Positions 1 to 64,000 of a stretch of DNA of 64,000 bases are shown here, one piece after another. The notes beneath the pieces were generated by a model. That model saw only the letters and a program-made list of their open reading frames with translations. It was not told where the DNA came from and did no database searches. Both the position numbers and the translations under genes were made by a program. The stretch is from Myxococcota bacterium (lineage in GTDB: Bacteria > UBA10199 > JADFYH01), in NCBI GenBank assembly GCA_052034865.1, contig JBPOIC010000018.1, positions 23,394-87,393 on the forward strand. The letters are read 5' to 3'. How positions within the stretch are numbered: the stretch's first letter is position 1; each line of letters begins with the position of its first letter.

Positions 1-358
1 AGCAGGCTTTGATGAGCGCCGCTCCTCCTCCATGATGAACAACACTTTTGGAAGGGCAACCCATATTGATGTCGAGCCCATCGAAACCGAGCTCGGCGAT
101 GATCGGCACACACTGCGCAAAGGCCTCGGGCTCATGGCCGTAAATCTGGGCAATCATCGGACGCTCTGGAGAATAGAATCTTAAATCACTGAGCAGGGCA
201 GGGATTTTGCGCGAAAGGCCTTCGGCACTGACGAACTCGGTGAACATTACATCAGGTGGCCCATGACGCCAGACCATGGTGCGATACACACAGTCGGTGA
301 TACCATCCATCGGTGCCAGGCCAAAAATCGGTTTGGGAAGGGTTTGCCAGGAAAACAT
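1..358 (-). CDS. tRNA-dihydrouridine synthase (Dus family), partial; ATG at 358, runs off the window start
   Basis: Reverse-strand translation MFSWQTLPKPIFGLAPMDGITDCVYRTMV...EFVSAEGL...DINMGCP matches the Dus N-terminal FMN-binding signature (LAPMDG.TD, DxNxGCP). Absent from the ORF track because no stop falls inside the window. Confidence 0.6.
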   Translation of the reverse strand, partial: MFSWQTLPKPIFGLAPMDGITDCVYRTMVWRHGPPDVMFTEFVSAEGLSRKIPALLSDLRFYSPERPMIAQIYGHEPEAFAQCVPIIAELGFDGLDINMGCPSKSVVHHGGGAALIKAC

Positions 359-592
359 GACAAAGGCTTAGCGTGGGTGAAGAAAAATGGGAAGGGGGAG
401 AGTTAGAGGACAGAATTCAGGAGACAGTAGAAACCAGAAGAATAACCTTAATCCACTTTCTCGGCAGGACCATCCCGCCCTGACGGGCACCCCTCCATGG
501 AGGGGAATAAAAACAATCTGAATATAGAATACAGAATGCAGGAGAAAATCTGTGATCTCAATCTTTACTAGGGGCGTCCGCCGCAGGCGGAT

Positions 593-1963
593 TCATCCTC
601 CTACGACCACGGTCTTGATATTCACAAATTCCCGAATACCAAAATGAGAAAGTTCCCGACCATAACCCGAGGCCTTGATCCCTCCAAAGGGAAGACGCGG
701 ATCAGATCGAACCTGCTGGTTTACAAAACACGAACCGGCCTCCAGACGATGCGCGGCGATCGATTCTCCTTTTGATAGATCGCGGGTAAACACAGTCGCC
801 CCAAGCCCAAACGGGGTATCATTGGCGACTCGAATGGCTTGCTCTTCATCTGAGACTGGAATGATGGCCGCAACAGGGCCAAAGGTTTCTTCATCATAAA
901 CTGCCATTCCGGGTTTGACATCGGATAGCAAAGTGGCGGGATAAAAGGCGCCGCGACACTCCGGCAGTTGCCCACCTTTCAGACACACGGCTCCTTTTGA
1001 AATACTCTGAGCAACCTGACGATGCAGGGCATCGCGCAAGTCGATGCGCGCCAAAGGTCCCAGGGTTGTTTGAGTATCCAGAGGATCTCCCATACGCAAA
1101 CCCTGAAGGGCCTGAAGCATTTTATCCTCAAACAATTTCTTCAAAGACTCAACGATGATAAAACGCTTTGCAGCGATACAGCTTTGTCCGGTATTTCCAA
1201 AACGCGCGGCCATTGCCACCTGAACAGCGCTGTCCAGATCGGCATCTTCCAGAATGATAAAAGGATCGGATCCTCCCAATTCCAAAACCACTTTCTTGAG
1301 TGCCTGTCCGGCCTGAGCGGCGACCGTCCGTCCGACCTCGGTGCTGCCAGTTAAAGTAATAGCCTGAATAAAAGGATGAGTAATGAGAGGAGCTACGTGC
1401 TTGGCAGGAATCAACAGGCTGAGAAAAAGATTTTCCGGAAATCCTGCATCTTTAAAAATCTGCTCAATTGCCAGCGAACAGCCTGAAACATTGGAGGCAT
1501 GTTTTAAAAGGACGGAGTTTCCCGCCAGGAGAGCAGGAGCCGCAAAACGGATGACCTGCCAGAACGGATAGTTCCAGGGCATGAGGGCGAGCAGGGGACC
1601 TAAGGGCTCAAACGAAATATAGCTTTTAAAAGCGTCTGTCGCGATTTGCTCAGGAGTTAAAAAACGAGGCCCGTGTTCTGCATAGAAGCGGCAGTTAAGC
1701 GCGCATTTCTCGATCTCGCCGATGCCCTGTGCCAGGGGTTTTCCCATCTCTTTGGCAATCAGTCTTGCGAGAGATTCTTTGCGGGTCTCTAAAAGATCGG
1801 CTGCTTTTATCAGAAGCGTTGATCGTTCGGGAAAAGACCTGCGCTTCCAGAGCTCATACGCTTCTTTGCTTTTGATCAGCTTGTCTTGAATCTGCTCGGG
1901 TGTATGTTCGGCGTAAGTCGCCAGGATTTCTTCGGTGGAAGGATTGATGGATTTTAGAAACAT
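593..1963 (-). CDS. NAD(P)-dependent aldehyde dehydrogenase (succinate-semialdehyde dehydrogenase-like)
   Basis: 456 aa. ALDH motifs ELGGSDP (catalytic Glu) and GQSCIAAKR (catalytic Cys). Length matches short GabD/Sad-type enzymes. Confidence 0.85.
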   Translation of the reverse strand: MFLKSINPSTEEILATYAEHTPEQIQDKLIKSKEAYELWKRRSFPERSTLLIKAADLLETRKESLARLIAKEMGKPLAQGIGEIEKCALNCRFYAEHGPRFLTPEQIATDAFKSYISFEPLGPLLALMPWNYPFWQVIRFAAPALLAGNSVLLKHASNVSGCSLAIEQIFKDAGFPENLFLSLLIPAKHVAPLITHPFIQAITLTGSTEVGRTVAAQAGQALKKVVLELGGSDPFIILEDADLDSAVQVAMAARFGNTGQSCIAAKRFIIVESLKKLFEDKMLQALQGLRMGDPLDTQTTLGPLARIDLRDALHRQVAQSISKGAVCLKGGQLPECRGAFYPATLLSDVKPGMAVYDEETFGPVAAIIPVSDEEQAIRVANDTPFGLGATVFTRDLSKGESIAAHRLEAGSCFVNQQVRSDPRLPFGGIKASGYGRELSHFGIREFVNIKTVVVGG

Positions 1964-2037
1964 AAGATTTTTTTATTACGGGGAGGAGAAAAATAACAAG
2001 GAGGCGTTTATATTCTCACAATCCAAAGCATTTTCAT

Positions 2038-2901
2038 TCAAACAGAAACTCCCACCGAGATCAAAAAGAGGATGCTGATCAGTCCGTTGGCGGTGAAAAA
2101 CGCCGCGTTAATTTGAGTCAGGTCGTTTGGCTTGACGCGCGTATGCTCGTAGAAAAAAAGTCCTCCCATCAGAAAAATCCCAGCAAAATATACTCCTCGT
2201 AAATGAGTCGCGATTCCGAAAAAGATCAATAACAGAATTGAAAGGACGTGCATGAGGCGCGCAAAGGCAAAAGCCTTGGGGATTCCCCATTTGACCACGA
2301 GGGAATGAAGTCCTTCTTTTTTGTCGAACTCGTAATCCTGAGTGGCATAGAGAATGTCAAAGCCTGCCACCCACAAAAGGACGGCGAGACCTAGTAGAAG
2401 AGGAGCGAGGTCCATGCGGTTCGTGATCGCAATCCACGCACCGATGGGCGCGATCCCTAAGGAAAGACCCAAAAAAATCTGGGCGAAGTGCGTGAAGCGC
2501 TTGGTATAGGAATAGAGAAAGAGAATGCTTAAGGCGAAGGGAGAAAGAATCATGCAGAGATTACCCAACCCGAAAGATACCAGAATAAATCCGATCGAGC
2601 TTACAAGGCACAGGCCGAGTGTGAAGCGCGAGGAAAGAATTTTTTTGGGAAGATGACGATCCTGGGTGCGGGGATTTTTTGCATCGATTTCTGCATCGGC
2701 CCAACGGTTAAAACTCATCGCAGCCGTGCGCGCGCAGACGACAGCGAGGATGATCAGGGTAACGGTTTTAAAATCGGGCAGTCCTCGTGCGGCAACCAGC
2801 ATCGATCCCAGTGCAAAGGGGAGGGCGAAAATGGAGTGAGAGAATTTGATCAGTTCGAGGGTGTGTTTGAGCTTTTGAAAGATCATATCAACTATTGCCA
2901 T
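2038..2901 (-). CDS. ubiA: UbiA-family aromatic prenyltransferase (4-hydroxybenzoate polyprenyltransferase / MqnP-like)
   Basis: 287 aa polytopic membrane protein with the Asp-rich motif NRWADAEIDAKNPRTQDR typical of UbiA. Overlaps the upstream ubiX by 14 nt, suggesting an operon. Confidence 0.85.
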   Translation of the reverse strand: MAIVDMIFQKLKHTLELIKFSHSIFALPFALGSMLVAARGLPDFKTVTLIILAVVCARTAAMSFNRWADAEIDAKNPRTQDRHLPKKILSSRFTLGLCLVSSIGFILVSFGLGNLCMILSPFALSILFLYSYTKRFTHFAQIFLGLSLGIAPIGAWIAITNRMDLAPLLLGLAVLLWVAGFDILYATQDYEFDKKEGLHSLVVKWGIPKAFAFARLMHVLSILLLIFFGIATHLRGVYFAGIFLMGGLFFYEHTRVKPNDLTQINAAFFTANGLISILFLISVGVSV

Positions 2902-3436
2902 AGCGAACAGATAAATGATGAGAAATACCCATTTGATCTAAAACCCGCGAGACGACAGTTCTCACCACCTCTGTTACTGTTTGCGGTTTTGAATAAAAAG
3001 AAGGGGTGGCAGGCAAGATCGTTGCACCGGCTAAAATCAGCTGACGCATGTTTTCGATGTGAATGAGATTATACGGGGTTTCGCGTGGAACAAGAATCAG
3101 TTTACGCTTTTCTTTAAGAAAGACATCGGCTGTCCGGCTGATCAAATCGTTGGAAATTCCGTGGGCGATTCTTCCGAGCATGCCCATGCTGCAGGGGATG
3201 ATTACCATTTGATCATATTGGGCAGAACCGCTGGCAAAAGGGGCGGTAAAATCCCGATTGAGAAAAACCTTAAAACCGCAATCCTTCAAATTCTCATTCA
3301 ACTCCTCGTGCCAGACGATTCTGGCATTGTCGCTGGCAATGATTGAGATCTCATGCCCAGACTGGTTAAGCGCCTGCAGGAGTTCTTTGGCATAGAGGGC
3401 GCCGGAGGCGCCGGTAATAGCTATGACGAGTTTCAT
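2888..3436 (-). CDS. ubiX: Flavin prenyltransferase UbiX/Pad1
   Basis: 182 aa. N-terminus MKLVIAITGASGALYAKELLQAL is the UbiX flavoprotein signature. Confidence 0.9.
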   Translation of the reverse strand: MKLVIAITGASGALYAKELLQALNQSGHEISIIASDNARIVWHEELNENLKDCGFKVFLNRDFTAPFASGSAQYDQMVIIPCSMGMLGRIAHGISNDLISRTADVFLKEKRKLILVPRETPYNLIHIENMRQLILAGATILPATPSFYSKPQTVTEVVRTVVSRVLDQMGISHHLSVRYGNS

Positions 3437-3445
3437 AGTTTCAAA

Positions 3446-4144
3446 CTAATCTTTCTTCCCCACAACAATTTCTGCAACTCCTCCGGTGAGGGGTTTGTGA
3501 TGCACGTCTACAAAACCTGTTTTTTGCATCAGTCTCGTGAATGTTTCCACACTGTGATATCCCTGAATGGACTGAAATAAATAGCCGTAGGCCTCCGGAT
3601 CTTTAGAAATCCAACCGCCGATTTTTGGAATAATCCATTTGCCATAAGTGGCATAAAAGAGGCGTGAGAACCAGGATTCGGGTTTGAAAAATTCGAGGAC
3701 AACCAAGGTTCCGCCGGGCTTTAAAACCTGATAAATTTCCTGAAGGCTTTTGAAATTATCCACGATGTTACGCATGCCAAAACCGCAAACTACTCCATCA
3801 AAAAAAGAATGGGAAAGCTGAAGATCCATCCCATCTCCCACTTTGAGCTGAACTTGGGCGCATTGCGCTGAAGGGATTTTGGGCTCACCTGCTCTAAGCA
3901 TGGCCTCCGAAAAATCGAGGGCCGTGATCTGGGCGCCTGGATTTTGCTTGAGCACTTCAAGCGTAAGATCTAGCGTGCCTGCACATAAATCGAGGATATG
4001 TGCGCTGGAATGCTGAGGCAGAGACTGTACGGCTTTTTTTCGCCAGCGTCGATCGGTCGATCCGCTGAGTGTGCGATTTAAAAGATCGTAGCGTGGTGCG
4101 ATCCGCGTAAACATTTCCTGAATGGTTTGGGCTTTTGAGTTCAT
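3446..4144 (-). CDS. ubiE: Demethylmenaquinone/ubiquinone C-methyltransferase UbiE/MenG
   Basis: 232 aa. N-terminal MFTRIAPRYDLLNRTLS and SAM-binding LDLCAGTLDL motif; class I methyltransferase. Confidence 0.9.
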   Translation of the reverse strand: MNSKAQTIQEMFTRIAPRYDLLNRTLSGSTDRRWRKKAVQSLPQHSSAHILDLCAGTLDLTLEVLKQNPGAQITALDFSEAMLRAGEPKIPSAQCAQVQLKVGDGMDLQLSHSFFDGVVCGFGMRNIVDNFKSLQEIYQVLKPGGTLVVLEFFKPESWFSRLFYATYGKWIIPKIGGWISKDPEAYGYLFQSIQGYHSVETFTRLMQKTGFVDVHHKPLTGGVAEIVVGKKD

Positions 4145-4152
4145 TGGGGTTT

Positions 4153-4497
4153 TTAAAAAATCAAAACAGCTCGAGCAGTTTTTTTGGGAATTTCTTCCAT
4201 AGGGATGTGACCTACATTTTCACAAATGGCAAGACGAGAGGTGACTATATTGCGATGAAATTTTTGGGAATCGGATTCATAAAACGGGGGTAGGGAAGTA
4301 AGCTTGGACTGGACTTCCTTGATTGCATCAGCGTGTTGGATCAGTTTCAGAAAGATTATGAGCAGAAAAGCTGCGATAAGAAGAATGAGTTTGTGTCTCT
4401 GTGGTCTGGATTGATAAAAGGAAATGAAGATCATAATTCTGCCTGATATGGAAATGGACGGAACATAATCCTGAGATTTTATTCCAATCAGGTGCAA
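4153..4497 (-). CDS. hypothetical small membrane protein (first gene of the ubi operon?)
   Basis: 114 aa ORF with one hydrophobic helix (LILLIAAFLLIIFLKLI), abutting ubiE on the same strand. Confidence 0.4.
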   Translation of the reverse strand: MHLIGIKSQDYVPSISISGRIMIFISFYQSRPQRHKLILLIAAFLLIIFLKLIQHADAIKEVQSKLTSLPPFYESDSQKFHRNIVTSRLAICENVGHIPMEEIPKKTARAVLIF

Positions 4498-4571
4498 CGA
4501 GACGATTTTTATTTCTTTACTCTAGCCACAAGTGATTTGAAAAAATCCATCGATCAAAAAAAGGAGTTTTT

Positions 4572-4922
4572 ATGGACCGTGAAGAGCTCAAAGAAATTTT
4601 ATACGAGGTATTTACCGAGTGGGACCGGCCGATTTCCGGCATTGCCGATAAATGGGAAGGGGGAAGCCTCGTTTTGAAACCAGGTCTTTCCAGCCTCCAG
4701 ACGAAGGAAATCCCGCTTGAAAGTTTTTTCCACAAGATCGTCATGGTGCGTGATCGGCTCCGTGTTTTGGAGCAAAAAATAAATGCCCATCCCAAACTCA
4801 CCGATGCCGAAAAAGTGGAAATGCAACAGTACATTACCCGCATTTATGGAAGTCTCACCACGTTTAATATCCTGTTTAAACGAGAAGAAGATCGTTTTAA
4901 AGGCGCGGGGACAGAAGGATGA
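4572..4922 (+). CDS. hypothetical protein
   Basis: 116 aa ORF preceded by a strong RBS (aaaaaggag, 6 nt spacer). No recognisable domain. Confidence 0.5.
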
Positions 4923-4933
4923 GTTTGTTATAA

Positions 4934-5578
4934 ATAACAAGTATTAAAGAAGAGATCCAAACCGAAGCGCTTACCCGCAATCTGGCGGCTTTTCAGCGGT
5001 TTCTTTTGATCGCTGGCCAGAGTCATTGGCAGGTGATCGAGTTTGCCAATCTTTCCCGAGAATGTTCCGTGCCCTCCAGTACAGTAAAAGAATATTTTCA
5101 GATCCTCGAAGATACCTTGTTGGGTGAGTTTTTATGGCCTTACGATCGTAGCGAAAGAAAAATGGCCCGTCCAAAATTTTATTTTTTTGATTGCGGCGTG
5201 ATTCGCGCTTTGCAGAACCGACTGAACGATCCTCCCACTCCTTCAGAAAAAGGGATTCTGTTTGAAAGCTGGATGATTCGAGAGCTCATTCGAATTCGGG
5301 ATTATGAAGAAAAAGAACACGAGTTCGGCTTGTGGAGAAAAGGAAGATACGAAGTCGATCTGCTCATTTTAAAAAGTGGAAAACCAATTCTTGCTTTGGA
5401 GTTCAAATCTGGCAAGACGGATATCGATTCCTCGGCGTTCAATGCTTTTAAAGCAGAGTTTCCTAACGTGCCGCTATGGGTAGTTTCGATGACGGACGTC
5501 CGTTACCGCAAGTTGGAGTTGGGGGTTGAAATCCATCCATGGAAGAAAGTGGTCGAAGACTATCGAGCGCTGAAATAA
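4934..5578 (+). pseudogene. 3' remnant of an AAA+ ATPase (DUF4143 family); N-terminal ATPase domain missing
   Basis: Open frame from the stop at 4931-4933 through 5578 encodes ...IKEEIQTEALTRNLAAFQRFLLIAGQSHWQVIEF...PKFYFFDCG..., the C-terminal DUF4143 region of roughly 400-aa ATPases. There is no ATG (only TTG at 5006) and no upstream Walker A domain. Confidence 0.55.
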
Positions 5579-5590
5579 GTTTCAGATTTT

Positions 5591-7039
5591 CTACCTAATT
5601 CCCAAACGCTCCCACATCGCATCCACTTTCTTTTTGATTTCTGTATCCATTTCCAGATCTTCAGGCCATTCGCGCAAGTAACCTTCCTCTTTCCATTTCC
5701 GGGTGGCATCGATCCCCATTTTACTGCCAATGAACTGAATCGGTGATGCGTGATCCAGGTGATCGACGGGGCCGTCGACAAAAGTGATATCGCGCTTGGC
5801 ATCAATGTTATTGCTCACCCGCCAGACGATTTCGCGCACGTCGTGCACATTTACATCGTGATCGACCACAATAAAGCATTTGCAGAACATCATCTGCCCC
5901 ATTCCCCACAACGCGTGCATGATTTTTTGGGCATGGCCAGGGTAGCTTTTCTTAATGCTTAAAATGCATAAGTTATGAAAACAGGCCTCCGTCGGAAGAT
6001 TCATGTCGATGATCTCGGGGAACGTCATCTGAACCAGAGGTAAGAAAAGGCGTTCGGTGGCTTTTCCCAAATAGGCATCCTCCATCGGAGGAATGCCCAC
6101 GACGGTCGTAAGATAAATCGGATTTTTCCGATGGGTGATTTGCGTGATGTGAAATTTTGGAAATTTTTCGACAGGGGTGTAATAGCCCGTGTGATCGCCA
6201 AACGGACCTTCCTCTGCCAATTCTTCTTGAGGATCAATATACCCCTCCAAAATAAAATCCGCGCTTGCCGGTACCCTGAGATCATTTGTCAAACAGCGCA
6301 CCATCGGAACGGGAGTGCCTCGCAGATAGCCCGCGAATAAAAATTCATCCACCTGATCTGGCAGTGGTGCTGTCGCACAGTAGGTAAGGGTGGGATCTCC
6401 TCCAATCGCAACGGAGACGGGGATTTTTTCTTTGATTTCTTTATAGCGCTGATAATGGCGGGAACCCACTTTATGAATCTGCCAGTGCATGGCCGTGGTT
6501 TTGGAGTCGAGTACTTGCATTCGATAAAGTCCGACATTGCGAATGCCCGTGTCGGGATCGCGGGTAATGACCATCGGTAGCGTGATGAACCGGCCACCAT
6601 CTTTGGGCCAGCACTTTAAGATCGGAAGTTGGTTTAAATCGGGCTCGCTCATTCGCACTTCCTGACAGGGCGCATCGGTCACTTCTTTGGGAAGGGATCT
6701 GGCAACCTCCAGGAGTTTTGGAACCATCTTTAGCTTGTCCCAAAATGATTGAGGGGGGTGGGTTTTTAAAAGCTCGCGAAGACGTTTGGGGTGCTCTTCC
6801 ATGTCTTCAACGCCCAAGGCCCAGGACATACGCTGGTAAGATCCATAGAGATTGATCAGGACGGGAAAGGCTGAGCCCTTGACGTTTTCAAACAAGAGGG
6901 CAGGTCCATTTTGTTTGACGGCACGATCGGCGATTTCGGCGATTTCCAGCACGGGATCGATTTCTTCGCGGATGCGCACCAGCTGCTTTTTTTGCTCTAG
7001 AAATGAAATGAAATCCTGAAGTGAGGTTGTCATAACCAA
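5591..7039 (-). CDS. ubiD: UbiD-family (prenyl-FMN dependent) decarboxylase
   Basis: 482 aa. Conserved UbiD stretches ...GPALLFENVKGS...GDPT... Length typical of UbiD/MqnL. Confidence 0.9.
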   Translation of the reverse strand: MVMTTSLQDFISFLEQKKQLVRIREEIDPVLEIAEIADRAVKQNGPALLFENVKGSAFPVLINLYGSYQRMSWALGVEDMEEHPKRLRELLKTHPPQSFWDKLKMVPKLLEVARSLPKEVTDAPCQEVRMSEPDLNQLPILKCWPKDGGRFITLPMVITRDPDTGIRNVGLYRMQVLDSKTTAMHWQIHKVGSRHYQRYKEIKEKIPVSVAIGGDPTLTYCATAPLPDQVDEFLFAGYLRGTPVPMVRCLTNDLRVPASADFILEGYIDPQEELAEEGPFGDHTGYYTPVEKFPKFHITQITHRKNPIYLTTVVGIPPMEDAYLGKATERLFLPLVQMTFPEIIDMNLPTEACFHNLCILSIKKSYPGHAQKIMHALWGMGQMMFCKCFIVVDHDVNVHDVREIVWRVSNNIDAKRDITFVDGPVDHLDHASPIQFIGSKMGIDATRKWKEEGYLREWPEDLEMDTEIKKKVDAMWERLGIR

Positions 7040-7141
7040 TCGATTTACCCATCCTGCTCCAGGAGATCAACCGATTCCTTTTAAAACCAGGTCGGGAAGC
7101 AAATTGACTTTATAAGATCGATTCTATAGCGTTTTGAAACT

Positions 7142-7579
7142 ATGCTCACACACGATGAAAAACGACTGCAATCGGTCTTGCGGCTCTGGGGTCTTGTGTT
7201 TTCAATTGTTGGTATTGGCTTTGCCTTCGCCTCAGACTGGATCATTGGACTCATCAATCTTGTATCCATCAAATTAGCCCCTCAAAGTCCTTTGCTTCCT
7301 GTGACAGGAGAGCATTTCTGGCTTGCTCTAACCGTTTCGATGATGGCGACAATTTCGGCTCTTTGCTTTTATGCCCAACAGGATCCCCGCCGAAAAAAAG
7401 AAATGGTAGTGTGTTTGCTTGTTAGCAAGCTGACCTCGACTGTGTTTTTTCTTTTGTATTATTTTATTTACCTTCCCTCTTTTGGATTTCTGGTGGGAGC
7501 CCTTACGGATGGAAGTATTTTTATCGTAACCTTTCTTCTCTATAAAAGGGCGACTCGTAGCAGTCAGCTTTTGATGTAG
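7142..7579 (+). CDS. hypothetical integral membrane protein
   Basis: 145 aa with 4 predicted TM helices. Divergent from ubiD. Confidence 0.45.
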   Translation: MLTHDEKRLQSVLRLWGLVFSIVGIGFAFASDWIIGLINLVSIKLAPQSPLLPVTGEHFWLALTVSMMATISALCFYAQQDPRRKKEMVVCLLVSKLTSTVFFLLYYFIYLPSFGFLVGALTDGSIFIVTFLLYKRATRSSQLLM

Positions 7580-7648
7580 AGACAGAAAATTTAGCAGGCG
7601 TTTTACCTGAATCTCATCTTTCAATCCGTTCTATTTTACTGAATCGAT

Positions 7649-8680
7649 ATGCCCTCCCGCGCATCGACCTCAAAGCTTTCTTATCCTTTCAAGGACCGCG
7701 TTCTGGCAGTGATCGGAACTTCCGGATTTATTGGTCGCTCAGTTCTGGCTGCCTTAGAGAAGGACACTCGGGTCAAAAAACTCATCGTTATTGATCGTCT
7801 AAAACCTCCGTTCGAACTTAAGAAAGCGACCTATTATAAAGTCGATCTCACCGAGACCCTGGCCGATGCCCGCCTGTCCGAGATTTTCAAAAAAGAAGGA
7901 GTGCACACTGTTATCCACACGGCTTTTCCGACGACTCCTCCCCGCAATCAGAGTTTGGCGCACGAGATTGTCTCGATTGGGACCATGTACATCTGTAATG
8001 CCTGTGCAGATGCGAAAGTTAAAAAACTGGTGATGCTCTCCACGACGGATGTGTATGGGGCTTTTCCGGACAATCCAAATTATCTCACGGAATCTCATCC
8101 TAAGCGGGGGGGGCGGAATATTCGCTTTATTGCCGATAAGATCGATGCCGAAAACTCTGCCCAGAAACTTTTGCGCAAACATCCCGAGACGACGGTAACG
8201 ATTCTGCGTCCCTGTCATCTTCTAGGACCGACCATCCAAAGCTACAAAACCCGCTATCTGGCCCGTCCGGTGATTGTTACGATTTTGGGCTATGATCCTT
8301 TGGTTCAATTTGTTCACGAGTCGGATGTGATTCGGGCATTCATGCACGTGATCGAAAAGGACTACTCTGGGGTTTTCAATATCGTAGGGAAAGGGGTTCT
8401 GCCCTTAAGTCGTGTGATTCGCATTTTGGGAAGTTTTCCGCTTCCGCTTCCGGAAATGCTGGTAAAGCGTTTGGCGCAGATTCTCTGGTATGCGGACATG
8501 TCGCCCGCACCGGCAAGTTTTTTAAGTTTTTTAAAATATATGTCTGTGGCGGACGGAGAAAATTCCAAAAAGATTTTAGGCTTTGAACCACGCTATTCCA
8601 CCCGTGAAGCTCTACTGGCTTTTGTAGGCGCTCAGCGCCTGCGTGAAGTCGACCTGGAGACAGAAGAAAATCTGGTGTGA
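7649..8680 (+). CDS. NAD-dependent epimerase/dehydratase family protein (extended SDR)
   Basis: 343 aa. Rossmann motif VIGTSGFIGRSV at the N-terminus. Confidence 0.75.
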   Translation: MPSRASTSKLSYPFKDRVLAVIGTSGFIGRSVLAALEKDTRVKKLIVIDRLKPPFELKKATYYKVDLTETLADARLSEIFKKEGVHTVIHTAFPTTPPRNQSLAHEIVSIGTMYICNACADAKVKKLVMLSTTDVYGAFPDNPNYLTESHPKRGGRNIRFIADKIDAENSAQKLLRKHPETTVTILRPCHLLGPTIQSYKTRYLARPVIVTILGYDPLVQFVHESDVIRAFMHVIEKDYSGVFNIVGKGVLPLSRVIRILGSFPLPLPEMLVKRLAQILWYADMSPAPASFLSFLKYMSVADGENSKKILGFEPRYSTREALLAFVGAQRLREVDLETEENLV

Positions 8681-8731
8681 GTTTTTCTAAAGATCTGTTG
8701 GCGTTTCAGTTTACAAAAGGAGAACATCCTT

Positions 8732-9949
8732 ATGACAGCCTCCCGCCCTCCCTCACGTGGAAAAGCCCGACTACGTGTCGTTAAATCCTCTGCCTCCGAT
8801 TTAAAATCGGGGGAAAACAAAATCGTCAATTTTCCACAAACGCTTGAAGAAAGACTCGCCTTGCTCGAGCGCGAGTATCAGGAGTCCATCCAGGAGCTCA
8901 GGAAGCAAGTAGATCAACTCAAAATGGAAAGAAGGCAGTACAAGGGAGAGAAACGTCTCAAACGGGAGCTCACCAAAATTACAAAACTCCTTGAAAAAAA
9001 ATCGCCCCTTCAAAATGAAATTTTTCCGACAGGATCCATTTCTGAAAAAAGTCTTTCTGTTTCGACACCTCGAAAGGCTGAGCCTCTTAAAATTCTGACC
9101 CATTATTTTCACCGCCTGACTTCTCTAAAAACCTATAGACGCCTGATTTTTGGAGTGACGCGTCTGGATCGGGAGGATTTTGATGAGTTTGGCCGAGATC
9201 CGGCGTTTGAGAAAAAGGTCCAGCCCTTTTTTCAGTTTCTCTACGATCAGTATTGGCGCGTTTCGGTGGAGGGTCTTCATCATATTCCAAACACAGGTCC
9301 TGCCCTGATTGTTGCCAATCACTCCGGAACGTTGCCGTTTGATGGTTCCATGATCCGAATGGCGGTGACGAATGATCATCCTTCCCGTCGGGATGTTCGT
9401 TTTCTCGTGGAAGATTTTGTCTATTACCTGCCCTTTGTTGGAACCTTCATGTATCGCATCGGCGGTGTGCGTGCTTCACAGGAAAATGCTGAACGTCTTC
9501 TCAATCACGGTCATTTGGTGACTGTTTTTCCGGAAGGCGAAAAAGGAATCGGGAAACGCTATAGCCACCGCTATCACCTCCAGCGTTTTGGTCGTGGCGG
9601 TTTTATCAAACTGGCACTAAGAGCCGGTGTGCCGATCATTCCCTGCACGGTCATTGGTGCCGAAGAAACCCATCCACTTTTATATCGGACCCATTTTTTG
9701 GCAAAACCATTTGGAGTGCCCTACGTCCCGATCACCCCAACGCTTCCCTGGCTCGGACCCTTGGGTCTCATTGGACTTCCAGCCAAATGGTCGATCTGTT
9801 TTGGAAAACCCATCGATCTTTCGATTCATGGAAAATCGGCTTTGAATGATGAACTTCTCATTCATCGTTTAAGCGAAGATGTGCGGCAGACGATTCAGGA
9901 GATGATCCGGGAAGGGCTTAAAAAACGTCGCTCCATCTGGTTTGGATAA
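8732..9949 (+). CDS. lysophospholipid acyltransferase (PlsC/LPLAT family) with N-terminal coiled-coil extension
   Basis: 405 aa. HX4D motif NHSGTLPFDG and FPEGEKG block. Strong RBS (aaaaggag). Confidence 0.7.
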   Translation: MTASRPPSRGKARLRVVKSSASDLKSGENKIVNFPQTLEERLALLEREYQESIQELRKQVDQLKMERRQYKGEKRLKRELTKITKLLEKKSPLQNEIFPTGSISEKSLSVSTPRKAEPLKILTHYFHRLTSLKTYRRLIFGVTRLDREDFDEFGRDPAFEKKVQPFFQFLYDQYWRVSVEGLHHIPNTGPALIVANHSGTLPFDGSMIRMAVTNDHPSRRDVRFLVEDFVYYLPFVGTFMYRIGGVRASQENAERLLNHGHLVTVFPEGEKGIGKRYSHRYHLQRFGRGGFIKLALRAGVPIIPCTVIGAEETHPLLYRTHFLAKPFGVPYVPITPTLPWLGPLGLIGLPAKWSICFGKPIDLSIHGKSALNDELLIHRLSEDVRQTIQEMIREGLKKRRSIWFG

Positions 9950-11357
9950 ATTTATGGATCCGTTCTCCTTTCTGTTTTCTACTTTCTCAAATTATCGCCT
10001 TCCATTTTTAATCCTCTGTTTATTTTTTCTCTCCTTTACCTTTTCTCCGGTCTTCGCAGGCTCCTCAACCTATGTAGAGAAGGATGAGACCGATTACAAT
10101 GGAGATGGAAAGCCGGATCGGATTCAAATTACCGAATATGATCAGTACAATAATCAGATTTCCTATTCATTAGACAGTAATGGGGATGGCAAACCAGAGT
10201 ATGAAGAAAAGAGTGCTTACGTTTACGATGCACAGGGGCGAGCTGTCTCGATTGCCTCCCAATACCAGTCGCAGTATGAACATGAAAAGATAGTGATATC
10301 GATGGAGTACGATCAGAATGGAAATCTGAAGACCGAGTTCGAGGATAACAATGGAGATGGAAAGAACGATTCCAGATGGGACCATACAGTTTGGGATCAA
10401 GGAGAAAAAAGTACTTTTTCAAGAGATCTGGAAGGGGATGGGAATTTTACGATTGTCCGTGAATCGGTAAGCGATGCCGAGGGAAACCCCATCTCGGAGC
10501 ACAGCGATTACAACCATGATGGAAAATGGGATCAAACCCTGAACTATTCCTACGATGATCGTGGAAATCTTGTGCAGTATTCTTCAGAGGAAGCGTTGGG
10601 GGATGGAACAAAAACATCTTCAGTGACCGAATACATTCATGATGATGCAGGGCATGTGTTGCAGGAAAATGTTTATGAAAATGGATCGGAAAAACCGTCC
10701 ATGGTTGTCAAAAGTCGTTATGACGAAGCGGGACGGTTGCTTGAAACGCTTCATGATCGGGAAGGGGATGGGACTCCCGATCGAAGTTTTGTTCTCAGTC
10801 GGAATGAGCAGGGAAATGTGGTTCTTGCTGTAAACAAAAGTGACAAGGGTGATGTGATTTTTCAGGAAGAAAAAGTTTACGACCCCACCGGAAAGATTCT
10901 CATCCAGTCGAAGCAATCATCAAATTTCAATCAGGAAGGAAAATTCTCTGAAACCATTACCAGTTTTTATAATGAACAAGGGTGGGTGATCCGTGAGATC
11001 ACACACTTTGAGGGTGGCAATCAACCGGATGAAATCACGACTTATGAATACGATGAGCACGGAAGGCTTTTGTCGTTTACCACCGACAGGAATGGAGATG
11101 GAAAACCGGACGTGATTTCAAAATCTAGTTACAAAGGGACAGCGCCTTCGTCGTTAGAAACTTCAAGTCTCAAACATCCTTCGGAAAGAATCGGAAAATC
11201 AACCAGCGAAGCCTCTCCTTCCAATCAAGCAGAATCCAAGTCGAAAGATTCACTCTACGGTCATCCTGTTCGGCCACAATACAAAAAATGGATGTTCCTA
11301 TTTATTCCAGTATTTTTAGGAGTGAGCCTGTTCTGGGTAAGACAAAAAAAGAAATAG
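9942..11357 (+). CDS. YD-repeat (RHS-like) protein with signal peptide and C-terminal TM anchor
   Basis: 471 aa. Repeated YDxxGR/YDxxGN units (YDAQGRAV, YDQNGNL, YDDRGNL, YDEAGRL, YDPTGKI, YDEHGRL) interleaved with NGDGKPD loops. Hydrophobic N-terminus, C-terminal MFLFIPVFLGVSLFWVRQKKK. Confidence 0.6.
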   Translation: MDKFMDPFSFLFSTFSNYRLPFLILCLFFLSFTFSPVFAGSSTYVEKDETDYNGDGKPDRIQITEYDQYNNQISYSLDSNGDGKPEYEEKSAYVYDAQGRAVSIASQYQSQYEHEKIVISMEYDQNGNLKTEFEDNNGDGKNDSRWDHTVWDQGEKSTFSRDLEGDGNFTIVRESVSDAEGNPISEHSDYNHDGKWDQTLNYSYDDRGNLVQYSSEEALGDGTKTSSVTEYIHDDAGHVLQENVYENGSEKPSMVVKSRYDEAGRLLETLHDREGDGTPDRSFVLSRNEQGNVVLAVNKSDKGDVIFQEEKVYDPTGKILIQSKQSSNFNQEGKFSETITSFYNEQGWVIREITHFEGGNQPDEITTYEYDEHGRLLSFTTDRNGDGKPDVISKSSYKGTAPSSLETSSLKHPSERIGKSTSEASPSNQAESKSKDSLYGHPVRPQYKKWMFLFIPVFLGVSLFWVRQKKK

Positions 11358-11395
11358 CGATTTGATTTTTCTTCTGATTTCCAAAATCTGTTTTC

Positions 11396-12733
11396 TTATT
11401 TCCCCAAAACTTTCTGAGCGATTTTCTTTCCGATCTCAACCCCGGGTTGATCGAAGGGATTGATGTTATAAAGCCCACCAGCCAGAACGGTCGTGATTTC
11501 GAGCAAAAATAAAAGCTGCCCCATCCCATATGCGTTCAGATGAGGAATCAGAAGCGTTGCTGAAGCTCGGCCGGCATCCTTCAGGGCCTGAGCGGTTGCT
11601 TCTGCCTCGGTTTGCAAAATGTACTCAACGCTTTTGGAACCAAGATAAGAAAGTGCGAGAGAAAGTTTTTGAGCTTCCGGAAGAAAAAGCGGTTTCTGAA
11701 AATTTTCTATCCTTAAAAAAAGGATGAATTTATCAGCGGGTCCTTCCATGTAGAGCTGAAGCTGGGAGTGCTGATCGCGTGGGCCGCACGCGATGACCGG
11801 TGTAGAGCCTGTGTGAGCCAATTCCCCAGCAAGAGAAATACGTTTTCCAACACTTTCGGCCCATAGCTGGGCATACCAGGCCGCGGTGGGCTCCAGAAAA
11901 TCAGAATAAGGCATCAGGACAAGAATGTTTTTTCTCTGCTGATCCATTAAGTATTGAAGGGCCGCAAGTGTAAAAGCTGGATTGAGCCAGAGATCTTCGA
12001 CAGCACACAGGGTGTCCATCCGTCTGGCTCCAGAAAGAAGCTCTTCGATTTTGATGCCGATCATGGCCGCAGGAAAAAGTCCGACTGCAGATAAAACGGA
12101 AAAGCGTCCTCCAACCCCGGGCGGAATTGTCAGAGACTGAAAACCTTCTTCTTTTACCCGCTTTCTTAAAAAACCGTATTCAGGATCAGTGGTGATGACG
12201 ACATGTTTTTTCCAACCCGCTCCCAGCGCCGCCTTCAGTTTTTCTTCAATAAGGATGAATTGGACATTGGCTTCCAGGGTTTCGCCCGATTTGCTGATGA
12301 CATTAAAGAGAGTTGTTTTGAAATCGATGAGATCAAAGAGGCTGGTTAGAAAGTCAGGATCAAGACTATCGCAAATAAAAAGGCGGGGAAGCTGATTTCT
12401 TTGAGAAGGAGATAAAAGATTATACAGTGGCCCTTTGAGCGCTGTTTGCAAGGCTTTGGCTCCCAAAGCCGATCCGCCTATTCCTAACACGACAACAGTA
12501 TCAAAGTTCTGCTGCAGGTTTTGGCTGAACTCTAAAATCTTTTGAGCTTCCTCTTCCTGATAGGGGAGGTTCAAAAAAGGAAGCTGTCCCATTTCCTTCA
12601 TGGCTTGCATTCCACGATGAGTTTTGATGAGACTTTCCTGAAGGGTCTCGATTTTGTGGCTTGCTTTTTTTTCGTCTTCCGCCTTTGAAGGAAAGGCGCG
12701 TCGATAATCCAGTCGAATGTCGGCGTGAGACAT
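11396..12733 (-). CDS. pgi: glucose-6-phosphate isomerase (short bacterial form)
   Basis: 445 aa. PGI signature ISKSGETLE and sugar-isomerase domain order. Confidence 0.85.
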   Translation of the reverse strand: MSHADIRLDYRRAFPSKAEDEKKASHKIETLQESLIKTHRGMQAMKEMGQLPFLNLPYQEEEAQKILEFSQNLQQNFDTVVVLGIGGSALGAKALQTALKGPLYNLLSPSQRNQLPRLFICDSLDPDFLTSLFDLIDFKTTLFNVISKSGETLEANVQFILIEEKLKAALGAGWKKHVVITTDPEYGFLRKRVKEEGFQSLTIPPGVGGRFSVLSAVGLFPAAMIGIKIEELLSGARRMDTLCAVEDLWLNPAFTLAALQYLMDQQRKNILVLMPYSDFLEPTAAWYAQLWAESVGKRISLAGELAHTGSTPVIACGPRDQHSQLQLYMEGPADKFILFLRIENFQKPLFLPEAQKLSLALSYLGSKSVEYILQTEAEATAQALKDAGRASATLLIPHLNAYGMGQLLFLLEITTVLAGGLYNINPFDQPGVEIGKKIAQKVLGK

Positions 12734-12799
12734 GAATGTTCCTTTCGCGAAGACACCTTTGACGATCTGCGGGTTGATAAAACCTAGGGTACAAATTCA

Positions 12800-13381
12800 A
12801 TGAAACGGATGAAGGCTCCTCGTAAATCCCTTATCTCTTTTAAGTTTGGGTTCAAAATAGTTTTTTTTACATTTATTTTGCAACTTGCCTTAGGTGAAAT
12901 TTCGGGAACTTTTGCCTGGAATGAAGAGGTGAGTCTGAAACCTGTTTCTACACGTCGAACAGTGTGTGTTTTAAAAACAATCGAGAAGAATAAAGGTGAT
13001 CTCCTGCGCATCCGATCAATTCCCCCAGAGGAGTCTTGCCAGGTTTCCGAAGATCGCTATCGCTGGATGCAGGCTAAAGATCCGCCTGCGGCCTGGCTTT
13101 TGGCGCCTGTTCCTGGACCCCATCTCCGATCAGGAAGATTTAGGTCCTCAAATTCTTCATTTCCAGGAGATCTTTGGCATTTCAGTTGTGTCAGCAAAAG
13201 CGTTCAATCCGTGTTGGGACTGGAAATTCCACAGAGCCATTTTCATGCAGAAATGACTTCGTCTGTCGAAAAACAGGATTGCGAAACCGCCCGCGCCCGC
13301 GCCCTTAAAATTTGCATCCACGAATTTCGGGGAAATGATCTTGAGGAGTCCTGTCTGGATTATCCTTCTCCATCCCTATGA
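12800..13381 (+). CDS. hypothetical protein (possible signal peptide)
   Basis: 193 aa ORF. Another frame also carries an ORF here, so the call is uncertain. Confidence 0.3.
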   Translation: MKRMKAPRKSLISFKFGFKIVFFTFILQLALGEISGTFAWNEEVSLKPVSTRRTVCVLKTIEKNKGDLLRIRSIPPEESCQVSEDRYRWMQAKDPPAAWLLAPVPGPHLRSGRFRSSNSSFPGDLWHFSCVSKSVQSVLGLEIPQSHFHAEMTSSVEKQDCETARARALKICIHEFRGNDLEESCLDYPSPSL

Positions 13382-13704
13382 AATTTAAGATCTGCTTCCA
13401 AAAACGATTATCTATGAAGCATTCAGCGAAAATCATTTACACCCTGCTACTCCTTTTTTCTTTTGCAAATTTTTCATTCCACACCCAAGCGGCCGGCGAG
13501 AATGTTTGTGTCGAGAATTTCAATCCGGATTTTTCTGCTTTTCAATTCAAGGTTCGTTCGATCTCAGAAAGATGTTCAGGAGGGGAAAAAGAAATGAAGA
13601 TGCAGCGGGGGCCGGCAGGAACCCTTCTTTTCCTTCCTGCCAAAAATGCCGAGAGCGCTCCGGATTCTAAAAAATCAGAATCACTTTCCACCCCATCTAT
13701 TTAA
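13378..13704 (+). CDS. hypothetical secreted protein
   Basis: 108 aa with an N-terminal signal-like segment IIYTLLLLFSFANFSFHTQAAGE. Confidence 0.35.
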   Translation: MKFKICFQKRLSMKHSAKIIYTLLLLFSFANFSFHTQAAGENVCVENFNPDFSAFQFKVRSISERCSGGEKEMKMQRGPAGTLLFLPAKNAESAPDSKKSESLSTPSI

Positions 13705-13780
13705 TGACCAGAAGCAGTTGACACACATGCTCGGAGTGAACAAAGAAAGATTCCCTCACCCCCAATCAAAAGGAGATTTT

Positions 13781-14929
13781 ATGACGGAAGCCCTCATTAT
13801 TGATGCCGTTCGGACGCCGCGTGGAAAAAGGAATGGATCTCTTTCCCTTCTGCACCCGATTGATCTTGCCACTGTGCCACTAGAAGCTCTCGTTCAGCGG
13901 AACAAATTTGATCCAGCCGAAGTGAGTGATGTGATTTATGGTTGTGTGTCACAACGGGGAGAGCAAGACAATGTGATCGCCCGCGAAGCGGTACTGGCTG
14001 CGGGCTGGCCTCTGGAGGTCGCCGGTGTAACGGTGAATCGGTTTTGTGGCTCTGGCCTTACCGCTGTGAACATGGCTGCTCATGCGATTCAATCCGGTCA
14101 AGAGGAGCTGATGGTCGGCGGAGGGGTCGAGCACATGACACGGGTTCCCATGAGCATCGATTTTAATACCAGTGGTACAAAGCTGGCCGATCGTTATCCT
14201 CAACTTGTCTCTCAGGGAATCTCTGCGGAGATGATTGCCGAAAAATATGGTTATTCCCGCAAAACCCTTGATGAATTTGCCGTTCGCTCGCAGATGCTCG
14301 CTGCTGCGGCCTGGGATGCTGGGCGATTTCAGAAAAGTATCGTGCCTGTAAAAGCCAAAAATCAGGAAGATCAGGAATTTCTATTTTCAAAGGATGAACA
14401 TTTTCGTCCTACCACAACCGTGGAGAGTCTTGCGAATCTCAAGACTTCCTTTAAACCAGACGGTGTCATCCATGCTGGAAATTCCAGTGGTATTGTCGAT
14501 GGATCGGCGGCCGTCCTCCTTGCATCGGCCCAAAAGGCAAAGCAGCTAGGCCTCAAGCCACGTGCGAGAATTCTCTCAACTGCTGTGGTAGGGAGCGATC
14601 CTATCATCATGCTTCTAGGTCCCATCCCTACGGTTCAAAAAGCCCTGCAAAAAGCGAATCTGAAAGTCGAAGACATTGATCTGTGGGAAATCAACGAGGC
14701 CTTTGCGCCAGTTCCTTTAGCTGTGGCTCAGGATCTTAAAATCAACCTGGATCGGGTGAATGTGAATGGTGGCGCGATTGCTCTGGGGCATCCTTTGGGT
14801 GCTACGGGAGCTATTTTGCTGAGCACGCTGCTGGATGAGATGGAGCGTCAGGACAAGCGCTATGGCTGTGTAACCTTATGTATTGGTTACGGAATGGGGG
14901 TAGCGACAATTATTGATCGGAAGTTGTGA
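13781..14929 (+). CDS. acetyl-CoA C-acetyltransferase (thiolase II)
   Basis: Start moved to the ATG at 13781, preceded by aaaaggag, giving [21 protein letters not shown], the canonical thiolase N-terminus. C-terminal active-site region [17 protein letters not shown]. Confidence 0.9.
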
Positions 14930-14990
14930 ACGCAAAATCCGCTGAGTACTTTTTAATAAAGTGAGAGTGGGTGGTTCAAAAACGTTTTTA

Positions 14991-15659
14991 CTAAGCAAAT
15001 AAGATTTTTTCTTTCTCTACCCATTCTCCCTTTTCATAAAACACAATTTCGACATTTTTTTTGATTTCTTCCTGAACTTTTCGAAGATCTATTTCCTGTT
15101 TTAATTCCATTTCCATCGAGCTCACCCGCCTGTCGCGAATTCCACAAGCAATGATGTGTCGGTAATGATTCAGGTTGGGATTCACATTGAGTGCGAACCC
15201 ATGCATCGATACCCCACGGTCAAAGTGTAAGCCTATCGCCGCTATTTTTTTGTCGGCGATCCATACCCCTGGGTGGTTCAGATCCCGGTGCGAGCTCAGG
15301 CCAAAGGTCTTCAGGGTTCGAATGAGGATTTCCTCTACACGATGGACAAATTCCGGAATGCTTAATTTCAACTCCCGGATATCGGCAATAAAATAACCAA
15401 CGATCTGACCAGGCCCGTGATACGTCACACGTCCTCCCCGATTGGTGGCAATCACCTCAATTCCCTCCCGTTTAATTTCATCAGGCAGGCTCAAAAAATC
15501 TTCCCGACAATCTCGACGCCCAAGAGTAAAAACCGGGGGATGAGAGGTAAGCAGAAGAAGGTTTGGAATTTGATTTTCCAGTCTTTTCTCCCTGAGCGAA
15601 CGCTGGAGATTAAAGGATTCTAAAAAAGGAATTTGTTCAAGATCTGAAACCCAAAACAT
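14991..15659 (-). CDS. lipB: octanoyltransferase LipB
   Basis: 222 aa. Motif NRGGRVTYHGPGQIVGY is diagnostic of LipB. Confidence 0.9.
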   Translation of the reverse strand: MFWVSDLEQIPFLESFNLQRSLREKRLENQIPNLLLLTSHPPVFTLGRRDCREDFLSLPDEIKREGIEVIATNRGGRVTYHGPGQIVGYFIADIRELKLSIPEFVHRVEEILIRTLKTFGLSSHRDLNHPGVWIADKKIAAIGLHFDRGVSMHGFALNVNPNLNHYRHIIACGIRDRRVSSMEMELKQEIDLRKVQEEIKKNVEIVFYEKGEWVEKEKILFA

Positions 15660-15991
15660 GCCAATGCCTTTTGTCTTCGAGGTTAAACCGTAAGGTTATA
15701 AAGGTTCGCCGTTTTTTTAAGAGTGAAGATTTCTGCAGAAAAACCTGATCGATCCAGGCTGAAAAAATTTCCTGCCTTTGCTAAAACTTGCCACCTTTTG
15801 TTAGTAAAAGTAGGAAATCTTTTCCTCTTTATTTTCCCCCAAGTTTTTCCTCTCTCATTTCTGAATATTCAAAAACAAATCATTTCAAAGGGTTGAAGAA
15901 ATCCTCAGTAGATATTTTTTTGGCTCAATTTTTGAATGCTGAAGAGGACTCTTTTCATTCATTAAAAAAATAAAATCTAAAGGAGGTTCTC

Positions 15992-16237
15992 TTGAGAAAA
16001 ATATTTCTTCTCCTGTTTCTTCCCCTTGTTTTGCTCGGCTGTAATGATTCAACCTCGAGCACCCAAGGGCCATCGGCTCAAACATTTACCTCTCAGCTGC
16101 CAGGCCAGGCGACTGAGATGACTTCCGCCAATCATCGTCTTTTTCTCATGAACTCCCCTGTCAGTTTTCAGGGAACCTTAACCGGTGATCATCATAAAAT
16201 TCTGGATCCCCTGATTAAGTCTCACCAACCCAACTAA
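15992..16237 (+). CDS. small lipoprotein (TTG start)
   Basis: RBS aggagg 6 nt upstream of TTG. Lipobox LVLLGC after a hydrophobic signal. Confidence 0.5.
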   Translation: MRKIFLLLFLPLVLLGCNDSTSSTQGPSAQTFTSQLPGQATEMTSANHRLFLMNSPVSFQGTLTGDHHKILDPLIKSHQPN

Positions 16238-16292
16238 CCTTATCTTTTTTTTGAAATCAAATTGAACCTCTTTTTGCGAAAGCGAGGAAAAC

Positions 16293-19091
16293 ATGCGCAA
16301 TAAAATCCTAATGACGAGTTTTCTATCTCTCGTCAGTTTTTTATCAATTCAGTCAACGCCTGCCATGGCCGCCCGAACAGAATTTCCCGTTCAAGGTGTT
16401 CTGACAGATGAAAATGGAACAGCCCTTTCTGGAGATCACACGATCACCCTCAATCTTTATTCAAGCTGTGAAGATGCTTCCGTCTTACTCACAGCGGATC
16501 AATCCGTCACGACCGATTCGGATGGCTTTTTCAAAACGTCCCTCGATTTAAGTACGGCTACCGATGAACAAGTCACTGCGATGAATCAAAGTGAAACCCT
16601 CTGTCTGGGAGTTGCGGTGGATGGAGATACTGAGCTGACACCTCGCATGGAATACAGCACGGTACCCTATGCCCGTGTTGCTCAAGTCGCCGATTTGGCG
16701 GATGTGGCAACCGTTGCCATGTCGATCGATTCCAGTGCCCTTTCCGGAATTTTGGGGAGCGGACTTGCCGCTTCTGGAAGCACGATTACCCTCGATACCA
16801 CTTCCAGCAATACCTGGTCTGGATCACAAAGCTACTCTGGTCAGGTCGTTTTATCGAAAGCCCCTAGTGATACAACTTCTGCTAATGCGAGTCTTTTGGT
16901 GAATCCGACTCTTACCGATGCCAATGCCAAGCTTTTTGCTCTGCAAAATTCCGGAACCGATAAATTTTCTGTAAATGGGAATGGAGATGTCACCATCGCC
17001 GGAGATTTAAGTGTGACTGGATCGATGACCTTGCCGAGCGACTCTGTTGTTACTGCCAATATCGTGGATGGAACCATTGCCGCAGCAGATTTGGCGAGTG
17101 ATTCCGTGACTACAGCTAAAATTCTGGACGGAACAATTGCTACTGCTGATATCGCTGCTGATGCAGTGACCTCTGCGAAAATTGCCGCAGATACAATTAC
17201 TGCTGGCGATCTTTCTGCAACCCTTACTTTTGCAGATGCAGATCTAATAAACTTTTCAGCCATCAACTCCTCTGGAACTGGCGAAGGTCTCATTCTTCCT
17301 CAAGGCGCTAACGTGAGCGCTGCAACGGCGGAAGGTCAGATTTCCTGGGATTCTGATGATGATACCCTTTATGTCGGAACGGGCTCTTCGGTTGTGAACA
17401 TTGGAAATCCTTTCGGAGCTGATATCGGAACAAGCGAAATAACGGATGGAACGATTGCTACCGCCGATCTTGCGAACAATGCCGTTACATCAGCGAAAAT
17501 TCTGGATGGTGAGATCGTCAACGCAGATATCAGTGGCTCTGCAGCGATTGCTTACAGCAAACTCAACCTGTCCGGAAGTATTGTGACTGGAGATATTACG
17601 GATGGCACGATTGCGGCCGCTGATCTAGCTTCAGGCGCCGTTACTTCAGCGAAGATTTTGGATGGTGAAATCGTCAATGGAGATATCAGTGCCTCCGCTG
17701 CGATCGCTTATAGCAAATTGAACCTTTCCAGCAGTATTGTGACCGGAGATATTACGGACGGGACAATAGCTAACGCAGATATCAGTGGCTCTGCAGCGAT
17801 TGCTTACAGCAAACTCAACCTGTCCGGAAGCATTTTGACTGGAGATATTACGGATGGGACGATTGCGACGGGTGACATAGCAGCCAATACCATTACAACA
17901 TCAAACCTCGCTGCAGCACTTACCTTTGCAGATGGGGATTTGATTAACCTGGCGGCTGTCAATGCTTCAGGAACATCGGAAGGTTTGATTCTTCCTCAAG
18001 CCGCGAACGTCAGTGCTGGGACGGCGGAAGGACAGATTTCGTGGGATAGCGATAACGATAGACTCTATGTCGGCGATGGGGCTTCGGTGGTCGAAGTAAG
18101 CAATCCTTTCGGATCGGCCGTCGATACGGCTGATATTACCGATGGAACGATCACCGGTGATGACATCAATTCAAATATTGCCGGAGATGGTTTGGTTTTA
18201 ACCTCTGCTTCTCCTGATACGCTTGATATTGGAGCCGGAACAGGAATTACAGTTTCTGCCAACGCGGTTGCCGTAGATCAATCCACGGCCTTCACGTGGA
18301 CGGGTCAGCAATCCTGGACTTCAACCGTCACTGCAACGGGGGCGATTCAGCAGGTGAATCTGACCTTGGGTGGCGATGCCGATGTCGATACCGTCGCTGG
18401 TCTTCAGGTGGCAGTAACCTCAGCCAACACAGGTGATGCGGATGTCGTTTACGGTGTGAATATCGATGACGTTACCTCTGCAGATGGAACTGTTCATGAG
18501 TACGCGATTGGGATCGGTGCGAACTGGGATGAGGTGTTTGATGTGAATGGGACCCTGATTTCATCCGCTGAACTGACATTGCTGGATGGTGGCGTTACGT
18601 TGGGTGAACTCACCAATTCAGGAACCCTCACCGCCACTACCGTTGATATCAATGGTGGTGCAATCGATGGAACCACTCTCGGTGCTTCAACCCCAGCTTC
18701 TGTGAAAGCGACAACATTGGAAACAACGGGTCAGACAAAGTTGGGTGGAAATGTTGTTTTTCAGACGACTGTGAATACCCTGGTGGATGCCGATACATTT
18801 ACTGTGGCTAAAATGTTAGGAAAGATCGTGACTTCAGATACGAGTGGAGCCGCAGTTGGAGTTACAACTGACACTGCAGCAAATATCGTGGCAGCAGTTA
18901 CCGGAGCTGCTGTTGGAGACACCCTTGAAATTATGGTGGTGGTTGAGGGAGGAAATGATCTAACCATCTCAGCAGGGTCGGATGTGACATTGGTGGGAGA
19001 TGCTTCCATCAACGCTAATACTTCACGTATTATTCGCTGCCGCATGACGAACGTTGGTGGTGGAACTGAAGCTGTCACCTGTTATCTGTAA
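16293..19091 (+). CDS. large secreted repeat-containing surface protein
   Basis: 932 aa, signal peptide (MRNKILMTSFLSLVSFLSIQSTPAMA). Thr/Ser/Gly/Asp-rich. Internal 52-56 aa repeats ITDGTIA.ADLA..AVTSAKILDGEIVN.DIS.SAAIAYSKLNLSGSIVTGD and a duplicated module ~120 aa long ...LTFADxDLIN..A.N.SGT.EGLILPQ.ANVSA.TAEGQISWDSD.D.LYVG.G.SVV...NPFG. Confidence 0.65.
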   Translation: MRNKILMTSFLSLVSFLSIQSTPAMAARTEFPVQGVLTDENGTALSGDHTITLNLYSSCEDASVLLTADQSVTTDSDGFFKTSLDLSTATDEQVTAMNQSETLCLGVAVDGDTELTPRMEYSTVPYARVAQVADLADVATVAMSIDSSALSGILGSGLAASGSTITLDTTSSNTWSGSQSYSGQVVLSKAPSDTTSANASLLVNPTLTDANAKLFALQNSGTDKFSVNGNGDVTIAGDLSVTGSMTLPSDSVVTANIVDGTIAAADLASDSVTTAKILDGTIATADIAADAVTSAKIAADTITAGDLSATLTFADADLINFSAINSSGTGEGLILPQGANVSAATAEGQISWDSDDDTLYVGTGSSVVNIGNPFGADIGTSEITDGTIATADLANNAVTSAKILDGEIVNADISGSAAIAYSKLNLSGSIVTGDITDGTIAAADLASGAVTSAKILDGEIVNGDISASAAIAYSKLNLSSSIVTGDITDGTIANADISGSAAIAYSKLNLSGSILTGDITDGTIATGDIAANTITTSNLAAALTFADGDLINLAAVNASGTSEGLILPQAANVSAGTAEGQISWDSDNDRLYVGDGASVVEVSNPFGSAVDTADITDGTITGDDINSNIAGDGLVLTSASPDTLDIGAGTGITVSANAVAVDQSTAFTWTGQQSWTSTVTATGAIQQVNLTLGGDADVDTVAGLQVAVTSANTGDADVVYGVNIDDVTSADGTVHEYAIGIGANWDEVFDVNGTLISSAELTLLDGGVTLGELTNSGTLTATTVDINGGAIDGTTLGASTPASVKATTLETTGQTKLGGNVVFQTTVNTLVDADTFTVAKMLGKIVTSDTSGAAVGVTTDTAANIVAAVTGAAVGDTLEIMVVVEGGNDLTISAGSDVTLVGDASINANTSRIIRCRMTNVGGGTEAVTCYL
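17040..18110 (+). repeat. intragenic tandem DNA repeats (about 168-bp units plus a larger duplicated module) inside the 16293-19091 gene
   Basis: The stretch 17523-17578 is repeated essentially identically at 17775-17830. The motif ggagatattacggatgg(c/g)acgattgc recurs near 17590, 17750 and 17842. Confidence 0.7.
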
Positions 19092-19117
19092 TAAAGAATA
19101 TCAGAGCAGACTTAAAG

Positions 19118-19148
19118 GGCGGTGGAGAAATCCACTGCCCTTTTTTTG
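19118..19148. terminator. bidirectional rho-independent terminator between the repeat-protein gene and dhs
   Basis: gggcggtgga-gaaa-tccactgccc (10-bp stem with one G.U) followed by ttttttt, and preceded by A-rich sequence on the other strand. Confidence 0.8.
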
Positions 19149-19164
19149 TCCTTTTTTTCATTTT

Positions 19165-20142
19165 TTACCACCCCATCACATACGCAAACACAAGGGGAGC
19201 AACAATCGAGGCATCGGACTCAATAATGAATTTGGGGGTATCGATCCCGAGTTTACCCCAGGTGATTTTTTCGTTGGGAACGGCGCCAGAATAAGAGCCG
19301 TAGCTCGTGGTCGAATCGCTGATCTGGCAGAAATAGCCCCACAGTGGGACATTGTCGCGCTGGAGATCCTGATGCAGCATAGGAACAACACAGATCGGGA
19401 AATCACCGGCAATTCCTCCGCCAATCTGGAAAAAGCCGATCGGATTTTTCATAGCAGTGTTCGTGTACCACTCGGCGAGCTCCATCATGTATTCAATCCC
19501 TGTACGCACGGTATGCACGTTTTTCACATCTTGGCTGATGCAATGTCCGGCATACATGTTTCCGAGGGTGGCATCTTCCCAGCCTGGCACAAAAATCGGA
19601 AGATTCTTTTCGGCCGCGGCCACCATCCAGCTATTTTTTGGGTCAATCTGATAAGAGCCTTTCAGTTTTCCACTTTTTAAAATTTTATACATGAACTCGT
19701 GGGGAAAATACCGTTCACCTTTTTTGTCGGCTTCAACCCATTCTTCTAGCACGGCGGATTCAATCCGGCGCATAGCCTCATGTTCTGGAATGCAGGTGTC
19801 TGTTACGCGGTTCATGTGACGATCGAGGAGGGCTTTTTCATCGGCGGGGGTTAAGTCACGATAGTTGGGAACTCGGGCATAATGATCGTGGGCGACAAGA
19901 TTGAAAATATCTTCTTCTAAATTGGCACCGGTGCAGGTGATGGCGTGGACCTTATCCTGACGAATCATTTCAGCCAGCGAGAGCCCCAACTCGGCCGTGC
20001 TCATTGCACCAGCGAGTGTGAGAAACATTTTTCCACCCTGATTCAGGTGAGTTTTATAGCCCTCGGCGGCATCGACTAAGGCAGCAGCGTTGAAATGACG
20101 GTAGTGGTATCTGATAAAATCGGAAATGGGTGATGTTTTCAT
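19165..20142 (-). CDS. deoxyhypusine synthase-like protein
   Basis: Start placed at the internal ATG 20142 (RBS aggat upstream), giving MKTSPISDFIRYHY... (326 aa). Strong similarity to DHS (NAD-binding ...GGIAGDFPICVVPML..., ...TLAGAMSTAELG...). Confidence 0.85.
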   Translation of the reverse strand: MKTSPISDFIRYHYRHFNAAALVDAAEGYKTHLNQGGKMFLTLAGAMSTAELGLSLAEMIRQDKVHAITCTGANLEEDIFNLVAHDHYARVPNYRDLTPADEKALLDRHMNRVTDTCIPEHEAMRRIESAVLEEWVEADKKGERYFPHEFMYKILKSGKLKGSYQIDPKNSWMVAAAEKNLPIFVPGWEDATLGNMYAGHCISQDVKNVHTVRTGIEYMMELAEWYTNTAMKNPIGFFQIGGGIAGDFPICVVPMLHQDLQRDNVPLWGYFCQISDSTTSYGSYSGAVPNEKITWGKLGIDTPKFIIESDASIVAPLVFAYVMGW

Positions 20143-20253
20143 AGTGAAAATCCTAATGGCTAAAAGTTTTAAGAATCTCAAGGGGAAAGTTTTTTGGTAA
20201 TGAAATCGTAAATAGAACGATTTGAGTCTACCATCCTTCAATCAAGAACTCGG

Positions 20254-21900
20254 TTAATTCTGTATTCGTTCCAAAATGGATTTCGTATCTACCTGCGAAG
20301 AAAGACTTCCAAAGCTTCTTCCCCAGTTTCCTTCAAGTCTTGAATGGCAAAAACCTTCTGAAAGGGTAGGGGGCGCAAAGCGGATCAGCAGCGAGGCCTG
20401 AAGTGCCAGAACGAGTTTCTCCACAAGACCGCGAAACTGCGATTCCATAAGGTTCTTATCGTTCAGCTCTTTGGTGAGAGCTGAAATGAACCTGTCGAAG
20501 CCACCAGACTGTCCTTTTGCCAAGGCAATTTCATTCCACAAAGCTTCCAAAGAATCAGGTTCTTTTTTCATGGCACGCGCCACATCCAGACAAATGACAT
20601 TGCCTGATCCTTCCCAAATCGAATTGACAGGCGCATCCCGATAAAGCCGCGCCAAAATGGTTTCTTCGACAATGCCGCTACCTCCAAAACATTCTAAAGC
20701 CTCGGTTACAAAGACGGGATTGCGTTTGCAGATCCAGTATTTTGAAATCGCGGTGGCGATCCGACGAAAAGAGGATTCTTCTGAATCCTGAGGAGCGTCA
20801 TAAGCACGAGCGAGTCTTAACATCAGCAGGGTGGCGGCTTCCGATTCGAGGGTGAGATCGGCCAATACATTTTGCATGAGAGAGTGATCGGTGAGTGTTT
20901 TTCCAAAGGCACGACGGTGTGTGCAGTGGTGAAAGGCCTGAAGCAAGGCATGACGCATCATTCCCGTTGAGCTGATCACACAGTCGAGGCGTGTGTGATT
21001 AACCATCTCGATAATCGTCGAAACGCCGCGCCCCTCATCTCCGACACGGTAAGCCCAGGCATTATCGAATTCGATTTCGCTAGAGGCATTCGAACGATTT
21101 CCTAATTTATCCTTCAGACGCTGGATAAAAAAATGATTCTTTTTCTCATCGGGCATCCATCGGGGAAGAAAAAAACAGGTGAGGCCTCCCGGAGCCTGCG
21201 CAAGAATCATAAAACCATCCGACATGGGGGCAGAGCAAAACCATTTATGACCGGTGACCCGATATTCGTGTGTGGATCCATCCAAGGGAACTGCAGTGCT
21301 CGTATTTGCGCGCACATCCGAGCCTCCCTGTTTTTCGGTCATTGCCATTCCCAAAATCACGCCCTGTTTTTTGGATGAAGGCTGAAAGCTGGAGTCGTAG
21401 GTGGTGGAGTAGATTTTTGGAATCCAGTGTTTGGCAAGGGTGGGTTCTTTTTGAAGAAGGGGAACGATGGAATACGTCATTGAAATTGGGCAGAGATGAC
21501 CATATTCATTTTGTCCTGCCAGCATCATCATCGCCGCGCGAGCTACATGGGCGCCTTTTTGCGGGACACTCCACGGAGCACTGTGGAGTCCGTAAGAGAC
21601 TGAAAGTCGCATGAGCTCATGCCAGGCCGGATGAAACTCGACCTCGTCGATGCGGTGCCCAAAACGATCGTGTGTTTTTAAAACCGGCGTGTACTGATTG
21701 GCCTGAAATCCCCATCGCTGGAGCTCTTCACTGCCCAGTCTTTTCCCGAGCTGCGAAAGTTTTTCTGATGCCCAGGCTGCCCCTTCTCGACGAATTCCTT
21801 CCTGAAGGGTTAGGTCGTTTGTAAACAGATTCGTGTTGCTCAGCGCAGGAGGCTGATTCAGAACTTCATGGGTTTTTCGAAAATGAAGGGCCTCAGACAT
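20254..21900 (-). CDS. AidB-like acyl-CoA dehydrogenase family protein
   Basis: 548 aa. Collinear with AidB blocks (FHPAWHELM, GMAMTEKQGGSDV, EVEF.DA, SIWEGSGNV.CLDV). Confidence 0.85.
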   Translation of the reverse strand: MSEALHFRKTHEVLNQPPALSNTNLFTNDLTLQEGIRREGAAWASEKLSQLGKRLGSEELQRWGFQANQYTPVLKTHDRFGHRIDEVEFHPAWHELMRLSVSYGLHSAPWSVPQKGAHVARAAMMMLAGQNEYGHLCPISMTYSIVPLLQKEPTLAKHWIPKIYSTTYDSSFQPSSKKQGVILGMAMTEKQGGSDVRANTSTAVPLDGSTHEYRVTGHKWFCSAPMSDGFMILAQAPGGLTCFFLPRWMPDEKKNHFFIQRLKDKLGNRSNASSEIEFDNAWAYRVGDEGRGVSTIIEMVNHTRLDCVISSTGMMRHALLQAFHHCTHRRAFGKTLTDHSLMQNVLADLTLESEAATLLMLRLARAYDAPQDSEESSFRRIATAISKYWICKRNPVFVTEALECFGGSGIVEETILARLYRDAPVNSIWEGSGNVICLDVARAMKKEPDSLEALWNEIALAKGQSGGFDRFISALTKELNDKNLMESQFRGLVEKLVLALQASLLIRFAPPTLSEGFCHSRLEGNWGRSFGSLSSQVDTKSILERIQN

Positions 21901-22054
21901 GGAAGGTCTCTCCTATGCAGAATGGTTTAAGGGATGGAAGAGCCTGTATATCCAAGGTTTAAAAGATTGAATATCGAATTATTGCCAGGCAATTGTGTGA
22001 ATCGAAAAAAAAGGAAAGTAGAAGACAGGTTGGAGATCATTCAGTAAGAAAGAA

Positions 22055-22366
22055 TCAGTTGTTAGGTCTCCATCTGAAAAACAAAACCAGAAAAGCGACC
22101 CCTGAAAATAAAATCAGATTGATCGTGTTATAAACCTTGAATACGAAATCGGGGGAAATCCAGGCGGCGGGTTGTATGCCGATCAGGCAGGAAAGGACAC
22201 CCAGAACCCATGCGAGGCTCAAGTCCTGAGAGGATTTACGCTTGAGGATGCGAATCATTAACGGAATATTAAACAGTGGAAGGGCAATAGAAGAGATATA
22301 ACCGATGCTTTCAATCCATTGAGTATGAGTCATATAAAATCTCCAGTTTTTATTTTTCAAATACAT
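22055..22366 (-). CDS. small 3-TM membrane protein, possibly SemiSWEET/PQ-loop family
   Basis: 103 aa (or 92 aa from the internal Met) with three hydrophobic helices. Resembles roughly 100-aa bacterial SemiSWEETs. Weak call. Confidence 0.4.
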   Translation of the reverse strand: MYLKNKNWRFYMTHTQWIESIGYISSIALPLFNIPLMIRILKRKSSQDLSLAWVLGVLSCLIGIQPAAWISPDFVFKVYNTINLILFSGVAFLVLFFRWRPNN

Positions 22367-22421
22367 TAGGAACTTTAAAATACTACACCAGGATTCACTT
22401 CAATGAGCAGTGGTCTTTAAA

Positions 22422-22877
22422 ATGAAAATTGTACTCCATAATCCTGAGATACCGCAAAACACAGGAAATATCGGTCGGCTTTGTGTGGCTACTCAAACCC
22501 CTCTTATACTTATTCGTCCGCTGGGATTTTTCTTGGATTCCAAACAGATTCGCCGCTCAGGTCTTGATTATTGGGAAAATCTTGATCTCACCGTCCTGGA
22601 TTCACTTTCCGAAGCCCGTGCGCAAAACCCTTCTTCCCGGTTTTGGCATCTAAGCACGCGAGGGAAAAAAGATTACACTCATGTTCAGTTTCAGTCCTCA
22701 GATATCTTAGTTTTTGGCTCGGAAGGTTCAGGTCTTCCATCAGAAGTATTCAAGCAATATCCTGAATCCATCCTTACGATTCCGATGTGGGGTCCTGTGA
22801 GGAGTCTTAACCTTGCTACCTCGGTAGGGATTGTTTTGTATGAAGGATACCGGCAGACAGGGTTTCGCCTAGCGTAA
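22422..22877 (+). CDS. trmL: tRNA (cytidine/uridine-2'-O)-methyltransferase TrmL (SpoU family)
   Basis: MKIVLHNPEIPQNTGNIGRLCVATQTPLILIRPLGFFLDSKQIRRSGLDYWE aligns closely with the TrmL N-terminus. Start taken at the second Met. Confidence 0.9.
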   Translation: MKIVLHNPEIPQNTGNIGRLCVATQTPLILIRPLGFFLDSKQIRRSGLDYWENLDLTVLDSLSEARAQNPSSRFWHLSTRGKKDYTHVQFQSSDILVFGSEGSGLPSEVFKQYPESILTIPMWGPVRSLNLATSVGIVLYEGYRQTGFRLA

Positions 22878-23816
22878 AAAATTCAAAACCTCTTTCGCCA
22901 GGGCTTCTGGTTGTTCATGGTGGAGCATGTGCCCACTCTCCGCAATCAAAGTGACCTTTGTACCTTTCGGAAATTTCTTTTGAAGTGGGGCGATCGCTTT
23001 TCGAAAAGATTTTCCTTCCGCCAGACGCTTAAACATGGGGCTTTCCTTGGCGGCAATCAGCAAGGTTTTAGCCTCGATTTTATTCCAGAATGCCTCAAAG
23101 AACTCAGGCGGCGTGATGTGTGGTTCAATGAGTTTATGGGTAGGATCCGCACTCATTTGATAGCCCCCGCGTACCTTGCGTGAAAGATGTTTGGCTAAAA
23201 AGAGCGCGCGTTCGGGTGTGAGGCGCGGATTTGAATCTCTCAGGCGCTTTGCAAAATCCTGAAGTGTTTTGTGAACCGGAAAGCTTGGACGCCCAATTTC
23301 ATCCAGCCATCGCCTGGAGCGCTCGGGACCGTCTTTAAAGGAGTAAGGCCTTAAGATAAATCCTTCGACATTGATCAAATGACTTATTTTTTCAGGGTAG
23401 ATCCCTGCATAGATCGAAAGAACAGCACCGCCCAGGGAGTGGGCCAGGACCTTCACTTTTTCATCCGGTGCGAGGGCATTGAGCAGGGCGTGAACATCCG
23501 CAATGTACTCGAAAAAAAATGAACCGAGAGGATTTTTAGGGTGGGAGCTTTTTCCGTATCCGCGCAGATCGGGAGCAATGCAATAAAAACGATCCTGTAG
23601 ATGCTTGACTAAAAAATCAAAACTGGCGCCAGAATCCAGCCAGCCATGAAATAAAAAAAGCTTGGGTTTTTTGGGATTTCCCCAGGTGTTGATATGGAAG
23701 GTGAGGTTGTTGAGAAGGAGTTTGTGAGAGTGCATGGCTTGAATGAAGCAACTTGTTTTGTTCGATGTGGATATTGATAAAACCTGGTAGTAAAAATGTT
23801 TAGTGATGAGTTTCAC
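22869..23816 (-). CDS. alpha/beta-fold hydrolase
   Basis: 315 aa. Nucleophile elbow AHSLGGA and an HGW oxyanion-region motif. GTG start overlaps the yjbQ stop (GTGA) with ggggag directly upstream, suggesting translational coupling. Alternative ATG at 23735. Confidence 0.75.
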
Positions 23817-24250
23817 TCCCCAATGATCTTCACCAACACCCGTTTTCTTCTTCTCCCGTCAAACTCTCCATAAAAAATCTGCTCCCAGGGACCAAAGTCG
23901 AGCTTGCCTTGAGTGATGGCGACCACCACCTCGCGACCCATGAGCTGGCGTTTTAAATGGCCGTCGGCATTGTCTTCACCAGTATCATTGTGACGGTATT
24001 GCGAGATGGGTTCGTGGGGGGCGAGTTTTTCAAGCAGGACTTCAAAGTCGTGGTGCAGGCCGCGCTCATCATCGTTGATAAAAATGCTCGCGCTGATGTG
24101 CATGGCATTGACCAGACAGAGTCCTTCCTGAATGGTGCTCTTACTCAGCGCCGCCTCCACCTGCGGGGTTAGGTTGATAAAAGCCCTGCGAGTTTTGGTC
24201 TCGATCCAGATTTCTTCGCGATAAGATTTCATAAGACGCTCCATTATCAT
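23813..24250 (-). CDS. yjbQ: YjbQ-family (UPF0047) secondary thiamine-phosphate synthase-like protein
   Basis: Collinear with YjbQ (...[19 protein letters not shown]...[12 protein letters not shown]...[35 protein letters not shown]). True start may be the Met at 24232. Confidence 0.85.
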
Positions 24251-24312
24251 CCAACTTCTTCGCTCTAGTAATTTAGATGACTTAAAGAATGGGCGTCCAG
24301 AGTTATCTGTTT

Positions 24313-24810
24313 TTACGAATTTGGAATTGAAGATGAGTCCGAAGGTTTTTTTGATGCAAATAAGGAGTAGCCACCCAAAATAAGTGCGGAGGAGGCTCCG
24401 CGGGAGGGTAGAATGCCCAGGACGCCAATCACCATCATGGCAGCGCCTACCAAGGGCCAGAAGCGAGCATGTTTGGGCTTGGAATGATCTTTAAAAGCAG
24501 GCGCGGGATTAGGGAAGACAGGTATTTTTTTATGGGAGCAGAGTATGTGAGGCCTCATCGTTGCCATGTTCGATCCATCTGTGTTTCCGATGATAAACAG
24601 TGAAGCCCTTATTTCATCTTTTGGAAATGGTAACAAAAGATAGGTTTGCAAATTTTCTTGTGCCTTAATACGGATTTCCTCAGTTTTGGGTACCCTATCC
24701 ATTTCTACGCATTTTTCTGAGGCGCCTTTGATAAATCCCTCCACATAGGTAAATTGGCCTAAAATTGTTTTCTCACGAGGAATTTCTAAAACATTCGAGG
24801 TACTTCTCAT
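24313..24810 (-). CDS. hypothetical protein with C-terminal membrane helix
   Basis: 165 aa ORF. C-terminal hydrophobic segment [18 protein letters not shown]. No recognisable domain. Confidence 0.4.
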
Positions 24811-25039
24811 CTTTTCTTTCCTTTAAATTGCACCCCTACAATCAGGCAAAAAATACCCATGAGGGTGCGTTTCCAAGAAACTGATACAATAAAAAACTTG
24901 GAGAATGGTTTGTGAGTTAAAGTTTCTACCCGATGTGTTTTTCGACTTTTGTTTTAAAAATGTTGCGTAAAAAATGTGAAGGGTTGGCAAGTATTGTCTT
25001 ATAGAGGATTAGCGGGCGGTAGAAAAAATATGGGTGATT

Positions 25040-25741
25040 TCAGAGGCTTGGTGGGGGAGGCCAAATTTCCTTTTTGAGCTGCCCCACAAACCGGTCGGCT
25101 TCACGGGTGGGTTTTGGAATCCGAAATCCGCTGTCACATTGGCGAGTGATCTCAACTGCAGTTTTTAAACTAATTTTATGACCTGGCGAAATAAACACCG
25201 GTTTAACCCCTTCGCGCATTCTTAAAGCAATGCCGACTTCTTGGCCTTTGTAGGTTAAGGAAGAGCTGCTTCCATTTTCCAAAGCGGGTTCGGTGTAGGT
25301 TCCGCAAAGAAGAGATTTCGCACATCCAATCGTCGGAAGATTTAAAATCAGTCCCATGTGACTGGCGATACCCAATCTTCTGGGATGAGCAATGCCCTGG
25401 CCATCAAAAATAATCAGATCTGGAAACTTCTTTAATTTTTCGAAGGCTTTCAAAAGGATGGGACATTCCCGAAATGAAAGAAGACCTGGAATATAAGGAA
25501 ATCGAAGAGGGGCCGTTGAAAAAACTCGATCGATTTCTTTGAGGATTGGAAATTCATACATAATAATCCCTGCCACGGCTTCATCTCCATTTGGACTCAA
25601 CGCAACATCGGCTCCAGCAATCATCCTGACTTCTGTGTCCGAATCTTCAAGAATCAATTGTTTTGAAAGCTCTTTTTGCAGCTCGATGGCCGCTGGAATC
25701 GACAAATTCCAGTTTGTTTGACTTTTTGAAATCAAGCTCAT
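25040..25741 (-). CDS. nfi: endonuclease V
   Basis: 233 aa. Blocks IAGADVA, YIPGLLSFRE.P, FDGQGIAHPRRLGIASHMG and PTIGCAKS match Nfi. Confidence 0.9.
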   Translation of the reverse strand: MSLISKSQTNWNLSIPAAIELQKELSKQLILEDSDTEVRMIAGADVALSPNGDEAVAGIIMYEFPILKEIDRVFSTAPLRFPYIPGLLSFRECPILLKAFEKLKKFPDLIIFDGQGIAHPRRLGIASHMGLILNLPTIGCAKSLLCGTYTEPALENGSSSSLTYKGQEVGIALRMREGVKPVFISPGHKISLKTAVEITRQCDSGFRIPKPTREADRFVGQLKKEIWPPPPSL

Positions 25742-25788
25742 ACTTACAAACGAACATGAATTTTAAAAGAAATCCACAGGGAGTCCGG

Positions 25789-26145
25789 ATGAGACCTTCT
25801 TTTCTTCTCTTTCTATCTCTTGCGCTTGTTTCATCGATGGGTTTTGCTGAATCCAGGCCCAAAACTCCTGAACCTACAGAAGTCTTTTCAAAAACTTCTG
25901 CTGCTTTTTGTAACAAGATGGATCAGTGCTCTTCCGAAAAGATTTCCCAAAAAAATTGTGTGGTTCAGATGCAGGACGCTTTTGAGCAAATCTATCGTGG
26001 ACTATCCGAAAATAAAAAAACTGAGGTTCAAAATGCCCAGGTGTCCCAGTGTGTAAAAAGTATTCAAAAAACTCCCTGCGAAGCCCTCAAAAGCGCTCAA
26101 AAACTCGAAGGGTGTGAATTCATCGAAAAACTGAATGGATTGTAA
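25789..26145 (+). CDS. small secreted Cys-rich protein
   Basis: Start at the ATG 25789 (ggag RBS) gives a signal peptide MRPSFLLFLSLALVSSMGFA followed by a six-Cys domain. Only 21 nt upstream of trpE. Confidence 0.5.
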   Translation: MRPSFLLFLSLALVSSMGFAESRPKTPEPTEVFSKTSAAFCNKMDQCSSEKISQKNCVVQMQDAFEQIYRGLSENKKTEVQNAQVSQCVKSIQKTPCEALKSAQKLEGCEFIEKLNGL

Positions 26146-26166
26146 TGCAAAATTTTTGTCAGAGAA

Positions 26167-27678
26167 ATGCCTCTGAGAAAACATCTCCCCATGCCTCTCT
26201 CATTTTCTGAATTTAAAAAAGCCAGTCTCCAGGGAAATCTCATCACGCTTTGTGAGCCGATCCCTGCCGATCTCGATACGCCCGTTTCCGCATACCTGCG
26301 CCTAGAAAAAGAAACTCACTCTTTTTTGCTCGAAAGCATGGAGGGGGGTGAGCGTTGGGGCCGCTACAGTTTTTTAGGATCCAATCCGCTTTTTGTGCTG
26401 CAATCCCAGGCCCAGCGATGGACGCTTAAGCGTCGGGGAGAAGGCAAAAAAATAGAAACAGGGACCGGAGATTTACTTTTGCGTCTGAAAGAGGAAATGG
26501 CGAGATTTACACTCGTTCCCGATCCTTCTTTACCCAAGCTTTGCGGAGGTGCGGTCGGGTATCTGGGTTACGACACCATACGACATATCGAAAAAATCCC
26601 GGATTACAAGCACCCAGCCCATCCTTTTCCCGAAAGTTATTTTGCTTTGTATGATCACTTGATCATCTTCGATAACTTGCGACATTGCGCTTTTGTCGTC
26701 GTGAATTCTTATCTTGATGGAAAAGAAAGTCTTCGAAAATGTTATGACAGGGCGCTTCGCCAGCTTGAAAAAATGAAGCGCCAGTTTCATCAAGTCCCGT
26801 CGCGATCTTCTTTGCTTTCCAGAGCTAGAAAATCAAAACCGTTGCGCTGGAAAACTTCGATGACCGAAAAAGCTTATGGCGATGCTGTTTTGCGGGCACA
26901 AGAATACATCAAGGCCGGTGATGTTTTTCAGGTTGTGCTTTCATCCCGTTGGGAGGCTGAGGTAACCCTTAATCCTCTTCAGCTTTATCGTGCATTGCGC
27001 GCACTCAATCCTTCTCCGTATCTTTTTTGTTTAAAGATGGATGATCGTGCGCTGGTGGGCTCATCTCCCGAAGTGATGGTTCGACTTGAAGGCCGCAAGG
27101 CGACGCTCAGGCCGATTGCCGGGACAAGGCCTCGCAGTCAGAATTCAGATGAAGATGCCCAGCTCGAGAAAGAAATGCTCGCCGATCCCAAAGAGCGTGC
27201 CGAGCACATTATGCTCGTCGATCTGGGAAGAAATGATCTTGGACGGGTGAGTGAGCCAGGTACGGTGCGGGTGACTGATCTTATGAAAGTCGAGCGCTAT
27301 TCGCATGTCATGCATATCGTTTCGAATGTCGAAGGCATCCTCAGAAAAGATCAAGATGCCTTTGATTTGGTGCGAGCATCTTTTCCGGCCGGCACTTTGA
27401 GTGGCTCCCCCAAGATTCGGGCAATGGAAATCATCGAGGAGCTTGAACCTGTTAAGCGTGGGCCTTATGGAGGATGCGTCGGTTATATTGATTTTGCGGG
27501 AAATATGGATATGGCCATTACCATTCGCTCTGTCGCCCTGAATAAAAAACAGCTGACATTGCAGGCCGGTGCCGGGATTGTTTACGATTCGGTTCCAAAA
27601 AATGAATACCAGGAATGTCAAAACAAGGCGCGAGCCATGATGGAAGCGGTTAAGCAGGTGGTGGGAGGTGGATTGTGA
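26167..27678 (+). CDS. trpE: anthranilate synthase component I
   Basis: 503 aa. Chorismate-binding blocks (...[15 protein letters not shown]..., ...[18 protein letters not shown]..., ...GGCVGY...[10 protein letters not shown]...). Confidence 0.95.
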
Positions 27679-28241
27679 TTCTAATGATCGATAATTACGA
27701 CTCCTTCACCTACAACCTTGTTCAGTATCTTGCCGAGCTGGGTGAAGACGTGCGCGTCTACCGAAATGATCAGATCATACTCGAAGAAATCCAGCGTTTA
27801 AATCCTGCCAAAATCGTTATTTCACCAGGCCCTTGTACTCCGAATGAAGCGGGGATTTCCTTAAGTTTAGTGGAGAAGTTTGCCGGAAAAATTCCTCTAT
27901 TGGGTGTTTGTTTGGGACATCAAACCATTGGTCAGGTTTTTGGTGGTAAGATCGTGCGTGCCCCACGCATCATGCATGGAAAAACCTCGCCTATTCATCA
28001 CGATGGAAAAACGATATTTCAGAATCTGTCCAATCCCTTCGAAGCCACACGTTATCATTCGCTAGTTATCGATCCACCTTCACTCCCTGCCTGTCTGGAA
28101 GTGAGCGCGTGGACGAAAGAAGGCGAGATCATGGCCGTTCGGCATCGTGAATTTTTGGTGGAGGGCGTTCAGTTCCATCCAGAGTCTATCCTGACAGTCG
28201 AAGGAAAGAAGCTGCTTCAGAATTTTTTGAGGCGGGGCTAG
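27675..28241 (+). CDS. trpG: anthranilate synthase component II (glutamine amidotransferase)
   Basis: 188 aa. GATase class I triad context GVCLGHQ...HHD...FHPES. Start overlaps the trpE stop. Confidence 0.95.
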
Positions 28242-28272
28242 GCTTGTTTCGGATCGGTTTATTTAAAATATC

Positions 28273-29343
28273 ATGATCAAGGCAGCTCTTAAAAAAATTG
28301 TACAAGGTCTGGAAATTGAGCGTGAAGAAATGACCGCCGTGATGAGTTCTATTTTACTGGGAGGCAATGAAGCTGCAACATCCGATCAGGTAGGTGCTTT
28401 TTTGATGGGTCTTGCCACTCGAAAAGAAAAAAGCAGTGAAATTCTTTCGGTCCTTCAATTTGTCCTTGAGCAGCAAATTTCCTCACCCATCCGTCAAATT
28501 TCAAATGTAATCGATCTTTGTGGTACGGGAGGAGACGGAGGAAAAACTTTTAATGTTTCCACCTGTGCGGCGCTCATTGCCGCGGCAGCTGGTGTTTTGG
28601 TTGCAAAGCACGGCAATCGGGCTTTTTCTTCTGCTTGCGGGAGCGCCGATGTCGCCGAAGTTTTGGGAATTCCGATTCAACTTTCTCCTGAGCTCGCAGC
28701 GGAATGCTTGCGCCAAACAAATTTTGTTTTTCTTTTTGCTCCTGCGTACAATCCTGTTCTGGCGGCTGTTTCACAGGTGCGTCGAAATTTAGGAATTCGC
28801 ACGATCTTTAATCTGATCGGTCCCCTTGCCAATCCAGCCCGCGTGAAACGTCAGGTTCTGGGCGTTTCTGATTCCACGCTGCTTTTACTTTATGCCGAAA
28901 TCTTGTGCGATTTGAATGTCGACCATGCCCTGATTGTGCAGGGAGAGGATGGGCTCGATGAAGTCTCACTGATTGCATCCACTCGATGTGTTGAAATTCG
29001 AAAAGGACAAAAAAGTGATTTTATACTGAACCCTCGCGACTTGGGATTTTCTCTCTGTGCGCCCCATGAGATCGCCGGCAAAGATCGTTATCACAATGCC
29101 CAGATCATCGAAGCGGTGTTGAGCGGTAAAGATCGCTCTCCTTACCGATCTGTCTCCATTCTAAATGCTGCGATCGCTCTGTCTGTTTCTCCCCTATTCG
29201 ATGAAATTCAGACCCCCTCAGATCGGCTGAAGAAACTGATTCAAATGGCAGAGGAAGCGGTTGATTCCGGAAGAGCATTAGAAACCTTACAAAAACTCCG
29301 ATCCTTCAAAGCTCAGCATGAACTACCAAAACACCCTTCTTGA
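28273..29343 (+). CDS. trpD: anthranilate phosphoribosyltransferase
   Basis: 356 aa. GTGGDG phosphate-binding loop and ...KHGNRA.SS..GSADVLE.LG.... Confidence 0.95.
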   Translation: MIKAALKKIVQGLEIEREEMTAVMSSILLGGNEAATSDQVGAFLMGLATRKEKSSEILSVLQFVLEQQISSPIRQISNVIDLCGTGGDGGKTFNVSTCAALIAAAAGVLVAKHGNRAFSSACGSADVAEVLGIPIQLSPELAAECLRQTNFVFLFAPAYNPVLAAVSQVRRNLGIRTIFNLIGPLANPARVKRQVLGVSDSTLLLLYAEILCDLNVDHALIVQGEDGLDEVSLIASTRCVEIRKGQKSDFILNPRDLGFSLCAPHEIAGKDRYHNAQIIEAVLSGKDRSPYRSVSILNAAIALSVSPLFDEIQTPSDRLKKLIQMAEEAVDSGRALETLQKLRSFKAQHELPKHPS

Positions 29344-30133
29344 AAAAATCGTTCAAACCAAAAAAGAAGAAATCGCTTCTGGAAAATTGCGTGAGAGTCT
29401 TCAGGACTTGCGCAATCGCTGTCGTGATGCAGAGCTCACACGCTCTTTTGTCAAAATGTTCGATCCTTCCTTTTTGTCTCATGAACTTCCTCAAACGCGG
29501 ATTATCGCCGAGATCAAAAAAGCTTCTCCCTCCGCTGGACTCATTCGACCCGATTTCGATCCGGTTCGCCTCGCGCATACGTATGTTGACGCTGGGGCGG
29601 CCGCGATCTCCGTCCTCACCGATACCGTTTATTTTCAGGGATCGCTTTCCGACTTACAATCGGTCCGCAAAGTCAGCCCCCGTCCGGTTTTAAGAAAAGA
29701 TTTCATGATCGACCCTTACCAGATTTATGAAGCGCGGGCTTATGGCGCGGATTGTATTCTGGCGATCGTGGCCATTCTTGAAAAACAGCAGTTGATTGAT
29801 TTGTGCGGCCTGGCGAATGAATTGGGAATGGCCTCGCTCATTGAAGTTCACAACGAGGAAGAAACGCGTGTTGCTCTTCAGGTCGATCAGCCACAAGTGC
29901 TTTTGGGGGTGAATAATCGCGATTTAAAAACGCTTAAAATTGATTTGAAAACGACCGAGCGTTTGCGAAAACTGATTCCTTCCAAAAAAACTGTGATTGC
30001 GGAAAGTGGGATTTCCAACCGAAAGGAAATCGAGCATTATCTTTCTCAGGGCGTGAGTGGTTTTTTGATTGGTGAAGTGTTGATGAAAGAGAAAAATATT
30101 CGCGCGAAGTTTGATGAGCTGTTGGGAAGGTAG
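29318..30133 (+). CDS. trpC: indole-3-glycerol-phosphate synthase
   Basis: 271 aa. ...IAEIKKASPS.G.I..DFDP..., ...LIEVHNEEE..., ...GVNNRDLKT.... Confidence 0.9.
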   Translation: MNYQNTLLEKIVQTKKEEIASGKLRESLQDLRNRCRDAELTRSFVKMFDPSFLSHELPQTRIIAEIKKASPSAGLIRPDFDPVRLAHTYVDAGAAAISVLTDTVYFQGSLSDLQSVRKVSPRPVLRKDFMIDPYQIYEARAYGADCILAIVAILEKQQLIDLCGLANELGMASLIEVHNEEETRVALQVDQPQVLLGVNNRDLKTLKIDLKTTERLRKLIPSKKTVIAESGISNRKEIEHYLSQGVSGFLIGEVLMKEKNIRAKFDELLGR

Positions 30134-30164
30134 GCTCATCCTTATAACAAAAAGGAATTTCAAG

Positions 30165-30815
30165 GTGTCATCCCCTCTTATTAAAATTTGCGGTTTAACC
30201 AATCTCGAAGATACCCTCGCTGCGATCGATCTCGGAGCCGATCTTCTGGGTTTTAATTTTTACCCCGACTCTCCGCGCTATCTTTCGTGGGAAAAGGCTT
30301 TAAAAATATTTGATGAAATTCCAACCAATATTCCGAAGGTGGGTGTGTTTGTGAATGCGAATTTGCAGGGAGTGATCGACTACACCTGCGAGCTAGGGCT
30401 GGATTATATTCAGTTCCACGGCGATGAGACACCCGAATTCTGTAATGAGGTGGGGCATCCGTGGTTCAAGGCGTTTCGTCTTTCCGGTCCTGAGGTTCTT
30501 CAGCAGATTCGTTCCTATGAGTGTGATTGGGTTTTGATCGATGCCTATCAGAAAAATTCTTATGGAGGAACAGGTGCAAAGGCCGACTGGAGTCTGGCAC
30601 GACAGGTAAAGGAGACTTGCAGACAAGTCATTCTTGCGGGAGGGTTGGATCCGGACAACGTGCAGGTGGCAATTGCCAGCGTTCAGCCCTTTGGTGTGGA
30701 TGTGGCCAGTGGGGTTGAGAAAAAACCAGGAATCAAGGATCACAGGAAGATGGAATTGTTTATTCAGAGGGCGAAGTCGGTGGCGGTAAGATTGGTTCCT
30801 GACGGGGACCTCTAA
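30165..30815 (+). CDS. trpF: phosphoribosylanthranilate isomerase
   Basis: GTG start with aaggaa RBS gives VSSPLIKICGLTNLEDTLAAIDLGADLLGFNFYPDSPRY, the TrpF N-terminal signature. The ORF track's longer start at 30111 overlaps trpC. Confidence 0.85.
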   Translation: MSSPLIKICGLTNLEDTLAAIDLGADLLGFNFYPDSPRYLSWEKALKIFDEIPTNIPKVGVFVNANLQGVIDYTCELGLDYIQFHGDETPEFCNEVGHPWFKAFRLSGPEVLQQIRSYECDWVLIDAYQKNSYGGTGAKADWSLARQVKETCRQVILAGGLDPDNVQVAIASVQPFGVDVASGVEKKPGIKDHRKMELFIQRAKSVAVRLVPDGDL

Positions 30816-30975
30816 AAATTCCCCATTGGCGGCGTTCCCCGCTTCACCTGCACCTTGCGATTTAATGTAGGGTGTATTGCAATACGCCCCTAATACTGGG
30901 TTTGTGGGCGACTTGCCACTGGAGTTTTTCTGAGGCCCATTAAAAAATGAATATAGAGAGATGAGCTGATAAAGA

Positions 30976-31389
30976 TTAAGAATTGATTTTCTTTTTGGCG
31001 AAGCTTTTGTCTGCAAGACTCTGGATTTTGGAGAGCTCGAATCTTAAATTTTTGATGGGATGACCCTGGGATTTCTGACGGATTTTTTCAAGAATCGCAG
31101 GCTTCATAAAGTTGAGCTCCGTCATCCAGGCGTGGGAATCCACACCGACTACCAAGGTGTCTCCGGAAAAATGACTGGGCTTGGTCTTTTCAGCTATTTT
31201 TTCTCCAACAATATCTTCCCAATTGTTCATCACGGAATATTTCTGAATAGGTTTTTCCAGCTGAAGGTGTTTGAGCGTTGAACTTAAGATCGTGGAGATG
31301 GATTCTGGAATTTTGGAACGGGACATAGGACTGTGCCAAGTCAAAGAGAGAATTTCTGATGGCCGTTTGCTCTTGCTGCGTTGAGCCAT
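30976..31389 (-). CDS. DUF721 (DciA-like) family protein
   Basis: 137 aa. Central ...W..IVGEKIAEKTKP..F.GDTLVVGVDSHAWMTEL.F.K..ILEKI... pattern typical of DUF721. Weak-moderate. Confidence 0.5.
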   Translation of the reverse strand: MAQRSKSKRPSEILSLTWHSPMSRSKIPESISTILSSTLKHLQLEKPIQKYSVMNNWEDIVGEKIAEKTKPSHFSGDTLVVGVDSHAWMTELNFMKPAILEKIRQKSQGHPIKNLRFELSKIQSLADKSFAKKKINS

Positions 31390-31466
31390 TCAAAGCCTTT
31401 AAGCACTTCTTTCTCAGGTAAAAGAACGTTTGACAAGATCTCGATTCTTGAACCATCATAAAAATG

Positions 31467-31512
31467 TCGATATCGATATTTACTGTGAATCCAGCAGCTT
31501 GCTGGATTCACA
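31467..31512. promoter_or_regulatory. two perfect palindromes (TCGATATCGA and TGTGAATCCAGCAGCTTGCTGGATTCACA) in the divergent DUF721/dksA promoter region
   Basis: TCGATATCGA at 31467-31476 is a perfect 10-bp palindrome. 31484-31512 is a 29-bp palindrome with 11-12 bp arms, followed by a T-rich tract (ttttgtttctgggcttttt). Confidence 0.4.
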
Positions 31513-31654
31513 CTTTTGTTTCTGGGCTTTTTAACAAAGCTCAAAAACCCTAAGGCCCGGAGGGCATCCCTCGCGGGCTCTCGTTTTCTCTAATGACTTG
31601 ATAACAACAGATTCGCACCAAAAGATCGGGTGTGTTTGAAGAGGGAGAAGATTT

Positions 31655-32020
31655 ATGAATAAAAAAGATCTCAAGCGTTTTAAAGAAATCCTTTTGGAAA
31701 GAAGAAAAGAACTTTTGCACACGGCTGAAGCCACCCGTGAACGCGGAATGGTTCTCGACACTGATGATCTTCCGGATGAAGTCGACCTGGCCTCCTCCGA
31801 AGCCGATCAATCCATGAATTTGCTTTTAAGAGATCGAGAACGTGTGTTGGTGAAAAAAATCGATAAGGCTTTGGCCAAGATCGAGCGGGGAGATTATGGT
31901 GTGTGTGACTCGTGCGGAGAAGATATCGGAGCCAAAAGGCTCGAAGCGCGACCTGTCACCGATCTTTGTATTCGTTGCAAAGAAGAACAGGAGCGTATGG
32001 AAAGAAGTTACGCGGAGTAA
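31655..32020 (+). CDS. dksA: DksA/TraR-family C4 zinc-finger transcription factor
   Basis: 121 aa. Coiled-coil N-terminus and C-terminal CDSCGEDIGAKRLEARPVTDLCIRCK four-Cys finger. RBS gagggag. Confidence 0.9.
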   Translation: MNKKDLKRFKEILLERRKELLHTAEATRERGMVLDTDDLPDEVDLASSEADQSMNLLLRDRERVLVKKIDKALAKIERGDYGVCDSCGEDIGAKRLEARPVTDLCIRCKEEQERMERSYAE

Positions 32021-32081
32021 AAAATATCTTAAATAGTTTTATGAAACGGGGCTATTCGAGTCGAATCGAATGCCCCGTTTT

Positions 32082-33335
32082 TTATAGATTGTTCGTCAAC
32101 AACGCAGCCTCTCGGGCCGCTGCGAGCGAGGCAATGCGTGCGAGTTGATAGGAGAGTTTGACCAGGTTTGATTTTTCGATACAGCGAATAAACGGGGCTT
32201 CATGGGGTTGATCGAGCTTGTGCAGGCACAGACATGAAAAAAACATGCCGCGTGAATTGAGCGAGCTCCACTCATCTTTTTCTTCATTAAATCTGAAAAA
32301 ACCTCCGATTTGTTTTTCGCCTACCATGTAAATCACAGGTTCCATCGGGTATCCGCTGTAAAAATCGGCGGTGGCAATTCCTTCCTGAATCATGAAATCA
32401 CTCGCCCGGTTTCCTCCTTTGGTGCTGGTGAGTTTGTTGCGTGTCTTTCGATTCAAGTTCAGAATCTCTTCACCACTCGAAACAGACATCACGCCCATCC
32501 CATAGGTGCCAGAGTTGCTTTTGACAAATACGTAAGGACTTCCTTCAATCTGGTGCTCATCATATTTTTTCTGGATCTGATTTAAAAGATCATCCACTGC
32601 TTTTGCCAGTTTTTCGATTGAGGAAGAGTCATTAAAATCGATGTCTGTCTGAACGTTTGAAAGACAGGAGAGAAACCACGGGTCGAGAGAGAGCAGGTTT
32701 CCGACTTCAGAGGCCACCTGATTGTATATGTCGAAATGGTGGTGCTTTTGGCGCTGATACCAGCCGAGATCAGGTGGAGGAAGAAGAGGGATTTGAATTT
32801 CTTTCAGAAGAGGCTCAGGGCCGTTGGAGAAATCGTTATTTGAAAGGATCAGATCAGGGGTCCAGCCGTCGATCAGTTTCAAAGGAGATCCGGGATGCAG
32901 ACGATATATCTGCAGGATTTTTTCATTGCTGAGCGGAATCAAAGTCGGATCATCCGTAAAGTCTGGAGTATTGGCCGCAATCCGTACGTTATAACCCGCC
33001 GATTGGAGAATTTCAGACAGTCTTAAAAGGTTTTCGAAATAAAAACGGTTGCGGGTATGGGCTTCGGAGAAGATTAGAAGATTTTGAAGGTTGGGAAAAT
33101 GTTTTTTGAGATAGGTTTTAAATGTGGCGACGGCCTGCTCGGTGTAAACCTTGCACAGGTTATTAAACCCTGCCGGAAAAAGATTGGTATCGATAACACT
33201 CAGCTTGTGGCTGGAATTGCGGATATCGCACGAAAGATAAATCAGGGGAGGAGTTTTGGAGAATTCCTCTTCGAAATAACGCTCTAAAGCGATGAGGTTT
33301 TCGACAAAGCGCTCGTGGATATCATGGAGTTCCAT
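32082..33335 (-). CDS. ATP-grasp-like ligase of uncertain specificity (possibly GshA-like glutamate-cysteine ligase family)
   Basis: 417 aa. Segment SPYVFVKSNSGTYGMGVMSV resembles the ATP-grasp phosphate-binding strand. Remainder not recognised with confidence. Confidence 0.35.
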   Translation of the reverse strand: MELHDIHERFVENLIALERYFEEEFSKTPPLIYLSCDIRNSSHKLSVIDTNLFPAGFNNLCKVYTEQAVATFKTYLKKHFPNLQNLLIFSEAHTRNRFYFENLLRLSEILQSAGYNVRIAANTPDFTDDPTLIPLSNEKILQIYRLHPGSPLKLIDGWTPDLILSNNDFSNGPEPLLKEIQIPLLPPPDLGWYQRQKHHHFDIYNQVASEVGNLLSLDPWFLSCLSNVQTDIDFNDSSSIEKLAKAVDDLLNQIQKKYDEHQIEGSPYVFVKSNSGTYGMGVMSVSSGEEILNLNRKTRNKLTSTKGGNRASDFMIQEGIATADFYSGYPMEPVIYMVGEKQIGGFFRFNEEKDEWSSLNSRGMFFSCLCLHKLDQPHEAPFIRCIEKSNLVKLSYQLARIASLAAAREAALLTNNL

Positions 33336-33338
33336 AGT

Positions 33339-34529
33339 TCATTCCCGGATTTGAAGAATTCTCAAGTAGACTTCTCGTACATCATGGCGCAACTGATGAA
33401 AATATTCCAGAAAGTCATCCGCCGATTTTTCGCCCATTTTTTCTGCGAGGTTTTCAAGTAAGTGACTTTCCGGATCGATATAGCCATCTTTTAAACCAAA
33501 CAGAAGCTCCATACGCGTCTCTAACTTTCGGTAGAAAAGATAGGCATTTTTCAAAATCTCTGATTCGGCCTTCAGGATGAGGTTTTTTTCCTGAATCTTT
33601 TCAAGTGCAGATAAAGAATTTGTTTGAAGAATTGGTTCATAAATTTTTCCAAATCGCATTTGGAGATACTGAATGGTAAACTCGATATCAATCAAACCAC
33701 CCATGCCCTGCTTATAATGCAGTCGTCGTGGGGTTTCCCGTCCAATCTCTTTTTCCATACGCTGGCGCAAGCGATGAATCTCTTCATTTAAATCGAGTGG
33801 ATATGGAGAGGAGAAAACCAGTTGATGAAAGAGAGGGAGAAAAGTTTTTACAAATTCCGGATCACCCGCAACCGCACGGGCCTTCAGCAAGGCCTGTTTT
33901 TCCCAGGCTTGTGCCTGATTACGCTGATAGGTGACGTAGGCGTCAAGTGAGGTGACTAAAGCCCCCTGATTGCCGGAAGCCCTGAGTTGGGTATCGATCT
34001 TATATGCGATACCCTGAAGCGTATAGACCGAAAGATAGGAGATGAGTTTTTGCGCCAGGCGGGCATAGAATTCCTGATTGGTGATCTCCGATCTTCCCAC
34101 CGTTTTTCCATTTCTTGAAAAGACAAAGATCAGATCTAGATCGGATTCATAGTGAATTTCCTGTCCTCCCAATTTTCCCATTCCGATAATCGTAAACTCC
34201 GCGCGCATCATTCCACCCGACTGATCCTTAAACATCGGATATCCATACACACGGGCGACGTCTTCCTGCGCGAGTTGAAAGAGAGTGGTCAGTACAGTTT
34301 CGGCAACCCAGGTGAGCCCTTGAAAAACATCGGGAAGGGGAAGGGTTTCTTCGAGATCGGCTTTCTGAAGAAAGGCGACCTGGTCTTTTTTAAACAGTCG
34401 AACACGGTCGAGTTTGGTCTCTAAATCGTCGATACCTTCGAGGTAGGTTTTGATTTTTTCTTTTAGGTTTTGGGGGTTTAGTTCCAGGGTCATAAGGTTG
34501 GAAAATTGACTGGAAAACAGAAGGTTCAA
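33339..34529 (-). CDS. glnE: glutamine-synthetase adenylyltransferase GlnE, C-terminal (AT-C) half as a stand-alone ORF
   Basis: 396 aa. Nucleotidyltransferase motif IIGMGKLGGQEIHYESDLDLIFVF, then RLRASGNQGALVTSLDAYVTYQRNQAQAWEKQALLKARAVAGD and GGLIDIEFTIQYL, collinear with the E. coli GlnE AT-C domain. Confidence 0.8.
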   Translation of the reverse strand: MNLLFSSQFSNLMTLELNPQNLKEKIKTYLEGIDDLETKLDRVRLFKKDQVAFLQKADLEETLPLPDVFQGLTWVAETVLTTLFQLAQEDVARVYGYPMFKDQSGGMMRAEFTIIGMGKLGGQEIHYESDLDLIFVFSRNGKTVGRSEITNQEFYARLAQKLISYLSVYTLQGIAYKIDTQLRASGNQGALVTSLDAYVTYQRNQAQAWEKQALLKARAVAGDPEFVKTFLPLFHQLVFSSPYPLDLNEEIHRLRQRMEKEIGRETPRRLHYKQGMGGLIDIEFTIQYLQMRFGKIYEPILQTNSLSALEKIQEKNLILKAESEILKNAYLFYRKLETRMELLFGLKDGYIDPESHLLENLAEKMGEKSADDFLEYFHQLRHDVREVYLRILQIRE

Positions 34530-34646
34530 TAGTGAAAAACTCCCAGAATATCAAAAAATTAGCAACTTTTTTTATGGGGTGACGATGAGCAGTTTAAGAT
34601 CGGTAGTTTCTTATAAGAGTGTGTTTTTTAGATGCAGAGGTGAATT

Positions 34647-36614
34647 ATGGAAAAGGTGGTCCCTTTAGGAAAAGTGGTGTGGGAAAGAACTGGGGTTGAA
34701 GTAGATGCTGCGAGAATTCTTCCTGTGGGTTCTGAGGGGTTAGCGAGCAGTCGATACGACCTGAATGAATCTGAAGTGGCAGTCGAGATTGCTGATGCCG
34801 GCCAGTTCAGGGCACTACTCAAGTCTCCAAATTTACCAGAATATTGCAGAGTTCGTGCCTCTGAGAATGAGCTGCGTGAATATGTTGCGGAAATGGGGAC
34901 GGATATCGAGAGTTTGATTGCCAGAGGGGAGAGTCGAATTACAGCTCAAGTATTAACTCAGAACGGATTTTCGGAAACTGATGCAGAGCAGTCTATGGGA
35001 ATTCTCGCAAGAGCGATGACCTACTATAACCATCTGGGTGAAAAACAGAGACAAGGCACAGTGAGGGGGCATTTAAACGGTGGAGAAGGGGCACAGCATT
35101 TTTTTAATGTGGCTATGGGCATTGGCTTGGATATCGTTATTGAGAGTTTCATGCAGCAAAGGGAGAATGTAGACGATGGTCAGTTGGGTTTTATTTTGAG
35201 TGCAGCCTATTATGTGAGTGGTGATACCGAGAGTGGTTTGGCTTTTTTAGAGCTTGCGGCCAGGCTTGAAAAGAGAAGCAGCTCATCTGGTGAGCGGGTC
35301 TGTTTTAGAAAATGTGAAAGCGCCCTGCTAGCTCGAGGAATGTTGAATAGGATGTACCAATTTTATGTAGAGCATGAGTGGTATGAAAAAGCTGCCGGGA
35401 TTTATTTTAGAGGATTTTTAGAACAGCCTCAAGAATTCCAGTTTACTCCCGATCATCAAATTTTTTCTTACCTGATTCCTAAACTGAATCGAATGATTCA
35501 AGATCGCTCTTTTTCTTCTCAAACCAGAAGAGCGGCTGCATTTCAAGTAATAGAGCTTGTAAGGGGCAATTCAAATGCGAATACACTCCAACTGTCTGCA
35601 CTTTTAGATCCTTCCACTCTCTCGTCTCTCATCAATCAATCAGACTACGAAGACTCCAAAAAACTACTTTTGGCTTTACAGAGTCTTGTTCAAAAAATCC
35701 CAAACTATTTGAATAGGGTCACCGAAGTTCTGGTCAATTTGGTGATGGAGAATGGATCAGAGGTTACGACTCTTCTTCCCAAAATTTTTCATGGACTCTC
35801 TCTCCAGGCAAAACGGGATCTTATTCTTAAGTTAAAAGAGAGATCTTCAGAGGATCCTAAACTCCAACTCCTACTCGACAGACTTGCGATCGGGCAGGCG
35901 GTGGCCGTGATTCCTCATCCACAACCTGAATTAGGAGTTTATGCCCCTCGCGTGTTGGCGTATCTGCGTGCTGTAGGAGCGAACCTCTATGGTCGTGGGA
36001 TCCCTCCTGTTTTAGATCCTGATTCAAAAGAATCTGGTTTGCGAATGCTTCTTGATTGTCTGGATCGTGTCCTTAAGAACATGGATCCCTCCGGGCTTGA
36101 GGACCCTCTAGGGGCAATCATCGAAGAGATAATAGTTCAGGCTGTCGCTGAGGGTTACGAAATCAAGATCCCCCAGGAAACTCCTTTACGTTTTTTATGG
36201 AGGAAGCTGTTTCCAGGAAAGTCCTTATTGCCAACACCACCCGAAGAAATGGCTAAGGCAATTCTTGAGAGAGTCTTAACGGATGAGCCAGATGAATTCC
36301 CGCCCTCCATTCAAGGGCTGGTCATTGAACTTCAGGCGTGGGGAACTTTGTTTAGAAAGGATGAAAATCCTGATGCGGTGCCTCAAGCCATGATGGCGGC
36401 ATTGATAACGGCTGATTTTGGATCTGATGGAAAAATCCATTGGGAGTCTTTGAGTCTCATGCCCGAATCGGGAGAAAGAGAAGTAAGTTCGGAGCTGCTA
36501 TCTTTGAGAGCTGCTGTTACAGGTGCTCTCGCAGAAGCTTTATCGGGCGGGGTAGATAAACATGGCCGGGGATTGGAGCGCCAACCACTTCCTCTTTTAG
36601 GAAAAGGAAGATAA
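34647..36614 (+). CDS. hypothetical 655-aa protein (no recognisable domain), inside the glnE-splitting insert
   Basis: Long ORF, mostly alpha-helical by composition, no signal peptide. Codon flavour (AGT/AGG/TTA-rich, many GGGG runs) differs from neighbouring housekeeping genes. Confidence 0.6.
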   Translation: MEKVVPLGKVVWERTGVEVDAARILPVGSEGLASSRYDLNESEVAVEIADAGQFRALLKSPNLPEYCRVRASENELREYVAEMGTDIESLIARGESRITAQVLTQNGFSETDAEQSMGILARAMTYYNHLGEKQRQGTVRGHLNGGEGAQHFFNVAMGIGLDIVIESFMQQRENVDDGQLGFILSAAYYVSGDTESGLAFLELAARLEKRSSSSGERVCFRKCESALLARGMLNRMYQFYVEHEWYEKAAGIYFRGFLEQPQEFQFTPDHQIFSYLIPKLNRMIQDRSFSSQTRRAAAFQVIELVRGNSNANTLQLSALLDPSTLSSLINQSDYEDSKKLLLALQSLVQKIPNYLNRVTEVLVNLVMENGSEVTTLLPKIFHGLSLQAKRDLILKLKERSSEDPKLQLLLDRLAIGQAVAVIPHPQPELGVYAPRVLAYLRAVGANLYGRGIPPVLDPDSKESGLRMLLDCLDRVLKNMDPSGLEDPLGAIIEEIIVQAVAEGYEIKIPQETPLRFLWRKLFPGKSLLPTPPEEMAKAILERVLTDEPDEFPPSIQGLVIELQAWGTLFRKDENPDAVPQAMMAALITADFGSDGKIHWESLSLMPESGEREVSSELLSLRAAVTGALAEALSGGVDKHGRGLERQPLPLLGKGR

Positions 36615-36734
36615 TAAATGATGTGAGTGAAATTGTGAAAACCTCAGAAATCTCGCAACCTTTTTGTGTGCGTGACGAGAAGGTGTCACAAATGAGTTTG
36701 AGAGGTTTTAATTCACCAATACTTCGAGGTTGAT

Positions 36735-38243
36735 ATGGGAGATACAGTTCAAAGCAATACCTCAATCCCAAATAGTTACTCATCTAGCTCAAGTGAAATC
36801 CCTGTTTGCATAGGTGAATCCCGCACTCTCGTCGAAGCTTCACCAGATATAGATCCAGAGGAACTTAGAAACAGGTTCAATATTCCTCCAGATAAATTCT
36901 GCCGCGCTTTTTCTCACGCTGTTGGTAAGTATTATTTTGCAACCACTCAGGTTGAAGAATTATCCCCTTCACTTCCAGAATACTCACGACCCCCAAAAAA
37001 AGAATCGGGTGGAAACAACGGTCCAAAGAAGGTGGCCGATGGACTTCCTGACAATGTTGCTAGAAACTTTCTTATCGATACATTGGGACGTAAGCACGTT
37101 GAGCTAGCCTCTGGATCTCGAAATAAAATACTCGACCTCGCCACAGAAAATAAAAGGCTTCAGGATGAACTGAAAAGCCTCCAGGGTCTTGATGGCTCAG
37201 CGATTCATTTTTTCAGCTCCTGGACCGGAAAGGGAGTTGTGGGAGCAGCCTCGGCTGGATTTACTTTCGGTGTGCTCATTCCTAGTGCGAGAGATATTCA
37301 CACCATGATTCGTTTTGGGTTCAAGCCGTTCGGTGAAGCCAGTCTTTTGAGAGCGTATATCGATAAGTGTTTTAAGGAAGGTGATGAAGAGAGAAAGCTT
37401 AACTTGAGACAACTCAGAAGGTTGGAGCTTAGAAATGCACTCATCACAGCTCCTCTAGCGGCCGCAGCGATTGGCGCTGCTTATAAGGCGGAGCCTTATC
37501 TCTTCGGACCCAATGTGGCGAGTAAGGGCATTCAGGCGACTTCTCTCGCTTCTTCTTCACCTTTAGAGCAGCTCAAGAACATGCAGATTACGCTGCCTGA
37601 TCTTCCTCTTTCAGACTATCAAACACTAAAAACAAAAGATTTGAATGCATTGAGTGAAATTTATGATCGATTGAATCAGGCCCAGTCAGAATATCATAAC
37701 ATTGAACGCCGCCTGGTTTCTGAAAATGCAACTCTGAGAGAGCAGGTCAATTTGCTAAAGACGTCTCAAGAGAAAAGTCGTGGGGGGATGATCTACGCAG
37801 GCTTAGTCGGCACGGTGTTGGGCTTTGGTTATGCTGTCACCAAGGCTGAGGAAATGTATGGTTATTCATTGCTGCATCGTGCTGCGGAAAATACCCGCGG
37901 AAGAGTTAACGATAAGTTGCTTCGTATGCCCTGCCCGGAAGTGAATGTTCCAGGCTATGAACCAGCACCTGCAGCAGCACCAGATCCTATGCCAGTTAGA
38001 TTTCCTAAGCCTGAAGATTCGAGAGTATCTGATGCCCATGCCGACCCTGCCAGTGTGGCCGTGGGAGTTGCCGTTCCCACCGTTGCTGCGGCCGCGGTCG
38101 TGGGAACAGTGACAGCGAAAACCACCTTGTTTGCAAAACTCATGACCGGTTTGGGTGTTGCCGTAAGGGCGGTTGCGTCTGCTCCTGCTGCGGCGTTTGG
38201 ATTGATGATTACGTTTAAGAAAGATGATGTGCCGAGGGCTTAA
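36735..38243 (+). CDS. hypothetical 502-aa protein with coiled-coil region and Ala/Val-rich hydrophobic segments
   Basis: Hydrophobic Gly/Ala-rich stretches (GKGVVGAASAGFTFGVLIPSA; GMIYAGLVGTVLGFGYAV; C-terminal VAVGVAVPTVAAAAVVGTVTAKTTLFAKLMTGLGVAVRAVASAPAAAFGLMITF) flank a coiled-coil-like segment (LNQAQSEYHNIERRLVSENATLREQVNLL). Confidence 0.6.
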   Translation: MGDTVQSNTSIPNSYSSSSSEIPVCIGESRTLVEASPDIDPEELRNRFNIPPDKFCRAFSHAVGKYYFATTQVEELSPSLPEYSRPPKKESGGNNGPKKVADGLPDNVARNFLIDTLGRKHVELASGSRNKILDLATENKRLQDELKSLQGLDGSAIHFFSSWTGKGVVGAASAGFTFGVLIPSARDIHTMIRFGFKPFGEASLLRAYIDKCFKEGDEERKLNLRQLRRLELRNALITAPLAAAAIGAAYKAEPYLFGPNVASKGIQATSLASSSPLEQLKNMQITLPDLPLSDYQTLKTKDLNALSEIYDRLNQAQSEYHNIERRLVSENATLREQVNLLKTSQEKSRGGMIYAGLVGTVLGFGYAVTKAEEMYGYSLLHRAAENTRGRVNDKLLRMPCPEVNVPGYEPAPAAAPDPMPVRFPKPEDSRVSDAHADPASVAVGVAVPTVAAAAVVGTVTAKTTLFAKLMTGLGVAVRAVASAPAAAFGLMITFKKDDVPRA

Positions 38244-38527
38244 AGGTTTATTTTGGTGTTCATGGTTTGACCCTTCGACGAGCTCAGGACTCATGGTTCG
38301 ACAAACTCACCATGTCCCTCTCATTATAATGGGACATCCTAATCCTCCTACAGCGGGCTTGGTCTTTCGAAGGGTGAACAGGACAAGTTTTAAAAAGGGG
38401 AGGAGCTCTTAAGTCCTGAATTTCTCATCCATCCTGGGTGGGAGGATCCCCGCCTCTACAGATCCAAGGGAGGGACGCTTTTTAGCGGCTCGCCACGAAC
38501 GGCTTATCGAAGTTATTCTTCATTCCT

Positions 38528-39925
38528 CTATTCAAACAATCTATCAAACGTATTTTTTGCAATCGTTGTAAAACGCGTGAGATCATCGAGCAGACGCTCG
38601 CGGGCTTCTTCGGGATCCTCTTCATAATAACCCATGCGACGGGCAACCGCCTGTTGATCGACAGGTGTGTAAGGAAGGGTTTGCGTTTGGGACTCCTGCA
38701 CCAGCTGCAGACGATGCTCCAGGCGTCTTAGGAAAAGATAGGCATCTTTGAGCTGATGGGCTTCCTGGGCAGGAACGATCTCCTGTTTGGTGAGCTCCTG
38801 AAGGGCTTTGAGAGTCGAAGGTGATCGCAATTGAGGTTTGGATCCGCCATAAAGCATCTGCAGGGCCTGCACAAAAAATTCGATATCGCGAATGCCGCCT
38901 TCTCCGAGTTTTACATTAAATCCTTTGAGTGAAGAAGATTTGATCGACTCATGTGCCTTGCGCTTCATCTCTTTCATCCGGTTGATCGCCCCCAGATCCA
39001 GATGCTTTCTCCACACAAATGGCTCTAGAATTTTTTCAAATTCTTCTCCCAATTCGAGATCACCGGCGATCGGTGCCGAACGAATCAGGGCCTGACGTTC
39101 CCATTCTTCACCGAAACTCTCATAATAATTTTCAATGGCGTTGAGAGAATTTGCGAGGGTTCCACTGCGTCCTTCCGGTCGCAAATTCAAATCCACCCGA
39201 TATAAAAATCCTTCCGGCCGATTTTGTGAAAGCAGACGAGTCAGTTTTTCGGAGAGCTTGATAAAATACTCATGCAAACTCACATCACGAGGCCCGTGCA
39301 CACGACCTTCATCCGTCGAATAGATATATTGAAGATCGATATCCGAAGAATAATTGAGCTCGTTGCCACTGAGCTTGCCCATTCCAATCACACAAAAACC
39401 ACAAAATTCTCCGGGATTCGAAAGAAAGGCCTCACCCCAAGTGGAGCGCATCTTCATTTTCTCATAAGCGAGGGCCGCGCGAACCAGTGCAATCGCAAGA
39501 TTTGAGATTTCGGAAAGAACTGTTTCCTGACCTGCCGCCTGCGAGAGGTCCTTAACGGTCAGTCGCAAAAACTCACGATATTTGTAGCGGCACAGATGCG
39601 AAGCAAATTCTTCATCAGAGAAGGACTCGAGTCTTTCGGGCGCAAGCAAAAGGTCTTCTTCAAAGTCGGATAGTTTCTTATCGGTTTCGATGCAGGGTGA
39701 TGCAACGAGGCTGTCTGCCTCGAGAGGGTAGCGAATCAAAAACTGGCTTAGGAAATGGGAGTTTCCAAAGATGCTTAAAAGACGCTTGGCATTGACTGGC
39801 TCCAGATCAAAGTCCTTGCCAGCAAAGTCGATGTATTTTTGGGAGAAAAGCAGAAAGTCTTCGTAGGCGCGCTGCGGCTCGCCGGACCAATCAAGGATTT
39901 GCCTGATTTGAGCATCGATCTTCAT
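38528..39925 (-). CDS. glnE: glutamine-synthetase adenylyltransferase GlnE, N-terminal (AT-N, deadenylylating) half as a stand-alone ORF
   Basis: 465 aa. VIGMGKLSGNELNYSSDIDLQYIY, LRPEGRSGTLANSLNAIENYYESFGEEWERQALIRSAPIAGD, KLGEGGIRDIEFFVQALQ match the GlnE AT-N domain. Confidence 0.8.
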   Translation of the reverse strand: MKIDAQIRQILDWSGEPQRAYEDFLLFSQKYIDFAGKDFDLEPVNAKRLLSIFGNSHFLSQFLIRYPLEADSLVASPCIETDKKLSDFEEDLLLAPERLESFSDEEFASHLCRYKYREFLRLTVKDLSQAAGQETVLSEISNLAIALVRAALAYEKMKMRSTWGEAFLSNPGEFCGFCVIGMGKLSGNELNYSSDIDLQYIYSTDEGRVHGPRDVSLHEYFIKLSEKLTRLLSQNRPEGFLYRVDLNLRPEGRSGTLANSLNAIENYYESFGEEWERQALIRSAPIAGDLELGEEFEKILEPFVWRKHLDLGAINRMKEMKRKAHESIKSSSLKGFNVKLGEGGIRDIEFFVQALQMLYGGSKPQLRSPSTLKALQELTKQEIVPAQEAHQLKDAYLFLRRLEHRLQLVQESQTQTLPYTPVDQQAVARRMGYYEEDPEEARERLLDDLTRFTTIAKNTFDRLFE

Positions 39926-40123
39926 TGTGATTTTACCTCCGAGGCTGTGAATCTACCTTTATGGAATTTGAGTGGCAAGATGATAGAGTTTGTTGCTTCT
40001 TCCCCTCCTTTGGAGGGGGCGTCAGGGCGGAGTAGTCTAACCTAGAAATTGGATTCATAAATTTTATTTTCATTCTTGGTCCTTCAGGTCGTCCGCCTGA
40101 GATTGACGCCCATTTAGAAAACA

Positions 40124-43100
40124 TTACAGCGAGCAACAATCCTCCATCACCCTCTTCAAATAAGTTTCGTGTTCAAACAATTGCTTTTGATCAAAATCAA
40201 AATCATATTTCAGATTTGCCAGAACAAAATAAAGCTGGGCTTTGAGAACTGGGTGATTGAGCATTTTCGAGGCCGCCAGGCAGTAGGTTTTTATCTGAAA
40301 TTCAAAATCATGCGCCAAAATATTCAGGTTCTCTCTTCCGACATGGGTGTGGGTTTTGTAATCGATCACGACCCAATCATCGTCCAGTCGAATCAGACGA
40401 TCCATCGCTCCGCGAAGACGATAGGGTGGATAAGACAAAAGAAAGGGGATCTCGGAATAACCGTCCTCAGCCTGAAGAATTTTTCTGAAGGTTTCGTCCT
40501 CCAGTGTTCTTTGAATGGATCGAATCAGAATTTGCCTGGCATTTTCATCCAGAGCACGATCGGGCAGAAAATCATTCGATCGATCGAGCAATCGATGCAG
40601 GTCTTTCTCGCTCTTGCTTTGGCTCAGCTCATAAAGAAACTGATGGAGAAAAATTCCCTTTTCGATGGGATCGATGTTCTCGGCATTTAAAGCAGATGAA
40701 AGATCGGTTGAAGAATTCTTTTTCTGTGGACGTGCTTCGACAGGAAGAAAACTCCGATAGCGTGAAAAAAAATCTTTAGGTGAGCGGATGAAACACTCGA
40801 GCTGAGTGACGCTAAAATCGGTTTGATGCAGTCTGAAGGAATATAAATCGGCTTGTTTGGTTTTTGTTCTGTTCTCAAAATCTTCAGTCTGGGCTGAAAA
40901 TAATAGTGTACTTTCGGATGCCTCATTTTGCTCTTTTTCGGCAGCGTCCGGATTCCAGATCGGAAGCAGATGTTTTCTTAAATGATTTCTATAGCTTTCC
41001 GACTTTTCATTTTCTTCCGGTAAAAAACCAAAGATCAGCTTTTGTGTGGCGCGGGTTGTGGCGACATAAAAAACCCGACGTGCTTCTTCTTCATCCGTAA
41101 TTTTTTTTCTCACCTTCCATTCTTTTAAAATCCCTGATTCCTCTTTTTGCACCTTCAGGCCCGTGTAGGGTTTGGGAAGATAGAGTGCGGGGATTTTTTC
41201 AAGAGCCTGGGCGATGGGTAAGGAATTGTTGGAATCCCGATAGGATAAATCCGGCAAAAAAACGATTGGCAGATCGAGTCCCTTGGTTTGATGAATCGTC
41301 ATGAAGGTTACGGATGGACCGGTGTGCGAAAAATCACTGAAGGGTTTGATTCTGTCTGTTTGGGTCTGCAACATTTGAAGATAATGAAGATATTCCTCAA
41401 GGGCTCCGTGGTTTTTCGTTTCCCATTCCTGGGTGAGGTTTAGAAACTGCAGTATATTTCCTGCCTTTTCTGCAAGAAAAGATTCCGTTTCGTAAAGAGT
41501 CACAAGACCAGTGCGGTATAAAATTTCTTTTAACAAAAGATAAGGAGAGGTTTTTGCTGAAAGGGTTTTAAGCCACTCGGTAAAAGGATGGAGGGAATGC
41601 CAGGTCTCCTCCCTGTGTTTCTGAAAAGCAAAGGCCATGAGCTCTTCATCTGGAACCCCCGCGAGGGGAGAGCGCAGGATACCAATGGCTGCGAGGGCGT
41701 CGTCTGGTTTTGCAATCAGTTTCAGGGCGTGGATGAGATCAAGAATCTCCTGTCGGGCAAGAAGCGAATCCCCTTTTTGAATTCTGGAAGTAATTCCTGT
41801 TCTACGTAAGGCCTGACGATAGGTTGAAGCAGGGTTGAGGGTGCGAAAACAAAAATAAATCTCATTGGGTGAGAATCCTTCCCGGATAAGACTCTGCACT
41901 CTCAACGCCATGGCATCGGCCTCCCGCTGGCGTTTTTCTTCGGCACCTAATGTCTTTTTCGATTTTTCCCCGCGGTTTTTTTTCGATGTAATTTCTTCTT
42001 CCAGCTCTTCCACCCAAAGACGCTCAATTCCTCCTTCGTTTTTTTCGGAGTGGAGCGGGACATAATCCAGAAAAAGATTTCTGAAAAAAGAATTTACCCA
42101 ATCAATCTGACAGTTGGGGCTTCTGAAATTCTGGGTGAGATAAACGGTTTTGCCACCGCTATTTTCGATGAGTTTCTGAAAATGCTCAAAGATGTGAGGT
42201 TTGGCTCCGCGAAATCCGTAAATCGATTGTTTAGGATCTCCGACGATGGCCAGATGTTTTCCTGGCGCGATCAAAGCTTCGCTGACGTTGATCTTTTCAG
42301 CTCCATCCGCACTTTCATTTTTATCAAGCGGAAGGCCCAGCAGGAGTTTAAGCAATTTTTCCTGAGCGGCATTGGTATCCTGAAATTCATCCACCAAAAA
42401 GGCCTTCCATATTTTTTGGTAGTGAGCGCGAATGTGTGGAAAATGACTCAAAAGAAAAATGGCCTTGTCCTCAAGATCTTTAAAATCAAGTCCCTGTTTT
42501 TCTTTTTTAAGCTCGCTGTAAGTCTGAAGGGTTGATCTGAAAATCCTGTTGAGGCTTTCCCAAAGCTCTTTTTCTACCTGGGTTCCGGCTTGAGAAAGTG
42601 CATCGTCCGGAAATTCTTTCCAGTCGAGCCAGTTTTTAAGCATGGCTAAGAGCTGCTCTTTAAGATTCGACCAGCCATAGGCGCGAATCAGCGTTTTGAG
42701 ATCGTCATTTTTTTCTTTCAGAATTCTGCCCAGATTTTTTTCCAGGGCTTCATGAGAAAGCAGGGCCGCCTCATTTTCATCCATTACTTGAAAGGAGGGG
42801 TCCAGATGGATAAACAGGGCGGATTCTCTGAGTATCCGCGTCGCCAGGGAGTGCAGGGTCGTGATCGGAGAAAAAGTCAGCTCTTCAAGAATCCAGTCAA
42901 AATCCGCCGCTACCCATTTTGATGAATAACCAAACACCGCTTCAGTTCCATGAAATCTGGCCTTTTGAATCAGATCTTCAATGCGCTCGCGCAACTCGCT
43001 TGCGGCCTTGTCGGTGAAAGTGGCGGCGACTATTTCGCAGGTTTTAAATTTTTCTTTCAGAATCAGGGCAAGAAAATGAGAAGCCAGAACCTGCGTCTTT

Positions 43101-43189
43101 CCGCAGCCCGCTCCTGACAGGATACACACGGGATGATCAATATTCAGAATGGCTTCCTGCTGTTCAGGTGTTGGTTTTTTGAGTGTCAT
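40124..43189 (-). CDS. addA: ATP-dependent helicase/nuclease subunit A (AddA/RexA, UvrD-like)
   Basis: 1021 aa. Walker A ILSGAGCGKTQVL, UvrD helicase blocks, C-terminal RecB-type nuclease motif VVIDYKTH. Confidence 0.9.
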   Translation of the reverse strand: MTLKKPTPEQQEAILNIDHPVCILSGAGCGKTQVLASHFLALILKEKFKTCEIVAATFTDKAASELRERIEDLIQKARFHGTEAVFGYSSKWVAADFDWILEELTFSPITTLHSLATRILRESALFIHLDPSFQVMDENEAALLSHEALEKNLGRILKEKNDDLKTLIRAYGWSNLKEQLLAMLKNWLDWKEFPDDALSQAGTQVEKELWESLNRIFRSTLQTYSELKKEKQGLDFKDLEDKAIFLLSHFPHIRAHYQKIWKAFLVDEFQDTNAAQEKLLKLLLGLPLDKNESADGAEKINVSEALIAPGKHLAIVGDPKQSIYGFRGAKPHIFEHFQKLIENSGGKTVYLTQNFRSPNCQIDWVNSFFRNLFLDYVPLHSEKNEGGIERLWVEELEEEITSKKNRGEKSKKTLGAEEKRQREADAMALRVQSLIREGFSPNEIYFCFRTLNPASTYRQALRRTGITSRIQKGDSLLARQEILDLIHALKLIAKPDDALAAIGILRSPLAGVPDEELMAFAFQKHREETWHSLHPFTEWLKTLSAKTSPYLLLKEILYRTGLVTLYETESFLAEKAGNILQFLNLTQEWETKNHGALEEYLHYLQMLQTQTDRIKPFSDFSHTGPSVTFMTIHQTKGLDLPIVFLPDLSYRDSNNSLPIAQALEKIPALYLPKPYTGLKVQKEESGILKEWKVRKKITDEEEARRVFYVATTRATQKLIFGFLPEENEKSESYRNHLRKHLLPIWNPDAAEKEQNEASESTLLFSAQTEDFENRTKTKQADLYSFRLHQTDFSVTQLECFIRSPKDFFSRYRSFLPVEARPQKKNSSTDLSSALNAENIDPIEKGIFLHQFLYELSQSKSEKDLHRLLDRSNDFLPDRALDENARQILIRSIQRTLEDETFRKILQAEDGYSEIPFLLSYPPYRLRGAMDRLIRLDDDWVVIDYKTHTHVGRENLNILAHDFEFQIKTYCLAASKMLNHPVLKAQLYFVLANLKYDFDFDQKQLFEHETYLKRVMEDCCSL

Positions 43190-45827
43190 GGTAGCGGCAG
43201 ATGGGTTTGTAGTCGCAATACGGATCGCAAGGATCTGGCTTTGGCGAGAAATTCCCCTTCAGAATGTTTTCGTAGGCTTTTAACAGATTTGATTTTAGCT
43301 GAATAAAACAGTCCTCCCACTCCTGTTCGTCGTACCAGATCTGGGATCTCCCATTTACCAGGAGGGGATTGTCCTTTCCTTTCTGAATCAGGCCCTGATT
43401 AAATTTAAAATCCTTCAGATCAAGAAGCATTCCGCCCAGAGCCACTGATTCTTTCAGCAGGGTTTGAATCGCCAACACATACACGGGGAGCTGAATGTAT
43501 TTGCCGGTACGAATTTCGCTGTTCAGACTCTCCACCGAGCCTGTCTTGTAATCATAGACAATGAAGGATTTGCGATCTTTCGAAAAATCGATCCGATCAA
43601 CACGCCCCCGGATTTTTAAGGAAACTTTTCCCTCTCCCTTGATTTCGAGCGGGGGTTTTCCTTCCTGACCAAACGCGAATTCAAAATAGGTTGGAAAATA
43701 AGGATTCGCTGTCTGCGCCATTTTTTCCCAGAATGTTTCCAGAAGCATCTCGATCATGCGCTTCATCTTTTCACAAAAATCTTCCGACAGCATTTCATCA
43801 ATCCATGGTTTTTCCTTGAGAAACCCTTTGGTAAATTCCCGAAGCTTCGGTTCGATCTGGTGAATCAGGGGTTTGCGAAGCTCTGTCTTAAAGAGGGATT
43901 GATGGATGGACTCCTGGTTTGACTGAAAGAAAACCTCCAGAAAACGATGGACCCAATTTCCACGATCCAGATGTGAGCCCTCCGGACTTTCTTCCGGTTC
44001 GACTTTCAGATGCAAAAGATTAGAAGCAAAAAATCGAAAAGGACAGGTTTGGTAGTCCTGAAGTTGAGAAGGGGTGAAGACATGGTCCTGCATTTTATCT
44101 GAAAGGATTTTTAGATGAGAGGAATTCAGAATCTGGCCAGAGTGCGGGTGAGGAGTTTCAGAATTTTTTTGACGAAAAATTTCCATTTCGAGCCGAGCCT
44201 GAAGATCTTTAAGGTCACAGTGATGTGGATAAAGACTCGGATGATTTTCCTGATTCCATTCTTTCAGGTTAAAATCGGCCAGGAGAGAGGAGGGACTGGT
44301 TTCTTTTCCATTCATCAGGATGCTGGAGTGACTGATCAGCGTTTCATTCTCTGCGGCATCCAGAAGCTGCTGAAGGATGGCCTTCTCTGATCTACGAGTG
44401 TGGCGTGAGGGGAGCGGCAGACCCAAAAAATAATCTGGAGATTTCGGAAATGCTTCCGCATTCAATCCAAAAAGGCATGCGAATTTAAATTTTTTAAGTC
44501 CGGGCATTCGATGCGAGCGCAGGCAGATTCCATTATGTGTCATGGGGATTGAAGGAAGAGTTTGCCCCTGAGCGAGGGACGAAAGAGAGATTCTACCGAT
44601 TGCTTGCGGAAATTCGTGTTGATAAAGACGGGCTTCCTCCAAAAGATTCTTCCAACATGAGAGCGCGCGCAACTCTTGCGAGAGCATATCCGCCCAGGAT
44701 TCGTTCCTTAAATAACCCATGGCCTGCTTTTCAGAATAGAGCAGCTCCATTTCTTCCTGGCATTTCTCAAGCCCTGAAAGGGCTTCCTCCATATTCATCC
44801 CAAAACTTGAGCGAATGGGTGAAAAACAGGCTAATGGTTTTTCTACGCCTTGCGCAAATCCAATCCCCGCCTGAGAAAGAAGGGTCTCGAAATAATCCCG
44901 CCAGAATGGATTCTGAGGGAGAAAGAGTGCCATTTCAGCAGGCGCAATTCCTTCCTTCACTTTGTCTAAAATCTGCTGCACGACAAAACCCGCCTCGGCA
45001 AAGGGAGTGGGAAACTTAAGAAGTTTTGGCTTGTGAGTGCGCTCTGTTGCAGGAAGATCGGTGATGGCAGGGCCTTGAAAAACTTCCCACAGCGATAAAT
45101 CCTGAATGTTTTTTCCGTGAGGTTTCTGAAGCAGTACAATCTGTTTGAGATCTTTCAGGTGAGTGAGGGCCTGCATGGTTTTCAGAATCCAGGGCGTGAG
45201 CTCAAGAAAACCAAACCAATAGATTTTGCGAATGGGATTTAAAGTGCCTGAGTGAGAAGATGAGATCGCCCGGATCGTCTGGTGGCAGGCTTCAGCCGGA
45301 TCCATAAGCAGGGGATGGGTTTCAATTTTCTTCTGATAACGTTGAAGCAGGGCGTTACAGTCCTCGGCGAAGTCAGGGCTGAGATCATTCAGGAATGCCC
45401 CAAGATGCGCGGGCGATTTGGCCTCATTTCGAAAGGCCGTAAAAAGACGTAACAGATTTTTTCCAATCGCCTCATGAGAAAGATTTTTAAGAAGATCGCT
45501 TTTGGGATTCGGATTCAAACAGGATAACAAAATTTTTTCGTGCACCCAGCGCGGGGCCATGCGAGCCTTTGGATTTATCTGCTTGAGCTGATGTTGGATC
45601 CATTGCGGAAAGGAAAGGAGGCTCGATCCGGTGAGTACTCCTCCAAGCCTTGGGTCTTCTAATAACTCCAGGCTTAAATCCTGGGCACTCGTCATGTCAG
45701 GAGTAAGGATTAAAAAATCATCTGTCAGGTGATGGCCGATATGCTGGGTGATGATCGCATCTAGCAGGGCGCGGACGGGTTTTCTCAAATCATCGCAGGT
45801 AAGAATTTCGATGGGAGAGACGGACAC
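43164..45827 (-). CDS. addB: helicase/nuclease subunit B (AddB/RexB, PD-(D/E)XK nuclease with Fe-S staple)
   Basis: 887 aa. C-terminal nuclease motif IVYDYKTGS plus a CPFRF...CDPYCDYKPICRY four-Cys cluster. 26-nt overlap with addA. Confidence 0.85.
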   Translation of the reverse strand: MSVSPIEILTCDDLRKPVRALLDAIITQHIGHHLTDDFLILTPDMTSAQDLSLELLEDPRLGGVLTGSSLLSFPQWIQHQLKQINPKARMAPRWVHEKILLSCLNPNPKSDLLKNLSHEAIGKNLLRLFTAFRNEAKSPAHLGAFLNDLSPDFAEDCNALLQRYQKKIETHPLLMDPAEACHQTIRAISSSHSGTLNPIRKIYWFGFLELTPWILKTMQALTHLKDLKQIVLLQKPHGKNIQDLSLWEVFQGPAITDLPATERTHKPKLLKFPTPFAEAGFVVQQILDKVKEGIAPAEMALFLPQNPFWRDYFETLLSQAGIGFAQGVEKPLACFSPIRSSFGMNMEEALSGLEKCQEEMELLYSEKQAMGYLRNESWADMLSQELRALSCWKNLLEEARLYQHEFPQAIGRISLSSLAQGQTLPSIPMTHNGICLRSHRMPGLKKFKFACLFGLNAEAFPKSPDYFLGLPLPSRHTRRSEKAILQQLLDAAENETLISHSSILMNGKETSPSSLLADFNLKEWNQENHPSLYPHHCDLKDLQARLEMEIFRQKNSETPHPHSGQILNSSHLKILSDKMQDHVFTPSQLQDYQTCPFRFFASNLLHLKVEPEESPEGSHLDRGNWVHRFLEVFFQSNQESIHQSLFKTELRKPLIHQIEPKLREFTKGFLKEKPWIDEMLSEDFCEKMKRMIEMLLETFWEKMAQTANPYFPTYFEFAFGQEGKPPLEIKGEGKVSLKIRGRVDRIDFSKDRKSFIVYDYKTGSVESLNSEIRTGKYIQLPVYVLAIQTLLKESVALGGMLLDLKDFKFNQGLIQKGKDNPLLVNGRSQIWYDEQEWEDCFIQLKSNLLKAYENILKGNFSPKPDPCDPYCDYKPICRYHDTQKTNT

Positions 45828-46026
45828 GTCTATTGGGATGCCACGGGGATCTGAGGCTGTGCAATGGGAAAGTAGGGGAGGGGAAAAAACAAGAATTCAG
45901 AGTTCTGATTTCTGAATTCTTTCTCTTCACGCCTTTTCCCATTTTCTAGATATTGAACTCTTCCCCTCCTTCCTATTCGCCGGATTTTTTCTTGCCGATT
46001 GGAAATGGGTTCAGTATGGCCAGACC

Positions 46027-47205
46027 ATGCAAAACATCAGGTGGGTGCGATTGATCCTGTTCGGTTTTCTGATCCATGCGATTGGAGCGGGTGTTTTTTC
46101 CTTGCGATCCCAGGCCTCCGAATCTTCTTCTGAGTCTTCCCTCAGCTCTTCTTCAGAACTTTCTTCCGATGCATCCTCTGTCTCTTCCGCAATTTCTCAG
46201 GACCAGAATGAGAAAGCGTTAGGATCTGTTTCGTTTTCGTTAACCCCAGATTTTACTAATCATGACTTGAATTCCGTTCATGTCGGTCCTCGTGAAAAAG
46301 TAGCCCTGTGTGTCCGGCTGAATGCTTCGGATCCTCGTCTGAAGCGCGCCTTTCTCTCCCTGAAAAAAATCGATTTGGCGCTGGAGAGCTCCGGGGATCT
46401 TCCCCAAACTCTGAAAGGATCGATTGTTTCCAAAAGAGGAATCCTGGTTCCCGATGAGCAAGGGTGTTTTCGGGGTACGATAAAAATCACCGATCAAATC
46501 CTGCCAGGAAAGTATGCGCTCACCGAGCTGGACCTGGGTCTTTTGTCCAATAAATCTCTTAGTCTTAGGGAAGGGTTGAGAGAGATGGTGCTGGGGGTTT
46601 TAGAGATTGAAAATCCGGATAAAACTCTCAAGGTTCCGACGGTCAAGGCGATACAATCCAAAACATCCACGCGTCGAATGGTGGGCCAATGGGGACGACG
46701 ATTGGCCGTTAAGCCTCGCTTTAAGGTTTTGTTTTCTAATCTAAATAAACCTTTGGAATACAATAAATTACAAATTTTCTTTAAAGTTTATATTGATGAG
46801 ATTTTGGTGGATGAAATCGAGTCAAAATGCTGGTTCTCTTCTTTTTATTCGGCCCACTGTTCTCTTCTTTATGCCCGCTCTGATTCCAGTTTTAAAGGAA
46901 GACGCCTGCAGTTTGTTTTAAGTTCAGTCGCTCTTTCCGATCGGTTTGGGCATGAGCAGGAATGGACTGGGGCTGAAGAATTGTCCTCATTATCAGAGAA
47001 CGGTAAGGTTTTGTCGTATCACTACTATCCCAGTTCAAAGGTTCTCCACACCGATCCGAAACGGACGGAAGGTGAGCTTATCGAATGGCCCGAGGTTGTG
47101 CCGCTTCCGGTGCCGCCGACTCAGGAACATACGCCTGCTTTTCCCGGATCGGAAGAAACGGGATCAGACTTAACCCCGGAATCGACACCAGAAAGCAGAC
47201 CGTAA
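46027..47205 (+). CDS. hypothetical secreted protein with Ser-rich low-complexity N-terminal region
   Basis: 392 aa with signal peptide (MQNIRWVRLILFGFLIHAIGAGVFS) and an SESSSESSLSSSSELSSDASSVSS tract. The 3' end overlaps the convergent ampG-like gene by 128 nt, so the exact extent is uncertain. Confidence 0.45.
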   Translation: MQNIRWVRLILFGFLIHAIGAGVFSLRSQASESSSESSLSSSSELSSDASSVSSAISQDQNEKALGSVSFSLTPDFTNHDLNSVHVGPREKVALCVRLNASDPRLKRAFLSLKKIDLALESSGDLPQTLKGSIVSKRGILVPDEQGCFRGTIKITDQILPGKYALTELDLGLLSNKSLSLREGLREMVLGVLEIENPDKTLKVPTVKAIQSKTSTRRMVGQWGRRLAVKPRFKVLFSNLNKPLEYNKLQIFFKVYIDEILVDEIESKCWFSSFYSAHCSLLYARSDSSFKGRRLQFVLSSVALSDRFGHEQEWTGAEELSSLSENGKVLSYHYYPSSKVLHTDPKRTEGELIEWPEVVPLPVPPTQEHTPAFPGSEETGSDLTPESTPESRP

Positions 47206-48412
47206 AAAAGGCCGCATAACCAAAATGGGAAGAGAGGTAGCCGCCGATGGGGCCGGAGATCATCGGACCAAAGGCAATGATCGATGAGGTAATGGCAAAA
47301 TGCGAGGCTTTGTATTCGGACTTACAGGTACTCATCTGAAAAATAACAAAGGCCGTGGTTCCGACCCCTGCTGCAAACTGCTCTAGAGAATGAATTAGAA
47401 ATACTTTCAGGATGAAAGTGTTAACCCCTAAAAAATAAAAAGAACTCTCATCCTTCTTTCCGCTAATTGCCAGCCACGCATAGGCCAGAATCGCCAGATT
47501 CATAAACAGGGCAAGTTGCCATAAGCCCTTTTTAAGCCCTTTTCGAAAGACCCACCATCCGCCCCCAATCGAGCCTAAAATTGAAAAAATCTTTCCCGCC
47601 GTTCCGCTGATCCAACCCAGCTGAAAGGTTGTCACTCCCAAATCCATGAGAAAAGGGGTGTTCATTGAAAACAGGAGCGCATCTCCTAATTTATAGATGA
47701 GGATAAAAATCAGAATCAAAATAATGCGGTCCTGGAGAAGATAGCTTTTAAAGGCTTCCCCATATTCTCGAAGATGTTTTTTTAATTGTTCTTTCGGATC
47801 CTTTTTTAGATCGGTCGATACAGGTGGAGGTGGAGGGAGTTTGGGTAAAAAGAAGAAATTGTAAGAAAAAGCGAGGCTTAAAAGGAGAGCACAGGATAGA
47901 AAAGCATAAAACCAGCTTTGGGTTTTTCCCTGAACCATCAAAGGAATGGAAGTGCCAATCATCATGGCAACCCGATATACCGAATTTCGAAACCCTGCAT
48001 AAGCTGCCTGCATTTTGGAATCGAGGGCATCCATATAATAGCCATCGATTGCAATATCCTGAGAGGCGCTTAAAAAAGCGCAGATCACAAACCCTGTCCA
48101 CCAGGCGAATTTTGCATTTGGAATTAAAACCAAAAAGCTCAAAACAAAAAGCATCAGTACCAAATTAAACTGTAACATCATGGCCCAGCTGCGTTTTTTC
48201 CAAAAGATGTCGATGAGAGGGCTCCAGAGAAATTTGAAGGTGTAAGGAATTCCCAAAAGGGAGGTGAGTCCTACGGTGATGTTGCTGGCACCCATCTGTT
48301 TTAAAAAGGCAGGGACGACGCTGGTTCTTAAGAAAGTGAAAGGAAGACCTTCAGAAAGATATAAAAAAGTAATCCATAGAGGGGCTGGGGAAGTCGATTT
48401 TGATTTCTTCAT
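47078..48412 (-). CDS. ampG: AmpG-like MFS permease (PAT family)
   Basis: 444 aa with about 12 TM helices. N-terminal LYLSEGLPFTFLRTSVVPAFLKQMGASNITVGLTSLLGIPYTFKFLWSPLIDIF resembles the AmpG signature (KFLWSPLMD). Confidence 0.8.
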   Translation of the reverse strand: MKKSKSTSPAPLWITFLYLSEGLPFTFLRTSVVPAFLKQMGASNITVGLTSLLGIPYTFKFLWSPLIDIFWKKRSWAMMLQFNLVLMLFVLSFLVLIPNAKFAWWTGFVICAFLSASQDIAIDGYYMDALDSKMQAAYAGFRNSVYRVAMMIGTSIPLMVQGKTQSWFYAFLSCALLLSLAFSYNFFFLPKLPPPPPVSTDLKKDPKEQLKKHLREYGEAFKSYLLQDRIILILIFILIYKLGDALLFSMNTPFLMDLGVTTFQLGWISGTAGKIFSILGSIGGGWWVFRKGLKKGLWQLALFMNLAILAYAWLAISGKKDESSFYFLGVNTFILKVFLIHSLEQFAAGVGTTAFVIFQMSTCKSEYKASHFAITSSIIAFGPMISGPIGGYLSSHFGYAAFFTVCFLVSIPGLSLIPFLPIREKQAYVPESAAPEAAQPRAIR

Positions 48413-48559
48413 AAGATTTGGGGGAGATTGTTTAAATGAGAATGGAGATTCATCCGAAATAAAAACTGCCTAAAGGATAGTCAATCTTTTATCTCGAAAA
48501 TCTACCCGCACGGAATTCGCTTCATCTGTATTGGTTTTTAATTAGTCTTGCCTGTTTTA

Positions 48560-48612
48560 CATTCCCGATTGGGAGTCCTCTGTCTAATCCCGATCGGGAA
48601 TGCTCCGTCTGG
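48560..48612. promoter_or_regulatory. tandem pair of palindromic 12-mers (TCCCGATTGGGA / TCCCGATCGGGA) in the ampG / small-membrane-protein divergent region
   Basis: About 27-bp imperfect direct repeat, each unit containing a (near-)palindromic core: attcccgattgggagtcctctgtct and atcccgatcgggaatgctccgtctgg. Confidence 0.4.
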
Positions 48613-48811
48613 ATTTTTCCTCCGCCTGAAAGCTCACAACTCCTAACATTATGAAATATAATATTTTTGTATTTTTTTCTCCTGTGCAATCTGTCCACAG
48701 AACCTGTGATAAACCTGTGGATGACTCTGTGAAAAAAAACAATTAGTCTCATTCTGATGCGATCTGGAAAAGAGCTGGAACACTTTGCATAAAGATTGGG
48801 CAGGAGGTTTT

Positions 48812-49168
48812 ATGAGTACTTTGCTTTTCGGCAGAAAACGGGTGGCCATATTTCTTTCGACCTTTTTAATTCCGGGTTTGGGACAGATCTATTTGGGGAG
48901 GAAAGGGAAGGGATGGATATTGATGCTCTCCACCCTTACTGCCCTCATCGTCATGTTCGCCAAGTTCATGATGGGTATTTTATGGGCAAGTGAAAACATT
49001 AGACCTGTGCAGTTGTCGGGCGTCATGAGTTTGGAGCTGGTTCTGAAGGCTTATGAATTTTCCAAATACTGGCTTTGGGTGGGATTATTGATTCTCACTC
49101 TCACCTGGGTGGGATCTGTTTGGGATATCCTTCGTCTAAAAGATAATCCCATCGAAGAAGTTCCATGA
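48812..49168 (+). CDS. small membrane protein (TM2/PGLGQ-motif family)
   Basis: Start at the ATG 48812 with RBS aggagg. About 118 aa with three hydrophobic helices and a LIPGLGQIYLG motif. Confidence 0.5.
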   Translation: MSTLLFGRKRVAIFLSTFLIPGLGQIYLGRKGKGWILMLSTLTALIVMFAKFMMGILWASENIRPVQLSGVMSLELVLKAYEFSKYWLWVGLLILTLTWVGSVWDILRLKDNPIEEVP

Positions 49169-49290
49169 TGTAAACCAAATGTAAATTCCCTACGCTTCAT
49201 TTTACACACTACGTCCTTATTTAAACTCTCCTCAACCCACATACTGAGACTCAAAGAAGTGGTTATTCATCCTTAACCCAGGAGAGTTCT

Positions 49291-50757
49291 ATGAAAACAT
49301 TTCCCCTTTGCAAGCGCTATGGCTTGATGCCGGTTTTTATCATTCTGCATCTTTTGTTGCTGATGCTTGTTTTGCAACTGACCGCCTGCGCCCGTACGAG
49401 CAAAAACACAAGTACATCCACAGGATGGAAAGAACAGGCAGGGGTTCGCGCAAAAGCAGATCTTTCACAGACCAAAATCCTCCAGGGCTCTGATGGCCTG
49501 GTTTATCTTCAGGTAGATCTCGAAGGCACGGGATCTCCGCACGGATCTTCCATTCTTCCTGTTCGAAATCCCACCGACTTTGTCGTCGTCCTGGACCGAA
49601 GCGGAAGTATGGCTGCTGCCAAAAAGATCGATTATGCACGTCAGGCCTTGCAGTCACTGGTCAATCAGTTAGGTCCGCAAGATCGCTTTGCCCTTGTCAC
49701 CTTCAGCGATTGGGTTGAAACGCCTTTCATCCTTCAAAATCTGACCGCCTGGAACCGCCCCAGCCTTCTATCCATCATCCGGAATATACACCCTCAAGGA
49801 TCGACGAACCTCAGTGGAGGCCTGCAGGCCGGCATTCAAATGCTGCAATCTTCTGCCTCCCTGGGTCATGCACGCCGGTTGATTCTGATTTCCGATGGAA
49901 TTGCCAATATGGGCATTACCGATTCCTACTCCCTGAATCAGATCGCCTCGAGTGCTACTCAAAACGGCGTCACGATTTCCACGATCGGTGTTGGCCTGGA
50001 GTTTAATGAATCCCTTCTTTCCTCTTTGGCGGATTATGGGGCGGGGCGTTATCACTTTCTGGAGCATCTCCAGACGCTCCATCAGGTTCTCGCGCAGGAA
50101 TTTGATGGAGCATCGCGGATGGTGGCGAGTGATTTGAATCTCAAGCTTCAGCTCCATCCGGAAATTGATCTTGTTGATGCCTCGGGCTACCCGATTGTGC
50201 GTGAAGGAAGAAGTTTTACGGTTCGGCCAGGGGTGCTATCCCTCGGAGAAAGAAAGACCCTGTTTTTGACCCTTCGTTTTCCCACCTATGCCCCCTTCAA
50301 AAAATCTCTAGGAGATATTCGTCTCGACTATCGAACCAATGGGATTGCCTATTCTATTCCTCTGATTTCTTCTTCCCTGCAAATTGCGTGTTTGCCGCTT
50401 CACCAACGCGATGAAGTTCAGAGGGCGATTCAGTCTGATGTCTATCGCAATGCCTGGACGCAAAGTAATTATGGAGGAATGCTCAAGCGCAGCGCGGAGA
50501 AAGTAAGCAAAGGGGATGCATCCGGGGCCTTGTTGGAAATGAAAGAGTACGAAAAAAATCTGGATCAGGCGATTTCCGCTGCACCTGCGGCGATGGCCCA
50601 GCCATTACAATCCCAAAAATCCGAGCTTGGGAATCTTAAGCGAAAAGTGACGGAAGCTTCTCAGAGCCCGGATTCGGCCGTCGAAATGAACCGCCTGGGA
50701 AAGCAATATCAATATGAAGGGATTCAAACTCAAAGGAGTGAAAATATTTCGAAGTGA
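49291..50757 (+). CDS. von Willebrand factor type A (VWA) domain lipoprotein
   Basis: 488 aa. Lipobox LQLTAC. MIDAS motif VVVLDRSGSM...TFSD...TNLSGGL...ISDG. Confidence 0.85.
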   Translation: MKTFPLCKRYGLMPVFIILHLLLLMLVLQLTACARTSKNTSTSTGWKEQAGVRAKADLSQTKILQGSDGLVYLQVDLEGTGSPHGSSILPVRNPTDFVVVLDRSGSMAAAKKIDYARQALQSLVNQLGPQDRFALVTFSDWVETPFILQNLTAWNRPSLLSIIRNIHPQGSTNLSGGLQAGIQMLQSSASLGHARRLILISDGIANMGITDSYSLNQIASSATQNGVTISTIGVGLEFNESLLSSLADYGAGRYHFLEHLQTLHQVLAQEFDGASRMVASDLNLKLQLHPEIDLVDASGYPIVREGRSFTVRPGVLSLGERKTLFLTLRFPTYAPFKKSLGDIRLDYRTNGIAYSIPLISSSLQIACLPLHQRDEVQRAIQSDVYRNAWTQSNYGGMLKRSAEKVSKGDASGALLEMKEYEKNLDQAISAAPAAMAQPLQSQKSELGNLKRKVTEASQSPDSAVEMNRLGKQYQYEGIQTQRSENISK

Positions 50758-50880
50758 TCGATCTGAAATTCATCTTTTAAAGTTCAAAAATGAAAGAACA
50801 TTTCTGAAAACCCTATATCCTTCGGCATAAAAAAATCGCATCAGGTAAAGCCTTTAAAAATTCACGTATCTGAAAAACAA

Positions 50881-50909
50881 AAAGCCTCTTCGGAAAGAAG
50901 AGGCTTTTT
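50881..50909. terminator. bidirectional rho-independent terminator (between the VWA gene and the aldehyde dehydrogenase)
   Basis: aaa-gcctcttc-ggaaa-gaagaggc-ttttt: 8-bp GC-rich stem flanked by an A-run and a T-run. Confidence 0.8.
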
Positions 50910-51000
50910 AATTTCAAGAAGGGATTGATCTGGTTTTAAAGAGGATCCGTTTTCTGGATTCTTGTGGGCGATCCCCCAGAGGCGGACGCCCCTACATTTA

Positions 51001-52491
51001 CTATTCAAATACCGTCAGAAACTCTCCTTCCGAAAGATCGACAAAAACATTTTTAAGCTGAGTGTATTCTTCGAGGGCGTGGCGTGAGAGATCTTTGCCG
51101 AAACCGCTTTGTTTGTATCCGCCGTGCGGAGCGAAGGGGGACATGATCAGATAATTGTTCACCCACACCTGACCCGCTTTCAGGGCCTTGGCCATGCGCA
51201 AGCCACGCTTGATATCCTGGGTCCAGACGGCGCTTGCCAGGCCGTACTCTGTATCGTTTGCCAATTGAAGGGCTTCTTCCTCTTCCGAAAATTTTAAGAC
51301 CGAAAGAACGGGGCCGAAAATTTCTTCGCGGCAGATTGTTAGCTCATTATTGGGGACAGCAAAAATTGTGGGTTGGATGTAGTTTCCGTTTGCATGGGGT
51401 AAAGGATCTGGTTCGCCACCACCGCACAAAAGCTCGGCGCCTTCTTTTTTCCCAAGCTCAATGTAGCGCAGGATGCTGTCTTTTTGTTTGGGTGTGATAA
51501 TCGCTCCCATCCGCCCTTCCCAATCGAGGGGATGGGCAACCTTGATCAGGTTCGTGCGGCGCACCAGCTCCTGAATAAAGGAGTCATGAATTTCTTCATG
51601 AAGAAATAGGCGGGATCCGGCAATGCAGCACTGTCCTGCATTATAAAAGATGGCGCTTAAGGCACCGCTGACCGCTTTGTGAAAATCGGCATCCGGAAAA
51701 ACGATGTTGGGAGATTTTCCCCCCAGCTCCAATGTCACTTTTTTACAATTTTTTCCGGCCAGTTCCATGATGCGCTGCCCGACTCGAGTTGATCCTGTAA
51801 AACTGATTTTTCGAACTTCAGGATGCGCGGCAATCGCTTCACCCACAACCGATCCCGCACCCGTCACGATGTTTACGACTCCGGGAGGAAGTGAAACTTC
51901 ATCAAAAATTTTTGCCATTTCGAGTGCTGAAATCGAGGTGAGCTCGGCAGGTTTTAAGACGACGGTGTTTCCGGCAGCGAGGGCGGGAGCGACTTTCCAG
52001 GCAACGAACATGATGGGAAAATTCCAGGCAACGATCGCTCCGCAAACACCGATCGGCTCGCGCAGGGTAAAATCTAAAGCGTCCATCGGAACCGGAAGAA
52101 CTTCGCCGCCAATCTGGCTGGCAAGATCGGCAAAGTATTCAAAACAATCGGCGGCCATATGCACATCAACCAGATTGGTTTCGGTGATGGTTTTGCCGGC
52201 GTCCAGACTTTCAAGCTCGGCCAGGTAATCCACTTTCTCGCGAATTTTGTGGGCGATCTGCCTTAAATAATTTCCGCGGTTGACTGAATTTCGAACGTTG
52301 GACCATTCTGTTGTTTCAAACGCCATTTTCGCTGCTTCCACCGCCTTATTCACATCCTCCGGATTGCCTCGTGGAAACTCAGCGATGACCTGACCATCTC
52401 CCGGACAAACACTGGTGATGGTTTCACCGGATTCCGAGTTTACAAATTCTCCATTGATATACATTTGATAATGACGGACAGAGGATGACAT
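51001..52491 (-). CDS. aldehyde dehydrogenase (betaine-aldehyde dehydrogenase-like)
   Basis: 496 aa. ELGGKSP and FYNAGQCCIAGSR catalytic motifs; GSTRVG NAD-binding motif. Confidence 0.9.
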   Translation of the reverse strand: MSSSVRHYQMYINGEFVNSESGETITSVCPGDGQVIAEFPRGNPEDVNKAVEAAKMAFETTEWSNVRNSVNRGNYLRQIAHKIREKVDYLAELESLDAGKTITETNLVDVHMAADCFEYFADLASQIGGEVLPVPMDALDFTLREPIGVCGAIVAWNFPIMFVAWKVAPALAAGNTVVLKPAELTSISALEMAKIFDEVSLPPGVVNIVTGAGSVVGEAIAAHPEVRKISFTGSTRVGQRIMELAGKNCKKVTLELGGKSPNIVFPDADFHKAVSGALSAIFYNAGQCCIAGSRLFLHEEIHDSFIQELVRRTNLIKVAHPLDWEGRMGAIITPKQKDSILRYIELGKKEGAELLCGGGEPDPLPHANGNYIQPTIFAVPNNELTICREEIFGPVLSVLKFSEEEEALQLANDTEYGLASAVWTQDIKRGLRMAKALKAGQVWVNNYLIMSPFAPHGGYKQSGFGKDLSRHALEEYTQLKNVFVDLSEGEFLTVFE

Positions 52492-52665
52492 GCTCGATCT
52501 CCTATTTTAAAGGTCAGTGGCGGATTTAATGCCCTCTCGGGCTGGCATCTGCTGGATCCGCTCGTTTTTTAAATGAGGATGTTACCGTAGCTTTCGGAAT
52601 CTTCGAAAATCAAATCATTTTTCTATGGATGATTGTTCTTGGGCAAAAAGTAGCTGGAGGTTGCC

Positions 52666-52854
52666 ATGTCTAAAAAAATTCAATGTCCGATTTGTAAAAA
52701 AGAAACAACCTGGGAAAATAATCCTTTCCGTCCTTTTTGCAGTGAACGGTGTCAAACCAGAGATCTTGGAAACTGGGCCATTGGGGGATATTCCGTCCCC
52801 GTTGAAGAAGATGGAGAGATACAGGAGACTCAAGCTGAAGAGCGTTTTTCTTGA
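52666..52854 (+). CDS. yacG: DNA gyrase inhibitor YacG (zinc-ribbon)
   Basis: 62 aa. IQCPICKKETTWENNPFRPFCSERCQTRDLGNWA matches the YacG consensus (CP.C......SPFRPFCS.RC...DLG.W). RBS ggagg. Confidence 0.85.
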   Translation: MSKKIQCPICKKETTWENNPFRPFCSERCQTRDLGNWAIGGYSVPVEEDGEIQETQAEERFS

Positions 52855-52881
52855 AAAAGAGATCTTGCGAAATATCTTTTG

Positions 52882-53583
52882 CTACTTCAGTTTTTGTTTC
52901 ACAAAACAAAAATAATGAATGCTGAGCCCCATGCGTTTCCACTTGGTTTCGAAATAGGTGGGATAGAGGGATTTGCCTTCCTGAAGTTTCCACATCTTCG
53001 GATCGAAAACTGAGGAAATCTGGCTGGAATAGTCCGGATGATCCGTGGCGATCCACAAACTTCCACCGGGTTTCAGAGAGGAATGGATCAGACGAACCCG
53101 CTCCTCATTGATCAGGCGATGTTTGTTGTGCCGCCTCTTGGGCCAGGGATCCGGAAATAAAATATAGGCCTCCGATAAACATTCAGGCTTAAGGATCTTT
53201 GGCAGGCTGTAGCGTGCATCCCCGTGTATGAGTTGAACATTGCCCAGCGGAATCGTGTCGATTTTTTCCCGTATGCGAAAATATCGCCCGCGCTTAAGCT
53301 CGATGGCAATAAAGAGCTTATGCGGATGTTGGGGGGCGAGCCAGGATAAAAACGCTCCGTTTCCAGGCCCAATCTCTAGCACCCAATCAGAAAACGAATC
53401 ATAAAGAGGAGGTTGAGGATAGGTATCAAAGATATTTTCGATTTTTTCAGGAATCATGAGGGCGATGTGTTTAACCTGATGACACAAGGTTGGGAAGAGG
53501 GGTTTTTTTGCCCCACGCACCTTGGCTTGCGACTTTTTCCAAACCTGCTCTTCGATCTCGTGCTTGACGCCCAACTCATTCAA
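52882..53583 (-). CDS. trmB: tRNA (guanine46-N7)-methyltransferase TrmB
   Basis: 233 aa. LEIGPGNGAF SAM motif and the diagnostic FPDPWPKRRHNKHRL block. Confidence 0.9.
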   Translation of the reverse strand: MNELGVKHEIEEQVWKKSQAKVRGAKKPLFPTLCHQVKHIALMIPEKIENIFDTYPQPPLYDSFSDWVLEIGPGNGAFLSWLAPQHPHKLFIAIELKRGRYFRIREKIDTIPLGNVQLIHGDARYSLPKILKPECLSEAYILFPDPWPKRRHNKHRLINEERVRLIHSSLKPGGSLWIATDHPDYSSQISSVFDPKMWKLQEGKSLYPTYFETKWKRMGLSIHYFCFVKQKLK

Positions 53584-53621
53584 AGGTTACTTGTCGCGTC
53601 CCTGTTTCAAGTCAAATATCA

Positions 53622-53708
53622 GGAAGGATGGCCGAGTGGTTGAAGGCGCTCGCCTCGAAAGCGAGTATATCTTAACGGGTATCGTGGGTTCGAATCCCAC
53701 TCCTTCCG
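53622..53708 (+). tRNA. tRNA-Ser (anticodon CGA), class II tRNA with long variable arm
   Basis: GGAAGGA acceptor stem pairing with TCCTTCC plus discriminator G. D-arm GCCGAGTGGTTGAAGGC. Anticodon stem CTCGC/GCGAG with loop CT-CGA-AA. Long variable arm. T-arm GGGTTCGAATCCC. No encoded CCA. Confidence 0.85.
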
Positions 53709-53730
53709 TTTCAATTTTTTCCCAATCCTC

Positions 53731-54741
53731 ATGCTCCAAAACCTCCAACACTTTCGCGATACCGTTAATCTCAGCCGGTATCATCAACAGCAAAATGGTT
53801 TTTACGAAAGTTATTTCCAGAGGGCGAATCATCCTGACCGGCCCTTGGCATTTTGGATTCGATATACGATTTTCAGTCCGCGCTCTCATCCGGAACTTGC
53901 GAAGGGAGAGTTGTGGGCGATTTTTTTTAACGGCGAGACCCATCAGCATTGCGTAGTGAAAAAAGAATATCCCCTTGCAGACTGCCAGTTCTCCACCTCA
54001 AGTTTTGAAGTGAGAGTTGGGGACGCTACCTTATCCGCTTCTTCCATGCAGGGTTCGGCTCAATCTGAAACGCATCAGCTGAGTTGGGATCTTCGCTTTC
54101 GTTCAGAGTCCAAACCGCTTTTTTTTACTCCACTCAATCGCCTTAAAACCCGCTTTCCCTCGGGCAAGGTTCTTGTCGCTCTTCCGTTGGCTCACTTTCA
54201 GGGAGAGATGAAAATCGATGGAGAAAAAATTGAGATTCAAAACTGGGTGGGCAGTCAGAACCACAACTGGGGATCCCGTCACACCGATCACTATGCGTGG
54301 GGTCAAGTTGCAGGGTTTGAAAATGCCCCCGATACTTTTCTGGAAGTTGCGACCGCGCGTCTGAAAGTGGGGCCGCTCTGGACGCCCGCATTAACTCCTT
54401 TGGTGTTGTGGCACAAGGGGAGCGAGTATGAGCTGAACTCGCTGTCGCAGGCCTTTTGGTCTAAGGGGTCCTTTCGCTATTTTGATTGGAAATTTTGTGC
54501 CGAAACAAAAGGAATTCAGATTGACGGAAGAATTTTTGCCCAGGCCGAAGATTTTGTGGGACTTCGGTATTTCAATCCTCCAGGGGGATTTAAATACTGT
54601 CTAAATTCAAAGCTTGCCAGTTGCGAGCTGAAACTCACTCATAAAATTTCTTCTCAAACTGAGAAGCTGGTGGCCAAAAGATGTGCCGCCTTTGAGATTC
54701 TAACCGAGGATTCTTCTCACGGAATTCCAATCTCTGCCTGA
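53731..54741 (+). CDS. hypothetical protein (336 aa)
   Basis: Clean ORF immediately downstream of tRNA-Ser. No recognised domain. His/Trp-rich beta-like composition. Confidence 0.5.
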   Translation: MLQNLQHFRDTVNLSRYHQQQNGFYESYFQRANHPDRPLAFWIRYTIFSPRSHPELAKGELWAIFFNGETHQHCVVKKEYPLADCQFSTSSFEVRVGDATLSASSMQGSAQSETHQLSWDLRFRSESKPLFFTPLNRLKTRFPSGKVLVALPLAHFQGEMKIDGEKIEIQNWVGSQNHNWGSRHTDHYAWGQVAGFENAPDTFLEVATARLKVGPLWTPALTPLVLWHKGSEYELNSLSQAFWSKGSFRYFDWKFCAETKGIQIDGRIFAQAEDFVGLRYFNPPGGFKYCLNSKLASCELKLTHKISSQTEKLVAKRCAAFEILTEDSSHGIPISA

Positions 54742-54799
54742 AAAGAAATTCCACTCTCATTTCAAAAACTTCTTCTTGCGCACTCTTTTGGAAAATAGG

Positions 54800-54932
54800 T
54801 AAAGGCTGTTCAGTCAGGTCCTACGCAAACAAGACCTACGAACCCCGCCAGGTCCGGAAGGAAGCAACGGTAATAGGAACCTTGTTGTGCCGTGGGGAAC
54901 CCCTGTTCGCAAGGGCAGGGGGTGCCTGGCTT
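54800..54932 (+). ncRNA. ffs: signal recognition particle RNA (4.5S/ffs); boundaries approximate
   Basis: Contains the universally conserved SRP domain IV motif CCAGGUCCGGAAGGAAGCAACGG (54848-54870). Ends in a G/C-rich segment followed by TTTTT at 54931-54935. Sits directly upstream of dnaX, the conserved ffs-dnaX-ybaB-recR arrangement. Confidence 0.65.
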
Positions 54933-54976
54933 TTTGATTTTCAATTCTCATCGAACTCTTCCCTTAAATTTTCCTT

Positions 54977-56644
54977 ATGTCTTATCAGGTCATTGCTCGA
55001 AAATACCGTCCTCAGAATTTTGAAGAAGTTGTAGGACAACAGGCCGTGGTGACGACCCTTAAGCAGGCCATCCAGTCGGGGCGTGTGCACCATGCCTATC
55101 TTTTTTCAGGAGCGCGCGGAATTGGAAAAACCTCACTTGCTCGCATCTTTGCAAAGGCCTTGAATTGTGAGCAGGGACCGAGCCCGATACCCTGCAATCA
55201 ATGTGCTCAATGTCGTGAGATTACCTCAGGAAATTCGCTGGATGTTCAGGAGATCGACGGGGCATCCAATACTTCGGTTGAGGATGTTCGTGAGCTCCGC
55301 GAAGGGCTTAAATATCTGCCGGCATCCGGGCGCTACAAGATTTATATCATCGATGAAGTTCACATGCTTTCCACCAGCGCCTTCAATGCCTTGCTAAAAA
55401 CATTGGAAGAGCCGCCGGCCCATGTTTTATTCTGCTTTGCCACCACCGAATCACATAAAATTCCGGCGACCATCCTCTCACGCTGTCAGCGCTTTGATTT
55501 AAGACGACTCTCAACCGATCAAATCCTTTCCACCCTTTCCTCCATCTGTGAAAAAGAAAAAGTACGCTTCGATGAGGATGCCTTGCTGCTGATTGCCCGT
55601 GAATCCGAAGGCTCGCTACGCGATTCGCAAAGCCTGCTCGATCAGGCAATTTCTTACTCATCCGGTGAGATCCGTGTTGCTCAGGTTTCCGAGATGCTTG
55701 GTCTTGTGAATAGTCAATATTTGAATCGGTTGACCGATGAGGTTTTGGGAAAAAATGTTTTAGGCGCGCTTGAGATTTTAAAGGAGGTTTATGAGCGAGG
55801 GCATGACTTGCGGCAGCTCATGATTCAGTGGCTGAACTATTGGCGAAATCTGCTAGTTTATCAAAGTACTCAGGAAGAGAAAATCCTGAACGATTTAACC
55901 GAGTCAGAGCGTCAGGAAATTTTGCGTCAGTGCGGAAGGGTTTCGCTTCCCGCCCTTGATCTGGGCTTTCATTTTCTCTATCGTGGCGTTGAAGAAATCG
56001 CGCGCAGCGAATTCCAAAAACTCATTCTTGATGTGCTGGCGGTTCGGCTTTGCCATTTATCCGATATTAAAACACTAGAAAGTATTCTGGAAAATTCTGG
56101 ATCTTCCGCGGATTCATCCAATAGTCCTCCAGCCACTTCGGGGCAGGGAACTACTCAACGGCCCTCTTCTTTTTCTCAGAAAGAAAATGCTGCTTCTGTG
56201 AGTCGCTCGTCCGCTGAAAGTACCCAATCTTTTCAGACAGTCTCTGAAGAAGCTCCTCATCCGGTCAAAGTTTCAGCACATTTTTCAAATGAGGTGGAAA
56301 AGTTTTTCAGCTACGCCAATCAAAAACGTCCGCAGCTTGGATCGCTCGTCCAGCACCTCGAAGCTGCCACTCTCGATGGCAATCGACTGATTTTACAGTG
56401 CGAAAAAGAAGGGATCTGGATGGATTTGCTGATGGAAAGAAAAAATCAGATTGTAGAGATGGCAGCAGATTTCTGGAAAAGACCGATCGAGGTCCAGATT
56501 CAGAATCTTCCCATTTCGGTTGAAAGCTCCGAAGTCTACCTTCTTAAAAAAAGCAAATCTTTAGATACAAAACCGTCTGAAAAAAATATTATTCATTCTG
56601 CGATTCAGATCCTGAACGCAACAATTGAGGAGAACAAAGCATGA
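54977..56644 (+). CDS. dnaX: DNA polymerase III subunit gamma/tau
   Basis: 555 aa. Walker A GARGIGKTS, zinc module CNQCAQC, DEVHMLS, SRCQRF sensor motifs. Confidence 0.95.
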   Translation: MSYQVIARKYRPQNFEEVVGQQAVVTTLKQAIQSGRVHHAYLFSGARGIGKTSLARIFAKALNCEQGPSPIPCNQCAQCREITSGNSLDVQEIDGASNTSVEDVRELREGLKYLPASGRYKIYIIDEVHMLSTSAFNALLKTLEEPPAHVLFCFATTESHKIPATILSRCQRFDLRRLSTDQILSTLSSICEKEKVRFDEDALLLIARESEGSLRDSQSLLDQAISYSSGEIRVAQVSEMLGLVNSQYLNRLTDEVLGKNVLGALEILKEVYERGHDLRQLMIQWLNYWRNLLVYQSTQEEKILNDLTESERQEILRQCGRVSLPALDLGFHFLYRGVEEIARSEFQKLILDVLAVRLCHLSDIKTLESILENSGSSADSSNSPPATSGQGTTQRPSSFSQKENAASVSRSSAESTQSFQTVSEEAPHPVKVSAHFSNEVEKFFSYANQKRPQLGSLVQHLEAATLDGNRLILQCEKEGIWMDLLMERKNQIVEMAADFWKRPIEVQIQNLPISVESSEVYLLKKSKSLDTKPSEKNIIHSAIQILNATIEENKA

Positions 56645-56952
56645 ATATTCAAAAAATGATGAAACAGGCTCAAGATCTTCAAAAGCAGATTTTAAAACAG
56701 CAAGAAGAGCTGGCCAAACAGACCTACGAGGCCTCCAGCGGGGGAGGCATGGTGAGTGCCGTGGTCAATGGCAAAAATGAGGTCGTTTCATTGAAAATTG
56801 AGAAGGATGTGGTCAATCCTGAAGATATCGAGATGCTTCAGGATCTTGTTTTGGCCGCCGTCAACGAAGCCAATCATCGGGCCAAAGAGGCGATGGAAAA
56901 AGAGATGAGCGGTCTGATGGGTGGGATGGGAAAGATTCCGGGTCTGTTTTAG
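56641..56952 (+). CDS. ybaB: nucleoid-associated protein YbaB/EbfC
   Basis: 103 aa. MMKQAQDLQKQI...GGGMVSAVVNGKNEV.SLKIEKDVV..EDIEMLQDLVLAAVNEA... typical of YbaB. Start overlaps the dnaX stop. Confidence 0.9.
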   Translation: MNIQKMMKQAQDLQKQILKQQEELAKQTYEASSGGGMVSAVVNGKNEVVSLKIEKDVVNPEDIEMLQDLVLAAVNEANHRAKEAMEKEMSGLMGGMGKIPGLF

Positions 56953-56969
56953 CCAGAACTCTTCTACTT

Positions 56970-57560
56970 ATGTCTTCTTCACTCGATTTACTCATTCAGG
57001 AACTCGCCCGTTTGCCAGGGGTGGGCGAAAAAACAGCTACGCGTCTGGCGTTTTATATTTTGCGCTCTCCTAAAAATTACGCTGAGAACCTGGCCCATGC
57101 CCTGCGTGCTCTGGTTCAGAAAACGCATTTTTGCAGTATCTGTCAGAATTTTACCGAGACAGATCCTTGTCCAATTTGCTCCGATCCCAGGCGCGATCGC
57201 GATGTTATTCTGGTTATCGAAGGTCCTCAGGAGATGCGCACGATTGAACAGGGGAAATCTTACCGCGGGCTTTATCACATTCTCCACGGAGCCCTTTCTC
57301 CCCTGGACCGCATCGGACCTGAAGAACTTAAGATCAAAGATCTCATTCATCGGCTCTCGCAAGCTCCCGTGCGAGAGATCATTCTGGCGACAAATACGAA
57401 TGTAGAAGGAGAAGCTACCGCGCTTTATCTCACCCGACTGATTAAACCCCTTCAGATCAAGATATCCCGAATTGCGATGGGAATCCCAGTGGGTGGGGAT
57501 CTCGAATATATCGATTCGGTGACCTTGCAACGCGCGATTGAGGGTAGGCGCGAGCTGTAG
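56970..57560 (+). CDS. recR: recombination protein RecR
   Basis: 196 aa. HhH N-terminus LIQELARLPGVGEKTATRLAF, C4 zinc finger CSICQNF...CPIC, Toprim ILVIEGPQE. Confidence 0.95.
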   Translation: MSSSLDLLIQELARLPGVGEKTATRLAFYILRSPKNYAENLAHALRALVQKTHFCSICQNFTETDPCPICSDPRRDRDVILVIEGPQEMRTIEQGKSYRGLYHILHGALSPLDRIGPEELKIKDLIHRLSQAPVREIILATNTNVEGEATALYLTRLIKPLQIKISRIAMGIPVGGDLEYIDSVTLQRAIEGRREL

Positions 57561-57565
57561 CAATC

Positions 57566-58129
57566 TTACTTCACCTCCAGCGTTCCCTTCATCGTCGTCG
57601 CATGACCCGGAAAACTACAAAGATAGGGATAACTTCCCGATGTGGACGGAGCCCTGAAGCTGATTTCGTCAGATTCTCCCGGATTGATCATTTTGGTATG
57701 GGCGAGGATGTTGGGTGAATCCGGAAGCCATCCTTTCTCTGCACCCGCCTGCATGGCTGCCTGAGCGACATCATTTTCTGTTCCTGTTTTCACCAATACC
57801 CAGTTGTGCTGAAGAGCCGAGGTTTTCGATGCATTGTTGTGGAAGGTGAGTTTGACCGCCTGTCCTGGCTTGGCGGCCAGGGTTGTTTTGTCGAATGTGA
57901 GACTATCCCCTGAAGTCCCAATTTCAAGTGAAACGCTTTGGGGTTGAGTTTCAGCAGGTGAGACTGGAGGTGTAGGGGGAATGGGAGAAGTAGGAGAGGT
58001 CGGGGGAATATCCGTTCTTTGGATCTCAGGTGGGGGATTGTTTTGTTGACGGGGAGAACAGCCATTCCAGACCCATGAAAGAGTGAAAATGGACATAAGG
58101 GTCAATATAGCAGCTTGATGAATCATCAT
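57566..58129 (-). CDS. azurin-like blue-copper protein, lipoprotein with Pro-rich linker
   Basis: C-terminal domain ...HNWVLVKTG....AHTKMINPGESDEISFRAPS.GSYPYLCSFPGHATTMKGTLEV aligns with azurin (copper ligands His, Cys, His, Met). N-terminal signal plus Cys, then a PPPEIQRTDIPPTSPTSPIPPTPPVSP linker. Confidence 0.8.
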   Translation of the reverse strand: MMIHQAAILTLMSIFTLSWVWNGCSPRQQNNPPPEIQRTDIPPTSPTSPIPPTPPVSPAETQPQSVSLEIGTSGDSLTFDKTTLAAKPGQAVKLTFHNNASKTSALQHNWVLVKTGTENDVAQAAMQAGAEKGWLPDSPNILAHTKMINPGESDEISFRAPSTSGSYPYLCSFPGHATTMKGTLEVK

Positions 58130-58285
58130 AGATCCTCCTTTTGGTTTTCTTCCTAAATTACAAAGTAGTTCGCACCTGAGATGGGGGCAAGGGGCAAAGC
58201 CAGGAAGGAATAAGGTGAGTCTGATTTTGGATTAGGCTTCAAAATATGGAATGCTGCTCCAAAAAAATCTTATGAGACTCATGCG

Positions 58286-58729
58286 ATGAATGGGATGAAA
58301 AGTTCTTCACACATTTTTCAGGGATTTGGGGGCCTTGTAATGCTGGTTCTGATCTTTGTAGCTGCTCCATTTCTTGGAATGGGTGCCTATGGTCTCTATC
58401 GAAACCTGGAGAGACTCAAAACCTATATTCATGTCTCTGGAGTTGTGGTTGCGAACCAATCCGACTACTCAGATTCGGCTTTATTCCCGAGAGTGGAGTT
58501 TAAAACACGGGAAGGAGAGAGAATGAGCTTTCTGGATGGAGTGGGATCTTATCCAGCAGATTACATGGTGGGGGAGTCCGTTCAGGTCATTTATAATTCC
58601 GCAAACCCTAAAATGGCTGAAATTAATGCATCTAAGCGCCTCTGGCTTGTTCCCATCCTTTTTTTGGTCTTGGGGGCCAGCTTTGTTGGGGTGGGGATTT
58701 TCATTGCCAGAAAAATTAATTCTGTCTGA
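58286..58729 (+). CDS. DUF3592-like membrane protein (two TM helices flanking a beta-rich extracytoplasmic domain)
   Basis: 147 aa. TM1 LVMLVLIFVAAPFLGMGAYGLY, core ...HVSGVVVANQS.....FPRVEFKTREGERMSF......G.SVQVIYNSANPKMA, TM2 LWLVPILFLVLGASFVGVGIFIA. Confidence 0.5.
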   Translation: MNGMKSSSHIFQGFGGLVMLVLIFVAAPFLGMGAYGLYRNLERLKTYIHVSGVVVANQSDYSDSALFPRVEFKTREGERMSFLDGVGSYPADYMVGESVQVIYNSANPKMAEINASKRLWLVPILFLVLGASFVGVGIFIARKINSV

Positions 58730-58799
58730 TCAAAAAGGTTCGGGTTTATTTTATCCTTTTACGAAGGAAGTAAAATAAGATGTCGATCAGAAGTACATA

Positions 58800-58829
58800 T
58801 TGACAGATTCTTTGTCCGTTCCCTAAAAT
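58800..58829 (+). promoter_or_regulatory. sigma70-like promoter of mglA (TTGACA, 18 nt spacer, TAAAAT); predicted start about 7 nt downstream, at the ATG, so probably a leaderless mRNA
   Basis: Near-consensus -35 TTGACA (58800-58805) and -10 TAAAAT (58824-58829). Only 7 nt (ccgcgcc) separate the -10 from ATG 58837 and there is no Shine-Dalgarno sequence. Confidence 0.45.
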
Positions 58830-58836
58830 CCGCGCC

Positions 58837-59424
58837 ATGTCATTCACTAACTACAACGATAAAGAAATAAACTTTAAACTCATCTATTACGGAGCAGCCC
58901 TCTCTGGAAAAACCACTTCCCTTCAGCTCATCCACAAGCGTGCAGACGGAAAAGATGTTCGCAAATTGAGCATTGATACAGGGAATGAACGCACGCTTTT
59001 TTTTGATTTTGTTCCTCTCTTTCTCTCCGAGGTCAACGGCTTTAAAACCCGCTTTCATCTTTATACAGTCCCAGGCCAGGTTTTATATGACGATTCGCGA
59101 AAACTCATCATCAAGGGAGTTGATGGAATCGTGTTTGTCGTCGATTCGCTCATTGAAAAGATGGATGCAAATTTAAAGAGCCTTGAGAATCTGAAGATCA
59201 ATCTCATTGAAGAAGGAATTGCCCTCGAAAAACTTCCCATCGTTTTTCAGTACAACAAACGCGATATGCCAAATGCCGCCAATCTTGATGCCCTTCGAAA
59301 GCTGATGAATCCCTGGGGCTTTCCCGATTTTGAATCGATCGCCACCACTGGAGAAGGAGTTTTTGAAGTTTTTAAGGAGTTGGCAAAAAAAGTGGTGAAA
59401 GATCAGTTAAAAAAGGCGAGCTGA
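58837..59424 (+). CDS. mglA: Ras-like small GTPase MglA (mutual gliding-motility protein A family)
   Basis: 195 aa. Near-collinear with Myxococcus MglA: MSFTNYNDKEINFKLIYYGAALSGKTTSLQ..., TLFFDFVPLFLSEVNGFKTRFHLYTVPGQVLYDDSRKLIIKGVDGIVFVVDS, QYNKRDMPNA. P-loop is GAALSGKT (Myxococcus: GPGLCGKT). Confidence 0.9.
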   Translation: MSFTNYNDKEINFKLIYYGAALSGKTTSLQLIHKRADGKDVRKLSIDTGNERTLFFDFVPLFLSEVNGFKTRFHLYTVPGQVLYDDSRKLIIKGVDGIVFVVDSLIEKMDANLKSLENLKINLIEEGIALEKLPIVFQYNKRDMPNAANLDALRKLMNPWGFPDFESIATTGEGVFEVFKELAKKVVKDQLKKAS

Positions 59425-59467
59425 TTATTCTTAGATAGAGCCTCGCTCCCAAACAGTTCCAATACAT

Positions 59468-59494
59468 AAATCCTGCTTCGGCAGGATTTTTTTT
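59468..59494 (+). terminator. rho-independent terminator downstream of mglA
   Basis: aaatcctgc-ttcg-gcaggattt followed by ttttt. Confidence 0.8.
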
Positions 59495-59535
59495 ATCCAT
59501 TTTGAAGAATCGAAATGGAGAGAAAAACAAGGTCG

Positions 59536-59895
59536 TTATGAAATTGGGATCCTGGATGAAAATCCCTCTTGATAGGAGTGTCGATACTCAATGCTCTCTT
59601 CATCATAGCGCCAGCAGTAAAATCCTTTCCCATTATCAAAATCTACCAACCAGATTCCTTTGGGATGACACCCCAGTCGTGTAATCTTTTCTCCCCAGCG
59701 ATTGAGAAGAATGGAAATTTCCATCTCCGTCTGTTTCCATTTTTCAGAATTTTCTTCAGTGTGTTTGAGCTTTTGCTCAAGAAGCAAAAATTTTCCGAGT
59801 GCGTCTTTAGTTATTTTACGGATGACAGGGAGAAGGTCGTTGGCTTCCTTAAGCGTGAAGATGCGGGGCGAGAAAAGATGAATCACATCGGTCAT
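59536..59895 (-). CDS. hypothetical protein (possibly DUF2203-like)
   Basis: 119 aa ORF convergent with mglA. ...FTLKEANDLLPVIRKIT...GIWLVDFDNGKGFYCWRYDEESI... pattern. Family assignment tentative. Confidence 0.4.
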   Translation of the reverse strand: MTDVIHLFSPRIFTLKEANDLLPVIRKITKDALGKFLLLEQKLKHTEENSEKWKQTEMEISILLNRWGEKITRLGCHPKGIWLVDFDNGKGFYCWRYDEESIEYRHSYQEGFSSRIPIS

Positions 59896-60105
59896 GGGTG
59901 CGCTTTAGGAAAAAAAGTTACAGAGAGTCAATGTTACGTAAAAAATACTGAGAACAAAAAGTATTGCTGGAAGAATTTTTAGATTCTCACTAGAATATTT
60001 TTATCCAGAAAATGAGTCACAATTGGCGAAACTGATGCAGGTTTGATTTCAGGATGGGGCAGTATAACTTTCATTTGAGATTTTACGTAAGTTGGAAGCT
60101 CCCTT

Positions 60106-63100
60106 ATGACAGATCCTATTTCTGCGAAGGTTCCAGGTCCGGATTCCTCAGGTGCTCTCGATCCGTATAGTACAACTCATCCTCCCATGAGCCAAAGTAG
60201 GAATGAGGGTCTTCCTTTCAATCCTTTCCCAACTGTTGCCGAGCGCGATCGATTTGCACACCTGATTCCAGAGCCGTCTTTACCGCCGTTTCATTTTCGC
60301 CTTTGGGATCCACGAAATTCCAGATTTCTTCTTAATCCTCCTCAGGATTTATCTTCCTCTTCCATTTCATCCGATGATTCCGATGCTCTTCAATTGGCAG
60401 CGGTTCTGTTTTGCGATGCACTCGCACTTATCGTTCGGGATACATGGAAAAAAATGGATACAGGTGCCGTCTTAAATGATGACCCTTCTATTCATCTTCA
60501 CTTGAGTCTTTTTGAAAGCAGGACGGAACGGGCCAGATGGCGTGAGAAGGTAAGCTCCTTGTTAAGCACACCCCATATTAAGAAAAGTATGGGAGAGCGC
60601 GATGCTGTCGCGGCAGTAAAACAGATCATTCTGCTTCAGCAGATGGCCTATAGTGAACCAGCTGCTTTTGCATTGTTGACGGAGCTTCGTGCATCTCTGG
60701 TTGATGCGATGAATAATCTCCGTTCTCAGGCATCAGGATTTTCAACGCCCATGCTGGTCAGAAATCTTACTGTCCAGATTCGACTGTTGGATACGGCCTG
60801 GGATGATATTGTTTCGCAAAAAATTAAGAGGGCTCGTGAAAATATGGTTCGGGCTCCATCAACCTCGGTTGATTTGTTTCTGGAGATTCGAATGGAAATC
60901 ATTCGTGTCACAAAAACGGGAAGGGCGGCAGAGAAACAATTGCAGGGAATCAGGAAACTAACAGCCGGATTTCTCGAGTATCAGGAAGGTTTTGCAATAG
61001 AAAAAGACACGCTTCTTGCACAAGTGGATCAGGCCTTTGATGAAGAACTGATAGCGAGTGTGGATCTCTTAAAGGAAGAAGCAGCAACGAAACCAGAGGC
61101 TGTCTTAAGTTTGGCATCCTTATCTGATGTCATCCGAAAATATGAAGAGAAGATTGCTGAGATGATGCCTGATAAACCCCCGCGAGACCTCGCTCACCTA
61201 CACGTCGAACTTGGGTTCAAATCTCACCAGGCCTGTCTTGCAATCCGGCCAGCCTATGTTTTCAATGAGGATACTTCTCCTTCCCATTTAAGAAAAATGA
61301 TCCAGGTATTGGGGTTTCTTGCCAAAAGAGAAAACCCTTCGGCTCTTCTCGAATTGAAAAAAATTGCTGTTAGCACGGCAAGTAAAGATGCAGTGCTTGT
61401 AATCGCTAAATTGGCTGATGATGAAGCAAAGCCCAATCTTCGACTCGAGGCAGAGTTGGTACTTTACTCAACCCTTCGTGAAATTGATGAAGTTCATGTT
61501 TTTACTCAGCCAGGCAGAGTTTGCGCTGAAGAAGTGCAGCGCCACATTTTACAACAGGACAAATCTAGAAAAGGACGGGTATCCCCTTCTCAAATCATTC
61601 AAAAATATTTTCAGGATAATGATCGGATTTATTCTGACTCACCACTTCCACGAGTGCAGAAGTCTCCTCCCCGTATCAGCCAGTGGCAGGGTTTTTCTAA
61701 ATTAAAGGCTGAAGGGAATTTGATTTCTGCCATGGAAATCCTTGGAGGACAGGAACGAATTGCTGAAATAATTTCTGAATGGTTAAGAGATGGAAAGATG
61801 GAAATGGGTGGCTTACGCTCCGAAGTAGAATTTGCAAATATGATTGCTCAAAGGGTTCAGTCTAACCTTAAGGAAATGAGCGCAGACCAGATGACAGATT
61901 TTATTGCGGGGGAGTTACTGCAAACGAACGAGGAGGAAGCGATTGGAGTCATTAGTCCAAGATTCATGGTGGATCTGCTGAAGGAAAATGCAAGGTATCA
62001 GCCCATGGCCACTGCCCAACTCGCCCGCCTGCAAAGTCGTTTGATTTTGACTGATAGCATGACAGGTCCGGAAAGTCCTCTCTATCAGCTTGTTGATGAA
62101 ATCCATCATTATTTAACGAATCTCGATCCTGCATTTAACGAGGAAAATCCTTTGAGTGCAGGGGCCCTGGAAGGATTGGCGATTGAAGGAAATGAGCGGG
62201 GCCTTGACCATTGGGTAAGAATGGCGGCCCAGGGAGGTCAGAAGAAAGACCTCGTTGTCCTGGCAAGAATCGCGGATCGGGGCGCCCAATCGATTCGTCC
62301 TCGCGCTGTGCTTAAGCTTCAGATGGTTTTATATGCCAAAGCCGAAGAGGGAAATGAGGCGGCAGCTCATCTCCTCAAATCCATTCTGGAAAAAGGAAAT
62401 CAATGTCGATCTTTAGAGAGCTTGGTTGAACAAGAATTGCAAAGTAAAATTTCTTCGGAAGGACCCCCTTCTGCAGTGACTGCTTATCTCAAAACACATC
62501 CATCTGGAGTTCGCCTTTCTCCGGCACTTCGAGAAGAGCTTTTGAAATCTCCTACCCGACTTGGCAGGTTGTATCATTTATACCAGCATGTTCTCGATTC
62601 AGAATCACCGGATGCCCTCTACCTTTTTGGAATTATCGCCTCCGAAGAACCTGATGATCCGGCTGTGATTCATGCACGTCATCTCGCCATTTTCATCCCA
62701 AGGAATCTAATCCTAAAAGCCTTGATGACTGAAGATGATTTGGAAGCAGAAAACCCACGTCAAGAAAATTTGTTAAGATTTTTATCTGTTTATGATCAGC
62801 TGTTTGAGGAGCATCGAGAAAAAGAAGAAAGAGTTCTAAGAACAACCAGGATCAGTGATTCGGGACTCATGAAATTGAGGTTAGGATGGCACCAAAAAGC
62901 TCTTGAGGCTTTAAAGGACGCTGCAGATCAGGAAAATCAGGAAAAACAATATCCTGCCGAACGATCTCCTCCTCTAGCTCGAAACGAGCAAAGCGATCCG
63001 CTGCCCGGTGAAGGTAAAGACAGAGTTGAATGGACTGAACCTCCTAGGATCATCCATGGCAAGGCCGATCTTCCAGGAAATGCTGGAAGCTATAAGGTGG

Positions 63101-63192
63101 TAAGGGGAGGGGAGCCAGGTCAAGTAGAAGTGCTTGGGGGAAGAAGTGAAAGACCTGGTGCGGTTACATTAGGGAGAATCATCCGTAAATAA
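60106..63192 (+). CDS. large hypothetical protein (1028 aa), predicted all-alpha, no signal peptide
   Basis: Long uninterrupted ORF with RBS (ggaagct...ATG). Pro/Ser-rich N-terminal 100 aa, then helical repeats. Same atypical codon flavour as the 34647-38243 genes. Confidence 0.6.
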   Translation: MTDPISAKVPGPDSSGALDPYSTTHPPMSQSRNEGLPFNPFPTVAERDRFAHLIPEPSLPPFHFRLWDPRNSRFLLNPPQDLSSSSISSDDSDALQLAAVLFCDALALIVRDTWKKMDTGAVLNDDPSIHLHLSLFESRTERARWREKVSSLLSTPHIKKSMGERDAVAAVKQIILLQQMAYSEPAAFALLTELRASLVDAMNNLRSQASGFSTPMLVRNLTVQIRLLDTAWDDIVSQKIKRARENMVRAPSTSVDLFLEIRMEIIRVTKTGRAAEKQLQGIRKLTAGFLEYQEGFAIEKDTLLAQVDQAFDEELIASVDLLKEEAATKPEAVLSLASLSDVIRKYEEKIAEMMPDKPPRDLAHLHVELGFKSHQACLAIRPAYVFNEDTSPSHLRKMIQVLGFLAKRENPSALLELKKIAVSTASKDAVLVIAKLADDEAKPNLRLEAELVLYSTLREIDEVHVFTQPGRVCAEEVQRHILQQDKSRKGRVSPSQIIQKYFQDNDRIYSDSPLPRVQKSPPRISQWQGFSKLKAEGNLISAMEILGGQERIAEIISEWLRDGKMEMGGLRSEVEFANMIAQRVQSNLKEMSADQMTDFIAGELLQTNEEEAIGVISPRFMVDLLKENARYQPMATAQLARLQSRLILTDSMTGPESPLYQLVDEIHHYLTNLDPAFNEENPLSAGALEGLAIEGNERGLDHWVRMAAQGGQKKDLVVLARIADRGAQSIRPRAVLKLQMVLYAKAEEGNEAAAHLLKSILEKGNQCRSLESLVEQELQSKISSEGPPSAVTAYLKTHPSGVRLSPALREELLKSPTRLGRLYHLYQHVLDSESPDALYLFGIIASEEPDDPAVIHARHLAIFIPRNLILKALMTEDDLEAENPRQENLLRFLSVYDQLFEEHREKEERVLRTTRISDSGLMKLRLGWHQKALEALKDAADQENQEKQYPAERSPPLARNEQSDPLPGEGKDRVEWTEPPRIIHGKADLPGNAGSYKVVRGGEPGQVEVLGGRSERPGAVTLGRIIRK

Positions 63193-63206
63193 TTGAAAGG
63201 AAGTTT

Positions 63207-64000
63207 ATGTCCTGCTCTCCCATCGATTCTCCAGCGTATCAGGAAGATTTTTGTCGCAAGGAAGGCGATCTTGCCGATCCTTCCAGTAATCTTCTGGTGG
63301 CCAAAAAGAAACTTTCACCTTCCGAAGATTATTCTGGCTTACCCGCTTATCAAACTCACGATAGCGAGCGATTTCATCCACTCTCCCAAAAAGCGATTTT
63401 TTCTCCCGCCCAGGTTCAAATGGCACGGTTGCTCATCAACACCTCTGCCGTCCGTCTCAATCTTTCTTCTCCCCATCGTGGGAATATCGCCCTGACTCAA
63501 AATTTTTTAAGTTCATTTGATAGAAACAACGGACTTCAGGAGGCCATCCAGCGCCTGAAAGAATATCAAAAAAATCCTCAAACATATTCTCTGCCCCTTT
63601 CCTGTATGCGTCGCACGAAAAAAGAAAATACCGCGGAATGTCAGATGCAAAAAGCTGTTGCGACAAATTCATCTTATGGAAATGAGATTGAACTTATCAG
63701 CGCATGTGCTGGAGATGAGATCGTTGAAAATAACTGTGAGCCTTTGAATGAAGATCAGATTGCGGAGCTAATGAAAACGCTCCATTCCAATGAACCTGCC
63801 TGGCATGAGAATTGGGTTTTAAGAGGAACGGTTGGTGTTTTGGGAAGTCTTTTTCTGGGAGGGGTTACGTTTGGATATGTTGTACCACTCATCTCAAAAA
63901 TCACCGGTTTTCATTCGGGTCCGCTCAAAATCGTTCTTCCTCTTCTCATCGGGGCTTCTTTTCTGTTTGCAGAAAAACCGGCAGAAGCCGGAATTTCGAG
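63207..64000 (+). CDS. hypothetical protein, partial (runs off window end), C-terminal region hydrophobic
   Basis: ATG at 63207 with RBS aaaggaag. Open through 64000 (at least 264 aa), encoding MSCSPIDSPAYQEDFCRKEGDLADPSS...GTVGVLGSLFLGGVTFGYVVPLISKITGF.... Missing from the ORF track only because there is no stop in the window. The listed 63193-63495 ORF in another frame is probably spurious. Confidence 0.5.
   Translation, partial: MSCSPIDSPAYQEDFCRKEGDLADPSSNLLVAKKKLSPSEDYSGLPAYQTHDSERFHPLSQKAIFSPAQVQMARLLINTSAVRLNLSSPHRGNIALTQNFLSSFDRNNGLQEAIQRLKEYQKNPQTYSLPLSCMRRTKKENTAECQMQKAVATNSSYGNEIELISACAGDEIVENNCEPLNEDQIAELMKTLHSNEPAWHENWVLRGTVGVLGSLFLGGVTFGYVVPLISKITGFHSGPLKIVLPLLIGASFLFAEKPAEAGIS

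Follow-up and report, generated by a model that had tools for sequence, protein, structure and literature searches.

The MAT fibres of Bdellovibrio bacteriovorus, which has 21 MAT genes, carry a signal peptide and a conserved β-rich domain of ~130 aa, are trimeric and end in variable tips; their surface anchor or binding partner is still unidentified (Caulton et al. 2024, PMC10769870). Among phage virion appendages, gp28 of cyanophage P-SCSP1u is a trimeric tail fibre, whose part matching the shaft described below is unresolved in the cryo-EM structure (PMC10575957), and the Pa223 spike gp52 (9NY6) is a homotrimer with a C-terminal TNF-fold knob.

In the 64-kb stretch of DNA analysed here (the window), a chromosomal, non-prophage gene encodes a long fibre that is akin to the tail fibres of phages, as do the MAT genes (Table 1). 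As in MAT proteins, a Sec signal peptide is followed by a conserved β-rich domain, known here from sequence and model: at the position of the MAT N-domain, the window protein has a conserved β-sandwich of ~110 aa, a likeness of position and fold class only. C-terminal tips are swapped in both groups: S74, TNF-like and lectin-like in MATs; S74, BclA_C, collar, depolymerase and a phrog_673 knob in the family of the window protein. Unlike MAT fibres, the window shaft is composed of repeats of 10, 20 and 52 aa, of a type also known from the fibres of podoviruses and from capsid fibres, and its tip is a knob of the head-decoration type, not reported for MATs. No sequence of the solved MAT fragments (Bd2133, Bd3182, Bd1334, Bd2439, Bd2734, Bd2740) was matched in phmmer searches against all PDB sequences, run with the whole protein (cut-off E<=1) and with its repeat region (E<=10). 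Nor does the main text of the MAT paper mention a conserved upstream lipoprotein, such as is seen in the closest relatives of the window gene (PMC10769870).

With phage tail fibres (gp28, 8I4M; PHROGs 28766, 892 and 2012), the protein shares homologous shaft repeats and the arrangement of a shaft with a distal binding domain. However, a signal peptide and a cellular N-domain replace the virion-attachment domain, and the gene lies outside any phage structural module. It also resembles phage capsid spikes in its phrog_673 knob, for which Pa223 gp52 is the best solved fold, and its 20-aa repeats match the capsid-associated head decoration protein orf16 of Legionella phage LME-1 (9EG4, chain 9eg4_H; E 0.0055). 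Whereas capsid spikes and PF09956-phrog_673 proteins are 140-300 aa long and sit on capsids via an N-terminal attachment or cement domain, the window knob terminates a 900-aa exported cellular fibre.

BclA of the Bacillus anthracis exosporium has an N-terminal anchoring region, a filament whose length is set by the number of repeats and a trimeric TNF/C1q-like C-terminal knob. The window protein has the same succession of a (proposed) N-terminal anchoring region, repeat shaft and C-terminal knob, and a true BclA_C tip (Pfam PF18573) is present in its relative P0038. It differs in lacking GXX (collagen-like) repeats, in leaving BclA_C unmatched, and in cell type and assembly pathway; the likeness of the two knobs is at fold level only, via the spike with its TNF-fold C-terminal knob. 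A trimeric autotransporter adhesin was considered and rejected: Pfam gave no match for a YadA-type anchor or for head and stalk motifs, and the C-terminus is the phrog_673 knob.

Table 1. Features of the fibre locus, with positions in the window
Feature	Position	Strand	Basis or remark
Small lipoprotein gene, 81 aa, TTG start, lipobox LLG/C	15992..16237	+	ORF list; 55 nt upstream of fibre gene
Fibre gene, 932 aa + stop	16293..19091	+	ORF list; sequence; homologue search
Sec (SPase I) signal peptide, aa 1-26, predicted cleavage AMA/A	16293..16370	+	Read from sequence
N-terminal β-sandwich domain, aa 27-135, proposed cell-proximal anchor	16371..16697	+	AF2; relatives; HMM
Mid module, aa 136-250, TWSGSQSY ... 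NGTDKFSVNGNGDVTIAGDL	16698..17042	+	Common to 9 relatives, 36-56% identity
Antisense ORF, 150 aa, regarded as spurious	16841..17293	-	Mechanical ORF list only
Two 20-aa shaft repeats, IVDGTIAAADLASDSVTTAK / ILDGTIATADIAADAVTSAK	17058..17177	+	Repeat family D2
Module A, aa 296-382, ...AEGQISWDSDDDTLYVGTGSSVVNIGNPFG...	17178..17438	+	68% identical to module B; common to 11 relatives
Shaft units R1, R2, R3	17439..17846	+	Unit alignment; homology to gp28 shaft
96-nt high-identity tract, source copy	17520..17615	+	3 mismatches vs 17772-17867, 59 nt exact
96-nt tract, second copy, starting exactly at the R3 '20-codon deletion' junction	17772..17867	+	Alignment
Module B with repeat head, aa 519-614	17847..18134	+	Unit and module alignments
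Distal shaft, aa 615-823: degenerate mid-like module, ELTLLDGG / TVDINGGAIDGTTLGASTPA motifs	18135..18761	+	Relatives
C-terminal knob (tip) domain, aa ~824-932	18762..19088	+	phrog_673; AF2; Foldseek
Intrinsic-terminator-like hairpin, 13-bp stem, T tract, after fibre gene	19114..19153	+	Strong; closes the probable operon

Architecture of the fibre protein

The N-terminus of the protein, MRNKILMTSFLSLVSFLSIQSTPAMA/A, displays the n, h and c regions and the AXA site of a typical Sec signal peptide; the layout (MRNK, hydrophobic core, AMA/A) was read by eye rather than with a dedicated predictor, and equivalent signal peptides directly precede the N-domain in homologues. The ORF with its signal peptide and the compositional bias reported in an earlier, sequence-only reading of this DNA are both real (T 124, S 99, G 95 and D 86 of 932 residues), with A 127 on top. 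Neither Pfam nor NCBIfam yielded a family above threshold, a recognisable enzymatic domain or a known sorting or anchor signal, T9SS and other C-terminal sorting signals included. Homologues number 2149 at E<=1e-3, the sole 100% match being the protein itself; the nearest is 36-46% identical over partial length only, and no close relative was found in the databases. The fibre and the ten other window proteins looked up are all (11/11) singletons in clustering at 90% identity. DUF5907 (PF19264), a repeat of unknown function for which a literature search found no publication, is annotated in many of the top-ranking homologues; the PF19264 model does not match the window protein even at E<=1, and in the relative P0004 it is marginal (26.8 bits vs a cut-off of 27) and falls on a different stretch. 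Hundreds of homologues conserve the sense frame of the fibre gene, within which the antisense ORF lies in its entirety; as nothing supports this ORF, it is probably an artefact.

The N-domain was modelled by AF2 as all-β plus one helix (pLDDT 88-96 over aa 31-120), and it directly follows the signal peptide in 26 of 120 listed relatives. Its HMM matches cellular fibre genes only and found nothing among 7,589 ORF segments from 143 viral loci, which at the level of sequence points to a domain specific to cellular organisms. Members of this domain family are common in MAGs that bear the labels Bacteroidetes, Kapabacteria and Ignavibacteriae. A Foldseek search of the PDB with the full-length monomer model returned generic Ig-like matches only (E>0.01).

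The tail-fibre-like flavour noted earlier is borne out by the shaft. Tail-fibre and minor-tail families of PHROGs match it at E 4e-13 to 2e-4 (phrog_28766, 4.6e-8; phrog_2012, 3.5e-6; phrog_892, 2e-4), its units match gp28 among PDB sequences (8i4m_e, E 5.1e-5), and 204 matching stretches in viral contigs (IMG/VR) encode relatives; the related proteins P0123 and P0129 likewise match the tail-fibre family phrog_892. The mid module has a degenerate second copy at ~aa 660-770, and significant matches to aa 607-760 are confined to the mid modules of P0011 and P0016, while aa 742-818 of the distal shaft are 62-68% identical to P0122 and P0127. Structure prediction gave confident folds for the N-domain and the tip, whereas the monomer model of the shaft is of low confidence (pLDDT 33-55 beyond aa 130, about 60-79 in modules A and B).

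The tip is matched by the phrog_673 profile (E 5.1e-12, aa ~813-931). Pfam lacks a model for this domain, which PHROGs calls 'head scaffolding protein'. Its family comprises 3112 cluster representatives at E<=1e-3, mostly proteins of 140-380 aa, among which the knob profile recovers the window protein at E 2e-43. Many of the best word-index matches are fused to PF09956 (capsid cement), and one source, JGI, labels such fusions 'RecA/RadA family phage recombinase'. In viral contigs, 63 loci encode the knob domain, and in one of them (L089) its gene stands between the head protease gene and that of the major head protein, unlike the fibre gene, which is not in a phage head module. On phages, the knob belongs for the most part to small proteins of the head module; it is added to capsid-surface proteins or placed at fibre ends. 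The AF2 model of the knob (69 sequences; pLDDT ~90-97 over the domain, pTM 0.74) has 165 Foldseek matches in BFVD at E<=1e-3, and its best solved match is the Pa223 capsid spike 9ny6_C (E 2.9e-4, a moderate TM of 0.46), by which the modelled knob qualifies as a fold relative of that trimeric spike. No solved sequence homologue was found: a profile built from the tip alignment matched nothing in the PDB but a DARPin, spuriously.

Repeats at the DNA level

The 52-aa units described in the sequence-only reading exist as R1 (17439-17594) and R2 (17595-17750), together with a 32-aa unit, R3 (17751-17846). At the nucleotide level, R1 and R2 are 81% identical, with 18 synonymous-only differences in 52 codons. 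Modules A and B are 68% identical at both amino acid and nucleotide levels, with 26 synonymous-only codon differences; the duplication proposed earlier (aa 296-382 vs 528-614) stands, but the repeated module measures 87 aa, or ~96 with its head, and not ~120 aa. TRF detects just one array in the gene, with 1.9 copies at 83%. The description of the gene as carrying near-identical tandem DNA repeats is overstated, since the sole near-identical DNA is one tract of 96 nt whose two copies are not adjacent.

The two copies of this tract are 252 nt apart and in frame, with sharp borders and flanks of ~50-60% identity. They include an exact run of 59 nt (17520-17578 = 17772-17830), which contains the identical 56-nt repeat already noted; against a unit background of ~81%, such a run has a probability of ~4e-6 per register, and the longest exact run at other unit offsets is 14 nt. 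Their mismatches (T/C, G/T and C/G) comprise two synonymous changes and one V->L, none of them adenine-specific. The 60-nt length difference of R3, previously read as a clean 20-codon deletion, is genuine, but deletion is not its only possible cause: because the tract starts at the junction and equals the 96 nt of R3 in length, an in-frame copy or conversion explains the difference equally well. Of the recent recombination or slippage that had been proposed, one recombination, conversion or duplication event is thus visible in the 96-nt tract, whereas the other repeats are old. The gene was also considered as a target of a diversity-generating retroelement (DGR, Mtd-like); this was rejected on the pattern of mismatches, the location of both copies in the shaft and a weak Mtd_N match (15 bits vs a cut-off of 26.3) which falls on the module B motif.

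The label 'size-variable' is not supported by this comparison: most repeats have diverged at the nucleotide level, at synonymous sites above all, which is largely the pattern that the sequence-only reading had itself named as speaking against its proposal, and even the young tract is 3% diverged. The 121 family members compared have anywhere between 0 and 11 of the 52-aa units, a range that reflects evolutionary plasticity and not strain-level switching. Nothing in these mostly old, diverged repeats speaks for a hypervariable gene that switches its length.

Upstream lipoprotein gene and genomic context

The small lipoprotein gene is probably the first gene of a two-gene operon with the fibre gene. 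Shine-Dalgarno sequences are present at this gene pair, with AAAGGAGG 4 nt ahead of the TTG start codon, and the spacer between the genes has no terminator-like site. Each of the seven loci of the closest subgroup has a small lipobox ORF directly upstream of the fibre gene and on its strand. Its position is thus conserved, whereas conservation of its sequence is weak and partial: a leave-one-out HMM recovers the window ORF (E 6e-5 among 23,272 ORF segments), but over the seven loci three are recovered at E<=1.3e-3, a fourth at 0.016 and three not at all. The lipoprotein belongs to no Pfam family. Locus L084 additionally encodes an OmpA-like protein, another lipoprotein-like protein and another fibre; the more distant N-domain fibres of L087 and L233 are not accompanied by a lipoprotein gene.

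The context of the fibre gene is one of housekeeping genes and not of a prophage. It is flanked by pgi, a thiolase gene and lipB on one side and by a deoxyhypusine-synthase-like gene and aidB on the other, and its GC content is like that of its surroundings. Homologues elsewhere are also found amid housekeeping genes, as in L081, beside rpsI, rplM and pyrG. The deoxyhypusine-synthase-like neighbour is 72-85% identical across many phyla. A contig scan with that gene found no synteny, and of the metagenome scans, one gave no match and another 2 distant loci only. Within the window, tblastn with the fibre protein detected the gene itself and no other copy of its modules; a 1028-aa ORF (60106-63192), tried as a candidate paralogue, was rejected for want of a significant BLASTP match.

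Relatives of the fibre and exchange of tips

The closest relatives are from MAGs labelled 'Deltaproteobacteria bacterium'. Region-by-region BLAST against the 120 listed relatives shows that the modules are shared to very different extents: the repeat blocks are found in 101 and 118, the N-domain in 26, modules A/B in 11 and the mid module in 9, while no relative shares the C-terminal 170 aa. Relatives sharing the shaft or the N-domain have Phage_depo_C, BclA_C, Collar+Gp10_C or Peptidase_S74 as tips. The family evolves by tip swapping and by gain and loss of shaft units, the 96-nt copy or conversion being one such event still visible.

Discussion

We consider it rather likely that the protein is a trimeric adhesive fibre of the cell surface which resembles the MAT fibres of Bdellovibrio and is perhaps anchored by a lipoprotein, that is, a bacterial surface fibre of a known kind; the envelope type and the lifestyle of the source organism are assumptions of this reading. 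A chromosomal operon of two genes would supply a small lipoprotein and a Sec-exported fibre, itself a mosaic in which modules shared with phage virion appendages are joined to a domain peculiar to cellular organisms. The signal peptide would direct the fibre across the inner membrane, and the β-sandwich N-domain would form the cell-proximal end, probably docking on a component of the envelope for which the co-transcribed lipoprotein is an obvious candidate. Some 700 residues of 10-, 20- and 52-aa repeats and ~90-aa modules may build an elongated stalk, most likely homotrimeric, trimerisation being probable from homology to trimeric phage fibres and from the likeness of the tip fold to that of a trimeric spike. 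The ~110-aa β-sandwich knob at the far end would be the ligand-binding tip, which probably recognises a glycan on the surface of another cell or of a substrate.

A narrower version, in which a predator or epibiont uses the fibre to recognise prey or host cells as Bdellovibrio does, seems unlikely. The architecture is the same (signal peptide, β-rich N-domain, fibre, swappable tips, including S74 and TNF-like ones in relatives) and the closest relatives come from MAGs labelled deltaproteobacterial, but the crystallised MAT fragments in the PDB show no sequence match, the window holds one such gene where B. bacteriovorus has 21, and the N-domain family extends to MAGs with Bacteroidetes, Kapabacteria and Ignavibacteriae labels. 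Were the protein instead a non-adhesive component of a surface layer or matrix (S-layer-like or a sheath), its knob serving in self-assembly only, the Ala/Thr/Ser/Gly/Asp-rich composition and the absence of Pfam families above threshold and of recognisable enzymatic domains would fit. The distal tips are nevertheless interchangeable and include known binding or enzymatic ones (depolymerase, C1q-like, collar), which points to a ligand-directed end, and the occurrence of the phage knob on capsid-surface proteins or at fibre ends also speaks against such a layer protein, which we judge very unlikely.

That shaft and tip are both phage-type modules might suggest a true virion tail fibre left in the chromosome by a prophage or tailocin. 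This origin is barely credible for a protein with a Sec signal peptide and an N-domain met in none (0/143) of the viral loci, encoded between housekeeping genes at a GC content like that of its surroundings, with homologues in similar company (L081) and no second copy of its modules in the window. A contingency-type adhesin, frequently changing length through ongoing recombination or slippage between near-identical DNA repeats, is improbable as well. The direct repeat (59 nt exact, 96 nt at 97%, in frame, 252 nt apart) is long enough for an occasional RecA-dependent deletion of 84 codons, and relatives do differ in unit number (0 to 11), but it is the one tract of this quality: the other repeats are 68-81% identical with many synonymous differences and exact runs <=14 nt, TRF sees just 1.9 copies at 83%, and 3 of the 96 positions of the young tract have already diverged, which argues against continual homogenisation.

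Within the preferred reading of an adhesive surface fibre, it is conceivable, if rather doubtful, that the lipoprotein and the β-sandwich-N-domain fibre together constitute an anchoring device for phage-derived fibres in diderms, the lipoprotein tethering or chaperoning a trimeric N-domain at the outer membrane and a capsid-spike knob from phage head-decoration proteins acting as the cell-recognition tip. If true, such a lipoprotein tether would answer the open question of the anchor of the Bdellovibrio MAT fibres. Two leads follow from the locus: the upstream lipoprotein, present in 7/7 loci of the closest subgroup, is a testable anchor candidate, and the tip domain is otherwise found in >3000 clusters of mostly short proteins. 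Bacterial surface fibres made from phage tail-fibre parts have only recently been recognised, with the MAT fibres, and the window locus presents a MAT-like construction principle in an unrelated, uncultured lineage. It documents that capsid appendages and tail fibres of phages exchange modules with one another and with cellular adhesins.

The fibre gene and its repeats

The fibre gene is a real gene with the boundaries given in the sequence-only reading, and its product carries the signal peptide and the biased composition described there: read from the sequence, the N-terminus, MRNKILMTSFLSLVSFLSIQSTPAMA/ARTEF, follows the plan of a Sec/SPase I signal peptide, with a charged stretch, a hydrophobic stretch and an AXA site, and 57% of the residues are Ala, Thr, Ser, Gly or Asp. 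Searches of Pfam and NCBIfam gave no model above threshold. The 52-aa units and the duplicated module are also both present. The description of these as near-identical tandem DNA repeats applies to a single 96-nt tract. Units R1 and R2 share 81% nucleotide identity, with synonymous-only differences in 18 of 52 codons, and modules A and B 68%, with 26 synonymous-only differences; TRF reports only one array (1.9 copies at 83%), and the longest exact run at the unit offsets of 96, 156 and 408 nt does not exceed 14 nt. The reported 56-nt identical repeat exists and is slightly longer, at 59 nt. The 96-nt tract that includes it has three mismatches (T/C, G/T and C/G; two synonymous, one Val/Leu) and sharp edges, with flanks roughly 50-60% identical, and is the only young repeat tract in the gene.

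This tract begins exactly at a junction previously taken for a clean 20-codon deletion, and its length is that of R3. R3 may therefore just as well be recent, copied in frame from the end of R1 and the head of R2 or patched in from them by gene conversion. The history of the gene is one recent recombination event over old, diverged duplications. Since most of the repeats are old and diverged, the nucleotide data give no support to the idea of a size-variable protein.

Features of the fibre locus and other genes of the window
Feature	Position	Strand	Description
Lipoprotein ORF	15992-16237	+	81 aa; TTG start; strong Shine-Dalgarno AAAGGAGG; lipobox LLG/C (Cys17); immediately 5' of fibre gene
Fibre gene	16293-19091	+	932 aa
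R1	17439-17594	+	52-aa unit
R2	17595-17750	+	52-aa unit
R3	17751-17846	+	32-aa unit
Modules A and B	aa 296-382 and 528-614		duplicated module
Exact DNA repeat	17520-17578 and 17772-17830		59 nt
Young repeat tract	17520-17615 and 17772-17867		96 nt
Terminator	19114-19153		13-bp stem, after fibre gene
Deoxyhypusine-synthase-like gene	19165-20241	-
AddA-type gene	40124-43189	-	helicase-nuclease (UvrD and PD-(D/E)XK)
ORF overlapping AddA-type gene	43164-45827	-	887 aa; presumably AddB-like partner
Long ORF	60106-63192	+	1028 aa; no Pfam family

Mosaic architecture of the fibre protein

A search of 5.8 billion proteins returned 2149 homologues, among which the fibre itself was the sole close match; after it, identity falls to 36-46% and covers only parts of the protein. 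None of the 11 window proteins looked up (the fibre and ten others) clusters with another protein at 90% identity; all are known from a single NCBI contig of 162,427 bp, and the lineage is therefore without a close relative in the searched collections. Region-by-region comparison with 120 listed relatives reveals a mosaic. The N-domain (aa 27-135) occurs in 26 of them, each time right behind the signal peptide, the 'mid' module (aa 136-250) in 9, the two repeat blocks in 101 and 118, and modules A/B in 11, while the last 170 aa are matched in none of the 120. The tips of the relatives vary (Phage_depo_C, BclA_C, Collar and Gp10_C, or Peptidase_S74), and 121 family members have between 0 and 11 copies of the 52-aa unit each.

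The N-domain (aa 31-120) is modelled by AF2 as a beta-sandwich with a pLDDT of 88-96, for which Foldseek found only generic Ig-like matches in the PDB. Matches to its HMM are confined to cellular fibre genes: none was found among 7,589 ORF segments from 143 viral loci carrying the shaft repeats or the tip. Two cysteines at aa 34 and 78 (YSSCED and LCLG, encoded within 16371-16697) are kept in 6/7 members of the closest subgroup, the loci whose fibre genes most resemble that of the window, and are absent from the wider family, which suggests a subgroup-specific disulfide in the exported domain.

The repeats of the shaft match tail-fibre and minor-tail families in PHROGs, and relatives of aa 251-620 are encoded by 204 IMG/VR stretches, for example by a viral gene (in L152) with matches to tail-fibre PHROGs. 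Two PDB sequences are matched by the repeat region: gp28, the fibre of cyanophage P-SCSP1u (E 5.1e-5), and orf16 of 9EG4, the capsid entry of Legionella phage LME-1 (E 0.0055). The former is a trimeric tail fibre, and its structure leaves the distal part, with the stretch matching the window fibre, unresolved (PMC10575957). The AF2 monomer of the shaft is of low confidence, as expected for an obligate oligomer, and gives at most a tentative fold.

The tip and the phrog_673 family

The fibre ends in ~110 aa that align with the C-terminal portion of phrog_673 (E 5e-12). The family of this domain (listed proteins P0124-P0387; viral loci L089-L151) comprises more than 3000 clusters and has no Pfam model; a word-indexed profile search gave 331 members, and an exhaustive one 3112 cluster representatives (1166 at E<=1e-10). 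Most members are proteins of 140-380 aa, a few being tandem arrays or ends of long proteins, and many of the best word-index matches are fused to the phage cement domain PF09956. The domain is encoded in 63 viral loci, in one of which (L089) its gene lies between those of the head maturation protease and the major head protein.

From a 69-sequence alignment, AF2 models the tip confidently as a beta-sandwich (pLDDT ~90-97 within the domain; pTM 0.74). A PDB profile search with the tip alignment found no sequence homologue among solved structures, and the closest fold among these structures is that of the capsid spike of Pseudomonas phage Pa223 (9ny6_C, E 2.9e-4). This homotrimeric spike comprises an N-terminal attachment region, a triple beta-helix and a TNF-fold knob at the C-terminus, and its authors suspect that it serves for adsorption (bioRxiv 10.1101/2025.06.11.659172). 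Among the predicted viral structures of BFVD, 165 match the tip at E<=1e-3, and several of these are terminal parts of minor-tail, Stf-repeat, Mtd_N or collagen-repeat proteins. Foldseek matches also include proteins of giant viruses (Marseillevirus, Clandestinovirus, Hyperionvirus). PHROGs labels phrog_673 'head scaffolding protein', and JGI labels the PF09956 fusions 'predicted RecA/RadA family phage recombinase'; contrary to both, the cement-domain fusions, together with a modelled fold like that of a capsid spike, suggest that the domain is a surface knob.

An upstream lipoprotein gene and the genomic neighbourhood

No terminator-like site was found between the lipoprotein ORF and the fibre gene. 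A small same-strand lipobox ORF lies immediately 5' of the fibre gene in 7/7 fetched loci of the closest subgroup (the window, L081, L083, L084, L085, L086 and L088), unannotated in L084 and L088. The mature lipoproteins have in common a weak C-terminal motif, S-x-N-Y ... Y-x-x-x-D-P-hydrophobic. Leave-one-out HMM searches of 23,272 ORF segments recovered the window ORF (E 6e-5), L081 (9e-4) and L086 (1.3e-3), L083 only at 0.016, and missed three of the seven. Conservation is thus strong in position but modest in sequence. The more distant N-domain fibre loci L087 and L233 are without the lipoprotein. L084 carries a second cassette (9181-12421), with a lipoprotein-like ORF (9181-9498), a gene for an OmpA-like outer-membrane protein (9485-10831) and, from 10859 to the contig end, another fibre gene that has this N-domain too. 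In L082 (1-5460), the gene of the homologue P0014 comes after a further fibre-like ORF (at least 790 aa, truncated by the contig end) and before PemK/MazE/PIN toxin-antitoxin genes and a gene for a DUF4143 ATPase; the AAA_14/DUF4143 gene type also adjoins the fibre cassette of L081.

The fibre locus has an unremarkable GC content and lies between one group of genes with pgi, a thiolase and lipB and another with the deoxyhypusine-synthase-like gene, aidB and a hydrolase. Searching the 64-kb window by tblastn with the fibre protein revealed no other copies of its modules, and the 1028-aa ORF, which has no significant BLASTP match to the fibre, is unrelated. The deoxyhypusine-synthase-like protein keeps 72-85% identity across phyla (594 confirmed matches, in Acidobacteriota, Gemmatimonadota, Verrucomicrobiota, Bacteroidota, Myxococcota and others), which may reflect either unusually high conservation or horizontal spread.

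A candidate surface appendage

The best-supported reading is that of a Sec-exported, probably homotrimeric cell-surface fibre, for which we infer trimerisation, surface exposure, adhesion and the lipoprotein's role. The N-domain would form the cell-proximal end, a modular phage-type shaft would lie between it and the tip, and the distal knob would bind a ligand; the co-encoded lipoprotein may anchor the fibre or aid its assembly. Other identities were considered: the defining features of a prophage remnant were sought and not found, nor does the gene show those of a DGR target, or the fibre those of a trimeric autotransporter or a BclA-type filament.

The mosaic adhesive trimer (MAT) fibres of Bdellovibrio combine a signal peptide, a conserved ~130-aa beta-rich domain and a trimeric fibre with swappable tips, their anchor being still unidentified (PMC10769870). 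The design principle is the same, and the fibre is at most a candidate member of that superfamily; a PDB sequence search found no match between the fibre protein and the solved MAT fragments. The fibre adds an uncharacterised variant to a kind of bacterial appendage that has only recently been recognised, and its conserved lipoprotein partner is worth testing.

Follow-up and report, generated by a model that had tools for sequence, protein, structure and literature searches.

GlnE, which turns glutamine synthetase on and off, is a textbook bifunctional enzyme; the coordination of its two opposing activities is generally ascribed to PII and to a central regulatory domain of the single polypeptide. 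In the 64,000-nt stretch of DNA analysed here (the window; part of contig JBPOIC010000018.1 of a Myxococcota bacterium), the two halves of GlnE are encoded by separate genes which flank about 4.0 kb of other DNA. The question is whether foreign DNA broke an intact glnE and left two working pieces, as had been proposed in an earlier note made from the sequence alone, or whether the gene was already divided when this DNA arrived, which the same note had offered as the alternative. The comparison with related genomes makes the second course of events highly probable: GlnE became two genes throughout the lineage by a single ancestral fission, and in the genome of the window the approximately 4.0 kb entered the spacer between them later.

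Anatomy of the locus and identity of the GlnE halves

The four ORFs were confirmed at the positions and on the strands described before, separate minus-strand GlnE halves lying on either side of a pair of plus-strand ORFs, 655 and 502 aa long, which are followed by a tail of 284 nt. The features of the locus are the following (positions in the window).

32082-33335, minus strand: gshA, glutamate-cysteine ligase (PF08886, E 7e-127; TIGR02049), syntenic in relatives
33339-34529, minus strand: glnE-C, stand-alone adenylyltransferase (AT-C-like) half of GlnE (PF03710 and PF08335)
34494-34646: AT-rich spacer from which ORF3 and glnE-C diverge
34647-36614, plus strand: ORF3, orphan of 655 aa, predicted to be soluble and all-alpha and resembling a helical repeat or solenoid
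36735-38243, plus strand: ORF4, orphan of 502 aa with predicted long coiled coils
38244-38527: non-coding spacer of 284 nt towards which ORF4 and glnE-N converge with their 3' ends
38528-39925, minus strand: glnE-N, 465 aa, the adenylyl-removing half of GlnE (AT-N-like) as a gene of its own (PF03710 and PF08335)
40124-43189, minus strand: addA-like helicase-nuclease gene (UvrD-helicase, UvrD_C and PDDEXK_1), syntenic in relatives

The co-directional run addB-addA-glnE_N ends with glnE-N, the addA-like gene being its conserved upstream neighbour. The conserved downstream partner of glnE-C, gshA, starts 3 nt after it. Neither glnA nor glnB was detected in the window by tblastn with approximate E. 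coli query sequences.

Each half retains the nucleotidyltransferase motif and the helical domain previously ascribed to it. PF03710 (GlnE) was matched with E-values of 6e-58 in the N half and 6e-60 in the C half, and it is followed in both by PF08335 (GlnD_UR_UTase; E 1e-34 and 3.5e-13, respectively). The catalytic G-x11-D-x-D motif was located in the N half as GKLSGNELNYSSDID (G183...D195-I-D197) and in the C half as GKLGGQEIHYESDLD (G118...D130-L-D132), and its residues are invariant in the orthologue alignments of both halves. The best solved structure for the N half was AT-N of E. coli (1v4a, 213 bits vs 161 bits for 3k7d) and for the C half AT-C of E. coli (3k7d, 184 bits vs 139 bits for 1v4a). 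As judged from these comparisons, the N half is orthologous to AT-N and the C half to AT-C. The pair of homologous nucleotidyltransferase domains and their order are as in E. coli GlnE (PDB 1V4A for AT-N, 3K7D for AT-C), where either domain likewise has the G-x11-D-x-D motif and is followed by a helical PF08335 domain; E. coli GlnE is, however, one polypeptide, whereas here there are two, and about 135-150 central residues are absent.

An identity of the halves as GlnD-like paralogues was considered and rejected. GlnD (PII uridylyltransferase) resembles them in its nucleotidyltransferase fold and in having a PF08335 helical domain, but the halves of the window carry no HD or ACT domains and score far higher with GlnE models (E 1e-103 and 1e-79) than with GlnD, which was matched only with E-values of 1e-9 to 1e-6. 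Moreover, N and C half are each the orthologue of the corresponding domain of GlnE, and the pair tiles a fused orthologue of 826 aa.

Whole-protein models of GlnE (the NCBIfam equivalogs PRK11072, PRK14108 and PRK14109) describe one polypeptide of about 950 aa, and neither ORF of the window passes alone: with 345 bits for the N half and 266 bits for the C half, both stay below the PRK11072 cutoff of 487. The N half spans positions 30-437 of this 946-position model, and the C half positions 589-870 and beyond. Positions 438-588 have no counterpart in either half, and the same is true of positions 470-618 of PRK14108; in the alignment with the 3k7d chain, residue 24 of the C half falls on residue 148. 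The central regulatory region of GlnE is said to mediate PII control in the source that also gives the domain assignment (PMC12409994). About 135-150 residues of this region of canonical GlnE are absent from the GlnE of the lineage.

The nearest fused orthologue, a single ORF of 826 aa from a Pseudobdellovibrionaceae MAG (L012), is devoid of the central region as well. Its residues 16-447 align with the N half and 438-818 with the C half, so that the two halves cover it from end to end. L012 has the same short architecture, and dksA is adjacent to it as in the gene block described below; it differs by being a single ORF and by an identity of only 32-37% to the halves of the window. The expectation that the halves would reconstitute a complete GlnE thus holds against this short fused protein, of which nothing is missing, but not against canonical GlnE.

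Related genomes and the order of events

A block of genes, addB-addA-glnE_N-glnE_C-gshA-dksA, is common to ten related genomes with 43-63% identity (L002, L004, L005, L006, L009, L010, L034, L035, L036 and L037; the genomes of the lineage are labelled 'Deltaproteobacteria bacterium' or 'bacterium' at NCBI). In all ten, the halves of GlnE are adjacent and separate, the junction being a 4-nt start/stop overlap in five and a gap of 9-90 nt in the other five. The cargo of the window was absent from this site in every one of them, both at the protein and at the DNA level. Neighbour joining of the N halves placed the window within this set of relatives and grouped it with L002 and L034, with L010 as the basal split lineage and the fused L012 as outgroup. 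The ten relatives have separate halves and no cargo, and the window branches from within their group; the split is therefore older than the insert. Fission of the gene is accordingly ancestral, and the approximately 4.0 kb came into an intergenic spacer afterwards.

According to the first proposal, both halves arose when a foreign two-gene cassette entered an intact glnE at its inter-domain linker. It could draw on the fact that the halves stand in the order and orientation of one glnE with the cargo exactly between them, and on a codon usage of the cargo that departs from that of the host. The ten relatives with adjacent halves and no cargo speak against it, a pattern which the earlier note had itself named as contrary evidence. 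The gene ends do not fit either, since glnE-N has a C-terminus and a stop codon that are normal for its family and glnE-C begins where its orthologues begin. An origin of the halves by insertion is hence scarcely credible. The exciting claim of a glnE that still functions although a foreign cassette has broken it is untenable, as the gene was not broken by the insert. Ancient fission with later passengers, in turn, is supported by the same relatives and by the nested position of the window in the tree.

Most probably, the ancestor already possessed a short GlnE without most of the central regulatory region, and the gene was divided once. Its halves are normally direct neighbours in an addB-addA-glnE_N-glnE_C-gshA run, often with the 4-nt overlap. 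In the genome of the window alone, approximately 4.0 kb with the opposite-strand orphans ORF3 and ORF4 then entered the spacer, both halves remaining intact. Orphan genes were thus gained between two other genes, a lineage-specific event of an ordinary kind within a thinly sampled lineage of MAGs. In another subclade (L007/L008), the same glnE_N/glnE_C spacer harbours an inserted gene for an unrelated secreted beta-helix protein, an event that is independent of the insert in the window.

Integrity of the halves and the adenylylation cycle

The N halves that stand alone constitute a family (439-483 aa, 53-63% identity), and residues G183, K184, D195, D197 and D245 are invariant among 24 glnE-N orthologues. 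In the alignments of the halves, 95-106 invariant columns are kept, and the sequences of the window are not outliers. Alignment with 11 orthologues indicated that glnE-C likely starts at the ATG at 34493 (384 aa) and not at the TTG at 34529 (396 aa).

Some features of glnE-C could be taken as signs that the insert disabled the system, glnE-C being uncoupled from glnE-N and decaying or silent, and the genome effectively keeping only the adenylyl-removing half. No clear Shine-Dalgarno sequence precedes the ATG at 34493. Nine private substitutions were counted in glnE-C, about twice the 4-5 of its nearest peers, including P184A in the otherwise invariant LRPSG motif, and some relaxation of constraint on this gene is conceivable. 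However, glnE-C is of full length, shows no frameshift or premature stop, and retains all catalytic residues as well as the 95 invariant columns of the 12-orthologue alignment; the private changes are mostly conservative. Furthermore, the essential-looking gshA, directly downstream, needs transcription through glnE-C. Loss of the adenylylating half is consequently rather improbable, and both halves are expected to act on glutamine synthetase.

With the halves separated by the later insert, the transcription unit of glnE-N would now end with this gene, and glnE-C and gshA would depend on a promoter newly provided by the AT-rich divergent spacer which they share with ORF3. This spacer (34494-34646) would have to supply the promoters for both directions, in replacement of the translational coupling found in the relatives. 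The GC content of 34530-34646 is 33%, and a plus-strand promoter-like site was predicted at 34506-34533. As glnE-N and glnE-C would belong to separate units, the opposing activities would have lost both co-transcription and translational coupling. Unlike the two domains of E. coli GlnE, they are encoded by genes which lie 4 kb apart and cannot be co-transcribed.

Single-domain AT-N and AT-C constructs of GlnE were reportedly made by Jaggi et al. in 1997. The natural halves described here correspond to such engineered truncations. The latter are laboratory products which keep the central domain, whereas the separation observed here is natural, lineage-wide and accompanied by the absence of that domain. 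Activity of isolated GlnE domains is known: a truncated GlnE of Herbaspirillum seropedicae (ΔNT-GlnE, residues 438-928) adenylylates glutamine synthetase and senses glutamine without the N domain (bioRxiv 10.64898/2026.09.02.748916). No description of a natural glnE fission was found in the searchable literature, the coverage of which is incomplete.

It is tempting to speculate, although we consider it doubtful as a whole, that the lineage runs the adenylylation cycle of glutamine synthetase by two free-standing enzymes without a central PII-binding region, with control by separate expression or protein-protein association in place of intramolecular signalling. The genome of the window, with its separate transcription units, would be the extreme case, and the glnE_N/glnE_C spacer would be a recurrent landing site, having received two independent and unrelated inserts, one of them a two-gene module without public homologue. 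A split lineage without the central region offers a natural test of the need for intramolecular coupling, and raises the question of what else would prevent futile cycling between adenylylation and deadenylylation.

The inserted DNA and its two orphan ORFs

The cargo had been described as uncharacterised, and this was borne out. ORF3 and ORF4 gave no match in Pfam, NCBIfam, PHROG or PADLOC and none in viral or metagenome contigs. A word-indexed search of 5.8 billion clusters returned only the query itself for each of them, as did an exhaustive phmmer search of 1.84 billion representatives for ORF3. Paralogues were absent from the window and from all fetched loci. Both ORFs are strict orphans. 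The idea that the cargo is the antisense of a decayed beta-helix gene as in L007/L008, or of a 518-aa ORF of L035, was rejected, as tblastn gave no match.

Single-sequence AF2 models were of low confidence. For ORF3, pLDDT was 48 overall and 60-80 at residues 190-410, and Foldseek against the PDB returned only generic ARM/HEAT matches (TM 0.13-0.25). The model of ORF4 was helical with pLDDT 44. For the two ORFs together, the matches were generic ones to ARM/HEAT or coiled-coil structures (TM 0.1-0.25), and they are regarded as uninformative beyond an 'all-alpha' prediction. The N-terminus of ORF4 is rich in Ser, and a double hydrophobic segment lies near the C-terminus, at residues 437-494. 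ORF3 may thus be a helical-repeat protein and ORF4 a membrane-anchored coiled-coil protein, both probably unrelated to nitrogen control, to which nothing ties the cargo.

Lack of any homologue, together with the low-confidence models and the poorest codon fit among all large ORFs of the window (z -4.2 for ORF3, -3.3 for ORF4), would agree with ORF3 and ORF4 being non-functional, i.e. open frames of recent origin, or in decay, within junk DNA that had been acquired. On the other hand, the probability of finding no stop at local composition is 3e-17 for the 655 codons and 2e-13 for the 502 codons, and the two are therefore not chance frames. Shine-Dalgarno sequences are present at the correct spacing, GAGGTG 5 nt before the ATG of ORF3 and GAGGT 5 nt before that of ORF4, and GC1 exceeds GC2 as in host genes. 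The tandem arrangement on one strand is operon-like, and other large family-less ORFs occur in the same genome, whose lineage is thinly sampled. Non-functional frames are accordingly unlikely, and expression of both ORFs is presumed.

With regard to composition, the codon usage of the cargo is deviant, but the GC content is normal, with 46.1% in the insert and 46.3% in the window. As to a genomic island, the codon fit and the absence of the insert from this site in the ten relatives would point one way, and the GC content the other. The target-site duplications envisaged in the earlier note did not materialise: a repeat search of the ends of the insert revealed neither these nor terminal repeats, and the longest k-mer common to both junction zones measured 7 nt, as expected from shuffles. 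No integrase, transposase or recombinase was recognised in ORF3 or ORF4 by Pfam, NCBIfam or PHROG, and there is no adjacent tRNA. Likewise, PHROGs, PADLOC and viral contigs gave no sign of phage or anti-phage cargo.

The 36 nt before the ATG of glnE-C were examined as a possible relic of the 3' end of glnE-N (...SVFQSIF... in another frame). This was rejected, as 15% of dinucleotide shuffles and 52 other natural windows of 154 nt scored as well or better in a PSSM test.

Both glnE/cargo junctions recur in a Logan assembly that was made independently from run SRR34217545. Two of its contigs stop without overlap on either side of 36587-36859, in the ORF3/ORF4 spacer, which is bridged by the MAG assembly only, and the MAG contig could in principle misjoin two loci or lack sequence there. 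Each Logan contig, however, independently ties one glnE half to one cargo ORF. The join also restores the synteny seen in every relative, with addA-glnE_N and glnE_C-gshA as neighbours, and a misjoin would require two separate rearrangements. An assembly artefact is thus very improbable.

Rfam gave no match in the insert or its spacers, and the sequences were predicted to fold no better than shuffles (z -0.4 and -0.95 for the 284-nt spacer). A palindromic repeat that occurs across the lineage (ATGGTTCGACAAACTCACCATGTCCC) is represented once in this spacer, in degenerate form, at 38271-38318; intergenic hairpins in L036 and L007 have the repeat as well.

The two glnE genes of the locus

The ORF listing of the window bore out the four ORFs described in the earlier note, from glnE-C to glnE-N, in both coordinates and strand.

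Features of the glnE locus
32082-33335, minus strand: gshA, flanking glnE-C
33339-34529, minus strand: glnE-C, AT-C-like (adenylyltransferase) half, 396 aa as listed
34647-36614, plus strand: ORF3, 655 aa
36735-38243, plus strand: ORF4, 502 aa
38528-39925, minus strand: glnE-N, AT-N-like (adenylyl-removing) half, 465 aa
40124-43189, minus strand: addA-like helicase-nuclease gene, flanking glnE-N

The 3' ends of ORF4 and glnE-N converge with 284 nt between them, and an AT-rich spacer of 117-153 nt (33% GC over 34530-34646) separates the 5' end of ORF3 from that of the divergent glnE-C. Measured from the glnE-N stop, the insert spans 3,998 nt to the TTG at 34529 or 4,034 nt to the ATG at 34493; glnE-C and gshA are still 3 nt apart. 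The surroundings (23308-33335 and 40124-45827) are chromosomal and of housekeeping nature, with trp operon genes, dciA, dksA, gshA and addA/addB; beyond addB lie dnaX, a tRNA-Ser (53622-53708) and the SRP RNA (54812-54909). Neither glnA nor glnB was found within the 64-kb window.

In both glnE pieces, Pfam analysis detected PF03710 (GlnE) followed by PF08335 (GlnD_UR_UTase), and the G-x11-D-x-D motif is whole, so that each half keeps its nucleotidyltransferase motif and downstream helical domain as previously claimed. On the 946-position NCBIfam GlnE model, the N piece covers positions 30-437 and the C piece 589-870 and beyond. Among solved structures, the N piece best matched E. coli AT-N (1v4a, 213 bits; AT-C, 161 bits) and the C piece AT-C (3k7d, 184 bits; AT-N, 139 bits). 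Since each half best matches its own E. coli domain structure, the two pieces are different GlnE domains. Duplicates of one domain were ruled out by these preferences, and GlnD paralogues by GlnD models reaching only E 1e-9 to 1e-6.

Origin of the split and the missing central region

A search with the N half retrieved a family of about 28 proteins (53-63% identity), all stand-alone N halves of 439-483 aa. Genomic contexts were taken from GTDB species representatives and metagenome contigs. The co-directional block addB-addA-glnE_N-glnE_C-gshA is present in ten relatives' loci (L002, L004, L005, L006, L009, L010, L034, L035, L036 and L037), followed in most of them by a reversed dksA. In the closest relative, L034 (63% identity), a DUF559 gene and two PhdYeFM/ParE toxin-antitoxin pairs replace dksA downstream of gshA. 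The glnE halves are separate, adjoining ORFs in all ten loci. They share a 4-nt start/stop overlap in L005, L006, L009, L010 and L036, and gaps of 9 to 90 nt separate them in the other five. These overlaps are a signature of translational coupling and do not point to sequencing frameshifts.

Neighbour-joining of the N halves placed the window beside L002 and L034, in both of which the glnE genes adjoin, with L010 (43% identity, also split) basal and L012, a Pseudobdellovibrionaceae MAG, as outgroup. The earlier note had proposed that a cassette inserted in the inter-domain linker split glnE. This is refuted by the ten relatives with adjoining separate halves and by the grouping of the window with them. 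Relatives with separate halves and no cargo, which the earlier note itself had named as refuting that proposal, were found, and together with the tree they support the note's alternative of an ancient fission with later passengers.

The glnE gene of L012 is one fused ORF of 826 aa. The window N half aligned with residues 16-447 of this protein, and residues 438-818 matched the C half; the two thus tile the protein, so that the whole short fused GlnE is accounted for and nothing was lost. The earlier idea of a break without missing residues therefore holds against L012, but not against canonical GlnE, where PRK11072 positions 438-588 (PRK14108 470-618) are unmatched in the window halves. Residue 24 of the C half aligned with residue 148 of the 498-residue 3k7d chain; we take this chain to be E. 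coli residues 449-946, which would place the match at about residue 596. The borders of the central domain, matched here to the missing stretch, are taken to be those of Clancy et al. 2007. A review (PMC12409994) describes the absent region as a central regulatory domain that mediates the action of PII. In contrast to canonical GlnE, the halves here lack this region and lie on two ORFs; the central stretch is absent from both the fused L012 and the split clade. Parsimony on these sequences favours a three-step history: a short GlnE would have existed, a single fission would have occurred at the domain boundary, and much later an insert of about 4.0 kb, confined to the lineage of the window, would have entered the intergenic spacer.

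GlnE domains can work as catalysts in vitro when isolated: a truncated ΔNT-GlnE (438-928) adenylylates GS and responds to glutamine, but no longer to GlnB-UMP (bioRxiv 10.64898/2026.09.02.748916). This makes free-standing halves plausible enzymes. No earlier description of a bipartite GlnE devoid of the central domain was found in the literature searched, the coverage of which is incomplete. Its natural occurrence across a whole uncultured lineage is the point of remaining interest.

The halves look to be under constraint. The alignment of 24 N halves has 106 invariant columns, that of 12 C halves 95. The window carries two private substitutions in the N half and nine in the C half (nearest peers 4-5), the latter mostly conservative, plus P184A in LRPSG; judged from the alignment, this excess is mild and not pseudogene-like. 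The true start of glnE-C is likely ATG 34493 (384 aa), because orthologues begin at the position of Met13. The 12 residues added by TTG 34529 are present in none of the 10 orthologues starting at the aligned position; L008 has a longer, unrelated N-terminal extension. In five relatives, the ATG-equivalent start and the glnE-N stop lie in a 4-nt overlap. No Shine-Dalgarno site precedes ATG 34493, which fits a gene formerly dependent on coupling to glnE-N.

The insert and its spacer

Two Logan contigs of run SRR34217545, an independent assembly, matched the window over 49925-36860 (100% identity) and 36586-23308 (99.98%). One joins addA and glnE_N to ORF4, and the other ORF3 to glnE_C and gshA. 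Both stop at the ORF3/ORF4 spacer, of which 36587-36859 (273 nt) is covered by the MAG contig alone. No strong repeat explains this break, which could come from low coverage or strain variation. A chimeric join at this spacer is unlikely, because the join restores the universal synteny.

We infer that the insert uncoupled transcription of glnE-N from that of glnE-C/gshA: glnE-N would be cut off from co-transcription, and glnE-C and gshA would need a promoter in the ORF3/glnE-C spacer. As weak evidence, a promoter consensus scan of this spacer gave only a plus-strand promoter-like site.

Two loci of a separate subclade also carry a gene in the glnE_N/glnE_C spacer.

Other genes inserted in the conserved block
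L007 4539-6995, same strand: gene in the glnE_N/glnE_C spacer, unrelated to ORF3/ORF4
L008 6105-8567, same strand: gene in the glnE_N/glnE_C spacer, unrelated to ORF3/ORF4
L035 10755-12311: ORF of 518 aa without Pfam family, between glnE_C and gshA

The L007 and L008 products (about 820 aa, 64% identical) begin with a hydrophobic segment that resembles a signal peptide, contain Ig-like ASH/Cep192-type domains and end in a hydrophobic anchor; in L007, weak matches to Beta_helix and Chlam_PMP below Pfam's cut-off were also obtained. They show no similarity to the window cargo, and the spacer was invaded independently in the two lineages. Together with the L035 ORF, these inserts indicate that the conserved block gathers lineage-specific genes at its intergenic joints.

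A palindromic intergenic repeat with the core ATGGTTCGACA[AG][AG]CTCACCATGTCC was found at window 38271-38318 (its single site in the 64 kb), L036 10538-10615 and L007 7030-7110, and its DNA sequence is conserved across genomes that share only 55-60% protein identity. Full hairpins with 25-nt arms lie between glnE_C and gshA in L036 and between the insert and glnE_C in L007; the window copy, in the 284-nt tail, has one degenerate arm. The repeat translates as '...VSLSNHE' or 'PELVEGSNHE' in a spurious minus-strand ORF (37866-38294), and may be a REP-like element or terminator. It lies at the border of inserted DNA in two independent inserts.

ORF3 and ORF4

Neither ORF matched a family in Pfam, NCBIfam, PHROG or PADLOC, and only self-matches were obtained among 5.8 billion protein clusters and, for ORF3, also among 1.84 billion representatives searched exhaustively with phmmer. 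No relatives were found in IMG/VR or JGI metagenome contigs, the window or any fetched locus. By these searches, both are strict orphans. Chance ORFs are very unlikely given the stop-free probabilities (3e-17 for ORF3, 2e-13 for ORF4), a GAGG-type Shine-Dalgarno 5 nt before each ATG, and GC1 > GC2 as in host genes.

The insert has 46.1% GC versus 46.3% for the genome. Among the large ORFs, these two have the poorest synonymous-codon fit (z -4.2 for ORF3 and -3.3 for ORF4, versus 24 ORFs of at least 300 aa; GC3 z -1.9 and -1.6), a pattern in keeping with weakly expressed genes that are foreign or evolve fast. No integrase or terminal repeat was detected in the insert, target-site duplications sought at its borders on the earlier note's suggestion were not found, and the only tRNA, at 53622, is not near it. 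Nothing links the cargo to GlnE.

AlphaFold models, made without homologues, were poor (pLDDT 48 for ORF3, 44 for ORF4). ORF3 is predicted to be an all-alpha protein whose helical-repeat core (residues 190-410) is modelled with moderate confidence, and ORF4 to form long coiled coils with a double hydrophobic segment at the C-terminus (437-494). Foldseek matches (TM 0.1-0.25) were only of generic ARM/HEAT and coiled-coil kind, uninformative beyond the all-alpha fold. Two more large ORFs of the window are without Pfam family, 16293-19091 (932 aa) and 60106-63192 (1028 aa; low GC3 of 0.38). Large proteins without a family seem to be frequent in the genome, and ORF3 and ORF4 stand out less as orphans for that reason.

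Follow-up and report, generated by a model that had tools for sequence, protein, structure and literature searches.

Genes and features at the locus

The window, by which we mean the whole stretch of 64,000 nucleotides that was analysed, contains an insert of about 4 kb between the two half-genes of glnE and on the strand opposite to both of them, in a neighbourhood that also comprises gshA, dksA and addAB. The insert holds two open reading frames, here called ORF655 and ORF502 after their lengths, and an earlier note on this DNA had given their coordinates and sizes exactly. The locus is composed of the following features:

33339..34529, minus strand: C-terminal half-gene of glnE (glnE-C), left flank, with GlnE and GlnD_UR_UTase domains (Pfam GlnE E=6e-60)
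34530..34646, no strand: intergenic region from which glnE-C and ORF655 diverge, with a 33-nt block at 34551-34583 and the ribosome-binding site GAGGTGA 5 nt before the ATG
34647..36614, plus strand: ORF655, 655 aa, 72.6 kDa, pI 5.15, an orphan predicted to be nearly all-helical
36615..36734, no strand: 120-nt spacer between ORF655 and ORF502, with the second copy of the block at 36644-36676 and a GAGG ribosome-binding site
36735..38243, plus strand: ORF502, 502 aa, 54.2 kDa, pI 8.64, an orphan with the C-terminal end KKDDVPRA
38244..38527, no strand: convergent spacer of 284 nt from the ORF502 stop to the glnE-N stop, containing a copy of a palindromic repeat
38528..39925, minus strand: N-terminal half-gene of glnE (glnE-N), right flank, 465 aa (Pfam GlnE E=6e-58, GlnD_UR_UTase E=1e-34)

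In the 946-position GlnE model of NCBIfam, glnE-N covers positions 30-437 and glnE-C positions 589-870. Stand-alone glnE-N orthologues of 452-483 aa are present in relatives. Alignments of the glnE-C reading frame to relatives begin at its residues 14-22, and translation probably begins at the ATG at 34493, which would give a protein of 384 aa.

Synteny and integrity of the insert

The view that the two genes form an insert was borne out by synteny, as the glnE halves adjoin in 14 related genomes (tblastn; L001, L002, L005-L008, L011-L014 and L017-L020, with L003 and L010 duplicating the contig of L002). The order AddB-AddA-GlnE-N-GlnE-C-GshA-DksA-DciA is kept in the first six relatives, where the glnE halves are −4 to +90 bp apart, and sequence resembling ORF655 or ORF502 was detected by tblastn in 0 of the 41 loci from relatives. 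At the same glnE junction, L015 and L016 carry a gene for an unrelated secreted protein of 818-820 aa, indicating that the site receives insertions repeatedly. By GlnE sequence and by synteny, the host is closest to MAGs that carry the labels Deltaproteobacteria, Pseudomonadota or 'bacterium', and since the GlnE identity of even the nearest sampled relatives is only about 53-63%, the term insert denotes a gain since a fairly deep split that was not necessarily recent. Toxin-antitoxin and DUF559 islets occur in the glnE neighbourhood of relatives.

A chimeric join in the MAG contig could in principle have placed unrelated DNA between the glnE halves, and both Logan contigs that cover the locus (run SRR34217545) do stop either side of the interval 36587-36859 (273 nt), which encloses the 120-nt spacer, so that the middle of the insert is bridged in the NCBI contig only. 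However, the transitions from core genes to insert were recovered on both sides at 100% identity in these separately assembled contigs, one of which runs unbroken from GlnE-C into 646 codons of ORF655 and the other from GlnE-N into 460 codons of ORF502, and the two sides have an odd codon signature and an upstream block in common. We therefore regard an assembly artefact as extremely improbable.

Composition

The insert differs from its surroundings in dinucleotide and codon composition. CpG o/e is 0.69-0.73 in the insert compared to 1.05-1.1 in both flanks, GC3 is 0.40-0.41, AGA accounts for 40% of the arginine codons (12% in the core) and CCG for 6% of the proline codons (24% in the core). 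ORF655 and ORF502 rank among the poorest ORFs of the window in their fit to the synonymous codon usage of the host, they match each other's codon usage better than that of the core, and the insert-versus-core codon log-likelihood ratio lies far beyond the core distribution. The same atypical signature was found in a 1028-aa orphan at 60106, so that the common codon flavour of these three reading frames, initially noticed from the sequence alone, is now confirmed quantitatively. This common signature fits the proposal that they belong to a set of genes acquired horizontally or restricted to a lineage. Orphan inserts of this type are common in poorly sampled bacteria. The compositional signature could be used for listing the remaining imported genes of the host genome.

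Coding status and expression signals

ORF655 and ORF502 lie in the same frame, separated by 120 nt with six in-frame stops. Their coding potential was scored with a 3-periodic Markov model trained on 28 larger ORFs of the window, most of which have family matches. In frame, ORF655 scored +0.067 bits/codon (other frames −0.28 to −0.50) and ORF502 +0.040 bits/codon, with the other frames of both ORFs at −0.28 to −0.54. Other frames across the region contain ORFs of at most 142 aa, and all five are non-coding by score. Reading frames of 655 and 502 codons are beyond chance length, and both are intact and preceded by GAGG ribosome-binding sites. The 33-nt blocks upstream of the two genes (repeat family D1) agree in 23 of their 33 positions, a level that 4 of 1000 dinucleotide shuffles attained (p ~0.004), and lie at nearly equal distance from the two start codons.

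These data bear on the question whether the insert is a functionless passenger, either recently acquired or fast-decaying foreign DNA or a pair of unselected, gene-like ORFs that yield no useful proteins. No core gene scores as low as either ORF does in frame (z about −2.2 and −2.8 for the two ORFs), and together with a 392-aa orphan at 46027 (+0.055) they have the lowest values among the window ORFs scored; the score turns negative at the C-terminus of ORF655 and the N-terminus of ORF502, there is no recognisable terminator, and upstream of ORF655 only a weak promoter-like match (9/12) was seen. Also in line with a passenger, both proteins are singletons among 15 billion proteins. On the other hand, uninterrupted frames of this length are far above chance while the other frames are closed, the ribosome-binding sites are correctly spaced before both ORFs, and GC1 > GC2 ~ GC3 is a coding pattern. 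Moreover, the translated sequences are protein-like: they contain amphipathic helices and heptads, and a core of helical repeats reached an AlphaFold2 pLDDT of up to 82 without an alignment. Taken together, we consider it unlikely that the insert is a mere passenger.

Homology searches

Among 5.8 billion proteins, ORF655 and ORF502 each matched only themselves; this search was word-indexed for ORF502, and for ORF655 only, phmmer was also run in full over 1.84 billion representatives, where it likewise returned the query alone. Nothing beyond noise below the thresholds came from Pfam and NCBIfam with the whole proteins or from Pfam with seven fragments (E<=10). There was no match for either protein in PHROGs, PADLOC (zero families at E<=1) or the PDB sequences. 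A tblastn search with ORF502 found nothing in 50,697 phage and 72,556 plasmid records, and IMG/VR yielded nothing for it either. The lack of a recognisable motif was thus upheld by Pfam, NCBIfam, PHROGs, PADLOC and PDB, and homology to a housekeeping family, which the earlier note had named as a refuting outcome, was looked for and not found.

Predicted properties of ORF655

The earlier description of ORF655 as helical and devoid of a signal peptide agrees with a structure model consisting almost entirely of helix and with the N-terminus, which is not hydrophobic and therefore indicates that there is no signal peptide. The AlphaFold2 model has a pLDDT of 48 overall and of 55-82 at residues 190-410, with helices of about 15 residues. 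In Foldseek, ARM/HEAT solenoids were the best matches (E=5e-4 to 2e-2), with TM scores of only 0.2-0.3, and the BFVD fold search returned nothing at E<=0.001. None of the repeat profiles Arm, HEAT, HEAT_2, TPR and Sel1 matched; only SYCP2_ARLD appeared, below threshold (E=0.03-0.06). ORF655 resembles an alpha-solenoid in a low-confidence model, and given the pLDDT values of the two models (48 and, for ORF502, 44.5), this assignment extends no further than the fold class.

Predicted properties of ORF502

ORF502 has a Ser-rich N-terminus, a Pro-rich linker, heptad (coiled-coil-like) segments at about 122-156 and 292-352 and hydrophobic Gly/Ala/Val-rich stretches at 164-186, 232-250 and 350-371. 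Its C-terminus (436-495, 60 aa) consists of two hydrophobic lobes, 438-460 and 468-494, joined by a polar loop of 7 aa. The 19-residue Kyte-Doolittle maximum is 2.14 in the first C-terminal lobe (436-463) and 1.61 in the second, whereas the three internal segments are borderline with maxima of only 1.2-1.5; Eisenberg mean hydrophobicity of the hydrophobic segments is 0.37-0.60. Clear transmembrane grade, looked for over segments of about 19-23 residues, is thus reached by the first C-terminal lobe alone, and the other segments are borderline with maxima of 1.2-1.6. Of the architecture described in the earlier note, the Gly/Ala/Val-rich hydrophobic stretches, including the C-terminal one (60 aa), were found again, but the single coiled coil had to be replaced by two heptad segments.

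The note had further likened ORF502 to membrane-inserting or translocon-type proteins, secreted effectors and phage-derived membrane proteins. This analogy gained no support: no match to translocator, Inc, phage or defence families was obtained, the family-scanned ORFs around the insert include no secretion-system or phage genes, and just one hydrophobic segment is clearly of transmembrane grade.

In its strongest form, the analogy would imply export of ORF502, for instance through a type III system, and its insertion into a target membrane by way of the two-lobed hydrophobic domain, as with chlamydial Inc proteins or translocators of the IpaB/YopB type, with ORF655 as a eukaryote-like ARM/HEAT effector or chaperone. 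The two-lobed hydrophobic domain of Inc proteins spans 40-60 aa, with lobes of 15-32 aa and a loop of 3-22 aa (criterion <30 aa) (PMC3048545). The C-terminal domain of ORF502 formally fits this pattern (lobes 23 and 27 aa, loop 7 aa), and coiled coils are present as well. In addition, the first 25 residues of ORF502 are rich in Ser, Thr and Asn and contain no Leu, and the best fold matches of ORF655 are eukaryotic ARM/HEAT proteins. Type III secretion signals have such a composition, and the N-terminus of ORF502 is suggestive in this respect only. Against such a function, neither whole ORF502 nor its fragments matched a translocator family (SseC/IpaB/YopB, IpaC/YopD) or an Inc family in Pfam/NCBIfam, and the scanned ORFs of the 64-kb window contained no secretion-system genes. 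The Inc family is specific to Chlamydiae, whereas the host, judged from the nearest relatives of the genes next to the insert, falls outside this group. [quoted passage not shown] Fold matches with TM scores of 0.2-0.3 from a model with a pLDDT of 48 carry little weight. Export of ORF502 as an effector or translocator is therefore very unlikely.

Alternatively, the insert could be the remnant of a prophage or mobile element, in which ORF502 would be, for instance, a tape-measure-like or lysis-type membrane protein and the rest would have decayed. A coiled coil with Gly-rich hydrophobic segments, as seen in ORF502, is typical of tape-measure proteins, the composition of the insert is foreign, and its 3' edge carries a cosmopolitan palindromic repeat of about 26 nt (one copy at 38291-38316 and a related half-copy at 38274-38296, in the convergent spacer, where neither significant RNA structure nor an Rfam match was seen). 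Yet PHROGs and, for ORF502, the phage, plasmid and IMG/VR searches gave nothing and the BFVD result for ORF655 was non-significant; the insert consists of two genes only and has no integrase or transposase gene, no nearby tRNA and no terminal repeats, whether direct, inverted or att-like. Such an origin appears highly improbable to us.

Interpretation

With moderate confidence, we favour the explanation that the insert is an accessory cassette, horizontally acquired or confined to a very narrow lineage, in which a soluble helical-repeat protein, ORF655, is combined with a probably membrane-tethered coiled-coil protein, ORF502. As part of this joint explanation, we consider it on balance probable that both are real proteins founding new families. 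The cassette would have been inserted in reverse orientation between the glnE halves of an uncultured bacterium, at a recurrently used site, and would there disconnect glnE-C and gshA from addBA-glnE-N, which in relatives form a transcription unit upstream of them; judged from the gene arrangement, glnE-N and glnE-C are predicted to be transcribed separately in this genome. The shared upstream element may co-regulate both genes of the cassette. ORF655 would be soluble and acidic, with alpha-solenoid-like helical repeats, and ORF502 would be basic, with coiled coils and probably with a tether to the cytoplasmic membrane in the form of a C-terminal hairpin of two hydrophobic helices. Binding of the putative solenoid to coiled-coil or disordered parts of ORF502 might then give rise to a membrane-associated complex. 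Our best guess at the role of such a complex, derived only from the position and architecture of the cassette, is a conflict or accessory function, for example that of a membrane-perturbing effector acting through its small-xxx-small helices together with a partner that senses or regulates. The islets near the locus in relatives may weakly support a role in conflict.

More specifically, an acidic alpha-solenoid might control a basic coiled-coil ORF502 that remodels or permeabilises a membrane with its small-xxx-small helices and C-terminal hairpin, in a new module for defence, abortive infection or inter-bacterial antagonism, with the HEAT-like 1028-aa orphan at 60106 stemming from the same imported pool. 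We regard this extension as speculative and rather unlikely.

If expressed, ORF655 and ORF502 would represent two new protein families, a soluble helical repeat and a membrane-tethered coiled coil, from a lineage without cultured members, although on present evidence the pair is one orphan islet among very many. The glnE context may attract specialists more than the orphan pair itself. In this clade, glnE consists of two separate genes, and their junction has taken up unrelated cargo at least twice. The split provides a natural case in which the activities that remove and add the adenylyl modification of glutamine synthetase are separately encoded and have to be coordinated.

Comparison with known systems

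The model of ORF655 shares stacked helices of about 15 residues with ARM/HEAT proteins such as CAND1, importins, beta-catenin and designed armadillo proteins, but differs from these families in the absence of a repeat profile match, and the likeness rests on the low TM scores and model confidence given above. Chlamydial Inc proteins (PMC3048545) and ORF502 have a two-lobed hydrophobic domain, coiled-coil-like segments and a Ser-rich N-terminus in common, whereas ORF502 differs in its non-chlamydial host, the lack of sequence similarity, the C-terminal position of the domain and the lack of a type III system in evidence. With the type III translocators IpaB/YopB/SseC, ORF502 shares a coiled coil and hydrophobic helices without a Sec signal, but neither a Pfam/NCBIfam match nor chaperone or secretion genes among the scanned neighbours. 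Two-gene anti-phage systems composed of a repeat sensor and a transmembrane effector resemble the cassette in being foreign, in occupying a variable spot and in pairing a soluble repeat protein with a putative membrane protein, and toxin-antitoxin islets lie near the locus in relatives; the cassette differs from them in having no PADLOC match and no enzymatic or nucleotide-binding domain. ORFan islets specific to a strain or lineage, small accessory cassettes gained horizontally at chromosomal hot spots, resemble it in their absence from the syntenic locus of relatives, their atypical dinucleotides and codons and their lack of homologues. Unlike such islets, the cassette has no mobility gene, tRNA or flanking repeat and lies between the halves of a gene that is single in most bacteria; like them, it occupies an insertion site that is used by unrelated cargo in other genomes.

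Coding status and composition of the insert

The stretch that separates the two halves of glnE is a foreign-looking, lineage-restricted cassette; its two genes are intact, and its insertion site is a reused one. The features of the locus are the following:

33339..34529, minus strand: glnE-C, C-terminal half-gene, aligning to positions 589-870 of the 946-position GlnE model
34647..36614, plus strand: ORF655, orphan gene, 655 aa
36735..38243, plus strand: ORF502, orphan gene, 502 aa
38528..39925, minus strand: glnE-N, N-terminal half-gene, aligning to positions 30-437 of the same model

ORF655 and ORF502, whose positions the earlier note had given exactly, share a reading frame and are separated by 120 nt, with six in-frame stops between them. 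They are real open reading frames and not chance ones, because a GAGG Shine-Dalgarno sequence stands before each at normal spacing, only the annotated frame has a positive coding score, codon-position GC follows the pattern of coding DNA (GC1 > GC2 ~ GC3) and the other frames are closed (longest ORF in any other frame of the insert region ≤ 142 aa). Coding scores were derived from a three-periodic second-order Markov model trained on 28 other large ORFs of the window and amounted to +0.067 bits/codon for ORF655 and +0.040 bits/codon for ORF502, with -0.28 to -0.54 in the five other frames. Both genes score below every core gene (mean 0.167, sd 0.045, minimum 0.095).

The ratio of observed to expected CpG was 0.69-0.73 across 34.5-37.5 kb, compared to 1.05-1.1 in both flanks. 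GC3 of the two genes was 0.40-0.41, versus roughly 0.40-0.57 in other genes, and their fit to the synonymous codon usage of the host was about 0, versus 0.04-0.13 for nearly all other genes. The codon usage of ORF655 and ORF502 fits each other better than the core, and individual codons differ strongly in their share within the respective amino acid.

Codon shares within the amino acid in the insert and in core genes
Codon; insert; core genes
AGA (Arg); 40%; 12%
AAG (Lys); 49%; 26%
GCC (Ala); 21%; 42%
CCG (Pro); 6%; 24%
CGC (Arg); 11%; 31%

A codon flavour common to the insert and a 1028-aa orphan at 60106 had been proposed from the sequence and is confirmed by the log-likelihood ratio, which was +0.033 (insert-like) for the orphan, versus -0.081 ± 0.028 for core genes (maximum -0.025). 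This orphan (60106-63192, plus strand) had no Pfam, PHROGs or PADLOC match. The protein is helical, its N-terminus is rich in Ser and Pro, and its sequence repeats are HEAT-like; a gene for an MglA-like small GTPase (58837-59424) lies just upstream. Insert-like CpG ratios of 0.62-0.72 were also observed in the segments 47251-49500 and 57751-59250, which may represent additional foreign or fast-evolving DNA. The strongest deviation of the dinucleotide signature in the window falls on the region of a 932-aa protein (16293-19091, plus strand; GC2 0.51) with a signal peptide, no Pfam match and many 'ITDGTIA.ADLA..AVTSAKILDGEI' repeats, which is probably a surface or adhesin-like repeat protein.

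Neither an integrase or transposase nor a nearby tRNA was found for the insert, and no terminal inverted or direct repeats bound it. Two separately assembled Logan contigs (run SRR34217545) reproduce the window at 49925-36860, with 100% identity, and at 36586-23308, with three mismatches that are confined to the far end. Both junctions between core and insert are real, because each contig runs continuously from core genes deep into the insert. The 273 nt between them (36587-36859) are in neither contig and run from the end of ORF655 across the spacer and over the first 42 codons of ORF502. Strain variation may have made the assembly graph branch here, or the segment may be strain-variable or repeated.

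The split glnE gene as insertion site

It was not the insert that divided glnE: the nearest homologues of GlnE-N (53-63% identity) are, without exception, separate proteins of about 452-483 aa. A genome scan with GlnE-N as single query gave no match, and the source genome is absent from the species representatives scanned; a scan with an alignment of 26 GlnE-N sequences, followed by tblastn, yielded 41 loci, which were fetched. The order AddB-AddA-GlnE-N-GlnE-C-GshA-DksA-DciA was seen in the six relatives examined first, with the glnE halves -4 to +90 bp apart, and tblastn placed the halves next to each other in 14 related genomes. Only in the window are they parted by about 4.0 kb (34530-38527) with genes on the opposite strand, and neither ORF655 nor ORF502 was matched by tblastn in any of the 41 loci. 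Throughout the clade (loci L001-L020), glnE consists of two genes, which adjoin or overlap in most relatives; the N half encodes about 465 aa and the C half about 380-396 aa. This arrangement resembles a natural separation of the adenylyl-removing half from the adenylyl-transferring one. In more distant loci from Myxococcota, Acidobacteriota and others, the usual single glnE gene appears to be present, because the tblastn matches are closely spaced.

In the relatives, glnE-C and gshA follow downstream of glnE-N on the same strand, whereas 4 kb of convergent and divergent genes intervene in the window. The glnE-C and gshA genes of the window must therefore be transcribed from the divergent region of 117-153 bp that they have in common with ORF655.

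The glnE junction is a recurrent landing site for cargo, because two relatives hold a different, single same-strand gene between glnE-N and glnE-C (L015:4539-6995 and L016:6105-8567). Its product of 818-820 aa, unrelated to ORF655 and ORF502, combines a signal peptide and a 'CSLREAVIAAN' motif with beta-helix-like repeats rich in Gly and Asn, and its hydrophobic C-terminal tail has basic residues last; the protein is apparently a secreted beta-helix protein of the 'CSLREA' type.

Genes outside the conserved order were also seen further along the locus. Between gshA and dksA, one relative has an islet (L001:7830-13463) in which a DUF559 gene and a DUF2442 gene accompany two Phd/ParE toxin-antitoxin pairs and three ORFs without Pfam match. 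One of these ORFs has 546 aa; the other two (349 and 265 aa) are paralogous, with 81-84% identity where they align. Another carries, between glnE-C and gshA, a gene for a 518-aa polytopic membrane protein (L005:10755-12311) that has no Pfam match and is unrelated to ORF502.

Noncoding elements around the insert

A 33-nt block is found at 34551-34583 and again at 36644-36676, about 95 and 91 nt before the start codons of ORF655 and ORF502. The copies match at 23 of 33 positions, a score that was reached by 4 of 1000 shuffles. A promoter or operator common to both genes is a possible role of the block, which matched neither the sigma-70 consensus in a scan nor, by eye, that of sigma-54; the scans for sigma-70 promoters and terminators were themselves uninformative, and their counts did not exceed the shuffle expectation.

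The 284-nt 3' spacer contains, at 38274-38316, a copy of a palindromic and cosmopolitan repeat (about 26 nt; consensus TCATGGTTCGACAAGCTCACCATGAG), whose 20-mer core matched at least 120 metagenome stretches, with unconserved flanks and with some copies in close inverted pairs. Its translation gives the pseudo-peptides 'FDKLTMS / VRQTHH / SPELVEG' that are often met in spurious small ORFs. RNA structure in the spacer was not significant (z -0.4 and -0.95), and no Rfam family was found over 34400-38600 at E ≤ 1. At the gathering threshold, the only Rfam matches in the window were the bacterial small SRP RNA (54812-54909; 69 bits) and one tRNA (53622-53708).

Homology searches and predicted structures

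Searches of Pfam and NCBIfam with both whole proteins, and of Pfam with seven fragments of them (E ≤ 10), gave only sub-threshold noise. PHROGs and PADLOC yielded no match for either, nor did the PDB sequences below E = 0.1. A word-indexed search of 5.8 billion clustered proteins retrieved only the queries themselves, each a single-member cluster with one 162-kb NCBI contig as source, and exact-protein look-ups returned no indexed contig. With phmmer, ORF655 found only itself among 1.84 billion representatives. For ORF502, neither tblastn against phage and plasmid records nor peptide-pattern scans of IMG/VR and JGI metagenomes gave a match; its orphan status is less secure than that of ORF655, because the full phmmer pass covered ORF655 only. 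The pair showed no similarity to the window's orphans of 1028, 932 and 392 aa, to the ORFs without Pfam match of the L001 islet or to the 518-aa ORF of L005 (all E > 0.4).

ORF655 (72.6 kDa, pI 5.15) has a non-hydrophobic N-terminus and is almost entirely helical in a single-sequence AlphaFold2 model (mean pLDDT 48; 55-82 for residues 190-410), in which the helices measure about 15 residues. Foldseek against the PDB returned ARM/HEAT solenoids (CAND1, designed armadillo proteins, importins and beta-catenin) with E-values of 5e-4 to 2e-2 at TM-scores of just 0.2-0.3, and the viral library gave nothing significant. ORF655 is thus probably an alpha-solenoid at the level of fold class, not of family.

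ORF502 (54.2 kDa, pI 8.64) has an N-terminus rich in Ser and free of Leu. The sole confident parts of its model (pLDDT 65-80; overall 44.5) fall on two heptad-like segments, at about 122-156 and 292-352, and the fold search returned only generic long coiled coils (best E = 0.03). Three helices of moderate hydrophobicity, with many small-xxx-small motifs (164-186, 232-250 and 350-371), and a Pro-rich linker precede a hydrophobic C-terminus of 60 aa, in which a 7-aa loop links two lobes (438-460 and 468-494); KKDDVPRA comes after them. Only the first of these lobes is clearly of transmembrane grade (Kyte-Doolittle 2.14). An internal duplication of the type 'coiled coil followed by Gly-rich helix', plausible on inspection, was rejected as not significant, with a Smith-Waterman score of 35 that was reached by 47 of 500 shuffles and no BLAST self-match.

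Possible mode of action and comparison with known systems

ORF655 and ORF502 may be co-regulated through the 33-nt upstream block, and the acidic solenoid of ORF655 might bind the basic coiled-coil protein ORF502, which its C-terminal hairpin would tether to the cytoplasmic membrane. Helices with small-residue zippers are common in membrane-active proteins. For this reason, and because the cassette is small, foreign and in a variable spot, and toxin-antitoxin modules in one relative and DUF559 genes in two are found in the same neighbourhood, one might guess that the pair has an accessory function or one in conflict, combining a membrane-perturbing effector with a sensor or regulator. PADLOC lends this guess no support for either protein. 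We regard a two-protein membrane-targeting module of a new kind as rather improbable. The earlier note had proposed a lineage-specific or horizontal origin and had likened ORF502 to translocon-type proteins and secreted effectors. The origin stands. A membrane-effector function may be suggested by the architecture; Pfam searches with whole proteins and fragments matched no translocator family, and none of the ORFs scanned in the window was a secretion-system gene.

ORF655 and ORF502, assigned to no known family, are new orphan families in a familiar kind of genomic feature, since an ORFan islet at a hot spot is already a well-known phenomenon. Formal criteria have been published for the two-lobed hydrophobic domain of Inc proteins (PMC3048545), and the C-terminal domain of ORF502 agrees with them. 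However, Inc proteins are specific to Chlamydiae, whereas the genes that flank the insert group with uncultured MAGs labelled Deltaproteobacteria or 'bacterium'.

Follow-up and report, generated by a model that had tools for sequence, protein, structure and literature searches.

The MglA/MglB pair serves as a model for how bacteria switch polarity with a Ras-like GTPase, and its natural MglB-less variants show how a polarity switch can be rewired into a static pole marker. In Ras, any side chain at the Gly12 position, as in the G12A, G12S and G12V substitutions, hinders the geometry of the arginine finger and the catalytic Gln, and the protein becomes GAP-insensitive. The closest described relative of the gene reported here is the MglA of Bdellovibrio, which carries Ser at position 21, has no mglB, lies in a dnaX-recR-mglA arrangement also found in other deltaproteobacteria, and was proposed to be permanently GTP-bound (Milner et al. 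2014, PMC3983030). Across the 70 species with MglA considered in that study, nine are without MglB and five of these nine have Ala or Ser at position 21, the A/S21 proteins occurring in genomes that lack any MglB (PMC3983030). For Thermus MglA, a 7-fold drop in kcat of the G21V variant is cited in PMC3000849. Orphan MglA-family GTPases, SofG among them, account for 59 of 449 family members (Wuichet & Sogaard-Andersen 2014, PMC4316618). MglA with Ala or Ser at position 21 and no MglB has already been described (Milner 2014, Bdellovibrio), and the locus presented here is a further example rather than a new kind of system.

The 64-kb stretch of DNA analysed here, referred to as the window, carries a single MglA-like open reading frame by tblastn (Table 1), and the range 58730-59494 singled out by an earlier, sequence-only reading spans its promoter, coding sequence and terminator. 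The orthology to MglA claimed there holds over the full length of the protein. In phmmer searches the M. xanthus MglA structures 6hjh, 6h17 and 5ymx were matched over residues 1-193 (E 2e-71) and the T. thermophilus MglA structure 3t12 over residues 1-187 (E 1e-61), with Rab27B and Arl2 as the runner-up PDB matches at E ~1e-5. Pfam assigned Arf and Ras, both weakly, and a weak Arf/Ras score is usual for MglA. Alignment to the characterised proteins, which the same reading had proposed as a check, mapped the P-loop and found the arginine finger and catalytic Gln intact. The arginine finger and the G2 threonine are kept as R52-T53, equivalent to R53-T54 of M. xanthus MglA, the guanine-specificity motif NKxD reads NKRD, and the G3/PM3 motif, YTVPGQ, is of the TxxGQ type, in which Thr replaces the conserved Asp and the catalytic Gln is retained. 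This Thr-for-Asp exchange is given as an MglA feature in PMC3000849. The equivalents of M. xanthus Arg53, Thr54, Thr78, Gln82 and NKxD are invariant in 59 of the 59 members of the clade described below. Among clade loci dN of mglA ranges from 0.13 to 0.33, and because dS is saturated, dN/dS can be obtained only as an upper bound of about 0.04; substitution rates of this kind indicate that mglA is under purifying selection. Judged by homology and motif content, the product is a real, full-length MglA orthologue.

Table 1. Positions of the mglA gene, its signals and its neighbours in the window.
Feature	Position	Strand	Description or basis
ffs (SRP RNA)	54812-54909	+	Rfam
dnaX	54977-56644	+	Pfam
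ybaB	56641-56952	+	Pfam
recR	56970-57560	+	Pfam
azurin-like cupredoxin gene	57566-58129	-	Pfam/NCBIfam
DUF3592 membrane protein gene	58286-58729	+	Pfam/NCBIfam
sigma-70-type promoter (predicted)	58800-58829	+	TTGACA (58800-58805), 18 nt, TAAAAT (58824-58829); 11/12 match
mglA CDS	58837-59424	+	195 aa + stop, ATG start; Ras-superfamily polarity GTPase
P-loop codons 19-26	58891-58914	+	gga gca gcc ctc tct gga aaa acc = GAALSGKT
Ala21 codon GCC	58897-58899	+	at M. xanthus Gly21 / Ras Gly12 position
intrinsic terminator (predicted)	59468-59497	+	9-bp GC-containing hairpin (59468-59489), UUCG loop, then U run
DUF2203 gene	59536-59895	-	Pfam E 9e-21; convergent with mglA

The P-loop and the Ala at the Gly21 position, as first reported, are confirmed by the codons themselves, and the motif satisfies the GxxxxGK[ST] pattern. 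Within the clade (n = 59) residue 21 is Ala in 54 members, Gly in three and Pro in two, and its neighbours vary as well, with A, S, P or T at residue 20 and L or Q at residue 22. In the wider family the position is far more uniform: among the 150 best representatives at 50% identity, a set too collapsed to resolve the clade and used for residue-21 frequencies only, 140 have Gly, five Ala, two Ser and one Pro. The sequence-only reading had also held that substitution of this glycine is reported to impair GTP hydrolysis, which is right as to the position, but the reported MglA defect belongs to G21V and not to Ala at position 21. Ala has the smallest possible side chain, and the arginine finger is supplied by MglA itself, such that the effect of Ala21 may differ in size. 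The invariance of Arg53 and Gln82 would be unexpected if hydrolysis had become irrelevant.

The window as a whole is housekeeping DNA, with ubiquinone genes, the trp operon, glnE, addAB-like genes and the ffs-dnaX-ybaB-recR segment. In all clade loci dnaX-ybaB-recR precedes mglA, and the parallel with Bdellovibrio drawn by the sequence-only reading is accurate and extends to the dnaX-recR-mglA synteny reported there (PMC3983030). Other lineages keep recR-mglB-mglA (L028, L029, L100, L108 and L120), and mglA follows straight after recR in the clade loci L005, L007, L008, L167 and L168 and in Bdellovibrionota-like loci. Synteny thus places the window mglA in the ancestral dnaX-ybaB-recR-[mglB]-mglA slot, minus mglB. 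Further clade loci carry various cargo between recR and mglA, including a 1094-aa CLIPPER/Calx-beta protein (L002), an FGE-sulfatase with HicA (L004) and a 462-aa unknown protein (L166). In the window the neighbours are the azurin and DUF3592 genes, exactly as first identified, and among 170 sequences none besides the window and its duplicate, L001, contains homologues of them; the two genes are genome-specific cargo in the slot of mglB. Insertion of this pair by a mobile element was considered and rejected, as no flanking repeats were present. On the downstream side, DUF2203 adjoins mglA in 12 fetched sequences (duplicates included), all with at least 77% MglA identity. We rejected it as a conserved partner, since it is convergent and is absent in L168, L169 and L008, and its confinement to the closest subclade is read as plain synteny. 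The 1028-aa protein encoded downstream (60106-63192) was discarded as an SgmX-like effector because it had no Pfam or PDB match and no homologue near the mglA of relatives, and a 295-aa gene that follows mglA in L169 was set aside as a linked gene because it is not conserved elsewhere.

To search the window for MglB, a profile HMM was built from an M. xanthus MglB sequence and 64 ORFs located directly next to mglA in other lineages; Pfam assigns representative seeds to Robl_LC7, and among the first 86 sequences the profile detected an mglA-abutting ORF in 71. Run against the six-frame translation of the 64-kb window, it gave no match at E<=10. Profile comparison by hhalign of 171 window ORFs (80-400 aa) with a 65-sequence MglB alignment reached a best probability of 3.1%, and Pfam scans of most of the approximately 55 window ORFs taken as genes contained no Robl_LC7 domain. 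These same Pfam scans contained no type IV pilus, gliding/motility, RomR-like or TPR genes. Nine small unannotated ORFs were considered individually as divergent MglB candidates (4153-4497, 4517-4843, 7142-7579, 12800-13381, 13378-13704, 22055-22366, 24313-24810, 52670-53056 and 53587-53949) and all were rejected, with no Pfam match at E<=0.01, two of them having been scanned at E<=0.1, and hhalign probabilities of at most 3.1%. The statement that no MglB is encoded next to mglA or anywhere in the window is thereby upheld by three types of search: a Roadblock/LC7 partner is missing within four genes of mglA and within 64 kb. From these 64 kb of a 162-kb contig, and from 10 kb on either side of mglA in relatives, we infer that MglB is probably missing from the entire genome.

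The mglA product is present in Logan run SRR34217545 as well as on the 162-kb NCBI MAG contig. Among genomes that carry a name, the closest are 'bacterium STL-UBA2' at 80% identity, a MAG labelled 'uncultured Pseudomonadota' at 77% and 'Deltaproteobacteria bacterium HK-STAS-UBA10199-1' at 67%. The 59 closest homologues, from uncultured UBA10199-like MAGs, are monophyletic in a crude neighbour-joining tree. No mglB was found within 10 kb of mglA in any of about 11 distinct clade loci. Adjacency was counted in the 170 sequences that extend upstream by 600 nt or more; an MglB ORF abutted mglA in 125 of 139 Gly21 loci, in none of 14 Ala21 loci and not in the single Pro21 locus, the Ala and Pro cases representing about 11 distinct loci of one clade and hence not independent events; put the other way, residue 21 is Gly in all 125 loci with an adjacent mglB. 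The sequence-only reading had presented Ala21 without adjacent mglB as an oddity of a single gene. The combination is real, but it is not a one-off, and its presence across the clade marks it as a lineage trait. Three Gly21 members of the clade (P0022, P0024 and P0057) are nested inside it in the neighbour-joining tree, and the locus of P0024, L008, has no adjacent mglB. Many Gly21 Bdellovibrionota-like loci are in the same state, among them L010, L016, L017, L101 and L118. Because clade members that still have Gly21 are without an adjacent mglB too, this pattern suggests that loss of the GAP preceded the change in the P-loop.

The proposed near-consensus promoter abutting the ATG withstood closer inspection, as the ATG lies 7 nt past the end of the -10 box and the site is conserved in 12 orthologous loci. 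Only one TTGACA-N18-TANAAT is present in the 64 kb, with 0.03 occurrences expected. All 12 distinct clade loci, which cover 62-100% protein identity and include the Gly21 locus L008 and the GPAQSGKT subclade, have TTGACA, a spacer of exactly 18 nt, TA[ACG]AAT and an ATG 7-11 nt on (8-11 nt in the 11 orthologous loci), with only one match to the pattern per locus. The sequence flanking these promoters is unalignable, the synonymous sites of mglA are saturated, and the upstream genes differ from locus to locus (recR, HicA, a 462-aa reverse-strand gene or DUF3592). In the upstream regions of DUF2203 from the same loci, used as a negative control, nothing was found in common; a promoter candidate for DUF2203 itself (TTGACT-18-TAAAGC), placed 6 nt ahead of the ATG as for a leaderless mRNA, was likewise rejected as not conserved. 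A canonical +1 would fall at 58836 (C) and give a 1-nt leader. Between promoter and ATG no Shine-Dalgarno core was found, which is nothing exceptional here, since only 19 of 47 window genes have one. The initial 50 nt of the predicted mRNA fold at only -0.6 kcal/mol and are essentially unstructured, and Rfam found no RNA element in the mglA leader. The start codon is ATG in all clade loci and GTG in two recR-coupled Bdellovibrionota-like loci. Downstream, the terminator hairpin separates mglA from the convergent DUF2203 gene and has a folding energy of -12.5 kcal/mol (z = -3.95), with one of 200 shuffles as stable. The persistence of the promoter in 12 loci despite saturated synonymous sites supports a leaderless or near-leaderless monocistronic mRNA. 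Comparative evidence is thus strong that the conserved site is a functional promoter leaving a leader of 0-4 nt, and the mglA mRNA is probably leaderless.

Taken as a whole, we consider it likely that the window encodes a functional MglA whose mglB was lost, whose Ala21 arose after the loss of the GAP, which is biased towards the GTP-bound state, and which is expressed as a leaderless monocistronic unit. In such a scenario mglB would have been lost from the ancestral recR-mglB-mglA position in the UBA10199-related lineage, and residue 21, the counterpart of Ras Gly12, may no longer have been held as Gly once the GAP was gone, giving way to Ala in most of the clade. With the GAP gone and Ala in place, MglA would be expected to be mostly GTP-bound, a bias predicted by analogy. 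In that state it could serve as a pole marker for the recruitment of effectors, either static or decaying slowly, which is the role proposed for Bdellovibrio MglA, rather than oscillating rapidly under the control of MglB. Transcription would start from the sigma-70 promoter, whose -10 box ends 7 nt before the AUG, with a leader of 0-4 nt or none, and end at the intrinsic terminator. Alternatively, the gene may be orphaned only locally, with an MglB or another GAP encoded elsewhere that tolerates Ala21 and a normal GTPase/GAP switch cycle still in operation. MglB homologues encoded apart from mglA are frequent, 328 of 749 being orphans in surveyed genomes (PMC4316618), our search covered a 64-kb part of the source genome and the 10 kb to each side in relatives, and the invariance of Arg53 and Gln82 in 59 of 59 members is what would be expected if catalysis still matters. 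We nevertheless regard this alternative as unlikely, because Gly21 is universal in the 125 loci with an adjacent mglB and no non-Gly MglA has one, because the variation at residues 20-22 in the clade resembles relaxed constraint at a GAP-sensitive site, and because the published A/S21 proteins come from genomes without MglB (PMC3983030).

The order of events could also have been the reverse, such that Ala21 was selected first and locked MglA in the GTP state, whereupon MglB became useless and was lost. A substitution-first order was suggested for Ser21 of Bdellovibrio (Milner et al., PMC3983030), and the near fixation of Ala21 in our clade (54 of 59) would fit it. The Gly21 locus L008 and the many Gly21 Bdellovibrionota-like loci that already lack an adjacent mglB speak against it, however, and GAP loss without a change at residue 21 is common whereas the converse was never seen; we therefore judge the reverse order less probable still than a GAP encoded elsewhere. 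Least probable in our estimation is that the main start lies elsewhere than at the promoter-like site and that mglA is translated from a long leader, transcribed from an upstream promoter (for example together with DUF3592), by internal initiation independent of a Shine-Dalgarno sequence. No strong or convincing terminator separates the DUF3592 stop (58729) from mglA, which makes read-through transcripts possible, and with SD cores in so few window genes this organism must often initiate internally without an SD. Such a leader would leave unexplained why neither the hexamers nor the 18-nt spacer nor the short distance to the ATG changes among 12 loci with differing upstream genes, why the pattern is unique in each locus and why the DUF2203 upstream control is not conserved. 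Returning to the preferred reading of GAP loss followed by Ala21, a bolder extension would be that, after MglB loss, the Gly12 equivalent was replaced at least twice across phyla (by Ser in Bdellovibrio and by Ala or Pro here, possibly repeatedly within the clade) under invariant Arg and Gln, yielding slow intrinsic timers or proteins served by a non-Roadblock GAP, with mglA expressed from the leaderless promoter. The replacement of residue 21 alongside an invariant arginine finger and Gln would suggest that an 'oncogenic-type' MglA is not simply locked on; we offer the extension tentatively and think it rather doubtful, if less so than the three alternatives above.

Our literature search found no paper on MglA in UBA10199, on the biochemistry of an Ala21 MglA or on a leaderless mglA. 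The window mglA does not overturn current understanding. What it adds is the clade-wide distribution of the trait, the apparent loss of mglB from its ancestral slot, the invariance of Arg and Gln despite the missing GAP, and the footprinted promoter. Together these indicate that a Bdellovibrio-type state, with no adjacent GAP gene and the Ras G12 position substituted, is nearly fixed in a second, uncultured phylum-level lineage. The Gly21 clade members without adjacent mglB provide a testable order, GAP loss first and P-loop change second, biochemistry gains a clean A21 allele of natural origin, and the upstream region supplies a well-footprinted example of a conserved, predicted leaderless promoter.

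Comparison with known systems places the window MglA closest to Bd3734, the Bdellovibrio bacteriovorus MglA that functions in prey invasion (PMC3983030). Both proteins have a non-Gly residue 21, both genes lie in a dnaX-recR-mglA neighbourhood without mglB, both retain the catalytic Arg, Thr and Gln, and a bias towards the GTP-bound form is predicted for both, in our case from Ras G12 and MglA G21V data. They differ in that residue 21 is Ala in the window protein and Ser in Bd3734, and in that the window gene comes from another phylum-level lineage (UBA10199-like), Bdellovibrionota-like MglA proteins being 48-53% identical to it. The window mglA is also served by a conserved promoter of its own, right next to the ATG, whereas Bdellovibrionota-like mglA genes start about 10 nt or less from the recR stop, sometimes with GTG. 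The M. xanthus MglA (MXAN_1925) aligns over its full length, is of the same length, and shares the intrinsic arginine finger, Thr78 in G3, Gln82 and NKxD, but its P-loop reads GPGLCGKT with Gly21 and its gene is co-transcribed with mglB (mglBA), in contrast to Ala21 and no mglB in the window. Relative to M. xanthus MglA the window protein also has a one-residue deletion near position 46, and C13F, G65S, F84L, A87D and L180F are clade-diagnostic changes. Thermus thermophilus MglA (PDB 3t12) has a homologous G domain and is the biochemical reference for position 21, yet it is MglB-coupled and carries Gly21, the mglB stop overlapping the mglA start in Deinococcota. The Ras G12 substitutions affect the same P-loop position, with the difference that the arginine finger comes from the GAP in trans in Ras and is provided in cis (Arg53) in MglA. 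Like the orphan MglA-family GTPases, the window gene has no MglB encoded within four genes; unlike SofG, a divergent paralogue, its product is by all sequence criteria a bona fide MglA orthologue in its ancestral locus.

The stretch between recR and mglA is occupied differently from one genome to the next in the clade formed by the closest MglA homologues, holding unrelated cargo in some and none in others, and the same slot is filled by mglB in other phyla. This variability, seen in the gaps at the window and at three related mglA loci (L002, L004 and L166; see table), makes the region look like a recurrent insertion site.

The database gene call for the MglA of L004 (P0008, 10001-10663) is 220 aa long and includes 25 additional N-terminal residues. 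As this extension spans the conserved mglA promoter, translation almost certainly begins instead at the methionine of MSFINY at 10076. In the window itself, a tiny ORF at 58781-58804 (+) encodes MSIRSTY followed by a stop, with GAAGGAAG just 5' of it, and overlaps the mglA -35 box. Upstream comparison revealed no conservation of this region among the relatives, and the ORF therefore probably arose by chance. Across all window genes, a Shine-Dalgarno core spanning 4 nt or more was found within 20 nt at only 19 of the 47 gene starts, some of which may be mis-assigned; as judged from these starts, the lineage seems to rely heavily on Shine-Dalgarno-independent initiation.

Features of the window and recR-mglA gaps of the window and related loci
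Feature	Coordinates	Strand	Annotation
932-aa ORF	16293-19091	+	Pfam: no domain
GlnE + GlnD_UR_UTase gene	33339-34529	-	Pfam domains
655-aa ORF	34647-36614	+	between GlnE-domain genes
502-aa ORF	36735-38243	+	between GlnE-domain genes
GlnE + GlnD_UR_UTase gene	38528-39925	-	Pfam domains
392-aa ORF	46027-47205	+	Pfam: no domain
tRNA-Ser(CGA)	53622-53708	+	just ahead of ffs
SRP RNA (ffs)	54812-54909	+	immediately 5' of dnaX
1028-aa ORF	60106-63192	+	Pfam: no domain
>328-aa ORF	63207 to window end	+	Pfam: no domain
recR-mglA gap, window	57561-58836		azurin + DUF3592
recR-mglA gap, L002	6095-10000		1094-aa CLIPPER/Calx-beta protein
recR-mglA gap, L004	7592-10075		FGE-sulfatase + HicA toxin
recR-mglA gap, L166	3017-4491		462-aa unknown protein

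Elsewhere in the window, the order of tRNA-Ser(CGA), ffs and dnaX is an ordinary conserved arrangement, and a 471-aa RHS-repeat protein (9942-11357, +) is encoded amid housekeeping genes. The two GlnE-domain genes are separated by a 4 kb gap containing two ORFs on the strand opposite to theirs, neither of which had any Pfam match, and from their domain content the pair appears as if a glutamine synthetase adenylyltransferase had been divided into halves. The 1028-aa protein found no match in a PDB sequence search, and its homologues were absent near mglA in every relative compared.

Alignment of MglA proteins, in M. xanthus numbering, identified clade markers beyond G21A, namely C13F, a one-residue deletion at 46, G65S, F84L, A87D and L180F, with F84L and A87D lying in switch II directly past the catalytic Gln. 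In the majority of the 150 best representatives of 50%-identity clusters (P0121-P0270), the MglA domain occupies residues 1-190 of a protein whose total length is 300-890 aa. The additional C-terminal sequence may be genuine, as an extension or a fusion, or may stem from read-through gene calls picked as the longest cluster members. At L092 (metagenome contig Ga0056123_1055515), an mglA at 282-845 starts about 3 nt past recR without mglB, and its product clusters in the neighbor-joining tree with that of the Pseudobdellovibrionaceae-like locus L016. The P-loop of this protein reads GPSLSGKT, placing at position 21 a Ser, the same residue as in Bdellovibrio MglA.
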